Assembly: GCA_041656215.1 (NCBI GenBank) | Contig: JBBADY010000002.1 | Coordinates: 1 to 53,366, forward strand | Direction: 5' to 3' | Source: Candidatus Dojkabacteria bacterium | GTDB lineage: Bacteria; Patescibacteriota; Dojkabacteria; SC72 | Length of the DNA: 53,366 nt | Shown here: one piece after another, positions 1 to 53,366 of the stretch | Layout of the letters: each line of letters begins with the position of its first letter | How positions within the stretch are numbered: position 1 is the stretch's first letter | Notes under the pieces: generated by a model | Seen by the model: the letters and a program-made list of their open reading frames with translations, nothing else | What the model was told of the DNA's origin: nothing | The model's database searches: none | Program-made: the position numbers and the translations under genes

Positions 1-269
1 ATATGCTTACAACTTTGCTTAAGTCTAACTGATTAGGTTCGGTTAGTATCTGATATTTCTTATCCCTAGTTAGGGGTTTCAGATAGTCATTACTAGGGTA
101 TATCTACTATCTCTTGTCGGTAGGGGGTATTAGTTGAATATAATTACTGAGCAAATAGAACTTTTTGTTAGATTTTTTAGTTTTGTTTGACTATATAAAT
201 CTAAATAGATTTGTAAATGACGCAGTTCTTAACTTTTGGACGTGGGTTCAACTCCCACCGTCTCCACCA
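1..269 (+). ncRNA. ssrA: tmRNA (ssrA), 5'-truncated by window edge
   Basis: 238-269 ggacgtgggttcaactcccaccgtctccacca matches the canonical tmRNA T-arm, acceptor and encoded CCA. A short tag frame, gct tac aac ttt gct taa (5-22), ends ...AYNFA-stop. Confidence 0.8.
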
Positions 270-296
270 TTTAAAGAAAATTCAAATAATATCGTA

Positions 297-1127
297 TTAT
301 TTCTGTAATGTCATACTATCAAGTATCTTATCTACAACTAGTAGATCTTCCTCTGATGCATTCATAGAGGCTCCATAGAAGTATGCTTCTCCAGTAAACC
401 CATCAGTATCAGTAAAGTTTAAACCATCAATTGTTAATACTCCTGATACACATGGTGCTTCAAAGTAATCATTATTAGGCTCTTCATCATAGAAGTATGT
501 TAACCCTATCCTTCTAAAGTCTCTATCTAACCATTTAAATTCAGAGTACTGTGTTGAAGTGTAATCTGTAATATTCATAGGTTCGCCTATTTCATCTGCC
601 ATAGATTGGTTTAATTCTAAATGAGAAGGATTGTAATCAGAGAACTTTGCATACATAGGGCACCCTATAAATCCAATACCTGAGACTGCTCTTACTGAGA
701 ATATCTCTTCAGTACCTTTCTTTATCTTCAAACCTGTAAACCCTTCATATACCGCATCTTCAACTAATGAATCTGTACCCTCTCCATCGTAGTACTCTTC
801 AATACTCCAACCATCTGGGAGTAGGGCTTTTACTGTCTCTCCTTCATACGGAGTCTCTTTTGGTTTATTATTCTCTTCTTTATTTTGATCTGTAATATCT
901 TCTCCTTCATCCTCTTGTAGTAGTACAGTCTTTTTATTGAATAAGGTATCAAATGTTCCATTCTTATACATAAAGAAAAGGGCGAGTATTAGTAGTAAGA
1001 AAAGGAGTATAGCGATTATTATTAATAGTACTTTTTGGCTTACACCTTTCTTTTTAGTAGGTTGTACTGTTTGTAATACACTGTTTTGTAAATCGTTAGG
1101 GTTATTTTCCATATCTTTAATATCCAA
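297..1127 (-). CDS. membrane-anchored hypothetical protein (one N-terminal TM, acidic linker, extracytoplasmic domain)
   Basis: 276-aa ORF with the hydrophobic segment LLIIIAILLFLLLILALFF. No family recognised. Confidence 0.55.
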   Translation of the reverse strand: MDIKDMENNPNDLQNSVLQTVQPTKKKGVSQKVLLIIIAILLFLLLILALFFMYKNGTFDTLFNKKTVLLQEDEGEDITDQNKEENNKPKETPYEGETVKALLPDGWSIEEYYDGEGTDSLVEDAVYEGFTGLKIKKGTEEIFSVRAVSGIGFIGCPMYAKFSDYNPSHLELNQSMADEIGEPMNITDYTSTQYSEFKWLDRDFRRIGLTYFYDEEPNNDYFEAPCVSGVLTIDGLNFTDTDGFTGEAYFYGASMNASEEDLLVVDKILDSMTLQK

Positions 1128-1174
1128 AGATTATATATTAATAGATTACATTGGAGAGAATTGAAAGACAAGAG

Positions 1175-1474
1175 TTAAAGCTCTACAGGGCATACAGTAC
1201 CATCATCACAGTATTCTGTATTTTCTGATGTACATGCTTTCTCTGTACATACAGTTTCACCATCATAGCAAAAGCATGTATTACAGCCATCAGTAGAGGG
1301 ATATGTTTCTTTATCTGCATATGCCCATCCGTTATATTCACATCTATTGGGTTCTCTAAAGAGAGAGGTATTTTCTGTATAGAAGACGTAGCTGACTAAC
1401 CCTATTGTAATAGTTGCTAATGTAATGATAATACCGGTAAGGAAGCTATTCTTTTTCTCTAATTCATTATCCAT
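1175..1474 (-). CDS. small membrane-anchored cysteine-rich protein (8 Cys)
   Basis: 99-aa ORF. N-terminal TM followed by C-x18-CNTCFC-x2-G-x3-CT-x3-C plus two further Cys. Confidence 0.5.
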   Translation of the reverse strand: MDNELEKKNSFLTGIIITLATITIGLVSYVFYTENTSLFREPNRCEYNGWAYADKETYPSTDGCNTCFCYDGETVCTEKACTSENTEYCDDGTVCPVEL

Positions 1475-1522
1475 ATCTTCAATATACTATATTACTAACT
1501 ACTGTTCTAGAGTTTAACATCT

Positions 1523-3133
1523 TTACTCTTTACCAGAGAGTAATCCCTTTAGGTTATCCATACTGTTAAAGATATGTACTCTTGAAAGAGATAGACGATT
1601 TTTAAGGATATGATCTATTGATCTCCCACAGCTTACTCCGAGAAGATACCCTGCCTCTTTAACATATGGATATCCCTTAGAATCTATCACACAGCCAGGG
1701 TAGGCGATAGAGAGAACTTCTTGCCCTGTTGCACCTCTTAAGGTATTTCTACTACCAACTATTTCAGTACTTAGTGTGGATGTATTGTAAACTTTTGTTA
1801 GGTCTGGATGTGTACTTGTATGTGAATCTATTATCATTCCACTGTTTGACATCTCTCTTAGTTGATCATATGTAATGAAGGATCTTCCTGTTACTACATA
1901 AAAAACTCCTGTTAATCCATATTTTTTAAGTAATCTATATCCATTCTCATACTGACTTTTCGTACTGTCATCAAAGGTTAGCATTACACTCTTTTGAGAA
2001 GGGTTAGTAGCCAAGTTTAGCTGATCATACAGTTCATGTGGTGTGATACTTTTATAATTCTTTTTTACTAGATATGCTAACTGTTCTTCGAATATCTCTG
2101 GTGTAACATACAAACCTTTAAGAAAAGAGGATCCATCAATAGGCATAGCTTCTATTTGATGATACATAATTATTGGGATTCTAACAGTTCCACCTCTTTG
2201 CTCTGTAGGTACTATGTCATACCCTTCATTAAAGTTTTCATCGTTAATTGTAAACTCCTCAGATATTGTAATAGGGGATATGTATATTTTATTTTCTTTT
2301 ACTACTAATCTCCAATATATATTTCCAGATCTATTCAAGTCAGGACTGTATATTACATCTATCAGATTATTTTTTAATCTACTAGCGGTATTTAAATCTG
2401 GGGAGTCTTTTGAGTATGTTACTAAGTCGTTAAGTAGAGTAGTTATGTGTGTAATCTGTCGAGATTTATCTAATTGAGTATTTCTTAATATCCTTAATTT
2501 AAAATATGCACTATTTATACTTTCGCTATCTAAATCAATAGCGAAATCTTTAAGTTGAGGGAAGTTACGAATGGTATTACTAGTTACAGAAAGAGGAAGA
2601 GTTTTGTATATTGAAAGTTCATCTTTTATATATTCTTGATATATATTACTACTGAGAGTGCCTGTTTCTAATGACTTAGAGAAGATATCTCTATACTGTA
2701 GAGGGATATAGCTGGTATCTTTTATGAATTCTGAATCTAGATATATATTTATATATTCTTGAGGAATATAGATAGGAAGATCCTTCTCTATTAGATATGC
2801 ATATGCAGAAGATATATCTGTTTGGTCACTCTTTACAATACTCTCGCCATACAGAAGTAAAGAGGTTTTCTGATGTTGGGTAAGTGAAATATTTAGAGTG
2901 CTGAGTACTGAATCGTAATCTTGTGGGAATTTAGGCAGGTCAGTATCTATACCTACTGTAGTTACAGTATATGAAGGCATCTCTATCTCTTTAATACTTT
3001 CTTTTATAGTTGGCTCTGTTACTGTATTAGATTTTGTATGACTGTTTTCTAGAAGATATGCCCCGGAGAGTAGTAGGAGAGATATGAGAAGTCCAAATCT
3101 TAAAAGTATAGATGATTTAGAGTGTTCTCTCAT
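1523..3133 (-). CDS. polysaccharide deacetylase (NodB domain) with a long N-terminal extracytoplasmic region
   Basis: C-terminal motifs LTFDD and DSHTSTHPDL. I place the start at ATG 3133 (MREHSKSS.. plus TM), because the longer ORF runs into tRNA-Ser. Confidence 0.8.
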   Translation of the reverse strand: MREHSKSSILLRFGLLISLLLLSGAYLLENSHTKSNTVTEPTIKESIKEIEMPSYTVTTVGIDTDLPKFPQDYDSVLSTLNISLTQHQKTSLLLYGESIVKSDQTDISSAYAYLIEKDLPIYIPQEYINIYLDSEFIKDTSYIPLQYRDIFSKSLETGTLSSNIYQEYIKDELSIYKTLPLSVTSNTIRNFPQLKDFAIDLDSESINSAYFKLRILRNTQLDKSRQITHITTLLNDLVTYSKDSPDLNTASRLKNNLIDVIYSPDLNRSGNIYWRLVVKENKIYISPITISEEFTINDENFNEGYDIVPTEQRGGTVRIPIIMYHQIEAMPIDGSSFLKGLYVTPEIFEEQLAYLVKKNYKSITPHELYDQLNLATNPSQKSVMLTFDDSTKSQYENGYRLLKKYGLTGVFYVVTGRSFITYDQLREMSNSGMIIDSHTSTHPDLTKVYNTSTLSTEIVGSRNTLRGATGQEVLSIAYPGCVIDSKGYPYVKEAGYLLGVSCGRSIDHILKNRLSLSRVHIFNSMDNLKGLLSGKE

Positions 3134-3162
3134 TTTAATTCCTTTTATGTAAATTTCTTTTC

Positions 3163-3255
3163 TGGCGGAGAGGGCGGGATTTGAACCCGCGGTAGGCTTT
3201 AAAGGCCTACGACTCGTTAGCAGTGAGTTCCTTTCGACCACTCAGGCACCTCTCC
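3163..3255 (-). tRNA. tRNA-Ser (anticodon GCT), CCA encoded
   Basis: The reverse complement folds as GGAGAGG...CCTCTCC-G-CCA. Anticodon loop is CTGCTAA and there is a long variable arm. Confidence 0.93.
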
Positions 3256-3309
3256 TAAACGCTGTAATTATATCATAATTTTCGGGTGGATATAGATATG
3301 GATTTCCTC

Positions 3310-3315
3310 TAAAAT
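3310..3315 (+). promoter_or_regulatory. -10 element TAAAAT, 6 nt upstream of the nfo ATG (leaderless candidate)
   Basis: taaaat-attact-ATG(3322). Confidence 0.4.
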
Positions 3316-3321
3316 ATTACT

Positions 3322-4191
3322 ATGTACTTAGGAGCACATGTATCCTCCAGTGGAGGTATTGAAAATGCAATAAAAGAGGGGGATAAGTATAAGATAAACA
3401 GTATACAGATGATGCCTACTGCCCCTATGAGATGGGCTACCAAAAAGATCCCTGATGAGAGTATAGAGGCTTTTGTAGAGGCCCTTAAGGGTAGTGTTGT
3501 GAAGAAGATTTTAATACACGGTATATATCTAACCAATTTAGCTAGGAAGGACAAACAACTCTTCCATATGGGTAAGATGGGGTTAGCCGTATATTTAGAT
3601 TTTGCAAATAGAGTAGGTGAGTTAATTAAAAAGAATGACTTAGATGTTGAGATATTGGGTGTATGTTTTCATCCGGGATCTCAAAAAGAGCTTAACTATG
3701 AAGACAGTTTAGAGAGAATATCGTACGGTATAGATTGGGTATTAAATGAGGTAGGAGGAGATCAGTGGTTACTAATAGAGTCTACAGCGGGTACAGGCTC
3801 TAACATGGGTAGAAGTTTTACAGAGCTAAAGGGTATGAGAGATGGTAGTAAGGGAAAGGATAGGGTTGGGTATGTTCTAGATACTCAGCATACATACGCT
3901 GCTGGATATGATTGGGTTAGTGATATAGATAGTGTGGTAGAGGAGATTGGAGAGACATTAGGGTTTGATAGGGTTAAGGCTATTCATCTAAACGATTCTC
4001 TCATGGCTTTAGGTTCTAACAAGGATAGGCATGCTAATCTTGGAGAGGGTAAATTGGGTAAAGATACTGTACACGACATATTGCACAGGAAAGAGTTTAA
4101 AGATATTCCTTTCATATTAGAAACTCCAGCATTAAAGAGTTCTACTACAATGGGTGAGGAGATAGAAAAGTTAAAAGAGTTGTCTAAGTAA
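3322..4191 (+). CDS. nfo: endonuclease IV (AP endonuclease family 2)
   Basis: N-terminus MYLGAHVSSSGG. Length of 289 aa and TIM-barrel xylose-isomerase-like motifs (HPGS, LETP) are typical of Nfo. Confidence 0.88.
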   Translation: MYLGAHVSSSGGIENAIKEGDKYKINSIQMMPTAPMRWATKKIPDESIEAFVEALKGSVVKKILIHGIYLTNLARKDKQLFHMGKMGLAVYLDFANRVGELIKKNDLDVEILGVCFHPGSQKELNYEDSLERISYGIDWVLNEVGGDQWLLIESTAGTGSNMGRSFTELKGMRDGSKGKDRVGYVLDTQHTYAAGYDWVSDIDSVVEEIGETLGFDRVKAIHLNDSLMALGSNKDRHANLGEGKLGKDTVHDILHRKEFKDIPFILETPALKSSTTMGEEIEKLKELSK

Positions 4192-7100
4192 TGAATGTAA
4201 ATCTAAATGAAAAACAGAAGTTAGCAGTACAACATAAAAAAGGTGCGCTACTAATTATTGCAGGTGCAGGTACTGGTAAGACTGCAGTTATTACACAAAG
4301 AATTCTTCATATCATTAATAGTAAGTGGGCTAAGCCTAGTGAGATATTAGCATTAACATTTACAGATAAAGCAGCACAAGAGATGTTAGCTAGGGTAGAT
4401 GAGAATCTTCCTCTAAGCTATGGGGACATATGGATTTCAACTTTTCACTCCTTCTGTGATCGTATCTTAAGACAGGAAGGCCAATATATTGGTCTTGATA
4501 CAAACTACTCTATGATGTCCTCTGCAGAAAGCTATATATTCTTTAGGAAGAATCTTTTCAATTTTTCTTTAAAGAAGTTTAGACCGTATGGTAATCCAAC
4601 TAAGTTCATTGATGACATACTTAAACATTTCTCACGTTTACAAGATGAAGATGTATCTCCTGATGATTACATAGCTTTTGCAAAGAAGTTACCTAAGAGA
4701 ACAAAAGAACAGAAAGAGGAGTATGAGGATACATTAGAGTTAGCTACTGTATATGAGCAGTATACAGAGTTAAAGATAGAGAACTCCAAGATTGATTTTG
4801 GAGATTTAATAATCCTTACCATTAAGCTTTTTAGAGAGAAGCCTAATGTGTTGAAGAGGTATAAAGAGAGATTTAAATATGTATTGGTTGATGAATTCCA
4901 AGATACTAATCATACTCAAAATGTTTTAGTTAATATCCTCTGTGGTTTTGATCCTAAGTATGATATTGAGAAGGTAGGTAAGATTAATCCAAATCTTACT
5001 GTAGTAGGGGATGATGATCAGGCTATATACAAGTTTAGAGGAGCCGCTATCTCAAATATATTGCAATTTAAACAGTACTACCCTAAAGCAAAGGAGGTGG
5101 TTTTAGTTGAAAACTACAGATCTAGACAGGAAATATTAGATAGTGCATATGCATTAATATCGCATAACAATCCGTACAGATTAGAGATAACAGAGAAGAT
5201 AGAGAAGAGATTAATATCAAGAGTACCTTTTGAAAAGGATGATGATATTGTTAATTTGGTAGTAGCTCAGGATGAAGATAGTGAGGCAGAGTGGATATCA
5301 AAAGAGATATTAGAATTGACAGGATATGGAGAGAATATTGAAGGAGAGAGAGCACAGAGGTTTGATCAAGAGGGACAATCTAGATTTGTGGAGTTAGTTC
5401 CAGATAGGGAGTATAAATTTAATGATATAGCTATCTTAGTTAGAGCAAATGCACATGCAGATGTGATAATAAAGAATCTTAGATATTTAGGAATACCGTA
5501 TAAGATTGGTGGTTCAAGAGGTTTGTATTTTAGGGATGAGATAAAGTTCTTAATCTCATTTCTTAAGGTATTGGTTGACTACAAAGATGGTATATCTACA
5601 TATAAAGTTTTAACATTACCTCAATGGAATCTTTCAGCTAGAGAGTTCATTGAGATAAATAGATTAGCTAGAGAGAATAAGCTATCCATATTAGAAGAGT
5701 TAGAGGGATTGTTACAGATAAAGCTAGGAGAGGAGAAAATAGAGACATTTGATCTCTCTACTAGCAATGTATTAGACAAGATACTTTCTGATGATGCTAA
5801 AGAGGGGCTAGGAATGTTTCTTAAGATAGTGAATGAAAGTATATTAAAGATTAAGGATGGGAAGAGCACAGGAGAAATACTTTATGATTTTGTACAGGAT
5901 AGTGGATATTTAGATTCTCTTGTTAAAAAGGGTGACTCACAAGCACACTTTGAGATATCCAATATTTCGAAATTCTTTCACTTAATGCAGGAGTATGAAA
6001 AAAATAATGTAGATACCAATATATATGAATATGTAGATTACCTTGATTACAGTATAGAGGTAGGAGATTCTCCATTAGTAGATCTAATGGATATGGCAGA
6101 GTATGATGCAGTAAATATTCTTACAGTACATAGCTCTAAAGGATTAGAATTCCCTATTGTATTTTTAGCAAATCTTGTATCTGATAGGTTTCCATCTCAA
6201 AATAGAAAGGATACTATCCCAATTCCAGAGGGGTTAATTAAAGAGCAGCTATCTGGACTAGAAGAGAAAGAGGAGCATTTGCAGGAGGAGAGAAGGCTCT
6301 TCTATGTAGGTACTACTAGAGCAAAGGAGAAGCTGTATCTTACTGCTGCCAACTATTACGGTGGTGCTAAGCGTAAGAAAAAGGGTAGTATATTTCTACA
6401 CGAACTTTTAGATAGGGATATTACAGAGGAGTTTGATAAGCCTAAAGTATTAAAAAAAGAAAAGATTACTGATATGTATATACATGAAGAGAAGGAAAAT
6501 ATATTACCTAAAGATCTAAAGATGAACTTAGGTAAGAGAGTTAGTTACTCTCAAATTAATATATACCAGGAGTGTCCTAAGAAGTATGAATATGCATATG
6601 TTTTACAGCTACCCTCTAGACCGAATGCTGCCTTCTCATTTGGTACTACAGTGCATAACGCTCTCAAGGATTTCTATACAATAGTTAGAATGTCTAAGGA
6701 GGGGTTAGGTTTAACAGAGGGACCATCTAAGGAGGATTTAGTTTCTCTTTTTAAGAAGAATTGGATATCGATAGGGTATGAGAGTAAGAAGCATGAGATG
6801 GAGAGGAAGAAGAATGGTGAAAGAATGATGAAGGAGTACTATGAGAAAGTATTTAATGAGAAGCAGACTCCGTATCGTTTAGAGGAATCTTTCACTGTGC
6901 ACCTTAAAGATAGTACCTTTGTTGGTAAGATAGATAGGATGGATTTAGTAGAGATGAAAGATGGTGTTGCTCATGTTGAAATTATCGATTACAAGACTGG
7001 TAAGGAGAAGAGTAAGAGTGATATAAAGAAGGATTTACAATTACCTTTGTACAGTATATTCGCAGAGCGAAGTCTTGGGGTAAAAGTTAAAGCTGCTAAG

Positions 7101-7286
7101 TATGTATTTGTTGAACATGGTAGTGAGATTGAGGTAGATATCTCGCAGAAGAGAAAAGATCAGGCATTGGAGAATATAGATACTGTTATTGCAGGTATTA
7201 AAAGCCAAGAGTTTGGTGCTACTCCTGATATGTTTAAGTGTAAATATTGTGATTACAGGAACATATGTGAGGATGCTATTTTATAA
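4191..7286 (+). CDS. UvrD/PcrA-type superfamily-1 helicase fused to a C-terminal PD-(D/E)XK (RecB/Cas4-like) nuclease with a Cys cluster
   Basis: Helicase motifs: Walker A AGAGTGKT, DEFQDTN, VGDDDQAIYKFRGA, VHSSKGLEF. Nuclease motifs: IDRMD...EIIDYKTGK. Cysteines: C in QECPKKYEY plus CKYCDYRNIC. The start overlaps the nfo stop (TAATG). Confidence 0.88.
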   Translation: MNVNLNEKQKLAVQHKKGALLIIAGAGTGKTAVITQRILHIINSKWAKPSEILALTFTDKAAQEMLARVDENLPLSYGDIWISTFHSFCDRILRQEGQYIGLDTNYSMMSSAESYIFFRKNLFNFSLKKFRPYGNPTKFIDDILKHFSRLQDEDVSPDDYIAFAKKLPKRTKEQKEEYEDTLELATVYEQYTELKIENSKIDFGDLIILTIKLFREKPNVLKRYKERFKYVLVDEFQDTNHTQNVLVNILCGFDPKYDIEKVGKINPNLTVVGDDDQAIYKFRGAAISNILQFKQYYPKAKEVVLVENYRSRQEILDSAYALISHNNPYRLEITEKIEKRLISRVPFEKDDDIVNLVVAQDEDSEAEWISKEILELTGYGENIEGERAQRFDQEGQSRFVELVPDREYKFNDIAILVRANAHADVIIKNLRYLGIPYKIGGSRGLYFRDEIKFLISFLKVLVDYKDGISTYKVLTLPQWNLSAREFIEINRLARENKLSILEELEGLLQIKLGEEKIETFDLSTSNVLDKILSDDAKEGLGMFLKIVNESILKIKDGKSTGEILYDFVQDSGYLDSLVKKGDSQAHFEISNISKFFHLMQEYEKNNVDTNIYEYVDYLDYSIEVGDSPLVDLMDMAEYDAVNILTVHSSKGLEFPIVFLANLVSDRFPSQNRKDTIPIPEGLIKEQLSGLEEKEEHLQEERRLFYVGTTRAKEKLYLTAANYYGGAKRKKKGSIFLHELLDRDITEEFDKPKVLKKEKITDMYIHEEKENILPKDLKMNLGKRVSYSQINIYQECPKKYEYAYVLQLPSRPNAAFSFGTTVHNALKDFYTIVRMSKEGLGLTEGPSKEDLVSLFKKNWISIGYESKKHEMERKKNGERMMKEYYEKVFNEKQTPYRLEESFTVHLKDSTFVGKIDRMDLVEMKDGVAHVEIIDYKTGKEKSKSDIKKDLQLPLYSIFAERSLGVKVKAAKYVFVEHGSEIEVDISQKRKDQALENIDTVIAGIKSQEFGATPDMFKCKYCDYRNICEDAIL

Positions 7287-7314
7287 TTGGGTTTAATATA
7301 TTACTTATTTCTAG

Positions 7315-7320
7315 TATAAT
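7315..7320 (+). promoter_or_regulatory. -10 element TATAAT, 5 nt upstream of the pilin-1 ATG
   Basis: tagTATAAT-tgcgc-ATG(7326). Confidence 0.5.
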
Positions 7321-7325
7321 TGCGC

Positions 7326-7643
7326 ATGTTTAGAACAAATATATATGCAAATTCACTAAGTGATGCTCTTAAGGGAGTAAATGATCTTTCAGAAGCTTCT
7401 GATGTTGGTAGCTTTATGGACTCTATTATCTCTCTAGCTATACCATTAGCAGTATTCTCTGTCTTCGTACTCTTAGTCTTTGCTGCATATCAACTTATGA
7501 CAAGTAAAGGGGACCCAGATAAGCTTAAGCAGGGTAAAGAGGTTATAACGAACGCCATTATTGGTTTCCTCTTTATACTAATGTCTGTTGCTATACTTCT
7601 TTTAATAAGTAATTTGTTTGGAATAAATATTAGTGGAAGTTAA
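7326..7643 (+). CDS. VirB2/TrbC-like (T4SS-type) pilin paralogue 1
   Basis: Two TM helices flank the loop motif TSKGDPDKLKQGK. The ATG at 7326 is preferred over the TTG at 7320. Confidence 0.7.
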   Translation: MFRTNIYANSLSDALKGVNDLSEASDVGSFMDSIISLAIPLAVFSVFVLLVFAAYQLMTSKGDPDKLKQGKEVITNAIIGFLFILMSVAILLLISNLFGINISGS

Positions 7644-7959
7644 GAATAAAAATATAATACCTTTAGGTGTAACAATAGGGGGATACTCATTTGAAGCACC
7701 TGCATTGAAAGAGGGTTTTACTACAGTAGAGGGAGTTATGGATATTGTTGTATTTGGATTAAATACTCTTGTAGGTTTAGCAGCTCTTGTTGCAGTAGCT
7801 ATGATTATATATTCTGGTTTTACATTTATCACAGCAGCTGGGGATCCAGAGAAAGTTCAGAAAGGTAGTGGTGCATTAACTGCTTCTATTATTGGATTAA
7901 TCATAGTATTTATAGCTAGAATAGTTGTAGTCTTCCTATTAGAAAATATATTGGTCTAA
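7633..7959 (+). CDS. VirB2/TrbC-like pilin paralogue 2
   Basis: GTG start overlaps the end of paralogue 1 by 11 nt. Sequence reads AALVAVAMIIYSGFTFITAAGDPEKVQKG followed by a second TM. Confidence 0.7.
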   Translation: MEVKNKNIIPLGVTIGGYSFEAPALKEGFTTVEGVMDIVVFGLNTLVGLAALVAVAMIIYSGFTFITAAGDPEKVQKGSGALTASIIGLIIVFIARIVVVFLLENILV

Positions 7960-8025
7960 GGTGTTGCATTAGCCTTAGTACTATCATATAATCAAATGCT
8001 AAATATAAAATATTATATATACAAA

Positions 8026-8385
8026 ATGAAGAATCCTTTAGCAAAAATATCAGGTGGAGCACTTGCTCTTTATGTAGGTTTTACAGGACTAGTAGGTCAA
8101 GCTTTTGCACAAAAGAAAGCAAGCGAATGGATCGGTGGTATTGAAGGCGTAGATTCAAGCTTAGACTCTTGGGTAGTAGTAATGCTTAACTGGGCTATTG
8201 GATTAGCAGCTTTAGCTGCAGTAGCAATGTTAGTAGCAGCAGGTTTTATGTTTATTACTGCTAATGGTGATGAGGGTAAGGTAGAGAAGGCAACAAAGAC
8301 ATTAACATTTGCAATCATTGGACTTGTTGTATGTTTCATTGCTGTAATGCTTGTAAGATTTGTATTAACAAGTTTCTTACAGTAA
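8026..8385 (+). CDS. VirB2/TrbC-like pilin paralogue 3, with Sec-type signal peptide
   Basis: MKNPLAKISGGALALYVGFTGLVGQAFA/QKK, then AALAAVAMLVAAGFMFITANGDEGKVEKATK and a second TM. An alternative in-frame ATG lies at 7996. Confidence 0.7.
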   Translation: MKNPLAKISGGALALYVGFTGLVGQAFAQKKASEWIGGIEGVDSSLDSWVVVMLNWAIGLAALAAVAMLVAAGFMFITANGDEGKVEKATKTLTFAIIGLVVCFIAVMLVRFVLTSFLQ

Positions 8386-8402
8386 TTTTTTGAATTTAAA
8401 CT

Positions 8403-8427
8403 AGGGCCCGCTTGGGCCCTTTTTTTT
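8403..8427 (+). terminator. Rho-independent terminator inside the pilin array
   Basis: Stem AGGGCCC-gctt-GGGCCCT followed by T8. Confidence 0.8.
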
Positions 8428-8433
8428 ACTATT

Positions 8434-8706
8434 ATGAACATAGATTTAAACAACATAACTACGGTAAGTCATGTAGATTTTGCAGGCTTTATTATAGAGA
8501 TCCTTAATTGGGCTATTAATTTATCAGCTATTTTAGCTGTAATCATGATTGTAGCTGCAGGGTTTCAATATATCATCTCTATGGGAGATGAAAAGAAGAT
8601 AGCTGCTGCTAACAAGTCATTGATATTTTCCTTAGTTGGAATGATACTGGTATTTCTAGCACCTTCTGTTATACAATTCATCATAGATAACTTTTTGGGA
8701 ATGTAA
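8434..8706 (+). CDS. VirB2/TrbC-like pilin paralogue 4
   Basis: AILAVIMIVAAGFQYIISMGDEKKIAAANK followed by a second TM. Confidence 0.65.
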   Translation: MNIDLNNITTVSHVDFAGFIIEILNWAINLSAILAVIMIVAAGFQYIISMGDEKKIAAANKSLIFSLVGMILVFLAPSVIQFIIDNFLGM

Positions 8707-8708
8707 CT

Positions 8709-9026
8709 GTGATAGAAAAGATAGTACTAAATATTAGTAAACTGTTTGCATCTCCTATATTTGCTCAAAACGATGATGCTCCTCCACCTAAGATAGAGCT
8801 TATCTTTGGTCCAATAGAGAATATCTTTGATATGTTTCTTCCAATTGGGGCATTAATAGCAGTAGCTATGATTATCTATGGTGGTTATCTATACATCATC
8901 TCTGGAGGAGATCCTGCTAGAAAACAGTTAGCACAGGGTACACTTACTTGGTCAGTAATAGGTTTAATATTTCTCTTTCTAATTAAGGGTATATTAACAC
9001 TTATAGTAGACTTCATAGGTGCATAG
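8709..9026 (+). CDS. VirB2/TrbC-like pilin paralogue 5
   Basis: GTG start 2 nt after the stop of paralogue 4. ALIAVAMIIYGGYLYIISGGDPARKQLAQG followed by a second TM. Confidence 0.65.
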   Translation: MIEKIVLNISKLFASPIFAQNDDAPPPKIELIFGPIENIFDMFLPIGALIAVAMIIYGGYLYIISGGDPARKQLAQGTLTWSVIGLIFLFLIKGILTLIVDFIGA

Positions 9027-9046
9027 CTTGGTCTTTTTCTTACACA

Positions 9047-9055
9047 TGCTATAAT
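9047..9055 (+). promoter_or_regulatory. extended -10 TGcTATAAT, 7 nt upstream of ATG 9063
   Basis: catGCTATAAT-ttgttta-ATG. Confidence 0.5.
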
Positions 9056-9062
9056 TTGTTTA

Positions 9063-10886
9063 ATGTCTAAGTACAAAACTGTCCAACAATTTGTAATGTT
9101 TTTACTGTTTTTCTCATTTCTCCTTTTTTTTGTTTCTAACCTTTCTTCTTCTGTATATTCAGGACCTGCAGAGGATCTAGAAGCAGAGATTAATAGAAAG
9201 ACAGAGGAGTTAAACAAAAACAAGAGTACTCTCTCCGCTATTGAAAAAAGAATTGCAGAGATTAGCGGTAGTAATTACTCATTAACAGAGAAGGTTAATC
9301 TTTTAAATGCAGAGATTACAAAATTACAAGAACAGATAGATGTTAAAGCGACTGAGATAGATGAAAAGTTAAAACTTATCGCAGAGAAAGAGGAGTTACT
9401 TAATCTTAAGAAAGAGCTTTCTGATATGGTTTCTTCCGAACTATATATGCAATCAAGGCATGGTGGTAGTCAATTACTTCTTTCTTTTACTAACTTAGAG
9501 AATCTTTTACAGAATCTCTTTATTAAAAAGACAGCTATTTCAATACTTAGAAGTGATATAGAGAAGATAAGTGGGGAGTTTTCATCATTAAGTGATATGA
9601 AAGAGGGTTTAGAGAATGAGAAATTAGATTTAGATACACAGAAGAAAGATTTAGATGATTCATATGCTTTAGTATTAGCAGAGAAAGAGAAGATACAGAA
9701 GGAGTTAAATGCACATTTAGCTACTAAAAAGAATGTAGTTAAATCTATTAATGGTCTTTCTGCAGAGCTATCAGATTTACAGTATCAGTTAATAATTGCA
9801 AGACAGGGAGGTACTTATGTAAATATAGATTCTGTACCTGTTAGTGGAGATTATAACTCTACATTGGCAGGTTTTAATGCGAATGCACCTGCAGGCTCGT
9901 TCGGAGTATTTTCAATAGGGGCATATACACACAGAAATGGTATGAGTCAGTGGGGGGCAAGAGCTAGAGCTAATGCAGGGCAGAGCTATCAACAGATACT
10001 TAATGCCTACTATCCTGGTAGAGCATTTAGAACAGACACTGTTGTAATCTCTGGAGTAAGTGAGAATATAATGAGCAGTATACCGACTACTACATACGGG
10101 ACTTTGAATTTTGAGGATGATTATCTATTAAGGCTTAATGAGGTCCCTGAATCATGGCCTATGGAGGTATTAAAAGCTCAAGCTATTGCTGCAAGAACAT
10201 ATGCAATTAACTATACCCAAAATGGTAGGAAAGCTATTTGCACAAGTGAAAGCTGTCAGGTAGTTGGTGCTGGTCAAAAAACTGGTGCTTGGAAAACTGC
10301 AGTTCAAGCAACTAGGGGAGTAATACTTACTGATGGAAATGGTTCTGCATTCTCTGCTCAGTATGCAGCTGTACATGGAGGTTGGGGTAATCAGATTGGC
10401 TGGGATACTACGGATGGCTCTGGTAGTGGGGATTGGATGGGTAGAGCATGGGATAGGCTATCCAATGTCTCATGGTTTTATAAAGTATGGTATAGGCAAA
10501 CATACAGTGAATCTAGCTCTACATGCGGAAGAAGTCCATGGCTATCTCAATCAGAGATGGCAGATCTTGTTAATATATATCAAATATGGAAAGCAAGTGG
10601 TGGAAATGATTCAAGAGTATATCCTGTAATAGATGGATGTCATGTTAACAAAGGGCAGTATACTCATGCAGATGCAAGATCTCTTGCTGCAAAGCCTGTA
10701 ACTTCTATTTCCTCTGTTATTGTGACTAGTAGTAATGGTTCTACTGGTACTGTAATTTTTGGAACAAATGCAGGTACAATCAGTATGACTGGTAATGAGT
10801 TTAAAACAATATATAACTTACGAGCTCCAGGGCATTTAAGAATACCTCAAAGTAGCTTTGTACATATAAATATACATAAGAAGTAA
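9063..10886 (+). CDS. secreted or membrane-anchored coiled-coil protein with a SpoIID/LytB peptidoglycan-hydrolase domain
   Basis: N-terminal hydrophobic segment, then about 200 aa of heptad-rich E/K/L sequence. SpoIID signature: VPESWPMEVLKAQAIAARTYAINY...CQVV...TRGVILT...YAAVHGG. Confidence 0.82.
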   Translation: MSKYKTVQQFVMFLLFFSFLLFFVSNLSSSVYSGPAEDLEAEINRKTEELNKNKSTLSAIEKRIAEISGSNYSLTEKVNLLNAEITKLQEQIDVKATEIDEKLKLIAEKEELLNLKKELSDMVSSELYMQSRHGGSQLLLSFTNLENLLQNLFIKKTAISILRSDIEKISGEFSSLSDMKEGLENEKLDLDTQKKDLDDSYALVLAEKEKIQKELNAHLATKKNVVKSINGLSAELSDLQYQLIIARQGGTYVNIDSVPVSGDYNSTLAGFNANAPAGSFGVFSIGAYTHRNGMSQWGARARANAGQSYQQILNAYYPGRAFRTDTVVISGVSENIMSSIPTTTYGTLNFEDDYLLRLNEVPESWPMEVLKAQAIAARTYAINYTQNGRKAICTSESCQVVGAGQKTGAWKTAVQATRGVILTDGNGSAFSAQYAAVHGGWGNQIGWDTTDGSGSGDWMGRAWDRLSNVSWFYKVWYRQTYSESSSTCGRSPWLSQSEMADLVNIYQIWKASGGNDSRVYPVIDGCHVNKGQYTHADARSLAAKPVTSISSVIVTSSNGSTGTVIFGTNAGTISMTGNEFKTIYNLRAPGHLRIPQSSFVHINIHKK

Positions 10887-10934
10887 AGATTAAATGTATT
10901 GTTAAATAGGGGATTTCTATGATATCCTAATTAT

Positions 10935-11567
10935 ATGGATAAACCTAAGAGAAATATTCCTAAGAAATTTCAGAAATCTAAGAAATCATTTGTAGATAGG
11001 GTATATCTTGAATCGCAGAAGAGTAGTTTTAATAATGTATCTGCATTCCCTAAAGGTATTAGCTTCTATGGTAAGGATAGTGATGAGGATATTGTATTGG
11101 TTGTTAGAGCCCATTGGATAGCATATTTACCAGATCTCTTTGTAATACTCTTAGTTCTTCTCTTACCAGTACTACTACTTTTTCTCTCTGGATTTTATCC
11201 ATTAATAGGGACTCAAGTACTATATATTGGAATGATTATTCTCTCCATTGGTGTTGCATTCACACTACTGCTATCTACACTACTTAAGTGGTATTACACA
11301 GTTAACATTATTACAGATCAAAGAATTGTAGTAATTAAAATGAATAACGCATTCCATCATTCATACGCAGAGACACAGTTAGAGAAGATAGAGGATATGA
11401 CACATCACCATTTAGGCTTTCTTGGAACTTTCTTTGATGTAGGAGATGTAGAAATAGATACTGCAGGCCATGGAGTAGACTTTGTACTAAGGATGTTACC
11501 AAGACCAAGAGAGATGCAAGATATTTTAAATGATCTGCTTGAGATGAAGCAGAAAGGAGATATATAG
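10935..11567 (+). CDS. membrane protein with a bacterial PH (bPH_2/YdbT-like) domain
   Basis: Two TM helices followed by YYTVNIITDQRIVVIK...FLGTFFDVGDVEIDTAG. Confidence 0.55.
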   Translation: MDKPKRNIPKKFQKSKKSFVDRVYLESQKSSFNNVSAFPKGISFYGKDSDEDIVLVVRAHWIAYLPDLFVILLVLLLPVLLLFLSGFYPLIGTQVLYIGMIILSIGVAFTLLLSTLLKWYYTVNIITDQRIVVIKMNNAFHHSYAETQLEKIEDMTHHHLGFLGTFFDVGDVEIDTAGHGVDFVLRMLPRPREMQDILNDLLEMKQKGDI

Positions 11568-11568
11568 T

Positions 11569-11826
11569 ATGGAGAGTATATATGAACAGCTTTTTACAAA
11601 CAGTTTAACCCTTTCTCTTAATTTAGGAGATATACTGAAAATTCCTCTTGTAGTTATCTTACTAGCTAATATCTTCTACTCCTTTATGTTAGTGCTTAAG
11701 ATTAAAGTATTAATAGATACGATAGGGACACGCAGTAGTGGTAAGATAAAGAAAATAGGGTATTTAAATCTAGGTATATCAATAGTAATAGGGATATTAG
11801 CAACCTTTATAATTCTATTAGGATAA
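11569..11826 (+). CDS. small 2-TM membrane protein, hypothetical
   Basis: 85-aa ORF whose ATG lies 2 nt after the preceding stop. Two hydrophobic helices. Confidence 0.45.
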   Translation: MESIYEQLFTNSLTLSLNLGDILKIPLVVILLANIFYSFMLVLKIKVLIDTIGTRSSGKIKKIGYLNLGISIVIGILATFIILLG

Positions 11827-11831
11827 TATAA

Positions 11832-14093
11832 ATGAGTGTAGCTGCCTCTCAATATTTAAACAATTCAAATACAGGTAAATCTTTTACAGGAGTATTCCAC
11901 TATACAACACCTGTTAGAGGTAAGCATGATTCAGCTGTAGAGATATACGGCTTACTCTCTGTTAAGAGTGAAGTAGAGATCCCTGGTGCTAATATTGCTA
12001 AATTCGCATGGAGTGGTATTGTAGATGGGTTTGAATATTCAAAGACAGACTCTATAAATGAGGCTCTTAAGGTTGCACTTACAGAGTCAACTAGAAGAAT
12101 TAAACAGTTAATTGCAAATGATAAAAATATTTCTTCTCACGGTGTAAATATTAACTTCTCTGTTTTTGTATCTTGTTCAAAAGGATTGTATGTTGGCTCT
12201 CTTGGTGATTGTGATATATATATCTATAAAAAAGATAGGCTTGTAGATATACATGAGATGTTAAGTAAAAAGAGTGCAAAGACTGCTGGGTTGATAATAG
12301 AGGAAGAGGATATACTTTTTTCCTCAACTAAGGGTTTTCTTAAAAGAAATATTGAGAAATTAACAGGGCTATCAAATAAAAAGGATTTGTTAGAAGCATT
12401 AGATAGTATTGCTCATAAACTAGAAGATGATGAGGGACTTCTCATACTAACAGAAGATGAGGAGAAACCTAAAGAGGAGGAAGTAGTTCTTGAGGAGAAG
12501 ATAGTAGAGAATGAATTAGACTCCGACTATATTCCTACTCAAAAAGAGAGTGTAGTAAAGAAGGATATAAAAGAGAGAGATTTGAAAAGTTTGTTAATTG
12601 CCTTTAAGAGTAAGAGTATACTCTTTCTTAAACCTCTATTTCTTAAATTAAAATCAGCATTACTTTCTCTAAAAGATTCTCTTAAGAGAGTTAAAATAAA
12701 GAATCCTTTCTCTAAGAGTATTCTAAAGATAAAGGATAGCTTAAAGAATAAAAGATGGTTTAAGAGAATATCTGCAAAAGTTTCTCAATCAGATCTTAAT
12801 AGTAGTAAAAAGGCTCAGTTTAAGGGTTTTAAAGTAGATGGGTATATGATAAAGAATAAGAAGATAGAGAGATTTAAGATTCTCTTCTTTATCATTCTGG
12901 CAATAGTTGTAATTGTTGGTGGAGTTAAATTTACTATTGATCAGAAAGAGGCTAGAAGGATTAGTAATGAGGCAAATGCGGTATTTACTACTGTAGAGGG
13001 TCTTGTTAAAGATGCAGAGGAGAAAGCTCCTACTGATAGGGCTACTTCTGAGACTCTCATATTTAGAGCAGCAGATGAATTAAAGAAAGTGCCTGAGAAT
13101 TTAAGAGAGAAAGATACTATTAAGTTTGAAGACCTTAAGAGTAGGGTACTTGCTTTGCAAGATGTGCTGTATAAGAGAGTAGGACTAGTTGATTCAGATG
13201 GCTCTATAGAGACATATATAGAAACAAGGCTGGCATTTGGAGAGGGTTCCAAGCCAAGTGATATTGCTATGTATTCTGATAGTAAAGGTAATGAGTATCT
13301 TCTTGTTACAGATCCTTCTTTGAAGGGTGTCTTCGCTATCTCTTTGTATGATAAGGAGGTTAAACGTCTCTCAGATAGCAATTCAGTACTTCAGGAACCT
13401 GCAATGCTGTATATAGGTAAGAGTGGACTCTTTGTGCTAGATACTCGTGTTGGTGTCGTAAAAGCGGAGTTTGATGATAATGGATGGTTTAAGCCTTTCG
13501 TTAAACTTACAGGTTTAGGTATAGAGAATATTGGAGCTAAGGATATAGCTGAGTTTGCGGTTTTAACAGACATAGATAATGTATATATTTTAGATAGAGG
13601 GGAGAAAGCATTACTTAAATCTTCAAACTTTGGATCTGGGTATGGTCTCTCTTTTGCATATATAAAGGATGATTCATTTGCACAGGCAAATGATATATTG
13701 GCTGACTTGAGTGTATACATATTAACATCAGGTTCTACTGGGTTGCATAGGTATATATATAGCTATTTTGAGAGTAAAATGATACCTTCACCTTTAGAGA
13801 TATTAGGTCTAGATGGAGAGATTAAGAATCTAACCTATGGCTATACAAGAGGAGAGCTTAGTTTCGATTTATATCTTTTTGATAAAGAGGATAGAAGAGT
13901 TATGAGATTTGAGAAACCAATAGAGGGTGGGGGAGAAGTTAGACATCCGAATCAAGCTTTACTAAAGAATCAGTATATCTATAGAGGTAGTAGAGAGAAT
14001 GTATGGTCTGAAGTGAATGATTTGGTTGTTACAAAGGATCAGAAGACACTGTATATATTAGATTCTTCAATTATATGGAAAGTTAGGTTATAG
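11832..14093 (+). CDS. large bitopic hypothetical protein: N-terminal PP2C/SpoIIE-like region, K-rich linker, one TM, about 370-aa C-terminal repeat or beta-rich domain
   Basis: 753-aa ORF. GLYVGSLGDCDIYIYKKDRLVDI resembles the PP2C GDSR segment. The TM is FKILFFIILAIVVIVGGVKF. Confidence 0.55.
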   Translation: MSVAASQYLNNSNTGKSFTGVFHYTTPVRGKHDSAVEIYGLLSVKSEVEIPGANIAKFAWSGIVDGFEYSKTDSINEALKVALTESTRRIKQLIANDKNISSHGVNINFSVFVSCSKGLYVGSLGDCDIYIYKKDRLVDIHEMLSKKSAKTAGLIIEEEDILFSSTKGFLKRNIEKLTGLSNKKDLLEALDSIAHKLEDDEGLLILTEDEEKPKEEEVVLEEKIVENELDSDYIPTQKESVVKKDIKERDLKSLLIAFKSKSILFLKPLFLKLKSALLSLKDSLKRVKIKNPFSKSILKIKDSLKNKRWFKRISAKVSQSDLNSSKKAQFKGFKVDGYMIKNKKIERFKILFFIILAIVVIVGGVKFTIDQKEARRISNEANAVFTTVEGLVKDAEEKAPTDRATSETLIFRAADELKKVPENLREKDTIKFEDLKSRVLALQDVLYKRVGLVDSDGSIETYIETRLAFGEGSKPSDIAMYSDSKGNEYLLVTDPSLKGVFAISLYDKEVKRLSDSNSVLQEPAMLYIGKSGLFVLDTRVGVVKAEFDDNGWFKPFVKLTGLGIENIGAKDIAEFAVLTDIDNVYILDRGEKALLKSSNFGSGYGLSFAYIKDDSFAQANDILADLSVYILTSGSTGLHRYIYSYFESKMIPSPLEILGLDGEIKNLTYGYTRGELSFDLYLFDKEDRRVMRFEKPIEGGGEVRHPNQALLKNQYIYRGSRENVWSEVNDLVVTKDQKTLYILDSSIIWKVRL

Positions 14094-14104
14094 CCTTTTA
14101 ATGG

Positions 14105-14113
14105 TGATATAAT
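14105..14113 (+). promoter_or_regulatory. extended -10 TGaTATAAT, 5 nt upstream of the smpB ATG
   Basis: ggTGATATAAT-cgctt-ATG(14119). Confidence 0.55.
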
Positions 14114-14118
14114 CGCTT

Positions 14119-14562
14119 ATGAGAATTATTAATAAAAAAGCGTTATACAATTATGAAATCTTAGAGAGATTTGAAGCAGGTATTGTATTAACTGGCTCTG
14201 AGGTAAAAGCAATAAGGGATAGTAGGTGTAATTTAGGGGATGCTTTTGTTAAGATAATCTCTGATGAGCTGTGGGTCGTTAATATGGATATACCTAAGTA
14301 TAAATATGATGGTTCTTCTGATTATGATTCTGCAAGATCAAGGAAATTGCTTGTTAAAAAGAAAGAATTAACGTATTTTGAGAGTAAGATGAAGCAAGGA
14401 AATCTTACCCTTATTCCTCTTAGTGTGTACAGTAAGGGAAGAAATATTAAGGTAGAAGTAGGCTTAGCTAGAGGTAAGAAAAGGTATGAGAAAAAGCTGA
14501 AAGAGAAGGAGAGAGATTTAGATAGAGAGCTACTATTGGAAAAAAGAAAATATATGATATAA
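14119..14562 (+). CDS. smpB: SsrA-binding protein SmpB
   Basis: INKKALYNYEILERFEAGIVLTGSEVKAIR plus a basic C-terminal tail. Typical length of 147 aa. Confidence 0.93.
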   Translation: MRIINKKALYNYEILERFEAGIVLTGSEVKAIRDSRCNLGDAFVKIISDELWVVNMDIPKYKYDGSSDYDSARSRKLLVKKKELTYFESKMKQGNLTLIPLSVYSKGRNIKVEVGLARGKKRYEKKLKEKERDLDRELLLEKRKYMI

Positions 14563-14574
14563 TTATTATAGGTT

Positions 14575-14880
14575 ATGGCAGAGATAAAAGAATTACAACC
14601 AAAGAACAGCTTTTCAGTAGAGGGACCACACTCTTCAGAAGGTCCATCTTTTGAAGTTGGAACTGAAGCAAGAGCTGTTACTCCTACACAAGAAATCAAA
14701 CCTACTGTGCAGGCAGAGAGAGCTGATGTAAAAGAAATAGATTCTCAAGTACAGGAATCTTCAATTAGAGTAAATACTTCCAAGGTAAAGACTTTTGATA
14801 TTAATGCTCCGATTAAAGATGGTAGTACATGGTTAGATATATTAGAAGCAAAAAGGGTAGGAGAAGAACTTCCTCAATAA
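14575..14880 (+). CDS. acidic, probably disordered hypothetical protein
   Basis: 101-aa ORF with no recognisable domain. Confidence 0.4.
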   Translation: MAEIKELQPKNSFSVEGPHSSEGPSFEVGTEARAVTPTQEIKPTVQAERADVKEIDSQVQESSIRVNTSKVKTFDINAPIKDGSTWLDILEAKRVGEELPQ

Positions 14881-14947
14881 CCTCTCGATTACACTTTCTA
14901 AGTATGATATCCTTTCTATAGAGATTGTTTAAGCTGTCCATTCTTTT

Positions 14948-17470
14948 ATGAAACCATATATTTTTGCTCAAATAGGTCCAATGCCAAATAATTCTCAGCA
15001 AGAGATTATCATTGCTGACCCAAGAGAGTATCCAAAAGATTCATATGATGAGTTTAATAACTCTGGTATTACCATTCCATGGGGATGGATTTTCTTCTTT
15101 CTCTTCTTTATTGGTCTTGTAGCATTAGCTTTCTTCAAAGTAAGAAGTAAGTTACTTAAAAAAGATAGGGATGATAAAGCGAAGGAGTGGGTACTTTACG
15201 AGGTAAGAGTCCCAAGAGGGAACGAGACAGAGATAGGGGTTGCAGAGAAGATGTTTGCTAATCTTGTAGGTATTGGTGGTAAGGGTAAGGGTGTAGCAGA
15301 GAGGTTTACTGTAAATAACAGTATTAGTTTTGAAATAATGGCTGTACCTGGAGAGATAAAGTTCTTTGTATATACTCCTCTTAATTTAGCAGATCTAGTT
15401 GAAAAGCAGATATTAGGTTCATACCAAGATGCTGAAGTTAAGAAGGTTGATGATTATAATATTTTTAATAAAGATTCTAAGGTAGCATTTACACGCTTAG
15501 AGCTTGATGATGAGACATACTGCCCTATAAAGGTATTTGATGATTTTACAGGAGATCCTCTTGCGAATGTATTAAGTACACTCAGTAAAATGTCTGATAA
15601 TGAGGGAGCTATGGTACAGATAGTGATCTCCCCAAGTGATAGTAAATGGCAGAAGAATGGTTCTAGTTTTGTAAAGAAGGTTGAGAATAATAATCAGGAT
15701 CCCGAAAAGAAGAAGATTAATGTAAGTCAGGAGAAGTTACAGGGTATTAGTAAGAAGGTTTCTAAGAATGGGTTTAAAGTAGATATTAGAATTGTTACAA
15801 ATGCTCCAGATGAATCATTAGCTAAGATGCATTTAGATAATATCATTGGTGCTTTCGATCAGTTTAGTAACCCTGGTATAAATAGATTTAAGAAAGTAGC
15901 AGTTAAAGGTAAGGAGAAGGAGAGGGAGTTTATGTTAGATGTGATATATAGAAGAACATCTTTAGAGAGTGGTAGTATTTTAAATGTAGAGGAGTTAGCA
16001 ACCCTTTATCATTTTCCTAACAAAGAGATTACAACACCTAATATTAATTGGTTACTTGCAAGGGAGATACCTGCGGATAATACAATTAGTTCTAATATTA
16101 AATCTAAAGATACAATATGGGTGGGTAATAATGTGTTTAGAGATAAGACAAAGGCTATATGTTTTCAAAGAGAGGATAGAAGAAGACACTCCTATATACT
16201 TGGTCAAACAGGTTCAGGTAAGTCTTGGCTTATGACAAGAATGATCGTTCAGGATATATATAATGGAGATGGTGTCTGCTTTATAGATCCTCATGGTCAA
16301 ACAGCTGAGATGATTTTAGAACGTATTCCACCAGAGAGAGTGGAGGATGTAATCTACTTTAATGCTGCGGACTTTGAAAGACCTTTTGGTCTTAACATTA
16401 TGGAGTATTACAATGAGCAGCATATGCATCAGATTGTTAATAGTTTCATTGCTCTCTTAATCCGTCTATTCGATCCACATAATCAGGGATATGTAGGGCC
16501 AATGATGCAACAGGCCGTTAGAAACTCTATGCTAACTGCTATGAGTGAGAAGGGTTCTACATTAATAGAAGTTGTTAGAATACTGCAAGATGAGAAATGG
16601 GTACAGGAGAAATGGTTACCTTTAGTTAAAGATGAATTAGTTAGAAGATATTGGATAGATCAGGTTGCTAAGACAGATCAGAAGACTAAATCAGAGAGTC
16701 TTGGTTACTTTATTTCTAAGTTTGATAAATTTACAACAAACTTAGCTATTAGAAATGTAATAGGGCAGTCTGAATCATCGTTTGATTTTAGAGAGGTTAT
16801 GGATAATGGGAAGATATTAATTGTGAATCTTGGAAAAGGTTTACTAGGGGAGGAGAATATGTCATTCCTTGGCTTACTGTTAGTTCAAAAGATGTTAGCT
16901 GCTGCTCTAAGTAGAGAGAATGTGGCTGAGGATAAAAGAAGAGACTTCTTCTTCTATGCTGATGAGTTCCAAAATTTTGCAACCGATGAATTTACCTCAA
17001 TCCTTTCTGAAGCAAGGAAGTATAAATTGAATCTTACTCTTGCACATCAATATATTGGTCAGCTTCCAGAGAATATTAAGGGTGCTGTATTTGGTAATGT
17101 AGGCTCTCTATTTGTTGGAAGATGTGGGTCAGAGGATGCTAACTTCTTAGAACCACAGTTTGAATCATATGTTAAAGCTACAGATTTGATAAATCAGGGT
17201 ACTGCACATTACTATGTAAAGATGCTAAATGAAGGTTCATATCCAGGGCCTTTCTCTCTTGATGCTAGATATGGTCCTAAATTCCCAGAGAGTGGTTTTG
17301 ATATGAAAGCTAATCCAGAGGTTGCAAGAATTATTAAAGAGATGTCTAGACTAAAGTATGGTAGAGATGTGAATATCGTAAATATGGATATTAACAGAAG
17401 ATCTGACTTAGAAAGAGTGGAGGAAAAGGAGCCTCAATCTCCTACAGGTTTCCCTCCTATCAATTTTTAG
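14948..17470 (+). CDS. T4SS coupling-protein-like ATPase (VirD4/TrwB/TraD family) with an N-terminal TM and a lineage-specific domain
   Basis: Walker A is ILGQTGSGKSW, followed by CFIDPHG. Walker B is FFFYADEFQNF. The TraG/TraD C-terminal-like segment is EARKYKLNLTLAHQYIGQL. Confidence 0.78.
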   Translation: MKPYIFAQIGPMPNNSQQEIIIADPREYPKDSYDEFNNSGITIPWGWIFFFLFFIGLVALAFFKVRSKLLKKDRDDKAKEWVLYEVRVPRGNETEIGVAEKMFANLVGIGGKGKGVAERFTVNNSISFEIMAVPGEIKFFVYTPLNLADLVEKQILGSYQDAEVKKVDDYNIFNKDSKVAFTRLELDDETYCPIKVFDDFTGDPLANVLSTLSKMSDNEGAMVQIVISPSDSKWQKNGSSFVKKVENNNQDPEKKKINVSQEKLQGISKKVSKNGFKVDIRIVTNAPDESLAKMHLDNIIGAFDQFSNPGINRFKKVAVKGKEKEREFMLDVIYRRTSLESGSILNVEELATLYHFPNKEITTPNINWLLAREIPADNTISSNIKSKDTIWVGNNVFRDKTKAICFQREDRRRHSYILGQTGSGKSWLMTRMIVQDIYNGDGVCFIDPHGQTAEMILERIPPERVEDVIYFNAADFERPFGLNIMEYYNEQHMHQIVNSFIALLIRLFDPHNQGYVGPMMQQAVRNSMLTAMSEKGSTLIEVVRILQDEKWVQEKWLPLVKDELVRRYWIDQVAKTDQKTKSESLGYFISKFDKFTTNLAIRNVIGQSESSFDFREVMDNGKILIVNLGKGLLGEENMSFLGLLLVQKMLAAALSRENVAEDKRRDFFFYADEFQNFATDEFTSILSEARKYKLNLTLAHQYIGQLPENIKGAVFGNVGSLFVGRCGSEDANFLEPQFESYVKATDLINQGTAHYYVKMLNEGSYPGPFSLDARYGPKFPESGFDMKANPEVARIIKEMSRLKYGRDVNIVNMDINRRSDLERVEEKEPQSPTGFPPINF

Positions 17471-17522
17471 TAAGGTACTGCACAAATCCTCAAGTTTCTG
17501 GTAAAATCGCATGTACTCGTAT

Positions 17523-17596
17523 GGGAGTATAGCTCAGGTGGTTAGAGCACGGTTCTTATAAAGCCGAGGTCGATGGTTCAAACCCATCTACTCCCA
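17523..17596 (+). tRNA. tRNA-Ile (anticodon TAT)
   Basis: Cloverleaf GGGAGTA..TACTCCC-A. Anticodon stem CGGTT/AGCCG, loop CTTATAA. No encoded CCA. Confidence 0.88.
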
Positions 17597-17676
17597 TTTA
17601 AAGCCAGGCTTGGCAAACCTATAAGGTTGGGAATATCAGTTATATCCTTTAGATAGTGAAAAAGAGGTGTTTAGGC

Positions 17677-18576
17677 TTAGAGATCTTTTAAGCTTTTCTC
17701 TGCTTCTGGCTTATTATCATCTACTAATCCTAGATATTTCTCTGTAGTAGAGAGTCTTTTATGTCCTACTAACTTTGAAACAGTTACCAAACTAACACCA
17801 TTTGCTAGGTGGTGTGCAATGAATGTATTTCTTAAATCATTTACTTTTGCATTCTTAATTCCTGCTCTCTCAAAAGCTTTATCTATTGTAGTTCTAATAT
17901 TTCTTACTAATAGAGGTCTACCATTTTTAGTAACGTAAAGAGTATCCTCTTCTGTCTCAGGTCTAATCTCTAAGTATTCGTCAATAGCTTTCTTTGCGGA
18001 TTTATTAATAGGTACCTTTCTAGCAGGATGACTACCCGATGCTTTTATATAGATATAGTTGATTCCATCCTTTGTATTCCTAACATCCTCTAAAGTAAGA
18101 GTAGCTAACTCTCCGATTCTAATACCTGTTTGAAGTAGTAGCTCAACAATAGAGTAGAGCCTTATGTCAACCCTACTTACATCTCGCAATGCTCTATACT
18201 CCATTTCAGAAAGTACTCTTGGAGGTTTAGTTTCAAACTTTGGATGTGCAAGCTTCTCTGCAGGGTTATCCTTAATATGTGTATTCTCAAGTAGGTATCT
18301 ATAGAAGGTTCTTGTACTGTTAATTTTTCTTGAGATACTTTTTGGTGTGTAGTTATTATCCTGTAGGTGTTTCTTATATGCCTCTAAGTCTTCTATAGAG
18401 GTCTGTGACAATCTCATTATTCCTCTAGAGGAAAAATAGTTTAGGAGCTGTTCTACATCTTTTGCATATGCTATGACTGTGGCTTCAGACCTACCTTTGT
18501 TCCTTAATTCTTCTGTAAAAAGTTCTTGTTGTTTGGCAAAATCTGGGTTTGTAATTTTTTCCAATATATCAAACAA
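17677..18576 (-). CDS. tyrosine recombinase (XerC/XerD-like integrase family)
   Basis: 299 aa. N-terminal SAM-like domain and C-terminal catalytic region (TGIRIGELATL, LVGHKRLSTTEKYL). Confidence 0.85.
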   Translation of the reverse strand: MFDILEKITNPDFAKQQELFTEELRNKGRSEATVIAYAKDVEQLLNYFSSRGIMRLSQTSIEDLEAYKKHLQDNNYTPKSISRKINSTRTFYRYLLENTHIKDNPAEKLAHPKFETKPPRVLSEMEYRALRDVSRVDIRLYSIVELLLQTGIRIGELATLTLEDVRNTKDGINYIYIKASGSHPARKVPINKSAKKAIDEYLEIRPETEEDTLYVTKNGRPLLVRNIRTTIDKAFERAGIKNAKVNDLRNTFIAHHLANGVSLVTVSKLVGHKRLSTTEKYLGLVDDNKPEAEKSLKDL

Positions 18577-18683
18577 TCAATTTAAAAGTAGCCTAGTATA
18601 TAAACTATGAGATTATAGCATCCCTTGGTAAGCAATATCAATAATAAAAACTATGGATTGTTTTTGATGAGTTTCCCTTATTC

Positions 18684-18692
18684 TGGTAATAT
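18684..18692 (+). promoter_or_regulatory. extended -10 TGgTAATAT, 6 nt upstream of ATG 18699
   Basis: tcTGGTAATAT-ttttat-ATG. Confidence 0.5.
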
Positions 18693-18698
18693 TTTTAT

Positions 18699-19154
18699 AT
18701 GAGCAAAAGAATCAGATTTAAAAAGAGTAGGAAAGGTGATAGCAGTAAGCATAACTCTGAGTTACCTGAAATTTTTAATTCAATCTTTTTTAAGGGATTG
18801 TTAATAGGAATATCTATCTTTATTACAATCACTGTATATAATTCTGCAAAGATAACTGTTCAAAAGTTAGAGATATTAAAACAGGCAGAGAGAGAGGTTC
18901 AAGAGTTAAGGATTCAAAATCTTTATCTATCACTTGGTATTAAAGATATGTCTACAGATAGATATCTAGAGAAAGAGGCAAGAGAGAGATTAAATTTTGG
19001 TGATACGGGGGAAATACTGTTTGTGATACCAGAGAATGTTCTTGAACAGGCTCATATCCAAGTATTAGAAATAACAGAGGAGAAGGGTACATATGAACCT
19101 GGACAGAGAGTAAATATAGAAGATTGGGTGAGCTTTCTAGAGAGAGGAATTTGA
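18699..19154 (+). CDS. septum formation initiator family protein (FtsB/DivIC-like)
   Basis: Single TM, coiled coil, then STDRYLEKEARERLNFGDTGEILFVIPE, which is typical of DivIC/FtsB. Confidence 0.6.
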   Translation: MSKRIRFKKSRKGDSSKHNSELPEIFNSIFFKGLLIGISIFITITVYNSAKITVQKLEILKQAEREVQELRIQNLYLSLGIKDMSTDRYLEKEARERLNFGDTGEILFVIPENVLEQAHIQVLEITEEKGTYEPGQRVNIEDWVSFLERGI

Positions 19155-19193
19155 ATTAGGGCTTCAGTTAAGGTATAATCACAACTGCAATAT

Positions 19194-19268
19194 CGCGGGG
19201 TAGAGCAGTGGCAGCTCGTCAGGCTCATAACCTGAAGGTCGTTGGTTCGAATCCAACCCCCGCAACCA
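19194..19268 (+). tRNA. initiator tRNA-fMet (anticodon CAT), CCA encoded
   Basis: CGCGGGG...CCCCGCA-ACCA with the C1:A72 mismatch. Near-identical architecture to E. coli tRNA-fMet. Confidence 0.93.
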
Positions 19269-19360
19269 GATTTCCCTTATATTTTTCTATAATTTCTTCT
19301 TGGAACAGAGGGGATATTATGATAAAATCAGCTTTGGTATAAGATTTTAAGTACACAGAT

Positions 19361-19921
19361 ATGCCATTAACAGATCAGCCAGTAAAAGGAATGTATATTG
19401 TAGAAGATAATAGATTCTTCTATTTACAAGATAGAAAACTTAAAACGCAGGGTAGGCAAGGAGGCCTTATTATTATGCGTATGAAAGCATTAGATAATGG
19501 TCAAATTATTAATAAAACTATTAAATCAGGTACAAAGGTAGAGTATATAACTCCTGAAACAAAAGAGGTTCAGTATCTTTATAACGATAATTCAAATGTC
19601 TACTTTATGGATATGGAAAGTTATGAAAGTATCTCTATTCCTAAAGATGTAATAGGTGAATATATAAACTATCTTAAAGAGGGAGAGTCAATTCTCATAT
19701 TAACATATGAAGGCAAGGTATTAAGTGTAAAGGAGAATCCATCTGTAATATTAGAGGTAACGGAGGCTGATGAGGCTGTAAAGGGAAACACAGCTAATGC
19801 AGCAACAAAGAAAGTTACAGTAGAGACAGGATACAGATTAAATGTCCCCCTCTTTATCAGAAAAGGAGATAAAATTAAAATTAATACTGAAAGCGGTACA
19901 TACAGTAGTAAGGCAAATTAA
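19361..19921 (+). CDS. efp: elongation factor P
   Basis: 186 aa with three-domain EF-P similarity throughout (e.g. EVQYLYND, KGNTANAATKKVTVETGYRLNVPLFI). Confidence 0.9.
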   Translation: MPLTDQPVKGMYIVEDNRFFYLQDRKLKTQGRQGGLIIMRMKALDNGQIINKTIKSGTKVEYITPETKEVQYLYNDNSNVYFMDMESYESISIPKDVIGEYINYLKEGESILILTYEGKVLSVKENPSVILEVTEADEAVKGNTANAATKKVTVETGYRLNVPLFIRKGDKIKINTESGTYSSKAN

Positions 19922-19958
19922 GTATAGTTTTGGTATGGTATAATTGTTGGATTACTAA

Positions 19959-20035
19959 GGTGGGATAGCTCAGTTGGTTAGAGCATGGGACTCATAAACC
20001 CAAGGTCGGTGGTTCGATTCCACTTCCCACTACCA
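19959..20035 (+). tRNA. tRNA with CAT anticodon (elongator Met, or Ile2 if lysidine-modified), CCA encoded
   Basis: GGTGGGA..TCCCACT-A-CCA with anticodon loop CTCATAA. Confidence 0.88.
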
Positions 20036-20060
20036 CCCTTCTAAATTTTTTACGAGAAAT

Positions 20061-21920
20061 ATGAAAAAGAGTAAGAGTCAATCAATTAACAATGTAATAA
20101 GGATTAAGCCTAAGAAAAAAGGTCTCTCATGGAGTTCCATTATCGTATTCTTTGTACTTTCAATAATGTTAACAGTAGGTATTAATTCTTTCCTTAGTAT
20201 TGGAAGTAGGGGAGAGGAGGTTTCTTTAAGTGAAATAGTAAATGATATTTCAGAAGGTGAGTATGAAAAGGTTGCTCTTAAAGATGATATGGTATCCATC
20301 ACTATAAAAGATCAAAAGGATAAAACAGAGATTAAAAAGTATGCACTACTTCCTCAGGGTGTAGATTTTTACTCTATGCTTGCAGATGCAAATGTAGATA
20401 TTAAAACATTAAAGAATGACTACTATGAACCTCAATTAGGTATTACTTTTGGAGACATTGTCTCTATCGTTTTCCTTGGTGCAGGCTTAGTGTTGATATA
20501 TATCTTAATTAAGAATATGCAACAGTCTGGTGGTAAGATAATGGATTTTGGTCAGAGTAAGGCTAGATTACTTTTTGGTAAGAAGAGTGGTACTACATTT
20601 GACGATGTAGCTGGTATAGAGGAAGTAAAAGAAGAGTTAACAGAGATAGTAGATTTTCTTAAGAATCCTAAAAAGTATGCAAATATTGGTGCAAGAATTC
20701 CAAGGGGAGTACTGCTTGCAGGTGCGCCTGGTACAGGTAAAACCCTCTTAGCAAAGGCTGTTTCTGGTGAGGCAGGAGTTCCATTCTTTCATACCTCTGG
20801 TTCTGAATTTGAAGAGATGTTAGTTGGAGCAGGGGCTTCTAGAGTAAGAGATCTTTTTACTAAGGCAAGAAGAGCAGCTCCTTGTATAATCTTCATTGAT
20901 GAAATAGATGCAGTTGCTAAAAAGAGAGGTACTGTACTTCATTCTGGGGCTGGAGAGCAGACATTAAATCAGATACTTGTTGAGATGGATGGTTTAGAGC
21001 CAAGAGAGAATGTGATAATTTTAGCAGCAACTAATAGGCCTGATGTATTAGATCCTGCAATATTAAGACCAGGGAGATTTGATAGGACAGTTATTGTCCA
21101 TATGCCTGATTACAGTGGTAGAAAGGAAATTATTAAGGTTCATGCAAAAGATAAGAAATTTGAAGATGGTGTAGACCTTGATATTATCGCTAAAAAAACA
21201 ATAGGTTACTCTGGTGCGGACTTAGAGAATCTTTTAAATGAAGCTGCAATTATGGCAGCAAAAGAGGATAGGAAGAAGATAGGTCAGGATGATTTGTTAG
21301 AATCATATCTTAAAGTAAAGTTAGGTAGGAAGAAGAAAGGTCAGATTAGTGAAGAGGATATAAAGCTAACTGCGTATCATGAGGCAGGGCATGCAATAGT
21401 ATCAAAGTTCACAAAGCATTCTACTCCTGTAGAGCAAGTCTCCATCATCCCTAGAGGTATGACAGGGGGCGTTACAGTGTACCTTCCAGAGGATGATAAG
21501 AAGCATACGTACAAAGATGAATTAATAGCAAGTTTGACCTCAGCAGTAGGTGGTAGAGCCGCAGAGGAGATATTCATTGGAAGAATAAGTACAGGAGCAT
21601 CTAGTGATATAGAGCAAGCTACATCAATTGCAAGAGAGATGGTTACACAGTACGGTATGTCCGATAAGTTAGGAATGGTCAAGTATGGGGATGTAGAAGA
21701 GACAAAGCATTTAGGATACTCATACGGAGGTGGTAAAGACTTTAGTGAGAAGTATGCAGAGCTTATCGATGAAGAGGTTAAATCTTTAATGGAGAATGCA
21801 ATGAAAGATGCAAAGAAGGTTCTAAAAGAGAATAAGGTGTATGTAGAGAAATTAGTAGAGCTTCTTTTAGAGAAAGAGGTTGTAATTAAAGAGGAGTTTG
21901 ATTCTATATTCACACAGTAG
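20061..21920 (+). CDS. ftsH: ATP-dependent zinc metalloprotease FtsH
   Basis: Two TM helices, AAA Walker [12 protein letters not shown] region, zinc motif HEAGHAIV. Confidence 0.95.
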
Positions 21921-21943
21921 TAGATATCCTTCTAGGTCTTTAG

Positions 21944-21949
21944 TAAAAT
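21944..21949 (+). promoter_or_regulatory. -10 element TAAAAT, 6 nt upstream of the polA ATG
   Basis: tagTAAAAT-actgtt-ATG(21956). Confidence 0.45.
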
Positions 21950-21955
21950 ACTGTT

Positions 21956-24649
21956 ATGACAATAGTAAATGGTAATAAGGATGTATTTTTGGCTATAGAT
22001 GCAAATGCGATTGTTCACAGAGCATTCCATGCATATCCATCTACACTTCAAACAGATGAAGGTATACAGGTAAATGCTGTATACGGTTTTACTTCGATGC
22101 TTCTGGATGCTATAAAAATGTTTAATCCTAAGTACGTTCTTTGTGCCATGGATACAAGTAAACCTACCTTTAGACACACCATATATTCTGATTACAAGGC
22201 TACTAGAAAACCAACAGATCTTTCTTTGGTAGACCAGTTTCCTTTAGTAGAAGAGATTCTAAAAGCATTTAATATCCCTGTACTTAAAAAAGAGGGGTAT
22301 GAAGCAGATGATATTCTCGGAACAATCTCAAAATATGTATATGAAGGGACTTGGAGTAGTGAGAACATAGATTTATACATACTCAGTGGTGATAGAGATC
22401 TGTTGCAGTTAATCAATCCTAAAACATATATATGTTTACCAAATGGAAATTTCAAAAATATTGTTATTTACGATAGAGATAAAACCTATGAGAAGTTTGG
22501 TTACTACCCAGAGCAGGTTGTAGATTACAAAGCTATGGTAGGGGATAGTTCTGACAATATCCCTGGAGTAAAAGGTGTGGGTGATAAAACAGCACTTGAC
22601 CTATTAAAAAGGTTTGAGACATTAGATGGTATATACAAGAATATAAATGAGGTAGAGGGAAGGTTTAAGAATCTTTTAGTAGAAGGTATAGAGCAAGCAG
22701 AGTTTAGTAAAGAACTTGCTACAATTGACAGAGACGTAGATATAGATATTCATATGACAGATTGTGTATTAAAGAATTTAGATAGGAAGTTACTAACTCA
22801 TACATTTAAAAAATATGCATTTAAATCCCTTATAAAGAAGTTAGATGATATTTTTGGTAAAGAAGAAATACTTTCTGATTACTCTCAATTAGATATGTTT
22901 AATGCCTCTAGTAGTGAGTACAAATGGGATATGCAAGAGGAGATAGAGAGAGCTATAAAGTCTTCTGATGATATAAAGGTTGTATATATTAATGAACAGG
23001 AGTCATACAACAAAGAGGCTTTTCTTTTTGTTCAAGTACTTGATGAGGATAAGAGTAAGCAGTATTTCCTGTCTAAAATATTTAATATAGTGCCCTTACT
23101 TAGTGGTAAGAAGGTTCTCTTCTATAACTTTGAAGAGTTAGTTAGCCTCTATAATATAGATCTAAGTATAAAGTACTCTCTTTTCTTTGATGTATTACTT
23201 ACTCAGCATGTTCTTAGCTCTGAGAAAAGAGACTCTAAAATGAGAGATATTGCCTTTGATTACTCCACTAAAATATTAGAAGAGAAGATATCTCCTTACC
23301 AGTGTGAGTTAGTAATGGATGTTTTGGAAGATACATATGTAGCACAGATGGAGCAGATAAATAACTTAGAGCTGTATGAGTATGCTAAAGATAGTATAAA
23401 GAGATATCTTGGAGTGAAAGAAAGCCTAATATTAAATGTCCTTAGTAAGATTGAAATACCTACCTCTATTATTCTTTCTGGTATGGAAAGAAGAGGTATA
23501 CAGTTAGATTGGGAGAAGGTATCTAATCTCCGAGAAGAGTTAAGAAGCGAGACAGAGAAAGTGAGCATGATTATTTATAATATCGTAGGTCATGAATTTA
23601 ATATTAATTCTCCTAAACAGCTCTCTGATGTACTGTACCAAGAGTTAAGCTTACCAAAACAGGTTAAAAGTAGTACAAAAGAGTCGGTATTAAGAGGAAT
23701 GTTAGGATTGCATCCAATAATTGAACATCTTCTTTACTACAGAGAGATTACTAAAATACAGAGTACATATGTTGAACCTTTATATATGAATAGTGAAGCA
23801 GATAGTAATGGTAAATACTCTGTACATACTGATTATAAACAAACAGGTACTACCTCTGGTAGATTCTCATCTGTAAATCCTAATATGCAAAATTTACCTT
23901 TAGAAGGAGAGTGGGCTAGAAGAGTTAGAGAGTGTTTTGTAGCAAGAGATGGTTTTAAACTACTTGCTATGGATTACTCTCAAATGGAGCTTAGAATTAT
24001 GGCAGATCTTGCTAATGATAAACTCCTTATCCAAGACTTTATTAATGGTTTAGATATTCACTCTGCAACAGCAGCGAGAGTATTAGATAAGAAACTAGTG
24101 GATATTACTCATAAAGAGAGAAGTTTAGGTAAAACAGTTAACTTCGGAATGATCTTTGGACAGACACCCTTTGGTTTGGCATCTCTTCTAGGTATAGATA
24201 GAGAATTAGCGGGTAAATATATAAATGCATACTTTGAAAACTATAAAGGAGTAGAGGAGTATATGAGAAAGATAGAGTTTGAGGCATTTGAAAGAGGCTA
24301 TGTGCAGACAATATTTGGAACAACAAGAAATATTTCCGCTATTAGATCTAGAAATCAAAGAACAAGAGCAGCAGCAGCAAGAGAGGCTATAAATATGCCT
24401 ATACAGGGCAGTGAGGCAGATATTATGAAATTTGTAATGGTGAGAATAGCGGAATATATAGAAGAGAGACATAAAGAAGAGGCTTTTATCATTCTTCAAA
24501 TACATGATGAGATAGTTATGGAGGTTAAAGAAGATATCATCGAAGAGTTCTCTCAGGATGTTAAAGACATTATGTTAACAACAGTAGAGCTTCAGGTACC
24601 ATTGGATGTTCATTTGTCCATAGGAGATAGGCTTTCGGATTTAAAATAA
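21956..24649 (+). CDS. polA: DNA polymerase I (5'-3' exonuclease plus family A polymerase; the 3'-5' exo motifs look degenerate)
   Basis: 5' nuclease motif GYEADDILGT. Polymerase motifs: A is LLAMDYSQMELRIMA, B is RSLGKTVNFGMIFG, C is QIHDEIV. Confidence 0.95.
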   Translation: MTIVNGNKDVFLAIDANAIVHRAFHAYPSTLQTDEGIQVNAVYGFTSMLLDAIKMFNPKYVLCAMDTSKPTFRHTIYSDYKATRKPTDLSLVDQFPLVEEILKAFNIPVLKKEGYEADDILGTISKYVYEGTWSSENIDLYILSGDRDLLQLINPKTYICLPNGNFKNIVIYDRDKTYEKFGYYPEQVVDYKAMVGDSSDNIPGVKGVGDKTALDLLKRFETLDGIYKNINEVEGRFKNLLVEGIEQAEFSKELATIDRDVDIDIHMTDCVLKNLDRKLLTHTFKKYAFKSLIKKLDDIFGKEEILSDYSQLDMFNASSSEYKWDMQEEIERAIKSSDDIKVVYINEQESYNKEAFLFVQVLDEDKSKQYFLSKIFNIVPLLSGKKVLFYNFEELVSLYNIDLSIKYSLFFDVLLTQHVLSSEKRDSKMRDIAFDYSTKILEEKISPYQCELVMDVLEDTYVAQMEQINNLELYEYAKDSIKRYLGVKESLILNVLSKIEIPTSIILSGMERRGIQLDWEKVSNLREELRSETEKVSMIIYNIVGHEFNINSPKQLSDVLYQELSLPKQVKSSTKESVLRGMLGLHPIIEHLLYYREITKIQSTYVEPLYMNSEADSNGKYSVHTDYKQTGTTSGRFSSVNPNMQNLPLEGEWARRVRECFVARDGFKLLAMDYSQMELRIMADLANDKLLIQDFINGLDIHSATAARVLDKKLVDITHKERSLGKTVNFGMIFGQTPFGLASLLGIDRELAGKYINAYFENYKGVEEYMRKIEFEAFERGYVQTIFGTTRNISAIRSRNQRTRAAAAREAINMPIQGSEADIMKFVMVRIAEYIEERHKEEAFIILQIHDEIVMEVKEDIIEEFSQDVKDIMLTTVELQVPLDVHLSIGDRLSDLK

Positions 24650-25021
24650 GTGAGTATAGATATGTTTAAAAAAATTGTCGGTTTTATATTCTCCTTTATA
24701 GGTATTCTTCTTCTCCTTCGATATATAACTAAGAAAGAGAGAGTTACAACATTAGAAACAGAAAGGGAGGATATTAAGGATAAGCAGAGTGATACTATTG
24801 AAGCTTTAATAAAGGAAAATAGTAAGGTCTTAAATAAAAGACAGGAAGAGATATTAAAGCTGTATAGGAAAAGATTTATACTTTTACCCTCAGATATCTA
24901 CGCTATTGACCCTTCTTTATCAACTAGAACCTTTAGAAGAGATATGACTCATCTTGTTAGCTTAGGTATGGTAATACAAGAGGGTAGTACAAAAGATACC
25001 CGTTATATATTAAAAAAGTAA
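24650..25021 (+). CDS. small membrane-anchored protein with a C-terminal winged-helix (DeoR/Fic-associated type) domain
   Basis: 123 aa. GTG lies directly after the polA stop (alternative ATG at 24662). The TM is IVGFIFSFIGILLLL. The C-terminus reads STRTFRRDMTHLVSLGMVIQEGSTKDTRYILK. Confidence 0.5.
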   Translation: MSIDMFKKIVGFIFSFIGILLLLRYITKKERVTTLETEREDIKDKQSDTIEALIKENSKVLNKRQEEILKLYRKRFILLPSDIYAIDPSLSTRTFRRDMTHLVSLGMVIQEGSTKDTRYILKK

Positions 25022-25022
25022 T

Positions 25023-26858
25023 ATGAAATATTTTCAACTTGCAAAACTTTTTGAAAAGATAGAGGGTATTAGCTCTCGAAATGAGATGTCTGCTGTTTTA
25101 GCTGAGTTTCTTAAGAAGTGCAATACCCAAGAGATTCAGATCATTTCATATATGATTCTTGGCCGTTTAGCACCTATGTTTGTTAAAGCAGAGTTTAACT
25201 ACTCTGAAAAGAGCCTTATTAATCTTCTAACAGAGTATACAAAACAAGATATTCAAAAAGAGAGGAATGAATTAGGAGATATAGGGGATACTGTTGCAAA
25301 AGTATTATCTAAACATACATCTAAAGGCTCTTCTGTAAGTATAAAAGAGCTGTATGAGATATTATGGAAGATAGTTAATAGCAGTGGTACAGGCTCTATA
25401 CAGGTTAAAAATAAGATTATACTAGAGTGTTTACAAAAGTTCACCCCTTTGGAGTCTAAATATTTTGCTCGTATTATATGTGGACAGCTTCGTCTCGGTA
25501 TGAATGTACGCTCTCTCTTAGATGTCTACTCCATTGCTTTGGTTGGAGATAAAGGATTGAAGAAGATATTAGAACATGCATACGGTGTGTGTGCAGATGT
25601 TGGATATATAGCAAGGAGTGGTTTTGATTCTAGTAATCCAAAGGATGCACTTAGTAAAATAGATATTGTATTAGGTACTCCAATTCAATCAAGGTTGGTA
25701 GAAAGAGTAGGGAGCTTTAATGAGGTTATAGAGAGGTTTCAAGGTAAGATTATCTTACAGCCTAAGTTTGATGGTATAAGGTGTCAGATACATAAGTGGC
25801 CTAAAGGGAGTCAAAAGGAGAAAGAGGAACTTTCGGTATGGAGAACCTATATCCAGAAAGAAGAAGCTGTAGTCGGACTATTTTCTTCTAAGGGGGAGTT
25901 TAGTAGTGAGGTTAGACTTTTTACTCGTAATTTAGAGGATGTTACAGAAATGTTTCCTGAAATAGTAGATGCAGCAAGGGATCTACCTGAGGACTCTTTT
26001 ATACTAGATTCAGAAATTGTTGGTTGGGATTACCAAAAAGATCACTTTATGTCATATCAAGAGACTATGCAAAGAAGAAGGAGATACTCTGTTGCAGATA
26101 AGATGGTAGAGATTCCTGTAAAAGCATTTACATTTGATATTCTTTCATTAGATGGTAAATCTTTAATTAGGAAAGATACAGTAGAAAGATTAAAGATATT
26201 AAAGAAGCTCTTAGATGATACTAAAGGGGGTATAGAATTGGCGGAGAGTAAGGAGGTTTCTACAGAGAAAGAAGTTAAAGATTATTTTGATAAATCTGTA
26301 GAGAAGGGGTTAGAGGGAGTCATAGTTAAGCAGGGAAAGGGAGGATATAAACCGGGGGTAAGAAACTACGAATGGGTTAAATTAAAGAAATCTATGGAAA
26401 GAGACCTTATAGATAGTGTAGATATGGCTATTGTTGGATATTTCTACGGTTCTGGAAGAAGAGCAGACTTGGGTTTAGGTGCAATTCTAGCAGCTGTTTT
26501 GAATAAAAAGAAAGGTACGTATGATGCAATATGCAAGGTAGGCACAGGAATGGGAGATGAATTACTTAAAGATATGAGTAAGAAGTTGGGGGAATTAAAG
26601 CTTAAATCTATACCGAAAAATGTTCGTATTCTAGATTCTCTTGTTCCTGATGTATGGGTAGAGCCTAAATATGTAGTTACAGTTGATGCAGATGAGATAA
26701 CTAAAACCATCTCTAATAAAGGGAAAGCTCTTGTAGGGGCAGGTCTCTCTTTACGCTTTCCTAGGCTCATTGAGTTTGATAGAGACAAGCTAGTAGAGGA
26801 CATTACTACTGTTGCTGAATTAGAGTCTATGTATGAGATGAGAAATAGTAAAAAATAG
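25023..26858 (+). CDS. lig: ATP-dependent DNA ligase (three-domain Lig1/archaeal-like)
   Basis: Motif I PKFDGIRCQIH, plus SEIVGWD, EGVIVK and WVKLKK. N-terminal DNA-binding domain of about 230 aa. Confidence 0.9.
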   Translation: MKYFQLAKLFEKIEGISSRNEMSAVLAEFLKKCNTQEIQIISYMILGRLAPMFVKAEFNYSEKSLINLLTEYTKQDIQKERNELGDIGDTVAKVLSKHTSKGSSVSIKELYEILWKIVNSSGTGSIQVKNKIILECLQKFTPLESKYFARIICGQLRLGMNVRSLLDVYSIALVGDKGLKKILEHAYGVCADVGYIARSGFDSSNPKDALSKIDIVLGTPIQSRLVERVGSFNEVIERFQGKIILQPKFDGIRCQIHKWPKGSQKEKEELSVWRTYIQKEEAVVGLFSSKGEFSSEVRLFTRNLEDVTEMFPEIVDAARDLPEDSFILDSEIVGWDYQKDHFMSYQETMQRRRRYSVADKMVEIPVKAFTFDILSLDGKSLIRKDTVERLKILKKLLDDTKGGIELAESKEVSTEKEVKDYFDKSVEKGLEGVIVKQGKGGYKPGVRNYEWVKLKKSMERDLIDSVDMAIVGYFYGSGRRADLGLGAILAAVLNKKKGTYDAICKVGTGMGDELLKDMSKKLGELKLKSIPKNVRILDSLVPDVWVEPKYVVTVDADEITKTISNKGKALVGAGLSLRFPRLIEFDRDKLVEDITTVAELESMYEMRNSKK

Positions 26859-26861
26859 GTA

Positions 26862-26890
26862 TTGCATAGAAGGTATCTGTGTGTTAAAAT
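26862..26890 (+). promoter_or_regulatory. rRNA operon promoter (-35 TTGCAT, 17-nt spacer, extended -10 TGtTAAAAT)
   Basis: -35 at 26862-26867 and -10 at 26885-26890. Confidence 0.6.
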
Positions 26891-27162
26891 CACCCACGAG
26901 TTTGGGATAAACGAGTATTAGGTTTCCTCTTAGAGATTTCCTCTAAAGAATACCATTTAGTGTGTATTGATTGAGTCCAACTCAGCTCCTTAAAAGTTGA
27001 AGAGTGACAGGAAGTCAAAAAAATATTCATTTAATGACTTTCTATTAGTGTGTGTGATTTTTTGGTCACACAATTCATTTAAGTCTAGATATAAATCCAA
27101 TCCAGCGTTGGTTGGTCTGTATTTAACAGCTTGCTGTTATATATTGTAAAGTTAAACGTTTT

Positions 27163-28712
<1,550 letters not shown>

Positions 28713-28763
28713 TCAAGGAGATACCCGACTTTCCTGTCACTTTTTAGCTCTTAAGGAGAATAT

Positions 28764-28780
28764 AGCTCTTTAAATTAAAA
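28764..28780 (+). promoter_or_regulatory. boxA-like antitermination element in the 16S-23S spacer
   Basis: aGCTCTTTAAattaaaa contains a 9-nt match to the E. coli rrn boxA core GCTCTTTAA. Confidence 0.4.
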
Positions 28781-28786
28781 CAATGT

Positions 28787-28863
28787 GGGCGTATAGCTCA
28801 GTTGGTTAGAGCACAGTCCTGATAAGACTGAGGTCCTAAGTTCGAGACTTAGTACGCCCACCA
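28787..28863 (+). tRNA. tRNA-Ile (anticodon GAT), CCA encoded
   Basis: GGGCGTA..TACGCCC-A-CCA with loop CTGATAA. Located in the spacer. Confidence 0.95.
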
Positions 28864-28872
28864 GTCTAATTC

Positions 28873-28946
28873 GGGCCTGTAGTTCAGTTGGCTAGAACGC
28901 CTCATTTGCAATGAGGAGGTCAGGAGTTCGATTCTCCTCAGGTCCA
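28873..28946 (+). tRNA. tRNA-Ala (anticodon TGC)
   Basis: GGGCCTG..CAGGTCC-A with G3:U70 and loop TTTGCAA. Confidence 0.95.
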
Positions 28947-29701
28947 AAAAGATATCGGAAAGAGAAGAGAAATCTTTAATATCCGTAGATATAGAGACAG
29001 AGTTCTGTTCGTATATAGTTATTGGGGTAGGTCCAATTGTTTTTAAGTAACTATGTCAACAAACTCAGTGTTGCACATTTAAAACTGAATAGTATAGTAA
29101 TTTCAATGAAGCCAATTAAGAGCATACGGTGAATGCCTTGGCGCAAAAGACCGAAGAAGGACGTGGTAGGCTGCGATAAGCCTCGGGGAGCTGTCTAACA
29201 AGCTTTGATCCGGGGATTTCCGAATGGGGTAACCCATCTAGGCTTAAACCTAGATACCATACAGTGAATTCATAGCTGTATTGGAGGAGATGCAGGGAAG
29301 TGAAACCTCTCAGTACCTGCGAGAAAAGAGAACAATAGTTTATTTCCTGAGTAGTGGCGAGCGAAAAGGAAAGAGCCCAAACCTATGTTGTGTAAGGAGG
29401 ATCCAAATCATGAGTCGCGTAGCGACAATTGAAGAGGTGAATTCGTAGTCTGCCGATCGTGCAGCATAGGCGTAGTAAGAGTTAGTTGATTAGACGGCAG
29501 TCTAGTCGAGAAGTTACAAAATTCAACTTTATTAGAACATATCTGGAAAGGTAGACCATAGAGAGTGAAAGTCTCGTATTTTAAAAGGTTGAAACTTCTT
29601 TCTAATTTCTTGAGTACCACGGGACACGTGAAATCTTGTGGGAATCAGCCAAGACCACTTGGCAAGGCTAAATATCTTTTGCGACCGATAGTGGATTAGT
29701 T

Positions 29702-29747
<46 letters not shown>

Positions 29748-31256
29748 AACTGAAACCGTGTGCTTACAAACAGTCGGAGCCGGTATATCCGGTGACGGCG
29801 TGCCTATTGAAGAATGACCCGGTGAGTTAGTTGTGTGCGGCAAGGTTAACCATGTTTATTGGGGAGCCGAAGCGAAAGCGAGTCCTAATAGGGCGAATTT
29901 AGTCGCATGCACTAGACCCGAAACCAGGTGATCTAACCATGAGCAGGGTGAAGGAATGAGAAATCATTTTGAAGGCCCGAACTCTTTAATGTTACAAAAT
30001 TATGAGATGACTTGTGGTTAGCGGTAACATGCCAAACGAACCTGGTAATAGCTGGTTCTCCCCGAAATAGCTTTAGGGCTAGCGTTGTAATTTAATCATT
30101 GGGGGTAGAGCACTGATTGGGTTTGGGGCTCGAAAGAGTACCCAATCCACTCAAACTCCGAATACCAGTGTGAATATTACAGCAGTCAGAACTAGGGAGC
30201 TAAGTTCCTACGTTCAAGAGGGAAACAGCCCAGATTGTCAGATAAGGACCCTAAATTACATCTTAGTGGGAAAGGAAGTGGAGTTTCTCAGACAGCTAGG
30301 AGGTTGGCTCAGAGGCAGCCATCCTTTAAAAAGTGCGTAAAAGCTTACTAGTCAAGAGATTCTGCACCGAAGATTCAACGGGGCTGAAGATGTATTCCGA
30401 AGCTGCAAATTTATCTATCACTTGTGATTTGATGAGTGGTAGGGGAGCGTTCTATACATGATCTACTTAGCAGTAGATACATCGCGGTGAAGGTGACCTG
30501 TAAAGAGTTGCTGGAGCGTATAGAAGTGAGAATGCCGGGATGAGTAACGTAAAGCAGGTGAAAACCCTGCTCGCCGAATGTCTAAGGTTTCCATGGCTAT
30601 GGCAGTCATCCATGGGTTAGTCGGTCCTAAGATCAGGCCGAAAGGCGTAATCGATGGACAACAGGTTAATATTCCTGTACTACTAATATCTGCAACGGAG
30701 ATTGGGAATTGAGAAAGCAAGCCCCTCATTGGTTTGGGGTGTAAGTAACAAGTTAGTTTCTTCAGGTAAATCCGGAGAAATGTTTCTACTTCGGTAGATG
30801 CAAACGAGTTACGATGCAAAGGTGACCTTCGGGAAGCCGATTTGTTGTATTAATTCTCCAGGAAAAACTTCTAGCGTGTCTACCTTCGGGTGGACTAAAT
30901 GATATTTGTAACCGTACCGCAAACCGACACTGGTGGACTGGTATAAAAGTACCAAGGCGTACGAGTGATGCGTTGTTAAGGAACTCGGCAAATTAACCCC
31001 GTACGTTCGCAAGAAGGGGGGCCTTCCATTATAGATATTTATATTTGTGGTGATGAAGGCGGCACAGAATAGGGAGGAGCGACTAGTTACCAAAACTACA
31101 GGCGCTTGCAAATTCGTAAGAAGATGTATAAGTGCTGACACCTGCCCAATGCCAGAAGGTTAAGGAAGTTTGTCAATCGTCTGTCAGATGCACTTCGGTG
31201 CTCTGATGGTGAGGAAGCGGACGACTGAAGCCCTGGTCAATGGCGGCTGTAACTAT

Positions 31257-31990
31257 GAACCAATATCGGAGTTTTCCGGTATCTTGTAGTTGTAAAATTT
31301 GGCTATATGCTGGAATATCTGAGTATTTTTAATTACTCGTTAAAGATTATTTAATCTTTTTCAGTGAAAATATTAAAATGCAGACAATCAGCAGGAAAGA
31401 TCCAAAACCTATATCTTTAGATGATGCTTCATACATAGTTGGATTTGTAGATGGAGAAGGTAGCTTTAACATCTCGTTTAAAATTCGCAAAGATTACACT
31501 AATAGAATACAAGTATATCCAAGCTTTAATATATCTCAAAAGGAGAAAAATATTCTAGTCTGGATTCAGAGTCAGCTAAGATGCGGTACTATCCGTAATC
31601 GAGGAGATGATGTTTATTACTATGAAGTGCATAATCTGAGCAATTTGAAAAATGAGATTATACCTTTCTTTAAGAAATACAAATTAAAAACTAAGAAAAA
31701 AGAAGCGTTTGAGATATTTTCTAAAACTATTGAAAGACTCTCTTCTAAGAAACTTGAATGGGAAGATATTAAAGATATCTTTAATTTAAGAGAAGAAATA
31801 GTAGTAGGTAGAAAGAGGAAATACTCTTTAGAAGATTTAGAGAAATTTTGGAAATCCTCAGAGACTACACGCCAGACCCCTCTATTAAAAGAATAGGGTG
31901 GGATGATATAGTCCGATCTGTATGGCGACATACAGAGATATATAGAAATATGTATCCAAAATCTATGCAAATAGATTAGTAACATAAATG
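31257..31990 (+). mobile_element. intron (group I-like) in 23S helix 69, after the E. coli U1917 equivalent
   Basis: Removing 31257-31990 restores ggctGTAACTAT|AACGGTCCTAAGGTAGCG. The 5' exon ends in U and the intron ends in G. Internal GTAGTT (31286-31291) can pair with exon AACTAT, giving the U:G wobble expected at the splice site. Confidence 0.75.
31378..31896 (+). CDS. single-motif LAGLIDADG homing endonuclease (intron-encoded)
   Basis: 172 aa with the motif YIVGFVDGEGSFNI. Size and layout resemble I-CreI-type homodimeric enzymes. Confidence 0.9.
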   Translation: MQTISRKDPKPISLDDASYIVGFVDGEGSFNISFKIRKDYTNRIQVYPSFNISQKEKNILVWIQSQLRCGTIRNRGDDVYYYEVHNLSNLKNEIIPFFKKYKLKTKKKEAFEIFSKTIERLSSKKLEWEDIKDIFNLREEIVVGRKRKYSLEDLEKFWKSSETTRQTPLLKE

Positions 31991-32122
31991 AACGGTCCTA
32001 AGGTAGCGTAATACCTTGTCACTTAATTAGTGACTTGCATGAAAGGTGTAACGACTCCTCCACTGTCTCGACAACGCGCTCGGTGAAATTGAAATGGCTG
32101 TGAAGATGCGGCCTACCCATAC

Positions 32123-32153
<31 letters not shown>

Positions 32154-32562
32154 CAGCTTTGCATTGAAATATGGCTTTGGATATAGAGAATAGGTGGGAG
32201 ACTTTGAAGCCGTCTCGTCAGGGATGGTGGAGTCACAATATGGAATACCACTTTTTCAACGTTTTATTTCTAACCCCTTCCGTTATCCGGAAGATGGACA
32301 GTGCATGGTGGGCAGTTTGACTGGGGCGGTTGCTTGCTAAAAAGTACCGCAAGCGCACAAAGGTCTCCTCAACCCGGATGGAAATCGGGTGAAGAGTGCA
32401 TGAGCATAAGGAGGCTTTACTGTGAGGGAGACATCCCGATCAGTTACGAAAGTAGGTTCAAGTGACCCTTTCGCAGAATGTGGAATCGCGATTGTTTAAC
32501 GGAGATAAGCTACCCCGGGGATAACAGGCTGGTGGTGCCCGATAGTTCATATTGACGGCACC

Positions 32563-32605
<43 letters not shown>

Positions 32606-33109
32606 AAGGCCCCAAGGGTTCGACTGTTCGTCGATTAAAGTGGCACGTGAGCTGGGTTCAGACCGTCGTGAGCCAGGTCGGTCTCTATCCGGTATGGGCG
32701 TTGTATATTTGAGGGATTTGACCCTTAGTACGAAAGGATCAGGGTGCGGTAACCTCTAGTGTACCAGTTGTACTACCAAGTGCATGGCTGGGTAGCTAAG
32801 TTATTTTAGGATAAGTACTGAAAGCATATAAGTACGAAACCTTTCCCAAGATTAGATATACTTGCATAGCTTGGCTATGCGGAAGGTCCGTGGGAGACTA
32901 CCACGTTGATAGGCTCTAGGTGTAAGCATAGTAATATGTTTAGCCGAGGAGTACTAATAGACCAAAAGCTTCATATATTTTTACTATAACTATTCAGTTT
33001 TGAGTGTACAAACACTCTCTAGCTCTTTAGAATTTAAAGTCCTGAAGATTACTACTAGTAATAGTGGTATTCGTCAGGCGACAGATATTTAAATGTTAGA
33101 TTTTTGTCG

Positions 33110-33225
33110 CCTGGCGATTGTAGCGGAGCGGAACTACCTGATCTCCATCCCGAACTCAGAAGTAAAACGTTCCAGCGCCGAAAATACTCGGACCTTTGGT
33201 CCCGGGAAAATAGGTCATTGCCAGG
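33110..33225 (+). rRNA. rrf: 5S rRNA
   Basis: Terminal helix pairs cctggcgat with attgccagg. Internal ccgaactcagaagtgaaa-like block (cccgaactcagaagtaaaacg). Confidence 0.9.
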
Positions 33226-33242
33226 ATTTTAGAATTCGATAA

Positions 33243-33271
33243 CCCCACTTGAAAGAGTGGGGTTCTTACTT
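33243..33271 (+). terminator. Rho-independent terminator of the rRNA operon
   Basis: CCCCACT-tgaaag-AGTGGGG followed by ttcttactt. Confidence 0.75.
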
Positions 33272-33609
33272 ATATAGGCCTTCTAGGAGAAACATCTCAA
33301 ATTTACGATGTAACGTTTCTATCCTCTTAGTACCTCCACTTTTTAACATCCCCTCATACTCGTAACATTTAAGAATCTCGAGTTCTTTCTCAGATGGCTA
33401 AACAGTGAACATGATTTAGTCTTCTCATTTGGAAAGGGTCCTCATACTAAAGGATACCCTTTAAGTAAGGGCAATACTCCTAGTGGGAAATATTTACTCA
33501 CCATATCAAACTAACTTGTTAAAACAGAAACAGTTTTGAATTAAAACGACATATGATATATTAAAGCACCCCTCTCAGCTATAGGTTACCTAAATTTATA
33601 TCTAAAACC

Positions 33610-34608
33610 ATGTCAGAATATCTCTCAGTAGATTTTGAAGGTGGAGATCAAGTTGGAAAAGGAGATGCTGTTAGGAATCTCTCTTTGGAACTTGCCAATG
33701 AAGGTTTGGATGTAACAGTTGTTTCTTTTCCTTGCTACGCAACAGCTGTAGGATTTGCTGTTAGAAAAGTCCTTAAAGAGGATCTTCTAAGTAGATACGA
33801 TATGGACTTAAAAGAGACTACTACTGCTAAAATGGCTCTTTTTTCTCTAAATAGGCTTGAGGTATTAAACTCAATCCTTTCTAGTGAAAAGAGTGACATA
33901 TATCTGTTTGATAGAGGACCTTTTAGTAATGCACTTACAATAGCTTACGCAATATCTACCGGTCTTTCTCCACAGTATCAAGAGGGGCTTGCTTTAAAAG
34001 CTCTCTCTTTAGATTCCTACTTTAGAGGGTCTTTAGGTATAGATAGGTGTGTGATAAGGTTGTGTAATAGGGATTCCTCTTGGTCTAAAGAGAGAGAAGA
34101 GGATGCAGATTTGCATGAATCTAGGGATGTTCAAGAGAGAAGTGATTCAATATATTCAATATTTTCAAACATGCTAGGTGATAGTTGGATAGATATCCCA
34201 AGTAAAAATAGGGATGGTTGGAGGGATAGGGGTGAGATTACTAAAGAGTGTTTGGAATTTGTAAAGAAAAAGTACAATATATCCTCTGTAGAGACTTCTA
34301 AGAGGCCAAATTACTTTTCAGTTGTTCAGACATTACAAAATCTGTACAGAGGCTCTACAGTGGATTCTAGGGCCTTGGATTTGTTCATGAGTAGTGTAGG
34401 TAGTAACAACAAACAGTTGATGTATGAAATCTCAGAAATAATATCTAAGCAAGCAGTAAACTCTGTTAAAGATATAGCGTGGTACAATGAAGAGATAGAG
34501 GGAGTAGTAAAAGATATGTTAGATGATATCCCAGAGTTACTTTTCCTTCTAGAAGATCTATATGGAGAGGATTTTGTAATTAAATTTCTTAAATCTGTAA
34601 ATAGATGA
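33610..34608 (+). CDS. thymidylate-kinase-like (dNMP kinase fold) protein with an atypical P-loop and a C-terminal extension of about 130 aa
   Basis: FEGGDQVGKGD versus the canonical FEGxDGxGKST. FDRGPFSNALTIAYA versus the DRYxxSxxAYQ motif. The TGA stop overlaps the nth ATG (ATGA). Confidence 0.5.
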   Translation: MSEYLSVDFEGGDQVGKGDAVRNLSLELANEGLDVTVVSFPCYATAVGFAVRKVLKEDLLSRYDMDLKETTTAKMALFSLNRLEVLNSILSSEKSDIYLFDRGPFSNALTIAYAISTGLSPQYQEGLALKALSLDSYFRGSLGIDRCVIRLCNRDSSWSKEREEDADLHESRDVQERSDSIYSIFSNMLGDSWIDIPSKNRDGWRDRGEITKECLEFVKKKYNISSVETSKRPNYFSVVQTLQNLYRGSTVDSRALDLFMSSVGSNNKQLMYEISEIISKQAVNSVKDIAWYNEEIEGVVKDMLDDIPELLFLLEDLYGEDFVIKFLKSVNR

Positions 34609-35231
34609 GGAAGAAAGATTTAGCTAATAGACTACTTCTTGAAGTCCAAAAAATATTCCCATTAGCTCAAACAGAGCTTTCTAATTGGTCTACACCTTTT
34701 CAATTTCTTGTATGTATAGTACTTTCTGCACAGACTACTGATATACAGGTAAACAAGGTAACGAAGAAACTCTTCTCCAAATATCCAGATGCACATGCCC
34801 TCTCTTTAGCTAACCCAGAGGAATTACAACATACCCTAGGGGGTATTAACTACTACAAAACAAAATCTAAGCATATATTAGAAATGTCTAAGATATTACA
34901 TAGGGAGTACAAAGGACAGCCTCCTGTACTGCTCTCTAAGCTCTTAAAATTACCAGGTGTAGGTTACAAGAGTGCAAATGTATTCCTTAATGATCTGTAC
35001 AAATCAAATCAAGGCATTGCAGTAGATACCCATGTCTTAAGAGTGGCAAGAGCATACGGATTAACTAAACATACAGACCCTACAAAGATATCACATGATT
35101 TAGAGAAACTCTTTAAGAGAGAGGATTGGTACAAAGTTAATTCTACTTTTGTCCTCTACGGTAGATACATTCTTAAAGCAAAGAAACCAGATATGGAAAG
35201 GGTTGTTTTAAAGGAGTATTTGGTGATATAA
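34605..35231 (+). CDS. nth: endonuclease III-like HhH-GPD DNA glycosylase lacking the C-terminal Fe-S cysteine cluster
   Basis: HhH motif LLKLPGVGYKSANVFL (catalytic Lys) and AVDTHVLRV (Asp). The whole protein has only one Cys. Confidence 0.8.
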   Translation: MRKKDLANRLLLEVQKIFPLAQTELSNWSTPFQFLVCIVLSAQTTDIQVNKVTKKLFSKYPDAHALSLANPEELQHTLGGINYYKTKSKHILEMSKILHREYKGQPPVLLSKLLKLPGVGYKSANVFLNDLYKSNQGIAVDTHVLRVARAYGLTKHTDPTKISHDLEKLFKREDWYKVNSTFVLYGRYILKAKKPDMERVVLKEYLVI

Positions 35232-35305
35232 TTGCGTCGCAGAGTAAATATTTTAGTTGTATGTATGTAATTCTGCTAATTCATACATCGCCATAAGGAA
35301 TATAT

Positions 35306-36538
35306 ATGGTTAATACAAAAACAAAGAGTACAGATGCTAAAGACACATCTTTGTATTCACAGCTAGATCAATTTCTAGCAGACAGTTCCCAAAAGATTAA
35401 ACAGCTCACAAAAGGAGAAATCGTAGAAGGAGAAATCGTTGACATCAATAACGGTGTAATAATCGTTGATGTAGGTTTCAAATCAGAGGGAGTAATTGCA
35501 GGTAAAGAGCTTAAGAGTGATACCCTTGATTGGACAACATTAGAGGTAGGAGACAAAATCCTTGTATATGTTGTTAAACCTGAAGATGATAAAGGACAGT
35601 TAGTACTCTCCATTAGAAGAACACAGCAGGCTAGTGCATGGTTAGCATTAGAGAATGCAAGAAAGAATAACGAAGTAGTAGAAGCTGTAGTTGTAGAATC
35701 CAATAACGGAGGATTAATAGTAGAGATTGGTAAAGGTATTAGAGGATTCATCCCAACATCTCAACTTGATGCTACTAGGGTATATGCTAACGGTGTAAGA
35801 CAGGTTGGTAAAGATATCTCCTCTAGAGTTCAAAAGAGACTTAACTCATTAATAGGAGAGGGTATTAAAACAAGAATCATTGAATTAGATAGAGAGAAGA
35901 ACAGAATAATACTCTCTGAGAAGATGGTAACCCAAGCAAGAGATTTAGAGAAGAGAGCAAAGACACTAAAGAAAGTAAAAGAAAGTGATGTATTAGAGGG
36001 TACAGTAAGTGGTATTACACCATTTGGTATCTTTGTTAATGCTCAAGGTCTTGAAGGACTTGTTCATCTCTCTGAGCTTTCATGGGACAAAGTTGAAGAC
36101 ATTGGTGCAATATACTCTGTAGGACAGAAAGTAAATGTCATGGTTATCGGCCTAACAGATGGTGGTAAGAGAGTAGCTTACAGTGTAAAGAGATTGCAAC
36201 AAGATCCATGGTCACAAGCAATATCTCAATTTAAGGTAGGAGATATTGTAGATGGAGAGGTTCAAAAGGTAGTTCCTTACGGTGCATTTGTAAGAATAGG
36301 GGAAGGATTAAATGGCTTAATACATATCTCAGAACTTTCAGATAAGCTTGTTAAGAATCCAGAAGATATTGTTAAGATAGGGCAACCAGTAAAGGTAAAA
36401 ATACTTTCCATTTCTTCTACAGAAAGACATTTAGGTTTAAGTTTAAAAGCTACAGATAGTACTGCTAAGACAGTAGAGCTAAATGAGGAAGAGCTCTCAG
36501 AGGCAGTAGATGCAGCAATAGATGCAGAGATAAAATAG
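35306..36538 (+). CDS. rpsA: 30S ribosomal protein S1 (four S1 domains)
   Basis: Repeated S1 OB-fold motifs (G.V..I...G..V....GL.G.IH.SEL). One of the few genes here with an SD-like AAGGA (35295-35299). Confidence 0.88.
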   Translation: MVNTKTKSTDAKDTSLYSQLDQFLADSSQKIKQLTKGEIVEGEIVDINNGVIIVDVGFKSEGVIAGKELKSDTLDWTTLEVGDKILVYVVKPEDDKGQLVLSIRRTQQASAWLALENARKNNEVVEAVVVESNNGGLIVEIGKGIRGFIPTSQLDATRVYANGVRQVGKDISSRVQKRLNSLIGEGIKTRIIELDREKNRIILSEKMVTQARDLEKRAKTLKKVKESDVLEGTVSGITPFGIFVNAQGLEGLVHLSELSWDKVEDIGAIYSVGQKVNVMVIGLTDGGKRVAYSVKRLQQDPWSQAISQFKVGDIVDGEVQKVVPYGAFVRIGEGLNGLIHISELSDKLVKNPEDIVKIGQPVKVKILSISSTERHLGLSLKATDSTAKTVELNEEELSEAVDAAIDAEIK

Positions 36539-36552
36539 ATATATATTTTACA

Positions 36553-36579
36553 AAGGGGGCTTAAAGGCCCCCTTTTTTT
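36553..36579 (+). terminator. Rho-independent terminator after rpsA
   Basis: GGGGGC-ttaaag-GCCCCC followed by T7. Confidence 0.85.
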
Positions 36580-36587
36580 GGTATAAT
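36579..36587 (+). promoter_or_regulatory. extended -10 TGgTATAAT, 5 nt upstream of ATG 36593
   Basis: tTGGTATAAT-caagt-ATG. Confidence 0.55.
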
Positions 36588-36592
36588 CAAGT

Positions 36593-39061
36593 ATGAAAAG
36601 AATAGCAAGGAGACATATATTCTCAAGACTAAGTAAAAATGCAAAAATCTCAATTAGGAATGCCTCTATAATAGCAGAGCATCTTAAGAGTAAAGCAGTA
36701 GAACCAGAGCATCTTCTGGTAGGTATCTTTTTCAATGATAAAGCTTTGGCTACTAAAGCAGTACTAGCGATGGGTTTTAATACAAAAGATACACTTAGTA
36801 AAGTATTAGGAGTAGCTAAGATAGATTTAATCTCTAACGTTAATTCACCCAGAGAGATTAAGTTCTCTAAAAGCTCTCAGGTTGTATTAAGAAAAGCATT
36901 CGATTGGTCTCAAAGATACTCTCATGTATATGTAGGAACAGAACATCTAATGCTTGCCATACTCGAATCTTCAGATATCTTTATAAAAGATCTCTCTAAG
37001 TACGGATTAGATATTAAAAAGTTCCAAAAACAACTCTCAGAGTATGCAACATACCCATTAGGTGTCCTCTCAAAACCAGAATATACACCATTAGATTCTA
37101 GAGATGAGGGTCTGTTAGAGATAATTGGGAGAAACTTAGTAGACCTAGCAAGAGAGGGGAAGTTAGATCCATTGGTAGGTAGAGAGAATGAACTAAACGA
37201 TATTGTAAAAATACTTAGTAGAAGAAGAAAGAACAATCCAATTGTAGTAGGTGATGCAGGTGTAGGAAAGACAGTGCTTGTAGAAGGGTTAGCCCAGAAG
37301 ATAGCGGATGGTAAAGTACCTCCAGCTCTTAGAGATATGAAAATAGTGTCCTTAGATGTAGCAAGTATAATGGCAGGAAGTAAGATGAGAGGAGATGTAG
37401 AGGAGAAGGTCTTAGGTATAGTAAATGAGGTAGTAGAATCAAACAATACAATACTCTTCATAGATGAAATTCACACCATTCTAACCTCAGGTATATCTGG
37501 TGGCTCTCCTGAGATTGTATCAATACTTAAGCCTGCACTTCTAAGAGATGATTTTAGATGTATAGGGGCAACTACTACAGATGAATACTCTGCATATTTT
37601 GAAAGTGATAACGCACTTGCAAGAAGATTCCAACCAATATTTCTCACAGAGCCCTCTATAAGTGAAACTGTACAGATATTAAAAAATCTTAAACCAATAT
37701 TAGAAGCCCATCACAGTATAAATATCAGTGATGAAGCATTACTTCTTTCTGCAACCCTCTCAGATAGGTATATAAGTGATAGATATCTACCAGATAAGGC
37801 AATAGATTTACTAGATGAAGCAAGTGCAACAAAACGTCTTAGTATAGAAGGAGAATATGAAGTGCTCTCCTCTATGATTTCCAAACTAAGAGGTGTTCAG
37901 AATGCAAAAGAGGAATATATTCTTAAAGGAAGAATGGAATCTGCAGTAAACCTAAGGAAAGAAGAAGCATCCCTTAGAAGAAAAATATCAGGATTAGAAG
38001 AAGAGAGAGAACAAAGAAAGAGAAGAAAGAGTAGTGTGGTAAACAGTGATGATATTAGAAAAGTAGTATCAAATTGGACAGGGATACCGCTTAACACATT
38101 AGGTGTTAAAGAGAAAAGCTCTTTACTAAAGCTAGAAGAGAAGTTAAATGCATCTGTAATAGGGCAGAAAGAAGCAGTAAAGGGTGTAGTATCTGCAATT
38201 AAAAGAGCTAGAACAGGAATATCTGATGTAAATAGGCCTTGGGCATCATTCCTTTTTCTTGGTCCAACAGGTGTAGGTAAAACAGAGTTAGCTAAGGTAT
38301 TAGCTAGAAAACTCTTCGGTACAGATGATAAGTTGGTACAGATAGATATGAGTGAAATGATGGAAATGCATAGCGTTTCTAAATTAATAGGCTCCCCACC
38401 AGGCTATGTAGGATATCAAGAGGGAGGATGGTTAACAGAGAAAGTAAGAAGAAATCCTCACAGTGTAATACTTTTCGATGAAATAGAGAAAGCACACCCA
38501 GATGTCTTAAACATATTACTTCAGATATTAGAGTACGGTCATTTAACAGATGGAAGAGGCAGGAGAGTAAACTTTAAAAATACCATAGTCATACTTACTT
38601 CAAATATCGGTGCAGAAGAGATAGGGAGAGATAGGGTATTGGGCTTCTCTAAGGAGGAGAAAACCGTTAGAAGTAAGACTAATGCAGAGCAGGCATATAG
38701 CGCTATGAAATCAGAGTTAATGGGAGAGTTAAGAAAGACATTAAGACCTGAATTACTTAACAGATTAGATGATACCGTAATCTTTAGAGCATTAAATACA
38801 AGAGATGTAAGAAAGATTTTAGATATACTGCTTACAGAATTAAATGAAAGATTACAAGAGCATGACATTACAGTATCTTTAACCAAACCATTAATATCAT
38901 ATATTGTAAAAGAGGGATTTAGTGATGAGTACGGTGCGAGACCACTTCGAAGAGTACTCCAAGATACAGTAGAAAGCCAAGTAGCAGATTACATACTTAA
39001 GAATGGAAAGTCTGGAGAGATTGTTTTAGATCTTAAAAAGGGTAAGGTAGTTATAAAATAA
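36593..39061 (+). CDS. clpC: Clp/Hsp100 AAA+ chaperone, ClpC-like (short M-domain)
   Basis: Clp N-domain repeats (EHLLVGIF, TEHLMLAIL). Walker A motifs are GDAGVGKT and GPTGVGKT. An LGF loop is present (RVLGFSKEE). Confidence 0.88.
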   Translation: MKRIARRHIFSRLSKNAKISIRNASIIAEHLKSKAVEPEHLLVGIFFNDKALATKAVLAMGFNTKDTLSKVLGVAKIDLISNVNSPREIKFSKSSQVVLRKAFDWSQRYSHVYVGTEHLMLAILESSDIFIKDLSKYGLDIKKFQKQLSEYATYPLGVLSKPEYTPLDSRDEGLLEIIGRNLVDLAREGKLDPLVGRENELNDIVKILSRRRKNNPIVVGDAGVGKTVLVEGLAQKIADGKVPPALRDMKIVSLDVASIMAGSKMRGDVEEKVLGIVNEVVESNNTILFIDEIHTILTSGISGGSPEIVSILKPALLRDDFRCIGATTTDEYSAYFESDNALARRFQPIFLTEPSISETVQILKNLKPILEAHHSINISDEALLLSATLSDRYISDRYLPDKAIDLLDEASATKRLSIEGEYEVLSSMISKLRGVQNAKEEYILKGRMESAVNLRKEEASLRRKISGLEEEREQRKRRKSSVVNSDDIRKVVSNWTGIPLNTLGVKEKSSLLKLEEKLNASVIGQKEAVKGVVSAIKRARTGISDVNRPWASFLFLGPTGVGKTELAKVLARKLFGTDDKLVQIDMSEMMEMHSVSKLIGSPPGYVGYQEGGWLTEKVRRNPHSVILFDEIEKAHPDVLNILLQILEYGHLTDGRGRRVNFKNTIVILTSNIGAEEIGRDRVLGFSKEEKTVRSKTNAEQAYSAMKSELMGELRKTLRPELLNRLDDTVIFRALNTRDVRKILDILLTELNERLQEHDITVSLTKPLISYIVKEGFSDEYGARPLRRVLQDTVESQVADYILKNGKSGEIVLDLKKGKVVIK

Positions 39062-39084
39062 CTAATTTAGTATATCACTGAAAT

Positions 39085-40428
39085 ATGAAATATTTGTGTA
39101 GCTCTTGTGGTGCAGAATCACTTAGATGGTCAGGTAAATGTAGTGTATGTAACGAATGGGGAACATTAGAGGAGGTAGAAGAAAGTATTGTAATGCCGGA
39201 CTCTAATAAATCAAATATCAAAGCCGACTATAAGGCTATTACAAAGTATAAGACAAAAGCCTCTAGTAAGCAGGAGTCATCCGGTCGTACCAGTACAGGC
39301 TTTAAAGAGTTTGATAGAGTACTAGGAGGTGGTTTTGTACAGGGTGAGGTCGTACTCATAAGTGGAGAGCCGGGTGTAGGTAAATCAACAATGCTTCTTC
39401 AGGTTGCACTAAATCTCTCCCCAAACAAGAAGATCCTTTATGTATGCGGTGAGGAATCTCCCTCCCAGCTATATTCTAGATTAGAAAGATTAGCAGTAAA
39501 GGGTAGTAAACCAGAGAATATCTTTGTTACTAACGATATCTTAGTTGAGAATATATATAACCTTGTAAGTGAAAAGAAGTTTGATCTTTTAATAGTAGAC
39601 TCAATACAAAGTGTAACCTCACAAACATCTAAAGGATATCCCGGAAGCATTAGTCAGGTTAGGGCTTCAGGATCGATTCTAACAAGGCTTTCTAAAATAA
39701 CTGGTGTACCAACTATACTTGTAGGACAAATAAATAAAGGGGGAGATATCGCAGGACCGAAGATATTAGAACACATCGTAGATTGTGTCCTATATATAGA
39801 GGGAGGAGAGTTTAATCAGTACAGAATACTTAGAGGTATGAAAAATAGGTTTGGATCTACAAATGAAATAGGGGTATTTGAAATGAGCTCTAACGGTCTA
39901 AATGAAGTAGGTAATCCATCTTTAGTATTTCTAGATAGTAAATCCGCAGTATCAGGCAGTGCAATAGGGGCAATACTTCAAGGCTCTAGGGTCGTATTTG
40001 TTGAAGTACAAGCCCTAGTAGTAGAGAGAGCAGGTGAACCAGGTCCTCTTAGAAGAGTAGCTAATGGTATAAGGAAGCCTCGTTTAGATATGCTTTGTGC
40101 AGTTCTTTCTAGAAGAGGAGGAGTATTTCTAGGAGATAAAGATGTGTTTGTTAACGTGGTAGGAGGTATTACAGTTTCAGATCCTGCAGTAGACTTAGCC
40201 GTATGTGCAGCTATTAAATCAGCAGTTAAAGACTCTATTTTAGACAAAGACTCTATATACTTTGGAGAGGTAGGTCTAACAGGAGAAGTAAGGGGAACAT
40301 GGGGCTTACAGTCTGTTCTTTCAGAGGCATCAAGGGTTGGATACAAGTCAGTACATATAGGGAACACTACATTTAAAGGGAAAGAGGGGTTACAGGTATC
40401 TGTTGTAAAGCTTATCAAGAATATATAA
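39085..40428 (+). CDS. radA: DNA repair protein RadA/Sms
   Basis: Zinc finger CSSCGAESLRWSGKCSVCNEWGT, Walker A GEPGVGKST, KNRFG motif and a Lon-like C-terminal domain. Confidence 0.93.
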   Translation: MKYLCSSCGAESLRWSGKCSVCNEWGTLEEVEESIVMPDSNKSNIKADYKAITKYKTKASSKQESSGRTSTGFKEFDRVLGGGFVQGEVVLISGEPGVGKSTMLLQVALNLSPNKKILYVCGEESPSQLYSRLERLAVKGSKPENIFVTNDILVENIYNLVSEKKFDLLIVDSIQSVTSQTSKGYPGSISQVRASGSILTRLSKITGVPTILVGQINKGGDIAGPKILEHIVDCVLYIEGGEFNQYRILRGMKNRFGSTNEIGVFEMSSNGLNEVGNPSLVFLDSKSAVSGSAIGAILQGSRVVFVEVQALVVERAGEPGPLRRVANGIRKPRLDMLCAVLSRRGGVFLGDKDVFVNVVGGITVSDPAVDLAVCAAIKSAVKDSILDKDSIYFGEVGLTGEVRGTWGLQSVLSEASRVGYKSVHIGNTTFKGKEGLQVSVVKLIKNI

Positions 40429-40582
40429 AATTTTGCATAAAGATATCAACAAATTACGTAACGAACACTTGCACGTACAACTATTCGTAACATACAGGAG
40501 GCAGGGAGTATAGATAGGCTGTAGTATAGGGGATAAAGCTAAACAAATAAATTATCCACCCAAGTGCATAGCAATTATAGGC

Positions 40583-40612
40583 TTGACATAGTTGCCTAGT
40601 GGGAGATATAAT
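40583..40612 (+). promoter_or_regulatory. consensus sigma70-type promoter (TTGACA, 18 nt, TATAAT)
   Basis: -35 at 40583-40588 and -10 at 40607-40612. Confidence 0.65.
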
Positions 40613-40618
40613 ATAACG

Positions 40619-40875
40619 TTCATTAGCATACTATGTGGATATCTTAAATTTCTCCCTTTGTCTGGGGTGCCACGAACACATCTGGACAAAAGGAAAAGGG
40701 TAAGATATCTGAATCTTTCTTTCCCTGGGTTTGGTTTGGTACTACTCTGAACCTAAGGAAAGGAAGATTTGGGAAAGCATACTAAATATGCTCTCCGATA
40801 TTATCTCTCTATATATTATTTATATAGAGACATAACACCGGGGTCGGTTGGGGCAGTACCGATCCCTTTTTTCTT
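40619..40875 (+). ncRNA. candidate structured small RNA of about 257 nt, family unknown
   Basis: Bounded by the consensus promoter and a strong terminator. Long imperfect hairpins at 40638-40709 and 40712-40769, and a 10-bp hairpin at 40806-40830. No ORF. Confidence 0.5.
40840..40875 (+). terminator. Rho-independent terminator
   Basis: 9-bp stem GGGGTCGGT/ACCGATCCC, 9-nt loop, then ttttttctt. Confidence 0.8.
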
Positions 40876-40888
40876 AAATTTCTCATAT

Positions 40889-40917
40889 TTGACTTAAAGT
40901 AAATCTTTGAATATACT
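40889..40917 (+). promoter_or_regulatory. rho promoter (TTGACT, 17 nt, TATACT)
   Basis: -35 at 40889-40894 and -10 at 40912-40917. Confidence 0.55.
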
Positions 40918-40971
40918 GAATTGTCATATGGGTATATATGCCCATTTTATGTAATTTCCCTATCAATTTAT

Positions 40972-42237
40972 ATGGTAAACAGAACAAAGAGTATAAGAGA
41001 GTATGAGTCCATGACTCTTGCTCAGCTTCGTAGTGAGGCAAAAAAGATTGAGCTTGATAATTTTATGGAGCTCCAAAAAAGAGAATTAATATTTGAAATA
41101 TTAAAGAAGTCTACTGCAAATGAAGGATTCGTATTTGTAGATGGTATATTAGAGGTTCAGAAAGATGAATCACATGGTGTACTTAGAACAGACGGTCTTT
41201 TAGCAGGTGATAATGATGTATATGTTTCTGGATCTCAGATAAAGAAATTTAGTCTAAGGACTGGAGATGTAGTTGCAGGTCCTGCAAGATTACCGAAAGA
41301 GAAAGAAAAATACTTAAGTCTACTTAGAGTAGACACAGTATACGGTAAGCCAGCTGCAGAGGCAGCAGAGAGACCTCAGTTCATGAAACTAACTCCGGTA
41401 TTTCCAAACAAACAAATCAAATTAGAGACTACCCCAGAGGTTATTTCAACTAGGGTAATCGATTTACTTTCCCCAGTTGGCTTCGGTCAGAGATCAATGT
41501 TAGTATCTCCTCCTAAGGCAGGTAAGACATTCTTACTTAAAGATATTGCTGCAGGTATTGCAACTAATCATCCTAAAGCAAAGTTAATGGTTGTACTTGT
41601 AGGTGAAAGACCAGAAGAGGTAACTGATATGAAAAGATTTGTAAAAGGAGAGGTATATGCATCTAACTTTGATGAATTACCAGAGCATAACTGTAAGGTA
41701 GCTGAAATGGCACTACAAAAAGCTATGCGTATGGTAGAGTGGGGAGAGGATGTAATAATACTGATGGATAGTATTACAAGACTTGCTCGTGCTTACAATA
41801 TAACTATGCCTACATCAGGAAAAACACTCTCAGGAGGATTCGATCCTGTAGCACTGTATCCACCTAAGAGATTCTTTGGTGCTGCTAGAAACTTCGAAGA
41901 GGGTGGAAGTCTTACCATCATTGCAACCGCATTAGTAGAAACAGGAAGTAGAATGGATGATCTGGTATATGAAGAGTTTAAAGGTACAGGAAATATGGAA
42001 TTACATCTTGATAGGCAGCTTGCTAACAAGAGAATATATCCATCTATTGATGTAAACAAATCAGGTACAAGAAATGAAGAGCTACTCTTAGGTAAAGAAG
42101 TTTTGAATCAATCATGGAGGATAAGGAGAATGCTTGAGATACTTGATCAAAATGAGAATCCTACAGAAGTACTCGTAAGTCAGCTTAGGAGAACTAAATC
42201 TAACGAAGAGTTTCTTGCAACATTGCACGAAGCGTAA
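40972..42237 (+). CDS. rho: transcription termination factor Rho
   Basis: N-terminal LAQLRSEAKKIELDNFMELQKRELIFEILK, RNA-binding domain, Walker A SPPKAGKT. ATG 40972 is preferred over the upstream TTG at 40921; ATG 41011 is also possible. Confidence 0.93.
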   Translation: MVNRTKSIREYESMTLAQLRSEAKKIELDNFMELQKRELIFEILKKSTANEGFVFVDGILEVQKDESHGVLRTDGLLAGDNDVYVSGSQIKKFSLRTGDVVAGPARLPKEKEKYLSLLRVDTVYGKPAAEAAERPQFMKLTPVFPNKQIKLETTPEVISTRVIDLLSPVGFGQRSMLVSPPKAGKTFLLKDIAAGIATNHPKAKLMVVLVGERPEEVTDMKRFVKGEVYASNFDELPEHNCKVAEMALQKAMRMVEWGEDVIILMDSITRLARAYNITMPTSGKTLSGGFDPVALYPPKRFFGAARNFEEGGSLTIIATALVETGSRMDDLVYEEFKGTGNMELHLDRQLANKRIYPSIDVNKSGTRNEELLLGKEVLNQSWRIRRMLEILDQNENPTEVLVSQLRRTKSNEEFLATLHEA

Positions 42238-42275
42238 TTCTGGTATAATAGTAGAGTAAATTTTTGACTATACTA

Positions 42276-43634
42276 ATGTCAGAAGATAAGGTGCGTGAAC
42301 AAAATATCTCAGGTTTAAGCTTTAGGGATCTTGCTAAGGATTCTGATTTCTCTAAAACAGAGAGTGAGAACTACATATTCCTAGACGAAGATATTTACTC
42401 TGAGAAAGATCTTACATGGATTAATAGAGTAGGTGCTTTTCTTGCTAACCGTTTTAATACAAGAAGGGGTGTACTAGCCTTCTTTATAGATTTTTTCGAA
42501 TACATCGTTTCTAGGTTAAGAGTATTTTGGATATTAACATCTGTAGTTTTTGATATTCTGTATAAGCAGTTTAATACTGTAAAGGATAGTATTGTTAAGA
42601 GAATGTTTTGGGGTAGAGGTTCATTCCTTAAATATGTAGTACAAACAGCCACCGTTATTTTTGCTTTCATACTTGGTATCTCATATGTATATAGAGCACC
42701 AGCAATAACTAGTGCTAATGATGAAGATCTCGACTATATAGCTGTTGCAGAGGGAGACTTACTTGCAATGAATGCCACTATTAACACCCTTGTTCCAAAG
42801 GATAGGGAGAGAAGAGGGGTTGAGAAATATATGGTAATGAATGGAGATACATTAAGTATAATAGCGACTAACTATGATATCTCTGTAGAAACAATCAAAT
42901 GGGCTAACAATCTAACCTCTGATCTTGTAAAACCGGGTCAAGAGTTAGATATACCACCTGCAGATGGTGTACTAATTAAGGTTGCGAAGAATGAGACTCT
43001 TGCTTCTGTATCAAAAAAATATAACGGTAATGAACAGGCGGTAGCAGATTTTAACTGGTTAGATTACCCATTTACATTAGCAGAAGGTCAAGAGCTTTTC
43101 ATACCTGATGGTAGAATGCCATATGTTGCTCCTCCAAAGCCAACATATGCAAGTGCTCCTAAGACATATACCTCTGGATCATACTCTGGAGGAGGATCTA
43201 GCTCCCCTGTAGATCCTAGCGTAGGCAGATTCCTTGGATGGCCAGTTGCAGGGGGTAAGATATCTCAAACATATAAAGGGGTATATCATAAGGGGGTAGA
43301 TATTGCAGATCGTAACTTACCAAGTGTTTTGGCAGCAGCTGGTGGTACTGTAATATTTGCAGGATGTGCTGGTTACTGTCCACCACTAGGCTCTACATGG
43401 GGTGGTAGTGGATATGCATGGTCAGTACAGATTGATCACGGTAATGGATATTCAACATGGTATGCTCACTTAAAGAATATATATGTAAGAACAGGAGAAT
43501 CAGTATCAAAGGGTCAAGCAGTTGCTCAAATGGGTTCTACTGGTAGATCTACAGGTCCTCATGTTCACTTCGAGCTAAGAAGAGGCTCTGGCTCTGGTGG
43601 TCAAGTAAATCCTCTCTCTTACGCTAATTGGTAA
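42276..43634 (+). CDS. LysM-domain M23 family metallopeptidase (membrane-anchored)
   Basis: LysM repeats (YMVMNGDTLSIIATNYDISVETIKWANNL; IKVAKNETLASVSKKY). M23 motifs HKGVDIA and GSTGRSTGPHVHFELR. Alternative TTG start at 42264. Confidence 0.85.
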   Translation: MSEDKVREQNISGLSFRDLAKDSDFSKTESENYIFLDEDIYSEKDLTWINRVGAFLANRFNTRRGVLAFFIDFFEYIVSRLRVFWILTSVVFDILYKQFNTVKDSIVKRMFWGRGSFLKYVVQTATVIFAFILGISYVYRAPAITSANDEDLDYIAVAEGDLLAMNATINTLVPKDRERRGVEKYMVMNGDTLSIIATNYDISVETIKWANNLTSDLVKPGQELDIPPADGVLIKVAKNETLASVSKKYNGNEQAVADFNWLDYPFTLAEGQELFIPDGRMPYVAPPKPTYASAPKTYTSGSYSGGGSSSPVDPSVGRFLGWPVAGGKISQTYKGVYHKGVDIADRNLPSVLAAAGGTVIFAGCAGYCPPLGSTWGGSGYAWSVQIDHGNGYSTWYAHLKNIYVRTGESVSKGQAVAQMGSTGRSTGPHVHFELRRGSGSGGQVNPLSYANW

Positions 43635-43660
43635 GTATGATATAATTCTCCCATAGCTTT

Positions 43661-43733
43661 GGGCTCATAGTTCAGTTGGGAGAACGTCGCATTCGCATTG
43701 CGAAGGTCGCCGGTTCAAATCCGGCTGAGTCCA
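43661..43733 (+). tRNA. tRNA-Ala (anticodon CGC)
   Basis: GGGCTCA..TGAGTCC-A with G3:U70 and loop TTCGCAT. Confidence 0.93.
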
Positions 43734-43747
43734 TGAGTCTAATATAT

Positions 43748-43821
43748 GGGCCTGTAGCTCAGTTGGCTAGAGCACATCGCTGGCAGCGATGGGGTCAGGG
43801 GTTCGAACCCCCTCAGGTCCA
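43748..43821 (+). tRNA. tRNA-Ala (anticodon GGC)
   Basis: GGGCCTG..CAGGTCC-A with G3:U70 and loop CTGGCAG. Confidence 0.93.
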
Positions 43822-44122
43822 TAAAGCCAGGCTTACCAACCCTATAGCTGTTTAAATATGAGATTTATGCTTTCAGTAAAGCAAAAATCGAAGACAGGCT
43901 TTATGGATTTCAGTATATATCCAAATCGTAGATAGCAGTGAATAGCTAATAGCAAAATCTGAACCTTAAATCTTACACATCCAAAGTGTATACATATTTT
44001 GAATTTACTCATAGCCATACTCACCATTTCCACACTAATGTAAAACGCTTTGTTTAAAAGACTTTGCAAAACTTCTGTTTTGAAGTAAAATACTTCAATA
44101 GGTAATATAAAATAGCATTGAT

Positions 44123-46561
44123 ATGGCATACAGTTACAACCCAAAAGAGTTTGAAAGTAAGTGGCAAGAGAAGTGGTTTAGCGAGTTGAAATACAGTGCT
44201 AAAGATCTTCTCTTAGAGAAGCCAAAGTACTACCTACTTGTAGAATTCCCATACCCATCAGGGCCTGGTATGCATATAGGGCATGCTAGAAACTACTCCA
44301 TGATGGATGCAGTAGCAAGATTGAAAAGAATGAAAGGCTTTAATGTAATGTATCCAATAGGGTGGGATGCATTTGGCTTACCTACAGAAAACTACGCTAT
44401 TAAAATGAAAAGAGCCCCACAAGATATCACTAGAGAGAATGTTGAGCACTTTAGAAGACAGCTTAAGAGCTTAGGTCTTTCTTTTGATTGGGATAGAGAG
44501 GTAAATACTACAGATCCTTCATACTATAAATGGACACAGTGGATATTCTTAAAGCTTTTTGAAAAAGGGTTAGCATACAAGTCCGAAATGCCAATAAATT
44601 GGTGTCCGAAATGTAAAGTAGGATGTGCCAATGAGGAAGTAATTGACTCAAGGCATGAAAGATGTGGTACCGAGGTAGAAAAAAGAAATATTAGCCAATG
44701 GGTATTAAAAATAACGGAATATGCAGATAGGTTAGATGAAGATCTAGACTTAGTAGACTTCCCAGATAGTGTAAAAGCACTTCAAAGGAACTGGATAGGG
44801 AAGAAGGTATGGTATGACATTGAGTATAAGGTTGAAGATAGTGATGAAGTCATTAAGGTCTCTACAACAAGACCAGATACTCAGTTTGGTTCAAGTTTTG
44901 TTGTAATAGCTCCAGAGCATGAGATATTAAATAAACTTTTGGATAAGATGACTACTGAGAATAGAAAAAGCGTACAGGAGTACATATCGAAGAGTTTAAA
45001 GAAAAGTGAAGTAGAGAGGTTAACTGAAGGTAAAGAGAAAACTGGCGTCCCAACTGGACTTTACTGTATAAATAGCATAACTAATGCTCGATTGCCAATA
45101 TACGTCGCAGACTTTGTACTAACAACAGTTGGTACTGGTATGGTAGTAGGAGTACCTGCGCATGATGAAAGAGACTTTGAATTTTCTCAAAAGTTTGGAT
45201 TACCTGTAAAAAGAGTAATAGAGGGAGAGGATGGTGACAGATCAGAGATATCTACACTAGAACAAGTATATGAAGGAGAGGGAAAAGTATTTAATTCTGA
45301 CTTCTTAGATGGTTTAAGTAGTGAAAACGCAAGAGAGAAGGTAGGAGAGTACATAAAAGAGAGGGGAATAGGAGATGTAGTAGTAAGATATCATCTTAGA
45401 GATTGGATATTTTCAAGACAGCACTACTGGGGAGAGCCAATACCAATAGTTAATTGTGAGAAATGTGGTATGGTAGCACTACCAGAGCAAGATTTACCAC
45501 TAGAGTTACCAATTGTAAAGCAGTATGAACCAACAGATACAGGAGAATCACCATTAGCAAAGATAGAGGAGTGGGTAAACACAGAGTGTCCGAAATGTGG
45601 AGGCCCTTCTAAGAGAGAAACAGACACTATGCCCAACTGGGCAGGTTCAAGTTGGTATTTTTTAAGATACTGTGATCCTGAAAACAGTGAAGAGTTCGCA
45701 AGTAAGGAGAAAACAGATTACTGGATGCCAGTTGATCACTATGAAGGAGGCCAAGAACATATAACTCTGCATCTTCTTTACTCTAGATTCTGGCAGAAGG
45801 TACTTTTTGATCTTGGATATGTAAGAGATAAAGAGCCATACTCATCAAGATCTATACACGGTGTTGTATTAGGAGAGGGAGGAGTAAAAATGTCTAAGTC
45901 TCTAGGTAATGTAATAGGGCCTGATGAATTAGTAGAAAAGTATGGTGCAGATATTGTTCGTGCATATATGATGTTTATGGGTCCATATGAGGGTAATGTA
46001 GAGTGGAGTACTCGTACAATTGAAGGTGTTAAGAGATTTGTATTTAAGTATTACTCATTCTTACTATCAAGTTGGGATGAGAAAGTTAAGAAGAGTGATG
46101 AAAAGGTAAAGGTTGGGATAAATAGGTTAGTAAATAAGATAGAGGGAGATATTACAGATTTTAAATTCAATACCGCTATAGCTTCACTCATGCAATTTTA
46201 TAATGAGTATTCAAAGGAGAAATTAGATATAGAAGATATAACCAAACTACTTATAGTAAGCGCCCCAGTGCTACCTCATCTTACAGAAGAAATATGGTCC
46301 AAAACTATAGGGCAGAACTCTTCAGTTCATGATCAAATATGGCCAAAGATAGATCAAAGTACATTAGTAGATGATATGATAGAGATTCCTGTACAAATAG
46401 AGGGAAAGATTAGAGGTAGAGTATTAATATCTAAGGCAGAAACAGAAGAGGATATAAAAGAAAAGATATTAAAAGACAATACTCTAAGTACTTGGTTATC
46501 AAATTCTGAAATTAAAAAAATAATATACATTCCAAACAGGATTGTAAGTATTATTTTGTAG
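44123..46561 (+). CDS. leuS: leucyl-tRNA synthetase
   Basis: HIGH motif (PGMHIGHARNY), KMSKS (VKMSKSLGN), CP1 editing-domain region (TTRPDT). Confidence 0.95.
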   Translation: MAYSYNPKEFESKWQEKWFSELKYSAKDLLLEKPKYYLLVEFPYPSGPGMHIGHARNYSMMDAVARLKRMKGFNVMYPIGWDAFGLPTENYAIKMKRAPQDITRENVEHFRRQLKSLGLSFDWDREVNTTDPSYYKWTQWIFLKLFEKGLAYKSEMPINWCPKCKVGCANEEVIDSRHERCGTEVEKRNISQWVLKITEYADRLDEDLDLVDFPDSVKALQRNWIGKKVWYDIEYKVEDSDEVIKVSTTRPDTQFGSSFVVIAPEHEILNKLLDKMTTENRKSVQEYISKSLKKSEVERLTEGKEKTGVPTGLYCINSITNARLPIYVADFVLTTVGTGMVVGVPAHDERDFEFSQKFGLPVKRVIEGEDGDRSEISTLEQVYEGEGKVFNSDFLDGLSSENAREKVGEYIKERGIGDVVVRYHLRDWIFSRQHYWGEPIPIVNCEKCGMVALPEQDLPLELPIVKQYEPTDTGESPLAKIEEWVNTECPKCGGPSKRETDTMPNWAGSSWYFLRYCDPENSEEFASKEKTDYWMPVDHYEGGQEHITLHLLYSRFWQKVLFDLGYVRDKEPYSSRSIHGVVLGEGGVKMSKSLGNVIGPDELVEKYGADIVRAYMMFMGPYEGNVEWSTRTIEGVKRFVFKYYSFLLSSWDEKVKKSDEKVKVGINRLVNKIEGDITDFKFNTAIASLMQFYNEYSKEKLDIEDITKLLIVSAPVLPHLTEEIWSKTIGQNSSVHDQIWPKIDQSTLVDDMIEIPVQIEGKIRGRVLISKAETEEDIKEKILKDNTLSTWLSNSEIKKIIYIPNRIVSIIL

Positions 46562-46582
46562 TAATTTATCAAGCTTTTCCCT

Positions 46583-46611
46583 TTGACAACTGTATACATT
46601 TCTACTATCAT
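46583..46611 (+). promoter_or_regulatory. candidate promoter (TTGACA, 17 nt, TATCAT)
   Basis: -35 at 46583-46588 and -10 at 46606-46611. A second TATAAT lies at 46654-46659. Confidence 0.5.
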
Positions 46612-46675
46612 TTTGCTATCGATACACATAGGCTAAAAACCATTGTGCGTCAGTATAATACACTGCTCGAGAATT

Positions 46676-49600
46676 ATGCTAAAAAGTAACTGCTCGAAAG
46701 TAGCAAAATTTGTACTCATTCTGCTAGTAGCCCCTCTTGTTTTTGTTGCCCATTTTACACTCCAAAAAGCATATGCACAGACATCATCCACTATTAATTT
46801 CCAAGGAAAGATTGTAAGAAACGATACAGGCTATGAAGGATTAAATGTTACTACAGGAAGTCCAGCATGTGTGAAATCTGGTCCTGATGAATGTGATTTC
46901 CAAGTTAAATACTACTCTGCATCTACATCAGGAACTCTCTATTTTACAGAAACATATACAGACGTAGAGATAGGGCAGTACGGAGGTATCTTTAATCTCT
47001 CATTAGGTGCAGGAACACCAACTACAGGAGCATACTCCTCTTTAGATGCAATGATAAAGGCACAAGATTCTGTTTATGTAGAAATACTTTTCTCTCCGGC
47101 AGGTACTAGTAGTTTTACAGAGACATTCTCTAGAATGCCACTTCAAGCCTCTGCATACGCTATTAGATCAGAGTATGCCAAAATGGCATCAGGAGCTTTT
47201 GAGTTTGAAAATGCAGAGGATTATGCGTCTACTACACGAGGATTAACGACTCCTGCTAGTAATGGTATGGTTTACTACGATACAACTGCTGGTGTATTAA
47301 AACTTTACAGTGGGGGTGTATGGCAAAATCTTGCTACAGGAGGATCCTCTATATGGGGAAGTAACAGTATATCTTCATATTCCCACTATCCTTCTCAATT
47401 TATGGAAACTAGTGGTATAGCGACACTTTCAAACTTTGGTGTAGATGCTACAGTAAACAGAGCATGGGTACATGGAGCATCCTCTAGAACAGGTTTTTCT
47501 GTATATTCAAACTATAGTGGTGCAACAGATTGGCCATTGGTAACATTTAAAGCAGATGCGAGTAATTTTGGTAATTCAATATTACAATTAACACAAGATG
47601 GTACTGGGAATATATTGGAGGGATTAAGCGGTAGTACACCAGTCTTTAACTTTGACAAAAGGGGTGACTTACATCTCTCAAATAACGGTGTAAATTACTT
47701 TGGACGATTCCCAACTCCCCCCACAACTGGAGATTTATTTCCAGGTAGTGGAGAGGGATGTCTTTACAATGTAGCAGGTACTTTATATTGGGATGGGGCA
47801 TGTAATTACAGTGGAGTACCAATAAATACAGGATCCTCTTCTAAATGGACAGATGCAGGATCATTTACATACCTTACATCTACTACAGATGATATTCTTT
47901 TTGGAGGGAACAGTACTGCTACTGCTACATTCTTCTTTGATGTAGATGCTTCTAGTGGTAACTATTTAGCAATAAATAACGCTGCTAATACACAGAGACT
48001 TTTTACAATAGATAGCAGTGGTAATGTTGGAATAGGTACTGCAACACCTGGTTCAAAATTAGATATTGGAGGTGCTAATTCAAATATTACAAACTCAACA
48101 GGAAATATAACTATTACACCTAACCAGAACCTAATATTAGGATCTGGAAACTTTGGAGTAGGTACTGCAACACCAAATCAGAAACTCTCTGTAGCAGGAA
48201 CTTTTGGAATAATAGAGACAGGAGCTTCTCCTACATATTACACAATCTTTCAAGGAGGTGATCAAAATGGGAATATAACATATACATTACCTACAACATC
48301 TACTACAGGCATACTTGCTAACAATGGTAGTGGAGTACTCTCTTGGGCTACACTATCTTCTCTAGGGGGTGTTACAGGCACTGGTACTGGTAGTGGTACT
48401 GCAGGTCAGATTACATTCTGGAGTGGTACGTCATCAATAACAGGGAGTAATAACTTTTGGTGGGATAATGCAAATCAAAGATTAGGTATAGGTACAAGCT
48501 CACCTCAGGCATCTTTAGATATTGCAGGTGCTACATCTGAAATAGCGAATACTAGTGGGGATATTACAATAACTCCCGCAGCCAATCTAATAGTTAGTAG
48601 CGGGAGAGTAGGGATAGGAGCACCCACTCCAAATTATAAATTACATGTTTCAGAAACCTTAAATCAACACCATACCACAATATATGGTTATGCTGCCCAA
48701 AGTTCAACCTCTACAGATTATCTTAACATTGGTATCGAAGGGTTGGCTTCTGGTGCTAATAGTACCTGGGGAAGAAGTATTGGTGTCTGGGGTCACAGTA
48801 ATAAGGCTAATACATTTAGGAGTATAGGTGTTGTTGGATCACTTAGCACGACATTATCAATTCCATCTTTCGATTTTAATACAGCAATTTGGGGAGATGG
48901 TTCAGGTTTAGGCTATTCTGGTATTTTTACTGGAGGAAATGTAGGGATAGGGGTTACAAATCCTTCGTACACACTTGAGGTTAATGGAGATGCTCTAATG
49001 AACAGAGCCTTTGTTACTGGTAGATCATCTAGCTGGGGATCCTCTGATGGAGTAAACACAGGGGGAGTGAATGTAACAATGGGTACATCTACTGGTGCAA
49101 CATGGTTAATATCAGGTACTAGTGATGAGACTTTCCGTGTAGGATTACAGGCCCTCGATAGTGATGGTACATTAAAAATATATTCAAATGGCAGTGCCGT
49201 TACCTTTGCTGGAACTAGTCTCACTGCAGGGGCTATCAGTGGAAGTAGGATAACAGCTACACAGGCTACTGGTACATCTCCTTTTGTAGTAACATCTACG
49301 ACGGTAGTTTCAAATTTAAATGCAGATTTACTTGACGGTCTTACTGCTGATAATTTCCTAAGAAGTGATGTTGATGATAACCTTACTGCAGCAATAATTG
49401 TTCCTACTGCTAATAGGGATGAGGGAATGTTCGGAACATATGATTCAACTAAAACCCAGCATATTTGGAGTATGGGAGTCGCATACAGAAATGCTGCTAA
49501 TGGAGCTACTTTTGGCAATTTGCATGGATTGGCATATAAACATACTAATAATACGACTGGTGGAACTATGGCCGGTGGGCATCAAATGGTATGGGTTGTA

Positions 49601-51730
49601 AATGGTACGGGAACAGCTGCCTTGGGTACAGGTATCTGGACTTCTGGATCTTTGACAATGGGGAGCTATCTTTATCACAATAATGATACCAATACATATT
49701 TGGGTTTTCCTGCTGATGATAATATAAACTTTGTTACTGCTGGATCTGAAAGAATGAGAATAGCAAGTAATGGGAATGTTGGGATAAGAACTACTGGGCC
49801 AGCAATACATTTGGCTATTGGAGATACTGATACGGGCTTAAATTGGGTAAGTGATGGCAATATTGATATAAAAACGAATAGTGAGTCGAAGTTGAAACTT
49901 AGAGCCTCCGCCCTCTCGGGTTTTACCCTAGGAGGTTATTCTGCAAATTTCTATACTAATAGCTGTTATGATACTACTTGTGGTGTAGATGGAGTTCAGA
50001 TAAATGGAAATGGTTGGGTAAAAATCTTAGCAGGGACGAACTGGGGAGGTGCTTACAATCAAATTGCTTATACTCAAGATGCAGGAATATTCTTTTCTCT
50101 CGGTTCTCAAAATACAGGAGGTTTTGTTATTGCTCCTCACGGATCTTCTGCAGGAGGTATTAGAATTGCTGGAAATACTGGATATGTAGGTATTGGTGTA
50201 CAAGGCCCTTATTACAGATTGGAACTTCCAAACACCGGAGATATTGGAGGGCGTGGAAGGGCGAATCAGTGGACAACATATTCAGATATTACACTTAAAG
50301 AAAACATTGAAGTGATTAAGAGTCCGTTAGATAAGGTATTGGCTTTAAAACCTGTGACTTATAATTGGGTGGGAACAGAAAATATGGATTCGGGATTTGT
50401 TGCACAATGGGTTGAACCAATAACTCCAGAGCTAGTTTCTACAGGAGGTGATGGAATTAAGTCGATAGATTATGGTAAATTCACACCATATCTAGCGGGA
50501 GCAATTCAAGAGATGTATTCAGATTTTGGTTCTAGGATAACTTACATAGAAGGAGAATTAGAAAAAATATATAACGCTGAAGAAGAAAACTACAATATAG
50601 CAAGTATATTAGAATTAAACCAAGCAGATAAAACAGAAACTTTAACTGAAAGTGGTTGGTACCGTATATCACAATTAAATAATAATGATGATTACGCTAA
50701 GATAAAGGTAAATAATAGTACATTAGGGTCATCACAAAACCTAATATTAAGTGTAGATACAGTAGGAGATAATAATAACGTAAATGTAATCTCTAACTTC
50801 ACTACAGGAGGATACGATATTAATAAAGCAAGAATAAATGAAGTGGATGGAATTAAATACCTAGAGGTATATCTAGGTAATGTAAATAATAATAGTATAA
50901 AGGTAAGTATTCAAGGAGAAAAAACTAATTGGATAGCTACAAATATAGTTAAAGTAGAGGATGGAATTGGAATAGTAGAATATGCATTTAACGGAGTACT
51001 CTTTGGAGTAAGTGATGCATTTAGTGTAAAGAAAGATAGTATTACAACCTCCGGAACACTCTTAACCAGTAGTTTAACATCAAATATCGGTAACAGTAGT
51101 AATAGGTGGAATGATATATATACAAAAGGAACTATTAGATTAGGAAGCGGTAATAGTGAAGGAGGAATAAGGTATAACGTTGAGAAGAAGAGATTAGAGT
51201 TCTCCAATGATGGTGCAATATGGGTAGAGATGGGAGACTTAACCTCAAGTGTTGTAATATCACCAGAGTATAGTGGAGCAATACTGTATGCAGATGGTAC
51301 TGATAACTACGGAAGAATGACCTCTGACGCTATAGAAACAGGAGGAGTATTTAAAAACTACTATGAATGGAAATCAGATAGAGAAACACTCCAAGATTAC
51401 GATATCTTAGTCAGAATTACCTTACCTACAGACTTTGTAAGTTGGAAAGATGATGCAATATCACTAGACTTTATGACAGAAAACTCAGCATCTGTAGCTA
51501 ATAATAAAGTAGATATAGCTCTCATGGGTAACAGTGGTATAGATGGTGAAGTAAAAGATGGTATAAGTAAATTACCAGGTAGTTGGGAAAGAGTAAGTAT
51601 TAAATCTACTAACATTACTCAATGTAAGAAGGCAGGAGACTCCTGTACTGTAAGGCTATCTATGCACTCAAGAGAAAACTACTTTGTAAGAGTTGGAGAT
51701 ATCTCTCTAAACTATAACAGGGGGCTATAG
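46676..51730 (+). CDS. giant secreted tail-fibre-like surface protein with an internal peptidase S74 (intramolecular chaperone) domain
   Basis: Signal peptide MLKSNCSKVAKFVLILLVAPLVFVAHFTLQKAYA/Q. At least seven G(N/R)(V/F)GIGT..P..(K/S)L.(I/V).G repeats. S74 motif SDITLKENI...LKPVTYNW...GFVAQWVEPITPELV...IDYGKFTPYLAGAIQEM. Confidence 0.8.
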   Translation: MLKSNCSKVAKFVLILLVAPLVFVAHFTLQKAYAQTSSTINFQGKIVRNDTGYEGLNVTTGSPACVKSGPDECDFQVKYYSASTSGTLYFTETYTDVEIGQYGGIFNLSLGAGTPTTGAYSSLDAMIKAQDSVYVEILFSPAGTSSFTETFSRMPLQASAYAIRSEYAKMASGAFEFENAEDYASTTRGLTTPASNGMVYYDTTAGVLKLYSGGVWQNLATGGSSIWGSNSISSYSHYPSQFMETSGIATLSNFGVDATVNRAWVHGASSRTGFSVYSNYSGATDWPLVTFKADASNFGNSILQLTQDGTGNILEGLSGSTPVFNFDKRGDLHLSNNGVNYFGRFPTPPTTGDLFPGSGEGCLYNVAGTLYWDGACNYSGVPINTGSSSKWTDAGSFTYLTSTTDDILFGGNSTATATFFFDVDASSGNYLAINNAANTQRLFTIDSSGNVGIGTATPGSKLDIGGANSNITNSTGNITITPNQNLILGSGNFGVGTATPNQKLSVAGTFGIIETGASPTYYTIFQGGDQNGNITYTLPTTSTTGILANNGSGVLSWATLSSLGGVTGTGTGSGTAGQITFWSGTSSITGSNNFWWDNANQRLGIGTSSPQASLDIAGATSEIANTSGDITITPAANLIVSSGRVGIGAPTPNYKLHVSETLNQHHTTIYGYAAQSSTSTDYLNIGIEGLASGANSTWGRSIGVWGHSNKANTFRSIGVVGSLSTTLSIPSFDFNTAIWGDGSGLGYSGIFTGGNVGIGVTNPSYTLEVNGDALMNRAFVTGRSSSWGSSDGVNTGGVNVTMGTSTGATWLISGTSDETFRVGLQALDSDGTLKIYSNGSAVTFAGTSLTAGAISGSRITATQATGTSPFVVTSTTVVSNLNADLLDGLTADNFLRSDVDDNLTAAIIVPTANRDEGMFGTYDSTKTQHIWSMGVAYRNAANGATFGNLHGLAYKHTNNTTGGTMAGGHQMVWVVNGTGTAALGTGIWTSGSLTMGSYLYHNNDTNTYLGFPADDNINFVTAGSERMRIASNGNVGIRTTGPAIHLAIGDTDTGLNWVSDGNIDIKTNSESKLKLRASALSGFTLGGYSANFYTNSCYDTTCGVDGVQINGNGWVKILAGTNWGGAYNQIAYTQDAGIFFSLGSQNTGGFVIAPHGSSAGGIRIAGNTGYVGIGVQGPYYRLELPNTGDIGGRGRANQWTTYSDITLKENIEVIKSPLDKVLALKPVTYNWVGTENMDSGFVAQWVEPITPELVSTGGDGIKSIDYGKFTPYLAGAIQEMYSDFGSRITYIEGELEKIYNAEEENYNIASILELNQADKTETLTESGWYRISQLNNNDDYAKIKVNNSTLGSSQNLILSVDTVGDNNNVNVISNFTTGGYDINKARINEVDGIKYLEVYLGNVNNNSIKVSIQGEKTNWIATNIVKVEDGIGIVEYAFNGVLFGVSDAFSVKKDSITTSGTLLTSSLTSNIGNSSNRWNDIYTKGTIRLGSGNSEGGIRYNVEKKRLEFSNDGAIWVEMGDLTSSVVISPEYSGAILYADGTDNYGRMTSDAIETGGVFKNYYEWKSDRETLQDYDILVRITLPTDFVSWKDDAISLDFMTENSASVANNKVDIALMGNSGIDGEVKDGISKLPGSWERVSIKSTNITQCKKAGDSCTVRLSMHSRENYFVRVGDISLNYNRGL

Positions 51731-51732
51731 TG

Positions 51733-53366
51733 ATGAAAAAGAAATCAGCTATTAAAAAAATACTCTCATGTATAGGGTATGTACTAATCGCTATCTTCCT
51801 CCTAGCCTCTATTACAATATTAATACAGAAGTCCTCTAGTAGAGAGAATGGAAGTATTGTTAAAGCCCAAGACAGTGATACATACTTTAAAAACAGTAAT
51901 CCAAAATTCTCAGTAGACTTTGTAAATGGAGAGTATATTAGATTTGAAAGTATTAAATCATACAGAAACCCTTTTGAAGAAACGGAAGTAAACCTCTGGG
52001 AAAAGATTAAATACTATTTAGGCCTTGAGAAGAAGAAACTAGGTCTACAACTCACTCTAGAAGAGATCTCATACGATGATGAAATATCAAAATTAACAAA
52101 AGAACAAAGTAAAGAGCTTTCATTAAACAAAACATTTGAATTAATACAAAGTGGTAGGGAAATAGCAGATTCTGATAGTGGCGCTGCCTCTAAGGATACA
52201 GTAGTGTCGAGGAATGTATATAAAGGAGTAAATATAGAGTATCAGATAGTAGAGGGCAAAGGATTAAAGGAAGAGATTGTACTGGAGGAACTACCAGAGT
52301 ACTCTGTGAGCTGTGATACAGGAGAGTGTATACTACCAGCTAATAGGTATGTATTTAAGATCTCTCTTGATGAAGGATTACAGCTTAAAAGAAGTATTAC
52401 CAGCTTACCAGGATTCTCTTCAGGTACTCAGTATATAACAGATGAGAAAGGTAATTACTTTGCTCATTTCTTACCAGAGTTTGCAGTAGATGCAGTAGGT
52501 AATAAAACTAGCGAGGTATATATATCCATTACAAATACAAAGAGTAAGAATGAATATATATATGAATTAGTTTTAGACTCTAAATGGCTACTAAGTGAGG
52601 AAAGAGTATTCCCAATTAGAATAGATCCAAGCATTGTACATGACAGTAGCCTTAGTTTTGATATTGGTAGCTATGAAAGAACTATACAAGACCAAACCTC
52701 TACAGTTAGATTAGGAGAGTTTCTAAGTGGTGAATATACATCTGCAATACTACCGTTAGGAGATAGTGCAGTATTAGATAGTATTACTTGGAGTGCTTTC
52801 GGTTCTGCAACAGGTAATGGTGAAATTCCATACTCTAATATTGGTTTACTTTTGGAAGAGAATTTTAATGACACACTCTCTAATGTAAAGAAGTGGGGAG
52901 AGGGAGTATTGGAGTTAAATGGTAGTAATACAAGTAAAAGCTTTAACATTAACTCTACTCAATCAACATACTTCTCAGTAGAGTTTTGGGTTTATAATAG
53001 ATATAGGTCTCAAGTTATAGAAGAGAAGATATTTAGCTCTAACTTAGTATCATTAATAGTAAAAGATGGTACATATGTATTGCTCGATAACCAAGGTGTT
53101 GAGTATCAATTACTCACAAAGCTAAGCTATAACCAGTGGAAACATATTGCTTTAGTATTGGATATCACTGATCAATCCCTTACCTTCTATCTAGATGGAA
53201 AAGAGGAAAAAATATCATTTAGCTATGGATCTAGTAATACATTGGCATCAATAACCCTTGGAGGACAATCAGCCATGTATGGATACATTGACACCCTTAG
53301 AGCATACTCTAGACTGCTTACTAGCTATGAGGTAATCTCAAATACTCAATACGCTAATTTGTATCT
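51733..53366 (+). CDS. membrane-anchored protein with a LamG/concanavalin-like domain, 3'-truncated by the window edge
   Basis: The frame stays open from ATG 51733 to the window end; I translated it by hand and it is absent from the ORF track. The TM is YVLIAIFLLASITILI. LamG_3-like block: FSVEFWVY...WKHIALVLD...LTFYLDG...GYIDTLRAYSRLLTSYEV. Confidence 0.7.
   Translation, partial: MKKKSAIKKILSCIGYVLIAIFLLASITILIQKSSSRENGSIVKAQDSDTYFKNSNPKFSVDFVNGEYIRFESIKSYRNPFEETEVNLWEKIKYYLGLEKKKLGLQLTLEEISYDDEISKLTKEQSKELSLNKTFELIQSGREIADSDSGAASKDTVVSRNVYKGVNIEYQIVEGKGLKEEIVLEELPEYSVSCDTGECILPANRYVFKISLDEGLQLKRSITSLPGFSSGTQYITDEKGNYFAHFLPEFAVDAVGNKTSEVYISITNTKSKNEYIYELVLDSKWLLSEERVFPIRIDPSIVHDSSLSFDIGSYERTIQDQTSTVRLGEFLSGEYTSAILPLGDSAVLDSITWSAFGSATGNGEIPYSNIGLLLEENFNDTLSNVKKWGEGVLELNGSNTSKSFNINSTQSTYFSVEFWVYNRYRSQVIEEKIFSSNLVSLIVKDGTYVLLDNQGVEYQLLTKLSYNQWKHIALVLDITDQSLTFYLDGKEEKISFSYGSSNTLASITLGGQSAMYGYIDTLRAYSRLLTSYEVISNTQYANLY

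What the first reader, a model, noticed from the sequence alone, without database searches (positions are those of the whole stretch)
7326..17470. Pared-down T4SS-like pilus locus: five VirB2-type pilins, a SpoIID hydrolase, orphan membrane proteins and a VirD4/TrwB-type ATPase
Five small two-TM proteins with a VirB2/TrbC-like layout are seen in the sequence. They are followed on the same strand by a peptidoglycan hydrolase (which could play a VirB1-like role), a bPH-domain membrane protein, an 85-aa 2-TM protein, a 753-aa bitopic protein, a 101-aa acidic protein and an 840-aa ATPase with TrwB/TraD-like motifs (GQTGSGKSW, YADEFQNF, AHQYIGQL). I could not recognise VirB3, B4, B6, B8-B11 or a relaxase anywhere in the window. 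smpB sits in the middle of the cluster. By inference, this may be a minimal, lineage-specific filament or DNA-translocation apparatus of the type proposed to mediate host contact or DNA uptake in episymbiotic CPR bacteria. The uncharacterised 753-aa, 210-aa and 85-aa proteins would then be its novel structural parts. The helicase-nuclease directly upstream (4191-7286) might supply DNA processing, but that is speculative.
Basis: partly seen in the sequence, partly recalled or inferred. Interest (0 to 1): 0.75.

Follow-up and report, generated by a model that had tools for sequence, protein, structure and literature searches.

The report
Pilin array and coupling ATPase, Dojkabacteria
This stretch of a tiny candidate-phyla-radiation (CPR, Dojkabacteria) genome carries five specialised pilus-subunit genes and a coupling-type ATPase of the type IV secretion system already described for these bacteria; it is one part of a scattered system, not a new minimal machine.

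Summary
Five tandem genes (7326-9026) all pass Pfam's threshold for T4SS_pilin (PF18895). They are followed on the same strand by a SpoIID-type hydrolase, a bPH membrane protein, a DUF5657 protein, a 753-aa bitopic protein, smpB, a 101-aa acidic protein and an 840-aa ATPase with the quoted motifs.

The ATPase is a coupling-protein (T4CP) homologue with a DUF8128 N-domain. It aligns over nearly its full length with the protein in the T4CP position of Bacillus and haloarchaeal plasmid conjugation clusters, and it is not VirB4.

The "pared-down, self-sufficient apparatus" reading is not supported. The window is chromosomal Dojkabacteria (WS6). Published surveys list VirB4 in Dojkabacteria genomes, so the core is probably encoded elsewhere. 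It is absent from the window and from about 19 kb to its left.

In Paceibacteria-type genomes the ATPase orthologue lies after secY-adk-map, with no pilins nearby. Synteny within Dojkabacteria also covers housekeeping genes such as smpB, xerC and ftsH.

The 753-aa protein models as a PP2C-fold domain, a TM helix and an NHL beta-propeller. That is a receptor-like layout, not a known T4SS part.

New details: the five pilins are positional orthologues across the class, and a small ORF always precedes the ATPase.

Verdict: a new member of the known Patescibacteria T4SS pilin-array kind.

The parts
7293..7320 (+). Promoter-like site (TTAATA, 16-nt spacer, TATAAT) directly upstream of pilin 1
   Evidence: Consensus scan, 10 of 12 matches. 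This is a pattern match only; the region has fewer such sites than its shuffles do.
7326..7643 (+). Pilin paralogue 1 (105 aa from the ATG at 7326; 107 aa from the TTG at 7320)
   Evidence: PF18895 at 29.3 bits against 26.6. Two hydrophobic helices. Positional orthologue in 34 of 34 five-gene arrays. Called from 7326 by an independent gene caller.
7633..7959 (+). Pilin paralogue 2 (108 aa)
   Evidence: PF18895 at 39.3 bits. Positional orthologue in 29 of 34 arrays.
7996..8385 (+). Pilin paralogue 3 (129 aa, or 119 aa from 8026). It has an N-terminal signal-peptide-like leader ending AFA-Q, is the only basic pilin (pI 9.1), and is a candidate major pilin.
   Evidence: PF18895 at 41.4 bits. Highest score against the class-wide pilin HMM, and the type that is duplicated in 6-8-gene arrays. 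Positional orthologue in 34 of 34 arrays. The 'major pilin' role is inference.
8403..8430 (+). Intrinsic-terminator-like hairpin (AGGGCCC GCTT GGGCCCT followed by T7) between pilins 3 and 4
   Evidence: A hairpin with a different stem sequence sits at the same place in the closest relatives L002, L005 and L007, but was not detected in more distant ones (3 of 43 loci, strict criteria).
8434..8706 (+). Pilin paralogue 4 (90 aa, no leader)
   Evidence: PF18895 at 39.7 bits. Positional orthologue in 34 of 34 arrays.
8709..9026 (+). Pilin paralogue 5 (105 aa, leader ending IFA-Q)
   Evidence: PF18895 at 52.4 bits; TrbC/VirB2 PF04956 at 24 bits, below its cut-off. Positional orthologue in 34 of 34 arrays.
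9063..10886 (+). SpoIID/LytB-type peptidoglycan hydrolase with an N-terminal membrane anchor or signal and a roughly 200-aa coiled coil. It could open the wall for the pilus or be a general wall-remodelling enzyme.
   Evidence: SpoIID at 55 bits; TIGR02669 at 94 bits against 83.3; weak coiled-coil hits to SMC, PcsB and RipC. TM-like segment at 10-28. Adjacent to the pilins in core Dojkabacteria, but separated from them by sbcCD in L085.
10935..11567 (+). Two-TM membrane protein with a C-terminal bacterial PH domain
   Evidence: bPH_2 at 22.7 bits against 22. TM-like segments at 68-86 and 99-117. Stop-to-start gap of 1 nt to the next gene.
11569..11826 (+). DUF5657 small membrane protein
   Evidence: PF18901 at 42.1 bits. 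Kept next to the 753-aa gene in L086 and L091.
11832..14093 (+). Bitopic receptor-like protein. Residues 1-208 form a cytoplasmic PP2C-fold domain with non-canonical metal-site motifs. A disordered linker, a TM helix near 345-368 and a helical stalk follow. Residues 449-753 form an extracytoplasmic NHL-type beta-propeller.
   Evidence: AF2 model, pLDDT 80.6. Foldseek matches the PknD sensor (1rwl), Pizza and Drp35 for the propeller, and MspP, tPphA, PstP and SpoIIE for the N-domain. No Pfam hit. All 69 word-based homologues are Dojkabacteria/WS6.
14119..14562 (+). smpB (tmRNA-binding housekeeping gene). It lies inside the block but is not part of any secretion function.
   Evidence: Reading of the sequence. 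Called as PF01668 SmpB in relatives. Always sits between the 753-aa gene and the ATPase pair.
14575..14880 (+). Small acidic protein (101 aa), fast-evolving, with a conserved C-terminal motif (...W..IL..K..GEE(L/I)P). Candidate partner or adaptor of the ATPase.
   Evidence: An ORF of 88-133 aa lies between smpB and the ATPase in nearly all of 70 loci, and shares the C-terminal motif. The adaptor role is inference.
14948..17470 (+). T4CP-family ATPase. One N-terminal TM helix (47-65), a DUF8128 domain (about 80-355), then a VirD4/TrwB-like P-loop domain with a helical insert (about 385-820).
   Evidence: DUF87 and TrwB_AAD_bind above cut-off. PF26449, PF02534 and PF10412 on homologues. Profile against PDB: DotL 9e-6, TrwB 2e-4. 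Foldseek: TrwB TM-score (target-normalised) 0.57-0.67, and TrwK/VirB4 best over the full length. 25% identity over residues 126-807 to the T4CP-position protein of a B. subtilis plasmid. Split homologues on the haloarchaeal plasmid pHTS138.

Best explanation
The region is an origin-proximal chromosomal neighbourhood of a Dojkabacteria (WS6) genome. It holds two genuine pieces of the Patescibacteria-type type IV secretion system (T4SS), which is derived from the conjugation machinery of monoderm (single-membrane) bacteria and archaea.

Piece 1 is an array of five anciently diverged, individually conserved VirB2-like pilins. Piece 2 is a membrane-anchored coupling-protein (T4CP) ATPase with a DUF8128 N-domain, always preceded by a small acidic ORF.

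The assembly core (VirB4, VirB3/PrgI, TrsD, VirB6) is not here and is most likely encoded elsewhere in the genome. The system is dispersed rather than pared down.

Proposed mechanism (inferred):
1. The pilins are inserted into the membrane as hairpins. Pilins 3 and 5 have cleavable leaders.
2. The distant VirB4 machine extracts and polymerises them into a tube or stalk built from specialised subunits. Pilin 3 is the likely major subunit, because it is the duplicated type and is followed by a terminator-like hairpin.
3. The T4CP hexamer feeds or receives a macromolecular substrate without a relaxase.
4. The genes in between (SpoIID hydrolase, bPH protein, DUF5657 and the PP2C-fold/NHL-propeller receptor) form an envelope or signalling module. 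Their link to the pilus is possible, through wall opening or contact sensing, but not shown.
5. smpB is an unrelated housekeeping gene.
For: - Pilin identity: all five pass the PF18895 cut-off.
- Five-fold positional orthology: 165 of 170 assignments match across 34 five-gene arrays. Expansions involve the pilin-3 type.
- ATPase in the T4CP class: Pfam and NCBIfam hits to TraD and VirD4-like families; PDB profile hits only to DotL and TrwB; TrwB/Cagbeta fold for the C-domain.
- Near-full-length homology (E 5e-39) to the protein next to the relaxase-like gene in a B. subtilis Tcp-type cluster. That cluster has its own TcpF/VirB4, which is unrelated to the window ATPase beyond the P-loop.
- The same pilin family and DUF8128+T4CP occur together with a VirB6-like gene and a 1099-aa 'conjugal transfer protein' on Haloterrigena pHTS138.
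- Published surveys describe chromosomal arrays of 2-11 VirB2-like pilins, T4CPs mostly far from virB4, absence of relaxases, origin-proximal location, and VirB4 recorded as present in Dojkabacteria genomes (PMC12102498). The pilin array is essential in Southlakia epibionticum (PMC10633639; PMC12857230).
- dnaA lies about 6.4 kb left of the window, so the array is about 14 kb from dnaA.
Against: - VirB4 was not located in this genome. It is absent from the window and from about 19 kb to the left. Its presence elsewhere rests on a published table for two other Dojkabacteria genomes.
- No sequence similarity to any solved pilin, and no pilin structure was predicted.
- The block from the 753-aa gene through smpB and the small ORF to the ATPase persists in all Dojkabacteria-lineage loci examined, including deep ones. 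This could mean a tighter functional unit than I assume.
- The ATPase's best full-length structural matches are VirB4, so a VirB4-like role for it is not strictly excluded.
Confidence: 0.6

Rival explanations
1. The adjacency is only inherited gene order. Under this view the pilin array belongs to the T4SS. SpoIID, bPH, DUF5657 and the 753-aa protein form a cell-wall, division or signalling module. smpB is translational quality control. The DUF8128 T4CP-like ATPase is a CPR-wide core gene exapted to a job unrelated to pili, for example nucleic-acid handling at the membrane. It sits next to xerC and divIC here.
For: - Synteny extends equally to smpB, xerC, divIC, efp, ftsH and polA.
- The ATPase orthologue sits after secY-adk-map with no pilins in five Paceibacteria-type loci.
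- sbcCD separates the pilins from SpoIID in L085, and sbcC precedes SpoIID in L091.
- The published survey notes that T4CPs are rarely near virB4, that the t4cp was not essential in S. epibionticum, and that exaptation is possible.
- The 753-aa protein looks like a PstP/PknD-style receptor.
Against: - PF18895 pilins and DUF8128+T4CP are parts of one cluster type on haloarchaeal plasmids.
- All genes from 7326 to 17470 are co-directional, with gaps of 67 nt or less.
- The block survives changes of the upstream flank, which is ClpB, nfo or the helicase-nuclease in different genomes.
Confidence: 0.25
2. The locus is a self-sufficient minimal filament or DNA-translocation machine. The T4CP-like ATPase takes over the VirB4 role, helped by its VirB4-like two-domain shape, and the 753-, 210- and 85-aa proteins are its novel structural parts.
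For: - No VirB4 or VirB6 in 53 kb plus about 19 kb of flank.
- The full-length AF2 model matches TrwK/VirB4 best (E 1e-16).
- The block is conserved throughout the Dojkabacteria lineage.
Against: - VirB4 is reported present in Dojkabacteria genomes.
- The ATPase is sequence-homologous to T4CP-position proteins that coexist with a separate VirB4.
- Its orthologue is unlinked from pilins in Paceibacteria-type genomes.
- The 753-aa protein is a receptor-like PP2C/NHL protein.
- No polytopic VirB6-like channel protein lies in the block.
Confidence: 0.08
3. The five pilins are interchangeable variant cassettes for antigenic or host-range variation, not distinct subunits.
For: Low identity between paralogues (19-22%). 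This idea is raised for Patescibacteria arrays in PMC12102498.
Against: Each paralogue keeps its position, size class and best-match identity across 34 genomes (165 of 170). That is the pattern of fixed, specialised subunits rather than fast-turnover cassettes. No repeats or recombination signals were looked for.
Confidence: 0.05

Closest known systems
Patescibacteria T4SS with VirB2-like pilin arrays (Southlakia epibionticum SEML1_0006-0019, Wang et al. 2023; survey by Quinonero-Coronel et al. 2025)
   Same: Chromosomal, origin-proximal location. Tandem array of sequence-divergent PF18895/VirB2-like pilins (2-11 in the survey, 6 in S. epibionticum, 5 here). No relaxase. T4CP homologues present in the genomes.
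   Different: Here the array is not next to VirB4, VirB3 or VirB6. It lies about 6 kb upstream of the T4CP and is flanked by SpoIID, bPH, DUF5657 and a PP2C/NHL receptor-like protein. The five paralogues are fixed positional orthologues across the class.
Haloarchaeal plasmid T4SS cluster (Haloterrigena salifodinae pHTS138, NZ_CP069189.1)
   Same: A PF18895 pilin (37.5 bits) and a DUF8128-like protein plus T4CP. The T4CP is 31% identical to window residues 413-807, and the DUF8128 ORF matches residues 127-378 at E 8e-18.
   Different: It has a single pilin. A TrbL_3/VirB6-like gene and a 1099-aa 'conjugal transfer protein' lie between the pilin and the T4CP. DUF8128 is a separate ORF. The cluster is plasmid-borne.
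T4CP-position protein of Bacillus subtilis Tcp-type plasmid clusters (NZ_OX419568.1, 913-aa 'DUF87 domain-containing protein')
   Same: 25% identity over window residues 126-807, covering both the DUF8128-like N-domain and the ATPase (E 5e-39).
   Different: It sits next to a replication-relaxation family gene and upstream of TcpE, TcpF/VirB4 and a CD3337/EF1877 membrane protein. The class pilin HMM finds no PF18895-type pilin in that stretch.
TrwB (R388) / VirD4 / Cagbeta / DotL coupling proteins
   Same: Fold of the C-terminal ATPase domain with its helical insert (Foldseek target-normalised TM-score 0.57-0.67, E about 1e-11). Walker A and B motifs. Membrane anchoring. PDB profile hits are limited to these proteins.
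   Different: One N-terminal TM helix instead of two, and an extra DUF8128 domain of about 280 aa. No relaxase or VirB4 neighbour. Sequence scores are far below the NCBIfam equivalog cut-offs.
Archaeal Ced/Ted DNA-import systems (from general knowledge of Beltran et al. 2023, not read here; the NCBIfam CedD hit is a tool result)
   Same: Conjugation-derived machinery with VirB2-like pilins and no relaxase, used for import rather than export. There is a weak hit of the window ATPase to CedD (22.5 bits).
   Different: No CedA- or CedB-type proteins were identified here. The CedD score is far below its cut-off of 600.
PstP (membrane PP2C phosphatase) and PknD (NHL-propeller sensor kinase) of Mycobacterium tuberculosis, as comparators for the 753-aa protein
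   Same: A cytoplasmic PP2C fold, a single TM helix and an extracytoplasmic domain, as in PstP. The outer domain is a six-bladed NHL propeller like the PknD sensor (1rwl, E 1e-7).
   Different: No Pfam PP2C hit. The positions expected for the DGxGG and SDG metal ligands read 'LLSVKS' and 'SST.G' in the family consensus (my reading), so catalysis is doubtful.

Membership tests
T4SS_pilin (PF18895) / VirB2-TrbC-like pilins | Profile score at or above the curated cut-off | tested here: met
   All five score 29.3-52.4 bits against 26.6. TrbC PF04956 scores only 24 bits against 27.9, for pilin 5.
T4SS_pilin (PF18895) / VirB2-TrbC-like pilins | Small protein with two hydrophobic helices joined by a short polar loop | tested here: met
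   Hydropathy and alignment showing the conserved GD(P/E)xK loop.
T4SS_pilin (PF18895) / VirB2-TrbC-like pilins | Cleavable N-terminal leader | tested here: inconclusive
   Signal-peptide-like leaders ending AFA-Q (pilin 3) and IFA-Q (pilin 5) by reading. None is obvious in pilins 1, 2 and 4. No predictor was run.
T4SS_pilin (PF18895) / VirB2-TrbC-like pilins | Polymerises into an extracellular pilus or stalk | not testable with these tools
   No similarity to solved pilins by sequence.
Type IV coupling protein (VirD4/TrwB/TraD/TcpA class) | P-loop ATPase with Walker A and B motifs and the T4CP-specific profile | tested here: met
   TrwB_AAD_bind at 24.2 bits against 20.5, covering residues 404-708. 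G419-K425, D672, E673 and H700-Q701 are invariant in 45 homologues. PDB profile hits are only DotL and TrwB.
Type IV coupling protein (VirD4/TrwB/TraD/TcpA class) | TrwB-like fold with a helical (all-alpha) insert, and an N-terminal membrane anchor | tested here: met
   Foldseek to TrwB, target-normalised TM-score 0.57-0.67. Helices at 490-619 lie between core strands. One TM helix at 47-65, where TrwB has two.
Type IV coupling protein (VirD4/TrwB/TraD/TcpA class) | Orthology with proteins in the T4CP position of conjugative clusters | tested here: met
   E 5e-39 to the B. subtilis plasmid protein beside the relaxase-like gene. E 2e-38 to the pHTS138 T4CP.
Type IV coupling protein (VirD4/TrwB/TraD/TcpA class) | Works with a relaxase and a VirB4 channel encoded nearby | tested here: not met
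   No relaxase or VirB4 in the window or about 19 kb to the left. The same is usual for Patescibacteria T4CPs.
VirB4 (T4SS signature ATPase) | Sequence homology to VirB4/TcpF/TraC profiles beyond the P-loop | tested here: not met
   NCBIfam VirB4-type hits cover only residues 383-454 at about 20-22 bits. BLASTP against a TcpF-type VirB4 gives E 0.21.
VirB4 (T4SS signature ATPase) | Two-domain architecture (N-domain plus C-terminal ATPase) resembling VirB4 structures | tested here: inconclusive
   The best full-length Foldseek hits are TrwK/VirB4 (E 1e-16) but with TM-scores of 0.31-0.33 and rmsd of about 17 A. The N-domain could not be searched alone.
Complete T4SS (mating-pair-formation module) | VirB4 plus VirB3, VirB6 and VirB8-type membrane parts in the locus | tested here: not met
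   None in the window or the left flank. No polytopic membrane protein in the block. VirB4 is reported elsewhere in Dojkabacteria genomes.
SpoIID/LytB peptidoglycan hydrolases | Profile score above the curated cut-off | tested here: met
   PF08486 at 55.1 bits against 23. TIGR02669 at 94 bits against 83.3. Catalytic residues were not checked.
PP2C/PPM phosphatases (753-aa protein, N-domain) | PP2C fold | tested here: met
   Foldseek to MspP, tPphA, STP, PstP and SpoIIE, E about 2e-7, target-normalised TM-score 0.5-0.59.
PP2C/PPM phosphatases (753-aa protein, N-domain) | Conserved metal-binding aspartates (DGxGG, SDG and DN motifs) | tested here: inconclusive
   No Pfam PP2C hit. Only a weak partial Stp1 hit at 17.7 bits. 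My reading of the consensus finds the motif skeleton but not the canonical ligands. No structural superposition was possible.

The most novel reading that the evidence does not exclude
In the Dojkabacteria lineage, the block from bPH and DUF5657 through the PP2C/NHL receptor, smpB and the small acidic ORF to the DUF8128-T4CP, together with the five-pilin array, could form a host-contact-controlled, relaxase-independent conduit for nucleic acid or protein. The outward NHL propeller would sense the host surface. The degenerate PP2C domain and the acidic adaptor would gate the T4CP. The five specialised pilins would build the tube. This would give a concrete gene set for the tubular structures and host-RNA uptake recently reported for a cultivated patescibacterium (bioRxiv 10.64898/2026.06.21.733656).
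Probability: 0.12. Interest if true: 0.75.

Novelty: new member of a known kind. Interest (0 to 1): 0.35.

Why it matters
The T4SS of Patescibacteria is essential in the one species tested, yet its function is unknown. Tubular structures that may be T4SS pili have been seen at the parasite-host interface.

This locus adds three points that can be used.
- The pilins of a whole class are five fixed, specialised subunits rather than variable copies. That argues for a heteromeric filament and names a candidate major subunit.
- The CPR 'T4CP' is a fused DUF8128-T4CP. Its relatives on Bacillus and haloarchaeal plasmids sit in real conjugation clusters, while in CPR it is a vertically kept core gene with a constant small partner ORF.
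- A receptor-like PP2C/NHL protein is always nearby in this lineage.

None of this changes the picture of what the system is. It refines which genes to test.

Tried and rejected
- Exact-product look-ups for the window's edge genes failed three times, so the right flank beyond 53,366 was not examined.
I got round this by obtaining a protein id through the cluster table.
- Literature searches for DUF8128, PF26449, DUF5657 and PF18901 found nothing.
- A sequence search of the 753-aa protein against PDB found nothing. A pilin profile against PDB gave only chance hits.
- The supplement of PMC12102498 is truncated. Its per-genome component list does not reach the Dojkabacteria genomes, and its list of families near virB4 was not stored.
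- The small proteins next to the Paceibacteria ATPase orthologues are soluble acidic helical proteins without TM segments, so I rejected them as VirB3 candidates.
- I considered an FtsK-like role for the ATPase because of the adjacent xerC and divIC. I kept it only as part of a rival explanation, because xerC is convergent and the adjacency is absent in Paceibacteria-type genomes.
- The terminator after pilin 3 is conserved only in the closest relatives, so I give it little weight.
- The metagenome scan was not used. Any query would have returned mostly more Dojkabacteria loci.

Full report
WHAT IS THERE. Five small proteins are encoded at 7326-9026. Each passes the Pfam gathering threshold for PF18895 T4SS_pilin (29-52 bits against 26.6). 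Each has two strongly hydrophobic segments around a conserved GD(P/E)xK loop. They share only 19-22% identity with pilin 1.

NCBIfam places them nearest the Mbov_0395 pilin-like conjugal transfer family of mycoplasma ICEs, below its cut-off. The pilins are followed by:
- a SpoIID/LytB hydrolase with an N-terminal anchor and a long coiled coil;
- a two-TM bPH protein;
- a DUF5657 protein;
- a 753-aa single-TM protein;
- smpB;
- a 101-aa acidic protein;
- an 840-aa ATPase containing the quoted motifs.

The rest of the window is housekeeping. It includes an rRNA operon, polA, ftsH, an ATP-dependent ligase, a ClpB/C-type AAA+ ATPase, radA, rho, leuS and tRNAs. No VirB4, VirB6 or relaxase is present.

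WHOSE GENOME. The ATPase has 77 close relatives (66-97% identity) in species-representative genomes. Those with an informative name are labelled Dojkabacteria or WS6; many records carry only a generic name such as 'uncultured Candidatus Saccharibacteria bacterium'. An identical stretch lies on contig CAZUCS010000001.1 of GCA_964619595.1. On that contig the genes to the left of the window are tmRNA, SpoU, MASE3, a response regulator, dnaN, dnaA, rpmH, rnpA, yidD, yidC, jag, Wzy_C, UDG, a 611-aa protein, a PilM/FtsA-like protein and RNase J. dnaA therefore lies about 6.4 kb left of window position 1, and the pilin array is about 14 kb from it. No VirB-type gene occurs in those 19 kb.

THE ATPase IS A COUPLING PROTEIN, NOT VirB4.
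- Homologues carry PF26449 (DUF8128) plus DUF87, TrwB_AAD_bind, T4SS-DNA_transf and TraG-D_C. NCBI names them 'type IV secretory system conjugative DNA transfer family protein' or 'TraM recognition domain-containing protein'.
- A 45-sequence profile hits only DotL and TrwB in PDB.
- The AF2 model (pLDDT 76.5) matches TrwB, Cagbeta and DotL over the C-domain (target-normalised TM-score 0.54-0.67).
- Over its full length the model matches TrwK/VirB4 best (E 1e-16), but with low TM-scores. The two-domain shape is therefore VirB4-like, and that point stays open.
- A tblastn search of plasmids was decisive. The protein aligns over residues 126-807 with a 913-aa protein of B. subtilis plasmids (E 5e-39). 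That protein lies beside a replication-relaxation family gene and upstream of TcpE, a TcpF-type VirB4 and a CD3337/EF1877 membrane protein. The TcpF-type VirB4 shows no similarity to the window ATPase beyond the P-loop.
- On Haloterrigena plasmid pHTS138 the two halves are separate genes, a 399-aa DUF8128-like ORF and a 1034-aa T4CP. They follow a PF18895 pilin, a TrbL_3/VirB6-like protein and a 1099-aa 'conjugal transfer protein'.

The pilin family and the DUF8128-T4CP are thus parts of one type of T4SS.

WHY IT IS NOT A SELF-CONTAINED MINIMAL MACHINE.
1. The kind is published. Patescibacteria carry a T4SS related to the conjugation machinery of monoderm bacteria and archaea (the MPF-FATA class). 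They have chromosomal arrays of 2-11 divergent VirB2-like pilins, about two T4CP homologues per genome that are mostly far from virB4, almost no relaxases, and frequent placement near dnaA (PMC12102498). The pilin array and the T4SS are essential in Southlakia epibionticum. The two Dojkabacteria rows retrieved from that paper's genome table are marked 'VirB4: Yes', and the preprint lists Dojkabacteria among the T4SS-bearing groups.
2. In five Paceibacteria-type loci the ATPase orthologue (35-37% identity) lies directly after the secY-adk-map end of the ribosomal-protein operon (four loci) or among other housekeeping genes (L078), and is followed in the three loci translated (L080-L082) by a soluble acidic ORF of about 95 aa. 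No pilin, SpoIID, bPH or DUF5657 gene lies within 10 kb.
3. Within Dojkabacteria the order helicase-nuclease, five pilins, SpoIID, bPH, DUF5657, 753-aa gene, smpB, small ORF, ATPase, xerC, divIC, efp, ftsH, polA is conserved almost everywhere. It therefore does not separate functional linkage from plain collinearity.
4. Four deeper relatives are more informative. The core from the 753-aa gene through smpB and the small ORF to the ATPase is always kept. bPH-DUF5657 is kept in L086 and L091; a 206-aa ORF fills the bPH slot in L087, and both are missing in L085. The upstream flank changes to ClpB in L086 and L087. sbcCD lies between the pilin genes and SpoIID in L085. In L091 sbcC precedes SpoIID and no pilin is seen in the 10 kb shown. 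The pilin array is thus separable from the rest.

THE MIDDLE GENES. The 753-aa protein has 69 word-based homologues, all Dojkabacteria/WS6 and none with a Pfam domain. An exhaustive profile search finds 898 cluster representatives. One near the bottom of the top 150 (P0438, E 4e-27) is still labelled Dojkabacteria; most others checked carry no name.

Its AF2 model (pLDDT 80.6) has these parts:
- an N-terminal alpha/beta domain (residues 1-208);
- a disordered linker;
- a TM helix (about 345-368) and a helical stalk;
- a C-terminal beta-propeller (residues 449-753).

Foldseek matches the propeller to the PknD extracellular NHL sensor, Pizza and Drp35. It matches the N-domain to PP2C phosphatases (MspP, tPphA, PstP, SpoIIE). 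Pfam PP2C models do not hit. By my reading of the family consensus, the canonical DGxGG and SDG metal ligands are replaced, so it may be a pseudophosphatase. This is inference.

The architecture is that of a transmembrane sensor, not a known secretion-channel part. The published survey notes that non-VirB1 glycosidases may do this in Patescibacteria. It could equally be a general wall-remodelling enzyme. Nothing here decides between the two.

NEW DETAILS.
(a) A class-wide pilin HMM finds exactly five pilin genes in 34 complete arrays of relatives. In these, 165 of 170 genes match the window paralogue of the same ordinal position. Arrays of 6-8 genes carry extra copies of the pilin-3 type. Deep relatives have pilin domains fused to longer N-terminal regions. 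This is the pattern of fixed, specialised subunits, not of variable cassettes. Pilin 3 has a clear leader, is the only basic pilin, is the duplicated type, and is followed by a strong terminator-like hairpin that is kept in the closest relatives. It is my candidate major subunit (inference).
(b) An ORF of 88-133 aa lies between smpB and the ATPase in nearly all of 70 loci. It evolves fast but keeps a C-terminal motif. It is a plausible T4CP partner (inference).

MECHANISM, WITH STATUS. Shown by sequence or model:
- the family assignments of the pilins, the T4CP and SpoIID;
- the topology of the membrane proteins;
- intact ATPase motifs;
- the origin-proximal location.

Inferred from established knowledge of VirB2, VirB4 and T4CP function:
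- membrane insertion of the pilins;
- extraction and polymerisation of the pilins by a VirB4 encoded elsewhere;
- relaxase-independent substrate handling by the T4CP hexamer.

Speculative:
- wall opening by SpoIID;
- contact sensing by the NHL/PP2C protein;
- an adaptor role for the 101-aa protein.

VERDICT. The locus is a new member of the known Patescibacteria T4SS pilin-array kind, in a split arrangement. It is of moderate interest for its refinements rather than for a new principle.

Noticed in passing
window 29105-32977 (23S rRNA), ORF at 31378-31896: The 23S rRNA match spans 3873 nt against a 2925-nt model. It contains an ORF with a LAGLIDADG_1 homing-endonuclease domain (76.5 bits). This is an rRNA intron or insertion of the kind known from CPR bacteria.
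   Followed up: partly
window 17522-17597: tRNA-Ile with anticodon TAT (UAU) lies directly after the ATPase gene. This is an uncommon way for bacteria to read AUA.
   Followed up: no
window 1-269 and 14119-14562: A 5'-truncated tmRNA gene sits at the window start, and its partner smpB is embedded in the pilin-ATPase block 14 kb away. smpB keeps this position, between the 753-aa gene and the ATPase pair, in every Dojkabacteria-lineage locus seen.
   Followed up: partly
window 46643-51730: A 1695-aa protein with a signal-like N-terminus and a Peptidase_S74 (endosialidase chaperone) domain at residues 1214-1265. It looks like a self-cleaving surface fibre or adhesin.
   Followed up: no
window 25023-26858: A three-domain ATP-dependent DNA ligase (archaeal/eukaryotic type) lies next to polA.
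   Followed up: no
window 42264-43634: A LysM + Peptidase_M23 protein. The published survey notes such domains in some Patescibacteria VirB1-like proteins, but here it is 25 kb from the ATPase.
   Followed up: no
L080 10001-14532, L081 10001-14435, L082 10001-13155: In Paceibacteria-type genomes the DUF8128-T4CP orthologue sits immediately after secY-adk-map. It is followed by a soluble acidic ORF of about 95 aa, and in two cases by a 424-468-aa helical protein. This is a housekeeping-like, conserved context for a 'conjugation' ATPase.
   Followed up: partly
L090 7758-12051: On haloarchaeal plasmid pHTS138 the DUF8128 region is a separate 399-aa ORF that overlaps the start of the T4CP gene. 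It is fused to the T4CP in CPR and in Bacillus plasmids.
   Followed up: partly
L089 15193-18288: About 15 kb left of the window, a PilM_2/FtsA-like gene sits next to a 611-aa protein with no domain hit. These may be type IV pilus (not T4SS) assembly genes.
   Followed up: no
L003 1974-3032, L005 1995-3054: Some close relatives have about 1 kb between pilins 2 and 3 that contains no pilin-HMM hit. It is an insertion of unknown content within the array.
   Followed up: no
L091 3844-9063: In one deep relative a 1739-aa DUF7402 protein is inserted between SpoIID and the bPH-DUF5657-753-aa genes.
   Followed up: no

What the first reader, a model, noticed from the sequence alone, without database searches (positions are those of the whole stretch)
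31257..31990. LAGLIDADG-bearing intron in 23S rRNA helix 69, at the E. coli U1917 equivalent
Excising exactly 31257-31990 rebuilds the universally conserved H69 sequence GTAACTAT|AACGGTCCTAAGGTAGCG. The 5' exon ends in U and the insert ends in G. An internal guide-like GTAGTT (31286-31291) pairs with exon AACTAT and gives the U:G wobble expected of group I P1. The 172-aa ORF carries a single LAGLIDADG motif, so it is probably a homodimer like I-CreI. From established knowledge, L1917 is a recognised group I insertion site in the Coxiella burnetii 23S gene, and rRNA insertions with homing endonucleases are common in CPR. H69 forms intersubunit bridge B2a, so the ribosome depends on accurate splicing. 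Only about 215 nt lie outside the ORF, which is a tight fit for a group I core, so part of the ribozyme may overlap the ORF.
Basis: partly seen in the sequence, partly recalled or inferred. Interest (0 to 1): 0.6.

Follow-up and report, generated by a model that had tools for sequence, protein, structure and literature searches.

The report
Group I intron in 23S helix 69
The only 23S rRNA gene of this tiny uncultured (Dojkabacteria-like, CPR) bacterium is split in helix 69 by a 734-base group I intron that carries its own LAGLIDADG homing-endonuclease gene. The feature is real and well formed, but this kind of intron is already catalogued at this very site.

Summary
Window 31257-31990 is a 734-nt insert placed exactly after E. 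coli 23S position 1917. It is precisely absent from the 23S genes of same-genus genomes.

It has the full anatomy of a group I intron. There is a 9-bp P1 with a U•G pair at the 5' splice site, formed by guide GUAGUUGUA. The P/Q/R/S core elements, P3-P9 and a terminal G held by a covarying P9.0 are all present. P3, P5, P5a, P6, P8 and P9 covary across 15-24 related introns.

The window's own Rfam hit is below threshold (33.7 bits against a cut-off of 50), because a 438-nt insert in loop L6 splits the model. An ORF-less homologue in a relative scores 72.2 bits.

The 172-aa ORF is a single-motif LAGLIDADG_1 enzyme and is predicted to form a homodimer. Its two ends overlap the ribozyme core.

Splicing itself is not shown, because the RNA contigs were indecisive.

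LAGLIDADG-bearing group I introns at site 1917 are already published for CPR bacteria, Synechococcus C9 and Thermotoga subterranea. This scan has met them in at least 20 other genomes. The finding is ordinary, so interest is low.

The parts
31248..31256 (+). End of the 5' exon (UGUAACUAU, 5' half of 23S helix 69). It is the 5' strand of P1 and ends in U1917 (E. coli numbering).
31257..31990 (+). Group I intron, 734 nt, 31% G+C against 46% for the 23S exons.
31263..31282 (+). Hairpin extending P1 (AUAUCGG / CCGGUAU, loop AGUUUU). A hairpin of different sequence sits at the same place in relatives.
   Evidence: read from the alignments
31286..31294 (+). Internal guide sequence GUAGUUGUA, the 3' strand of P1. 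G31286 makes the wobble pair with U31256. There is no P2 between it and P3.
31298..31303 (+). P3 5' strand UUUGGC, which pairs with 31871-31876.
31308..31313 (+). P4 5' strand UGCUGG (in the classical 'P' element AUAUGCUGGAA), which pairs with 31388-31393.
31318..31384 (+). P5 (31318-21 / 31381-84) and its extension. P5a is 31327-31331 / 31374-31378, with 31332-33 / 31372-73, and encloses further hairpins. The AUG at 31378-80 lies between the 3' strands of P5a and P5.
   Evidence: compensatory changes in 3 of 4 P5 pairs and all 5 main P5a pairs
31386..31395 (+). Classical 'Q' element AAUCAGCAGG, which includes the P4 3' strand (31388-31393). It is invariant in all homologues.
31378..31896 (+). 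ORF of 172 aa for a single-motif LAGLIDADG_1 homing endonuclease (motif YIVGFVDGEGSF). The stop codon UAG at 31894-96 lies in the P8 3' strand.
31399..31407 (+). P6 5' strand GAUCCAAAA, which pairs with 31846-31856.
31408..31845 (+). Loop L6 insert of about 438 nt holding the body of the endonuclease gene. In the ORF-less homologue of genome G103 it is replaced by a GAAA loop.
31846..31856 (+). P6 3' strand UUUUGG(AA)AUC.
31858..31870 (+). Classical 'R' element UCAGAGACUACAC: J6/7 and the P7 5' strand (G31861, bulged A31862, G31863-A31867).
31871..31876 (+). P3 3' strand GCCAGA.
31877..31902 (+). P8 hairpin.
   Evidence: all 7 predicted pairs show compensatory changes
31903..31914 (+). Classical 'S' element AUGAUAUAGUCC: J8/7 and the P7 3' strand (31909-31914).
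31916..31917 (+). P9.0 5' side (AU), which pairs with 31988-31989 just before the terminal G.
31918..31976 (+). P9 (31918-35, GCGA loop), P9a (31937-56, GAAA loop) and P9b (31961-76, GCAA loop).
   Evidence: for P9 (5 of 7 pairs compensatory). P9a and P9b were read from the sequence and.
31990..31990 (+). Terminal guanosine (omega-G) at the 3' splice site.
31991..32008 (+). Start of the 3' exon AACGGUCCUAAGGUAGCG (3' half of helix 69 onward). Only its first two A's can pair with the U's 5' of the guide, so P10 is weak.

Best explanation
Window 31257-31990 is a mobile group I intron at 23S site L1917, in the loop of helix 69. The host is a Dojkabacteria-like CPR bacterium, and this is the only 23S gene in its assembly.

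Inferred mechanism. The intron RNA folds into a ribozyme that lacks P2. It has an extended P1, P3-P8 with the P3/P7 pseudoknot, a branched P5 extension, and P9, P9a and P9b capped by GNRA loops. An external guanosine bound in P7 attacks after U31256 (the U•G pair of P1). The freed exon then attacks after the terminal G31990, which P9.0 holds in place. This ligates the exons and restores helix 69.

The 172-aa ORF fills loop L6 and runs into the core on both sides. It encodes a single-motif LAGLIDADG enzyme that acts as a homodimer. The enzyme cuts intron-less 23S genes near position 1917, so that repair copies the intron in (homing).

Shown here: the boundaries, the site, the fold with covariation, homology to introns that pass the Rfam threshold, the protein family, and an intact catalytic motif. 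Inferred: splicing in vivo, self-splicing without helper proteins, and endonuclease activity with its target.
For: Site and boundaries:
- The insert lies after E. coli position 1917.
- It is precisely absent in same-genus genomes.

Core:
- The Rfam Intron_gpI hit covers 31773-31935 with E 1.1e-6. It matches the consensus UCAGAGACUA...GAUAUAGUCC.
- The ORF-less homologue in G103 is 74-78% identical to both halves of the window's intron. It scores 72.2 bits, above the cut-off of 50.

Structure:
- RNAalifold on the two halves found P1, P4, P5, P5a, P7, P8 and P9 independently. 12 of 27 and 12 of 19 predicted pairs carry compensatory changes.
- All 7 distinct P3 strand pairs are fully complementary. 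Only 1 of 5000 partner shuffles reached this.
- P6, whose strands lie about 440 nt apart, is more stable with its own partner than with nearly all non-cognate partners.
- P9.0 covaries: AU/AU, AC/GU, AA/UU, GU/AC, UU/AA.
- Sister introns 6 nt downstream (L1923) carry guide GCCGUU, which matches their exon AACGGU, instead of GUAGUU.

Protein:
- PF00961 at 76.5 bits.
- The best solved matches are LAGLIDADG meganucleases.
- The motif GFVDGEG keeps its acidic residue.
- Homodimer model: ipSAE 0.70, best control 0.00. This mark was reached by 21 of 30 proteins solved as pairs and 0 of 23 solved as single chains. The runs agree in 100% of contacts and the partner pLDDT is at least 79. The interface is residues 14-27, the motif helix. 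The pass may come from likeness to solved dimers.

Mobility:
- Among related L1917 introns some ORFs are intact, some broken (G011, G047), one lacks the motif (G032) and one is absent (G103).

Need for removal:
- The assembly holds one 23S match only.

Literature:
- CPR rRNA inserts are stated to be removed from transcripts, and LAGLIDADG_1 ORFs cluster at 23S site 1917 (PMC11270868).
- L1917 introns with the ORF in P6 running through P7, P3 and P8, and without P2, are described for Synechococcus C9 (PMC1995217).
Against: - The window's own Rfam score (33.7 bits) is below the gathering score of 50, and the default scan missed the intron.
- P10 is only about 2 bp.
- No experiment or decisive RNA read shows exon ligation for this organism. 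One RNA-library contig joins 31256 to 31991, but with only 29 nt on the shorter side, and intron-less relatives exist. Another RNA-library contig (31246-31419, no mismatches) crosses the unspliced 5' junction; it could be precursor RNA or carried-over DNA.
- The start codon has no visible ribosome-binding site and lies between two helices of the ribozyme, so expression of the enzyme is uncertain.
Confidence: 0.92

Rival explanations
1. It is a group I intron that is removed in vivo but does not splice on its own. Its folding would need a protein helper, either the encoded LAGLIDADG protein acting as a maturase or a host factor.
For: P10 is weak, P2 is absent, and the intron is very A+U-rich at 31% G+C. 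Both ends of the ORF lie in the core. LAGLIDADG maturases are known, and PMC11270868 notes that homing endonucleases may have maturase activity.
Against: Relatives with broken or missing ORFs (G011, G047, G103) keep an intact, covarying ribozyme. The enzyme is therefore not needed in cis. Three GNRA-capped P9 hairpins and a branched P5 extension provide the usual RNA-only stabilisers.
Confidence: 0.05
2. The intron is not ligated out. It either stays in mature 23S rRNA, as reported for the L1931 intron of Simkania negevensis (title cited in PMC1995217), or it is cut out leaving a fragmented 23S, as with an IVS.
For: Splicing was not observed directly. One exact RNA-library contig crosses the unspliced 5' junction.
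Against: All splice-site determinants are conserved and covary: U•G in P1, omega-G and P9.0. The ends of the insert form no long terminal stem such as RNase III substrates have (-4.4 kcal/mol against a mean of -10.0 for shuffles). The insert sits in the loop of helix 69, part of an intersubunit bridge (established knowledge). This is the only 23S gene in the assembly.
Confidence: 0.02
3. The insert is an assembly or binning artefact. On this view it belongs to another organism or to a chimeric contig.
For: The genome is a 91-contig metagenome bin with 5.24% contamination. rRNA operons are often misassembled.
Against: Contigs of 14 DNA runs from 8 studies hold 71-96% of the sampled words of the 1251-nt stretch across both junctions. 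Homologous introns sit at the same site in ten genomes of the same class (nine from the same order), flanked by their own 23S sequence. The operon is contiguous with 16S, tRNAs and 5S in a 53-kb window.
Confidence: 0.01

Closest known systems
LAGLIDADG_1-encoding group I introns at 23S position 1917 ('23IS6') of CPR bacteria (Tsurumaki et al. 2024, PMC11270868)
   Same: Same host radiation, same gene, same site, same intron class and same endonuclease family. The paper states that LAGLIDADG_1 proteins are predominantly encoded at positions 1917, 1931, 1952, 2593, 2604 and 2657.
   Different: Nothing of kind. That survey lists sites and families and characterised an enzyme from another insertion site, 23IS7 (I-ShaI). 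This particular intron's fold and ORF overlaps were worked out here.
Synechococcus sp. C9 L1917 intron (743 nt, 181-aa enzyme) and Thermotoga subterranea L1917 intron (774 nt, 168-aa enzyme) (Haugen et al. 2007, PMC1995217)
   Same: Same site, similar size (734 nt, 172 aa) and a single-motif LAGLIDADG. The ORF lies in P6 and runs through P7, P3 and P8. There is no P2, and the P5 region is complex.
   Different: Here the only in-frame start lies upstream of P4' (between P5a and P5), so the ORF also overlaps the 5' side of the core. It stops in P8 rather than P9. P1 carries an extra hairpin. I did not align these two published sequences directly.
Coxiella burnetii Cbu_L1917 (PMC4990558)
   Same: A self-splicing group I intron at the same 23S site in a bacterium.
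   Different: In the table of PMC1995217, the Coxiella intron that carries the endonuclease gene is the one at L1951. Sequence relatedness to the window's intron was not tested.
I-CreI-type homodimeric LAGLIDADG endonucleases and solved single-domain rRNA-intron enzymes (PDB 3e54, 5gkk)
   Same: One LAGLIDADG domain of about 170 aa. The predicted symmetric dimer forms through the motif helix.
   Different: The best sequence matches in the PDB are halves of two-domain enzymes such as I-SmaMI and I-OnuI (E about 1e-22). The target site and cleavage pattern are unknown.

Membership tests
Group I intron (Rfam RF00028) | P1 helix between the 5' exon and an internal guide, with a U•G wobble at the 5' splice site | tested here: met
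   Exon UGUAACUAU pairs with guide GUAGUUGUA (31286-94), including U31256•G31286. U•G is present in 15 of 15 homologues. The guide switches to GCCGUU in the sister introns at L1923.
Group I intron (Rfam RF00028) | Terminal guanosine (omega-G) at the 3' splice site | tested here: met
   G31990 is the last base. Omega is G in all but one of the L1917 homologues for which the script could place its anchors. The 2-bp P9.0 just before it covaries.
Group I intron (Rfam RF00028) | Catalytic core of P3-P8 with the P3/P7 pseudoknot and the guanosine-binding P7 | tested here: met
   The R and S elements match the Rfam consensus. P7 GACUA/UAGUC is invariant, with G31863-C31913 next to bulged A31862. P3 covaries fully and P8 covaries.
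Group I intron (Rfam RF00028) | P4-P6 domain | tested here: met
   P4 is invariant; P5 and P5a covary. Cognate P6 strands pair across the 438-nt ORF insert.
Group I intron (Rfam RF00028) | Score at or above the Rfam gathering threshold (50 bits) | tested here: inconclusive
   The window's own hit is 33.7 bits (E 1.1e-6), with the P4-P6 block skipped because the ORF splits the model. The ORF-less homologues in G103 score 72.2 and 78.8 bits.
Group I intron (Rfam RF00028) | Guanosine-dependent splicing with exon ligation | not testable with these tools
   Only contigs of RNA libraries were available. One joint, 31256>31991, has 29 nt on its shorter side and cannot be assigned to this species.
LAGLIDADG_1 homing endonuclease (PF00961) | Domain match above the curated cut-off | tested here: met
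   76.5 bits against 23.1, residues 20-117.
LAGLIDADG_1 homing endonuclease (PF00961) | Motif helix ending in a conserved acidic residue | tested here: met
   YIVGFVDGEGSF is present. The same GFVDGEGSF occurs in intact relatives and is lost in the G032 copy.
LAGLIDADG_1 homing endonuclease (PF00961) | Single-domain forms act as homodimers | tested here: met
   Model only: ipSAE 0.70 against a best control of 0.00. The mark was reached by 21 of 30 proteins solved as pairs and 0 of 23 solved as single chains. Contacts agree 100% between runs and pLDDT is at least 79. The interface is residues 14-27. Likeness to solved dimers may explain the pass.
LAGLIDADG_1 homing endonuclease (PF00961) | Cleaves the intron-less allele at or near the insertion site | not testable with these tools
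   Needs a cleavage assay. A search for palindromic symmetry in the target was uninformative.
RNase III-processed intervening sequence (IVS) of 23S rRNA | The ends of the insert form a long stem, and excision occurs without ligation | tested here: not met
   The end-to-end duplex is -4.4 kcal/mol, weaker than 498 of 500 shuffles. The site is not one of the IVS sites named in PMC11270868.

The most novel reading that the evidence does not exclude
The ribozyme lineage of this intron has moved between two sites only 6 nt apart in helix 69. The exon reads G-UAAC-UA-UAAC-GGU. The L1917 introns use guide GUAGUUGUA, while their close sisters at L1923 in related Dojkabacteria use GCCGUUGUA. A 3-nt change in the guide, exploiting the repeated UAAC, would therefore retarget the same ribozyme. 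The window's copy would be the L1917 form of such a site-hopping family. A smaller point concerns its endonuclease frame, which starts inside the core. Folding of the ribozyme and translation of the enzyme could then exclude each other.
Probability: 0.35. Interest if true: 0.3.

Novelty: already known. Interest (0 to 1): 0.12.

Why it matters
The practical value is in annotation. This 23S gene is 3.87 kb long. The intron must be removed in silico before the rRNA is used for phylogeny, primer design or ribosome modelling, and the 172-aa ORF should be named a homing endonuclease. Because the assembly has a single 23S gene and the insert sits in helix 69, the cell must depend on accurate removal, which fits what is already published for CPR bacteria. 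The finding adds one well-resolved example, with a covariation-backed fold and an ORF-less relative that defines the minimal ribozyme of about 296-300 nt. It does not open a new question.

Tried and rejected
- The default Rfam scan at gathering thresholds found no intron. Only the permissive scan did.
- RNA evidence. Four RNA-library runs were laid as contigs, and most of the intron had no cover, which is not evidence of removal. The 31256>31991 joint in X19 has only 29 nt on its shorter side. Intron-less relatives share 95-97% of the flanks, so the joint cannot be assigned to this species. The joints 31399>31853, with other letters in between, come from ORF-less relatives in other organisms.
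- The search for palindromic symmetry in the presumed target gave at best 6 of 11 symmetric pairs, centred 4 nt upstream of the site. This was uninformative.
- An IVS-like terminal stem was rejected.
- The antisense ORF 31620-31985 (121 aa) has no Pfam match. It is a mechanical frame in A+U-rich DNA opposite a conserved gene.
- No group II intron family appeared in the permissive Rfam scan, which listed all matches up to E = 10.
- My first guess of a GAGUA/UACUC hairpin after P5 was dropped in favour of the covarying long-range P5a.
- Two assignments for the base of P6 (G31399-C31856, or G31394/95 with C31856/57) could not be told apart.
- The subgroup (IB, or IC1-like as in PMC1995217) was not assigned.
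- Raghavan et al. 2007 is not held in the library, so PMC4990558 was used instead. PMC3984707 mentions neither Coxiella nor site 1917. A search for 'Cbu.L1917' found nothing.
- The count of structure pairs was not used on the 944-column alignment, to avoid typing a very long structure string. RNAalifold and scripts were used instead.

Full report
**Observation**

Rfam places a bacterial 23S rRNA gene at window 29105-32977. It is 3873 nt long against a model of 2925, and it lies in a 16S-tRNA-tRNA-23S-5S operon. The sequence reads ...GGCTGTAACTAT at 31245-31256, then a 734-nt insert that begins with G31257 and ends with G31990, then AACGGTCCTAAGGTAGCG from 31991.

A global alignment with an annotated E. 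coli 23S gene gives one 734-nt insertion, 31257-31990, directly after E. coli position 1917.

A search of 41 related genomes shows that in many of them the two flanks abut with nothing between. These include four genomes of the same genus or family (G004, G005, G006, G010). The insert is therefore an optional element with exactly these boundaries. The assembly itself gives a single 23S match.

**What it is**

The default Rfam scan reported no intron. A permissive scan of 31150-32100 gave Intron_gpI at 31773-31935 with 33.7 bits and E 1.1e-6. It matches the consensus closely at UCAGAGACUACAC (J6/7 and P7) and GAUAUAGUCC (J8/7 and P7'), and it recovers P8 and P9. The P4-P6 block of the model was skipped, and a second weak hit to that block lies at 31308-31431.

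The reason is anatomical. The classical P (AUAUGCUGGAA, 31304-) and Q (AAUCAGCAGG, 31386-95) elements lie upstream of the R and S elements, separated from them by a large insert in loop L6 that holds most of the ORF.

A relative, G103, carries the same intron at the same site without the ORF. It is 300 nt long, with P6 closed by a GAAA loop. That copy is 74-78% identical to both halves of the window's intron and scores 72.2 bits, above the Rfam threshold of 50. Removing 31408-31845 from the window's intron leaves 296 nt, which is the same size.

**Fold and covariation**

I collected ten L1917 introns and eight sister introns at L1923 from genomes of the same class, most of them from the same order. 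I added L1917 introns from other phyla.

- RNAalifold on the 5' halves found P1, P4, P5 and a long-range P5a independently. P1 has ten pairs, and the U•G pair at the splice site is present in 15 of 15 sequences. P4 is invariant. 12 of 27 pairs carry compensatory changes.
- RNAalifold on the 3' halves found P7 (invariant), P8 (all seven pairs compensatory) and P9 (five of seven pairs compensatory).
- P3 joins the two halves. All seven distinct strand pairs are fully complementary (for example UUUGGC/GCCAGA, UUAGGC/GCCUAA, UCUAAC/GUUAGA, CUUGGC/GCCAAG), and only 1 of 5000 partner shuffles reached this.
- The P6 strands bracket the ORF. With their own partner they form duplexes of -5.7 to -12.0 kcal/mol, against means of -2.2 to -5.8 with other sequences' partners. 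The cognate partner ranks first or second best in 21 of 24 cases.
- The two bases before the terminal G pair with J7/9 to form P9.0, and they covary (AU/AU, AC/GU, AA/UU, GU/AC, UU/AA). This fixes G31990 as omega-G.
- There is no P2. P1 carries an extra hairpin (31263-31282), and three hairpins after P7 end in GNRA loops.
- The sister introns at L1923 have guide GCCGUU, which matches their exon AACGGU, where the L1917 introns have GUAGUU. This is a natural compensatory test of P1.
- Relatedness of the sequences inflates all such counts. Even so, the changes occur in many helices and in several phyla.

**The ORF**

31378-31896 encodes 172 aa with one LAGLIDADG_1 domain (76.5 bits against a cut-off of 23.1). 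The best solved relatives are LAGLIDADG meganucleases, including single-domain rRNA-intron enzymes. The motif YIVGFVDGEGSF keeps its acidic residue.

A two-copy model passed the tool's mark:
- ipSAE was 0.70 against a best control of 0.00.
- The mark was reached by 21 of 30 proteins solved as pairs and 0 of 23 solved as single chains.
- The runs agree in 100% of contacts, and the partner pLDDT is at least 79.
- The interface is residues 14-27, the motif helix.

Similar dimers are solved, so this result shows likeness rather than proof.

The only in-frame start is AUG 31378, which lies between the 3' strands of P5a and P5. The frame then reads through P5', J5/4, P4' and P6 (31378-407). At its far end it reads through P6', J6/7, P7, P3' and into P8, where the stop codon lies (31846-896).

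Among the related L1917 introns, some ORFs are intact (G009, G017, G118) and some are broken (G011, G047). One has lost the motif (G032) and one is truncated (G120). In one the ORF is replaced by the L1923-type enzyme (G094), and in one it is absent (G103). This is the pattern expected of the gain, decay and loss cycle of homing endonuclease genes.

**Host and spread**

The closest endonuclease loci are in MAGs titled Candidatus Dojkabacteria (68% and 58% identity), and the genome is 0.8 Mb.

By a strict pattern, 15 of the 80 best related loci sit at L1917 with guide GUAGUU. They include Omnitrophota, Chloroflexi, Acidobacteriota, Bdellovibrionota and Chitinophagaceae MAGs.

DNA contigs of 14 runs from 8 studies (biogas, leachate, landfill, sludge, sediment, wastewater) hold 71-96% of the sampled words.

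**Splicing**

Splicing is not shown directly. In four RNA libraries laid as contigs, one contig joins 31256 to 31991, but it has only 29 nt on its shorter side. One exact 174-nt contig crosses the unspliced 5' junction. Neither can be assigned with confidence.

The case for ligation rests on four points:
- the conserved and covarying splice-site determinants;
- the single 23S gene in the assembly;
- the position in helix 69;
- the published statement that CPR rRNA inserts are removed from transcripts (PMC11270868).

An IVS-like terminal stem is absent.

**Comparison with what is known**

- PMC11270868 reports that 45% of inserts in CPR 23S genes are group I introns, and that LAGLIDADG_1 ORFs concentrate at positions 1917, 1931, 1952, 2593, 2604 and 2657.
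- PMC1995217 lists L1917 introns with single-motif LAGLIDADG genes in Synechococcus C9 (743 nt, 181 aa) and Thermotoga subterranea (774 nt, 168 aa). It describes the same architecture: the ORF lies in P6 and runs through P7, P3 and P8; there is no P2; and P5 is complex.
- PMC4990558 names Cbu_L1917 of Coxiella as a self-splicing intron.
- This scan has already met the same feature in at least 20 genomes, including the tandem L1917/L1923 pair of Dojkabacteria.

**Verdict**

The feature is a well-formed example of an already known kind, so interest is low.

Noticed in passing
L024:1041-1662 (genome G103); also L025 (G094) and L018 (G047): Relatives carry two homologous group I introns in tandem, at L1917 and L1923, separated by a 6-nt exon AACGGT. 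In G103 both lack an ORF (300 and 316 nt). In G094 the L1917 intron holds an endonuclease of the L1923 type. Earlier reports of this scan already describe this arrangement.
   Followed up: partly
window 31248-31256 and 31286-31294; sister introns in L012, L013, L014, L028, L045: The helix 69 exon has UAAC twice, 6 nt apart. The guides of the L1917 and L1923 introns (GUAGUUGUA and GCCGUUGUA) differ in 3 nt only, so a small change would retarget the ribozyme by 6 nt.
   Followed up: partly
window 31979-31984: A [U/C]AACA motif 6-10 nt before the terminal G is conserved in nearly all the L1917 and L1923 introns examined, including those from other phyla. Its role is unexplained.
   Followed up: no
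G000 contig C49 (L061:270-1620) and contig C41 (L143:834-1167): The same bin holds three more group I introns on small contigs: 94.5, 78.2 and 32.5 bits against Rfam. The two on C49 lie in tandem in one protein-coding gene. Their cores resemble the 23S intron (90% over 49 nt). The second holds a 283-aa ORF with DUF7487 and ROS/MucR zinc-ribbon matches. The contigs look phage-like and may be a phage or bin contamination.
   Followed up: partly
window 29385-29534; also 30460-30484, 30827-30844, 30875-30891, 31181-31208: After the intron is removed, the 23S gene still has about 210 extra nt relative to E. coli. About 130 nt of this lies in three blocks near E. coli positions 275-296 (domain I).
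   Followed up: no
joints 31399>31853 in RNA runs X15 and X18: RNA-library contigs from other samples carry the two ribozyme halves joined by short unrelated P6 loops. ORF-less relatives of this intron therefore occur in sludge and sediment communities.
   Followed up: no

What the first reader, a model, noticed from the sequence alone, without database searches (positions are those of the whole stretch)
40583..40875. Orphan transcription unit upstream of rho encoding a highly structured RNA of about 257 nt, class unknown
A near-consensus promoter (TTGACA-18-TATAAT) and a strong terminator (9-bp stem plus T-tract) are seen in the sequence. They bracket a segment with no ORF. The segment has two long imperfect hairpins: 40638-40709, closed by GATATCTTA/TAAGATATC, and 40712-40769, closed by a 13-bp AATCTTTCTTTCC/GGAAAGGAAGATT stem. 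There is also a short AGCATA/TATGCT hairpin and a 10-bp AT hairpin at 40806-40830. A second complete promoter (40889-40917) then drives rho, so the RNA looks independent rather than a simple rho leader. I could not find RNase P (P4 GAGGAAAGUCC), SRP (GGAA tetraloop with AGCAGC motif), T-box or B12-box signatures. It may be a lineage-specific sRNA, a 6S-like regulator, or an attenuator coupled to Rho autoregulation.
Basis: partly seen in the sequence, partly recalled or inferred. Interest (0 to 1): 0.65.

Follow-up and report, generated by a model that had tools for sequence, protein, structure and literature searches.

The report
Conserved structured RNA ahead of rho
The stretch is a real, strongly promoted, about 255-base folded RNA unit that sits directly in front of the gene for the transcription terminator Rho in the ultra-small Dojkabacteria. 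Its core hairpin recurs before rho in other ultra-small bacteria and in early operons of their viruses, so it most likely controls how far transcription runs.

Summary
A 12/12 consensus promoter (40583-40612), five hairpins and a hairpin plus U6 terminator (40840-40872) bound an RNA of about 255 nt with no conserved ORF. Its fold is far more stable than shuffles (z = -7.1), and it has no Rfam match.

The RNA is conserved upstream of rho in essentially all Dojkabacteria examined.
- Hairpins 1 and 2 are copies of one module with an invariant tandem G.U core and strong covariation.
- Hairpins 3 and 4 also covary.
- The last hairpin is invariant within the class. Across other Patescibacteria families its stem covaries while its loop, GGGGCAGU, stays fixed.

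In those other families a promoter plus this hairpin alone precede a second promoter and rho. Three viral contigs carry the hairpin, with or without the module and boxA, in early-operon leaders, usually without a U-tract. The 5' end of the RNA is boxA-like, and NusB is encoded in the genome. DnaA-box-like motifs flank the promoter.

My best reading (about 0.4) is a nut-like or attenuator-type elongation-control unit coupled to rho. A free trans-acting RNA (about 0.3) is not excluded. SRP RNA and 6S RNA are rejected. The scan had already noted this family on other DNA (e1-812180).

The parts
40552..40560 (+). DnaA-box-like motif TTATCCACC (8/9 of TTATCCACA) upstream of P1. In most relatives the equivalent box reads TGTGGATA just upstream of the -35 hexamer.
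   Evidence: for the window. In one search, 45 of 78 loci have a box with at most 1 mismatch at -110..-45, where 0.014 is expected from the flanking DNA.
40575..40582 (+). TTATAGGC element abutting the -35 hexamer. (A/C)TATAGG-TTGACA is conserved in Dojkabacteria and in the minimal units of other families.
   Evidence: Alignment; sequences. In G000 this is the only such site apart from one likely chance match on C57, with no promoter context.
40583..40612 (+). Promoter P1, TTGACA-18-TATAAT. The inferred start is near 40618-40620.
   Evidence: 12/12 match. It is conserved in position in about 80 homologs.
40618..40628 (+). BoxA-like 5' end, GUUCAUUAGCA. This has 2 mismatches to GYUCUUUAANA; close relatives read GUUCUUUAAUA, a perfect match.
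   Evidence: In one search, 59 of 82 homologs have at most 2 mismatches within the first 32 nt, against 5.8% of other 32-nt windows of the same RNAs. The consensus is taken from PMC5725501. NusB is encoded in G000.
40634..40642 (+). Conserved UGUGGAUAU. On the DNA this is a DnaA-box-like motif (ATATCCACA on the minus strand, 8/9). Pairing does not explain it, because its 3' partner is not conserved.
   Evidence: 62 of 78 loci carry it at +10..+19, where 0.006 is expected.
40637..40709 (+). Hairpin 1, which is module copy 1. Core sequence: UCCC-UUUG-UCUGG ... CUGG-ACAAA-A-GGA.
   Evidence: Fold. The module covariance model hits 40644-40704 at 67.1 bits.
40712..40769 (+). Hairpin 2, which is module copy 2. 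Core sequence: UCCC-UGGG-UUUGG ... CUGA-ACCUA-A-GGA. In other genera it is degenerate or deleted.
   Evidence: Fold. The model hits 40713-40769 at 56 bits. Variation is shown.
40772..40796 (+). Hairpin 3 (GGAAAGCAUA...UAUGCUCUCC), followed by the conserved linker CGAU.
   Evidence: In one search, 4 of its 8 pairs show changes on both sides.
40801..40835 (+). Hairpin 4, an AU-rich stem of about 13 bp.
   Evidence: In one search, 9 of 9 counted pairs show changes on both sides.
40840..40872 (+). Hairpin 5 (GGGGUCGGU-UGGGGCAGU-ACCGAUCCC) plus U6. All 27 nt are invariant in Dojkabacteria. Across families the stem covaries and the loop GGGGCAGU is fixed.
   Evidence: invariant in 68 sequences. (99% paired; 6 of 9 pairs compensatory across 11 lineages). 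for other families. The U-tract has at least 5 T in 8 nt in 67 of 82 homologs.
40889..40917 (+). Promoter P2 for rho, TTGACT-17-TATACT.
   Evidence: TTGAC-N17-19-TAnnnT lies within 60 nt after hairpin 5 in 80 of 82 homologs.
40972..42237 (+). The rho coding sequence (likely ATG at 40972). It is the only gene consistently linked to the element.
   Evidence: Pfam domains Rho_N, Rho_RNA_bind and the ATPase domain. Linkage is shown.

Best explanation
The segment is a modular RNA unit dedicated to the rho locus that acts on transcription elongation and termination. It is a nut-like, attenuator-type leader rather than a housekeeping RNA.

Shown:
- A strong, specially flanked promoter (P1) precedes a boxA-like sequence and one or two copies of a hairpin module.
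- The module has an invariant UCC/GGA clamp and a UGG/CUG tandem G.U core.
- Two covarying spacer hairpins follow, then a terminal hairpin whose loop, GGGGCAGU, is fixed across several Patescibacteria families.
- The rho promoter P2 follows at once.

Inferred mechanism:
- The nascent P1 transcript recruits host elongation factors. NusB/S10 would bind boxA, and an unidentified factor, or RNA polymerase itself, would bind the modules and the GGGGCAGU loop.
- By default P1 transcription stops at hairpin 5, which gives the discrete RNA of about 255 nt.
- When the complex forms, or where the U-tract is weak, polymerase reads on into rho in a termination-resistant state.
- Rho synthesis would then have a second, factor-sensitive input alongside P2. 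It may also be DnaA-sensitive, because DnaA-box-like motifs bracket P1.
- Phages of these bacteria carry the same hairpin, with or without the module and boxA, at the head of early replication and recombination operons. This is where lambda-type phages place nut sites. It fits a cis-acting role in getting polymerase past termination.
For: 1. Linkage to rho over deep distances and irrespective of the upstream gene.
- All 16 distant Dojkabacteria loci have rho downstream.
- Minimal promoter-plus-hairpin units precede rho in families f10, f32 and f16. In f10 the upstream gene is not radA.

2. The element is single-copy in G000, so it is not a general terminator or repeat.

3. RNA-level constraint on the + strand.
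- Covariation is seen in the modules, in hairpins 3 and 4 and in hairpin 5 across families.
- The G.U pairs are valid only on the + strand.

4. The 5' end is enriched for boxA, the window's own rrn leader and spacer carry boxA-like sequences, and NusB is present.

5. Termination at hairpin 5 is not the conserved property.
- 15 of 82 homologs have at most 4 T in the 8 nt after the stem.
- Family f32 and viral contigs L155 and L156 have no U-tract.

6. Viral homologs.
- L154 matches the 3'-domain model at 62 bits.
- L155 carries a module found by a model that did not include it (32 bits).
- L156 has a perfect boxA.
- They lie co-oriented ahead of RecE-like, replication-initiation and HNH genes.
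Against: - In the window hairpin 5 looks like a strong intrinsic terminator (9-bp G+C-rich stem, U6), and P2 is independently conserved. The simplest reading of this locus alone is a separate sRNA gene.
- No alternative (antiterminator) pairing with either strand of hairpin 5 was found.
- No factor that would bind the modules or the loop is identified.
- The window's own boxA has 2 mismatches, and some genera lack a recognisable boxA.
- One hairpin-5-like element (G069) is not next to rho.
Confidence: 0.4

Rival explanations
1. It is an independent, abundant, trans-acting RNA that binds and titrates a protein. Candidates are Rho, a Nus factor or RNA polymerase. The RNA would present repeated modules and the GGGGCAGU loop. 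BoxA would only protect its own synthesis from Rho. Phages would carry copies to manipulate the same host protein.
For: - Own consensus promoter and strong terminator in the window.
- A separate conserved rho promoter.
- Variable module copy number, as in sponge RNAs.
- Every nucleotide of hairpin 5 is invariant within the class, which suggests a tight protein contact.
Against: - Viral copies and some host lineages lack a terminator after hairpin 5, so there the element is part of a longer transcript.
- The minimal forms would give only a hairpin RNA of about 40 nt.
- Adjacency to rho across families is not required for a trans-acting RNA.
- The G-rich loop is unlike the YC-rich ligands of Rho's primary binding site (established knowledge).
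Confidence: 0.3
2. It is a tandem-aptamer riboswitch. The two modules would bind a small ligand or metal ion and control termination at hairpin 5, and so read-through into rho.
For: - The modules are compact hairpins with invariant internal nucleotides, occur singly or in tandem, and lie upstream of a terminator.
- Tandem G.U pairs are known metal-binding sites (established knowledge).
Against: - The modules are separated from hairpin 5 by two unrelated hairpins, and no mutually exclusive pairing was found.
- Minimal units in other families have the hairpin without any module.
- There is no Rfam riboswitch match.
- A separate promoter follows the 'expression platform'.
Confidence: 0.08
3. Most of the conservation is at the DNA level. 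Hairpin 5 would be a palindromic operator at -45 to -75 of P2. The TGTGGATA motifs would be DnaA or other transcription-factor sites. The 'RNA' would be a by-product.
For: - DnaA-box-like motifs bracket P1 far above background.
- Hairpin 5 always lies 10-36 nt upstream of the P2 -35 hexamer.
Against: - The mismatches in hairpin 5 are G.U on the + strand only, and its asymmetric loop is the most conserved part.
- Hairpins 1-4 show extensive compensatory changes.
- GC skew and gene orientation show no origin or terminus here.
Confidence: 0.07
4. It is a highly divergent housekeeping RNA, either SRP RNA or 6S RNA, that Rfam models miss.
For: No SRP RNA or 6S RNA was detected anywhere in G000. The length is near that of long SRP RNAs.
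Against: - G000 encodes no Ffh or FtsY. My own phmmer search of all six-frame ORFs is, with a query validated.
- None of 41 relatives has the SRP GTPase domain above cut-off.
- Loss of SRP subunits in many CPR is reported (PMC8080830).
- There is no helix-8 motif.
- The fold is five separate hairpins, not a 6S rod.
- Minimal forms are a single hairpin.
Confidence: 0.03

Closest known systems
Phage lambda nut sites and rrn antitermination leaders (boxA with boxB/boxC; NusB-S10, NusA, NusG)
   Same: - A boxA-like sequence lies right after the promoter, followed by conserved hairpins, on an untranslated transcript.
- Viral copies lie at the head of early recombination and replication operons, where lambda places nutL and nutR.
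- NusB is encoded in the genome.
- PMC5725501 shows that boxA elements also regulate genes other than rRNA.
   Different: - The hairpins (the GU-core module and the GGGGCAGU loop) are unrelated to boxB.
- The host copy is unique to the rho locus and is absent from the rrn leader.
- It ends in a terminator-like hairpin followed by a second promoter.
- No N-like protein is known here.
- Nus binding was not tested.
Autogenous attenuation of rho in its leader (E. coli, B. subtilis)
   Same: A long untranslated, promoter-driven region upstream of rho in which transcription can stop before the gene.
   Different: - Known rho leaders use Rho-dependent, unstructured C-rich sites.
- Here the stop signal is a structured, sequence-invariant hairpin with a U-tract.
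- The RNA carries a boxA-like element, which normally counteracts Rho.
- rho also has its own promoter.
put RNA of phage HK022 and EAR RNA of Bacillus (cis-acting processive antiterminator RNAs)
   Same: One or two conserved irregular hairpins early in a transcript, present in phage operon leaders, could act directly on RNA polymerase without a dedicated protein.
   Different: The comparison rests on architecture only.
Stand-alone bacterial sRNA genes and protein-sponge RNAs (6S, CsrB-type)
   Same: Own sigma-70-type promoter and intrinsic terminator, stable fold, repeated modules.
   Different: - There is no 6S rod or bubble.
- The GGA motifs are paired rather than exposed in loops as in CsrB.
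- Linkage to rho is strict, and terminator-less copies exist in phages.

Membership tests
Bacterial SRP RNA (RF00169 / RF01854) | Match to the SRP RNA covariance models (helix 8 with a GNRA loop and conserved internal loops) | tested here: not met
   There is no hit in the region even at E up to 10. There is none in the whole genome.
Bacterial SRP RNA (RF00169 / RF01854) | The partner protein Ffh (and the receptor FtsY) is encoded in the genome | tested here: not met
   PF02978 and PF00448 are absent from G000. A phmmer search with E. coli Ffh against all six-frame ORFs gave no hit at E up to 10; that query was validated against PDB. None of 41 relatives scores above cut-off.
6S RNA (RF00013) | A rod of about 180-200 nt with a large central bubble, and a match to the model | tested here: not met
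   There is no RF00013 match. The covariation-supported structure is five independent hairpins.
boxA / Nus-factor antitermination element | BoxA consensus GYUCUUUAANA near the 5' end of the transcript | tested here: met
   The consensus is met across the family: 59 of 82 homologs have at most 2 mismatches in the first 32 nt, against 5.8% of background windows, and 2 are perfect matches. The window's own copy has 2 mismatches.
boxA / Nus-factor antitermination element | NusB and NusE are available in the organism | tested here: met
   NusB was found on contig C17 (108 bits). S10 was not searched and is assumed present.
boxA / Nus-factor antitermination element | NusB/S10 bind the RNA and polymerase becomes termination-resistant | not testable with these tools
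   This needs binding and transcription assays.
Intrinsic (Rho-independent) terminator | A G+C-rich hairpin immediately followed by a U-tract | tested here: met
   In the window there is a 9-bp stem plus U6. Across the family it is variable: 67 of 82 have at least 5 T in 8 nt, 15 of 82 have fewer, and f32 and viral copies have none.
Riboswitch (any Rfam class) | Match to a known aptamer model, or mutually exclusive terminator/antiterminator pairing | tested here: not met
   There is no Rfam match. By inspection of the conserved segments, none is complementary to either strand of hairpin 5.
oriC / dif (DNA-level site) | A switch of GC skew or gene orientation at the site | tested here: not met
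   GC skew is positive (0.13-0.33) across the whole window, and the genes on both sides are on the + strand.

The most novel reading that the evidence does not exclude
A previously undescribed RNA-based system for controlling Rho exists in Patescibacteria. Its ancient core is a promoter-proximal hairpin with the fixed loop GGGGCAGU in front of rho. Dojkabacteria expanded this core with boxA and GU-core modules into an RNA of about 255 nt. Their phages captured the parts to drive early operons past termination. The hairpin and modules would be ligands of a host elongation or termination factor (or of RNA polymerase itself), which would define a new class of antitermination or anti-Rho RNA element.
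Probability: 0.3. Interest if true: 0.8.

Novelty: new variant of a known kind. Interest (0 to 1): 0.66.

Why it matters
Almost nothing is known about gene regulation in Patescibacteria (CPR), which cannot be grown alone.
- This is a covariation-supported RNA family with a defined architecture and a fixed genomic partner, rho, the global terminator that also silences foreign DNA.
- It has homologous parts in phage early operons.
- If it controls Rho synthesis or blocks termination, it gives a concrete, testable handle on transcription control and phage-host conflict in these organisms. It would also add a new RNA element type to the short list of processive antiterminators.
- The element could serve as a sequence marker for the rho locus and for phages of Dojkabacteria.

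Tried and rejected
1. Known RNA families. Rfam at gathering score on the whole window and at E up to 10 on the 601-nt region gave only chance snoRNA/miRNA hits. SRP RNA, 6S RNA and RNase P RNA were searched genome-wide. RNase P RNA lies elsewhere, on C59, and tmRNA is at the start of the window.

2. SRP RNA. Rejected because Ffh and FtsY are absent.

3. Small protein. No conserved ORF.

4. Base-pairing of the hairpin-5 loop with rho mRNA. The best duplex is -12.5 kcal/mol inside the coding region, no better than random places in the window.

5. A special rho ribosome-binding motif (UUUCCC). Dropped, because genes in the window generally lack Shine-Dalgarno sequences and many look leaderless.

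6. oriC or dif. Rejected on uniform GC skew.

7. Exact full-length hairpin 5 in viral contigs gave 0 hits. The inner 19 nt gave 4 hits, of which one (L157) is a chance match inside a lysozyme-like ORF.

8. My first idea that UGUGGAU is a boxC-like RNA motif. Replaced by the DnaA-box reading, because a second copy lies upstream of the promoter, outside the transcript.

9. The weak hairpin-model hits L175, L176, L178, L180 and L182 are generic terminators or coding sequence.

11. Literature searches found no description of this RNA.

Full report
**Organism and setting**

The window comes from a 0.80-Mb, 91-contig genome assembled from a metagenome (98.7% complete) of Candidatus Dojkabacteria (WS6, Patescibacteria/CPR). 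The finding lies between radA (39085-40428) and rho (likely ATG at 40972, ending 42237). clpC lies upstream, and a LysM-M23 peptidase gene lies downstream.

**Observation**

- P1 is TTGACA-18-TATAAT at 40583-40612, a 12/12 match.
- P2 is TTGACT-17-TATACT at 40889-40917.
- The terminal hairpin is GGGGUCGGU-UGGGGCAGU-ACCGAUCCC at 40840-40866, followed by U6.
- The four upstream hairpins are at the stated places.
- The RNA of about 255 nt folds at -95.1 kcal/mol against -61.9 +/- 4.7 for shuffles (z = -7.1).
- Nothing in Rfam 15 matches at gathering score. With permissive filters the best hit is E = 0.043 to eukaryotic snoRNA/miRNA models.
- No ORF is conserved. The median longest ORF in 82 homologs is 27 aa.

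**Conservation**

BLASTN finds the segment in 36 of 41 relatives, including 24 of 24 genomes of the same family. In 80 rho loci fetched from different species, the RNA lies directly upstream of rho in nearly all. P1, a TTATAGG element abutting its -35 hexamer, and P2 are all conserved in position. P2 is recognisable in 80 of 82 unique homologs.

**Anatomy and covariation**

- Hairpins 1 and 2 are two versions of one module of about 60 nt.
  - Layout: basal stem; U-A, C-G, C-G clamp; 1x1 mismatch; 4-bp helix; then U.G, G.U, G-C (5'-UGG/5'-CUG); then a variable tip hairpin.
  - The 4-bp helix covaries: AGGG/CCCU, ACGG/CCGU, AAGG/CCUU, UUUG/CAAA, UAUG/CAUA.
- On a plain MAFFT alignment of 81 module instances, 96.2% of cells pair, against 35-57% when the partner is slid. 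There are 395 cells with changes on both sides, against 50-181 in the slid controls. 13 of 20 main-helix pairs show double changes. The regex used to collect instances forced part of the invariant core.
- Deep-branching families carry two hairpin-2-type copies (f2) or one copy (f4). Many genera of the window's family have a degenerate or deleted hairpin 2.
- Hairpins 3 and 4 also covary. For the 3' domain, 91.5% of cells pair against about 50% slid, with 217 double-changed cells against 32-71. All 9 counted pairs of hairpin 4 show double changes.
- Hairpin 5 is different. All 27 nt are identical in 68 diverse sequences.
- The module and hairpin 5 are single-copy in the genome.

**The core element is older than the RNA**

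- A covariance model of the 3' domain, a pattern scan of 401 genomes of the phylum, and a hairpin-5 model all found minimal units in other families (f10, f16, f32, f36). These consist of a consensus promoter, about 8 nt, a hairpin with the loop NGGGGCAGU, and then a second promoter.
- Rho follows in f10, f16 and f32. In f36 the contig ends before the downstream gene can be seen.
- In f10 the upstream gene is not radA.
- Across 11 lineages the stem is 99% paired. 6 of 9 pairs show compensatory changes, against 0 in the slid controls, and the loop GGGGCAGU is invariant.
- The wobble positions are G.U on the + strand only, so the constraint is on the + strand RNA.
- One similar hairpin (G069) is not next to rho.
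- The U-tract is not a constant. 15 of 82 Dojkabacteria homologs have at most 4 T in the 8 nt after the stem, and f32 has none.

**5' end and promoter surroundings**

- The first nucleotides of the RNA resemble boxA. 59 of 82 homologs have at most 2 mismatches to GYUCUUUAANA (consensus from PMC5725501) within the first 32 nt, against 5.8% of other windows.
- The window's own copy, GUUCAUUAGCA, has 2 mismatches. Sister species read GUUCUUUAAUA.
- The window's rrn leader has AUUCAUUUAA twice, and the 16S-23S spacer has GCUCUUUAAA.
- NusB is encoded in the genome.
- The conserved UGUGGAUAU at 40634-40642 and a second copy upstream of the -35 hexamer match the DnaA box TTATCCACA. 62 of 78 loci carry one at +10..+19 and 45 of 78 at -110..-45, against expectations of 0.006 and 0.014.
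- GC skew is uniform across the window, so this is neither an origin nor a terminus.

**Viruses**

- The inner 19 nt of hairpin 5 occur in four IMG/VR contigs. One is a chance match in a lysozyme-like ORF.
- L154 matches the whole 3' domain at 62 bits ahead of a RecE-like operon.
- L155 has a promoter, a weak boxA, a module (32 bits with a model not trained on it) and hairpin 5 without a U-tract. It sits at the head of an operon encoding a replication-initiation protein.
- L156, and a near-identical stretch in relative G009 (L153), has a perfect boxA (GCUCUUUAAAAC), the inner hairpin and a module-like hairpin between co-oriented genes.

**Interpretation**

- SRP RNA is excluded. There is no model match, and no Ffh or FtsY in G000 (query validated) or in 41 relatives. 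Loss of SRP subunits in many CPR is reported (PMC8080830).
- 6S RNA is excluded by the fold and by the model.
- The facts fit a cis-acting element on nascent transcripts that affects elongation or termination at rho better than a free housekeeping RNA. Those facts are:
  - strict linkage to rho;
  - a terminal hairpin whose loop, not its terminator function, is conserved;
  - the boxA-like start;
  - terminator-less copies in phage early-operon leaders.
- In the window itself the terminator looks strong and rho has its own promoter. A discrete RNA of about 255 nt is therefore probably the main product, and a trans-acting role (a protein sponge) remains a serious rival.
- I put the nut-like/attenuator reading at about 0.4 and the trans-acting RNA at about 0.3.
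- What binds the modules and the loop is unknown.

**Earlier work in this scan**

The same family was noted before on other genomes. Finding e1-812180 was followed up with a similar conclusion, and several first-reader notes exist. I used e1-812180 as a lead for boxA and for viruses, and tested both here.

**Limits**

- The cross-family hairpins were collected with structure- or pattern-based searches, which biases pair counts. Linkage to rho is the independent check.
- Covariance-model E-values are rough.

Noticed in passing
window 40552-40560 and 40634-40642, and homologous loci: Two DnaA-box-like motifs (TTATCCACA, at most 1 mismatch) bracket promoter P1. They are conserved in 45 of 78 loci (upstream) and 62 of 78 loci (+10..+19), far above background. 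P1 may be DnaA-regulated.
   Followed up: partly
whole genome G000 and relatives: No Ffh, FtsY or SRP RNA is detectable in G000 (Pfam, Rfam and my own phmmer search of all six-frame ORFs), nor in 41 relatives. Phylum-wide searches were also empty, but they had no positive control. A paper (PMC8080830) states that SRP subunits are absent in many CPR bacteria.
   Followed up: partly
window 29105-32977: The 23S rRNA match spans 3873 nt for a model of 2925 positions, so the gene carries about 950 nt of insertions.
   Followed up: no
L154 (IMGVR_UViG_3300049048_000097), L155 (IMGVR_UViG_3300032318_001718), L156 (IMGVR_UViG_3300010356_000227); L153 = G009:C29: Low-GC viral contigs carry homologous parts of the RNA (hairpin 5, with or without hairpin 4, the module and boxA) in leaders of early replication and recombination operons. 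They are likely phages of Dojkabacteria.
   Followed up: partly
window 27020-27090 and 28763-28785: The rrn leader has two boxA-like AUUCAUUUAA sequences flanking a GUGUGUGA/UCACACA hairpin. The 16S-23S spacer has a canonical GCUCUUUAAA.
   Followed up: no
window, many gene starts (e.g. 36593, 9063, 42276): Genes lack Shine-Dalgarno sequences, and several have a TATAAT-like box 6-8 nt before the ATG. This suggests widespread leaderless mRNAs.
   Followed up: no
L174 = G069:C1:33551-33589 (minus strand): A promoter-proximal hairpin with a GGGGGCAGU loop precedes three small ORFs of unknown function instead of rho. It may be a prophage or a second use of the element.
   Followed up: partly
L112 (G038:C24), after the terminal hairpin: One genome has an extra module copy downstream of hairpin 5, inside the rho leader region.
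   Followed up: no
G000:C59:3838-3998: The RNase P RNA match (81.8 bits, below the gathering score) covers only model positions 60-219 and lies close to the end of its contig.
   Followed up: no
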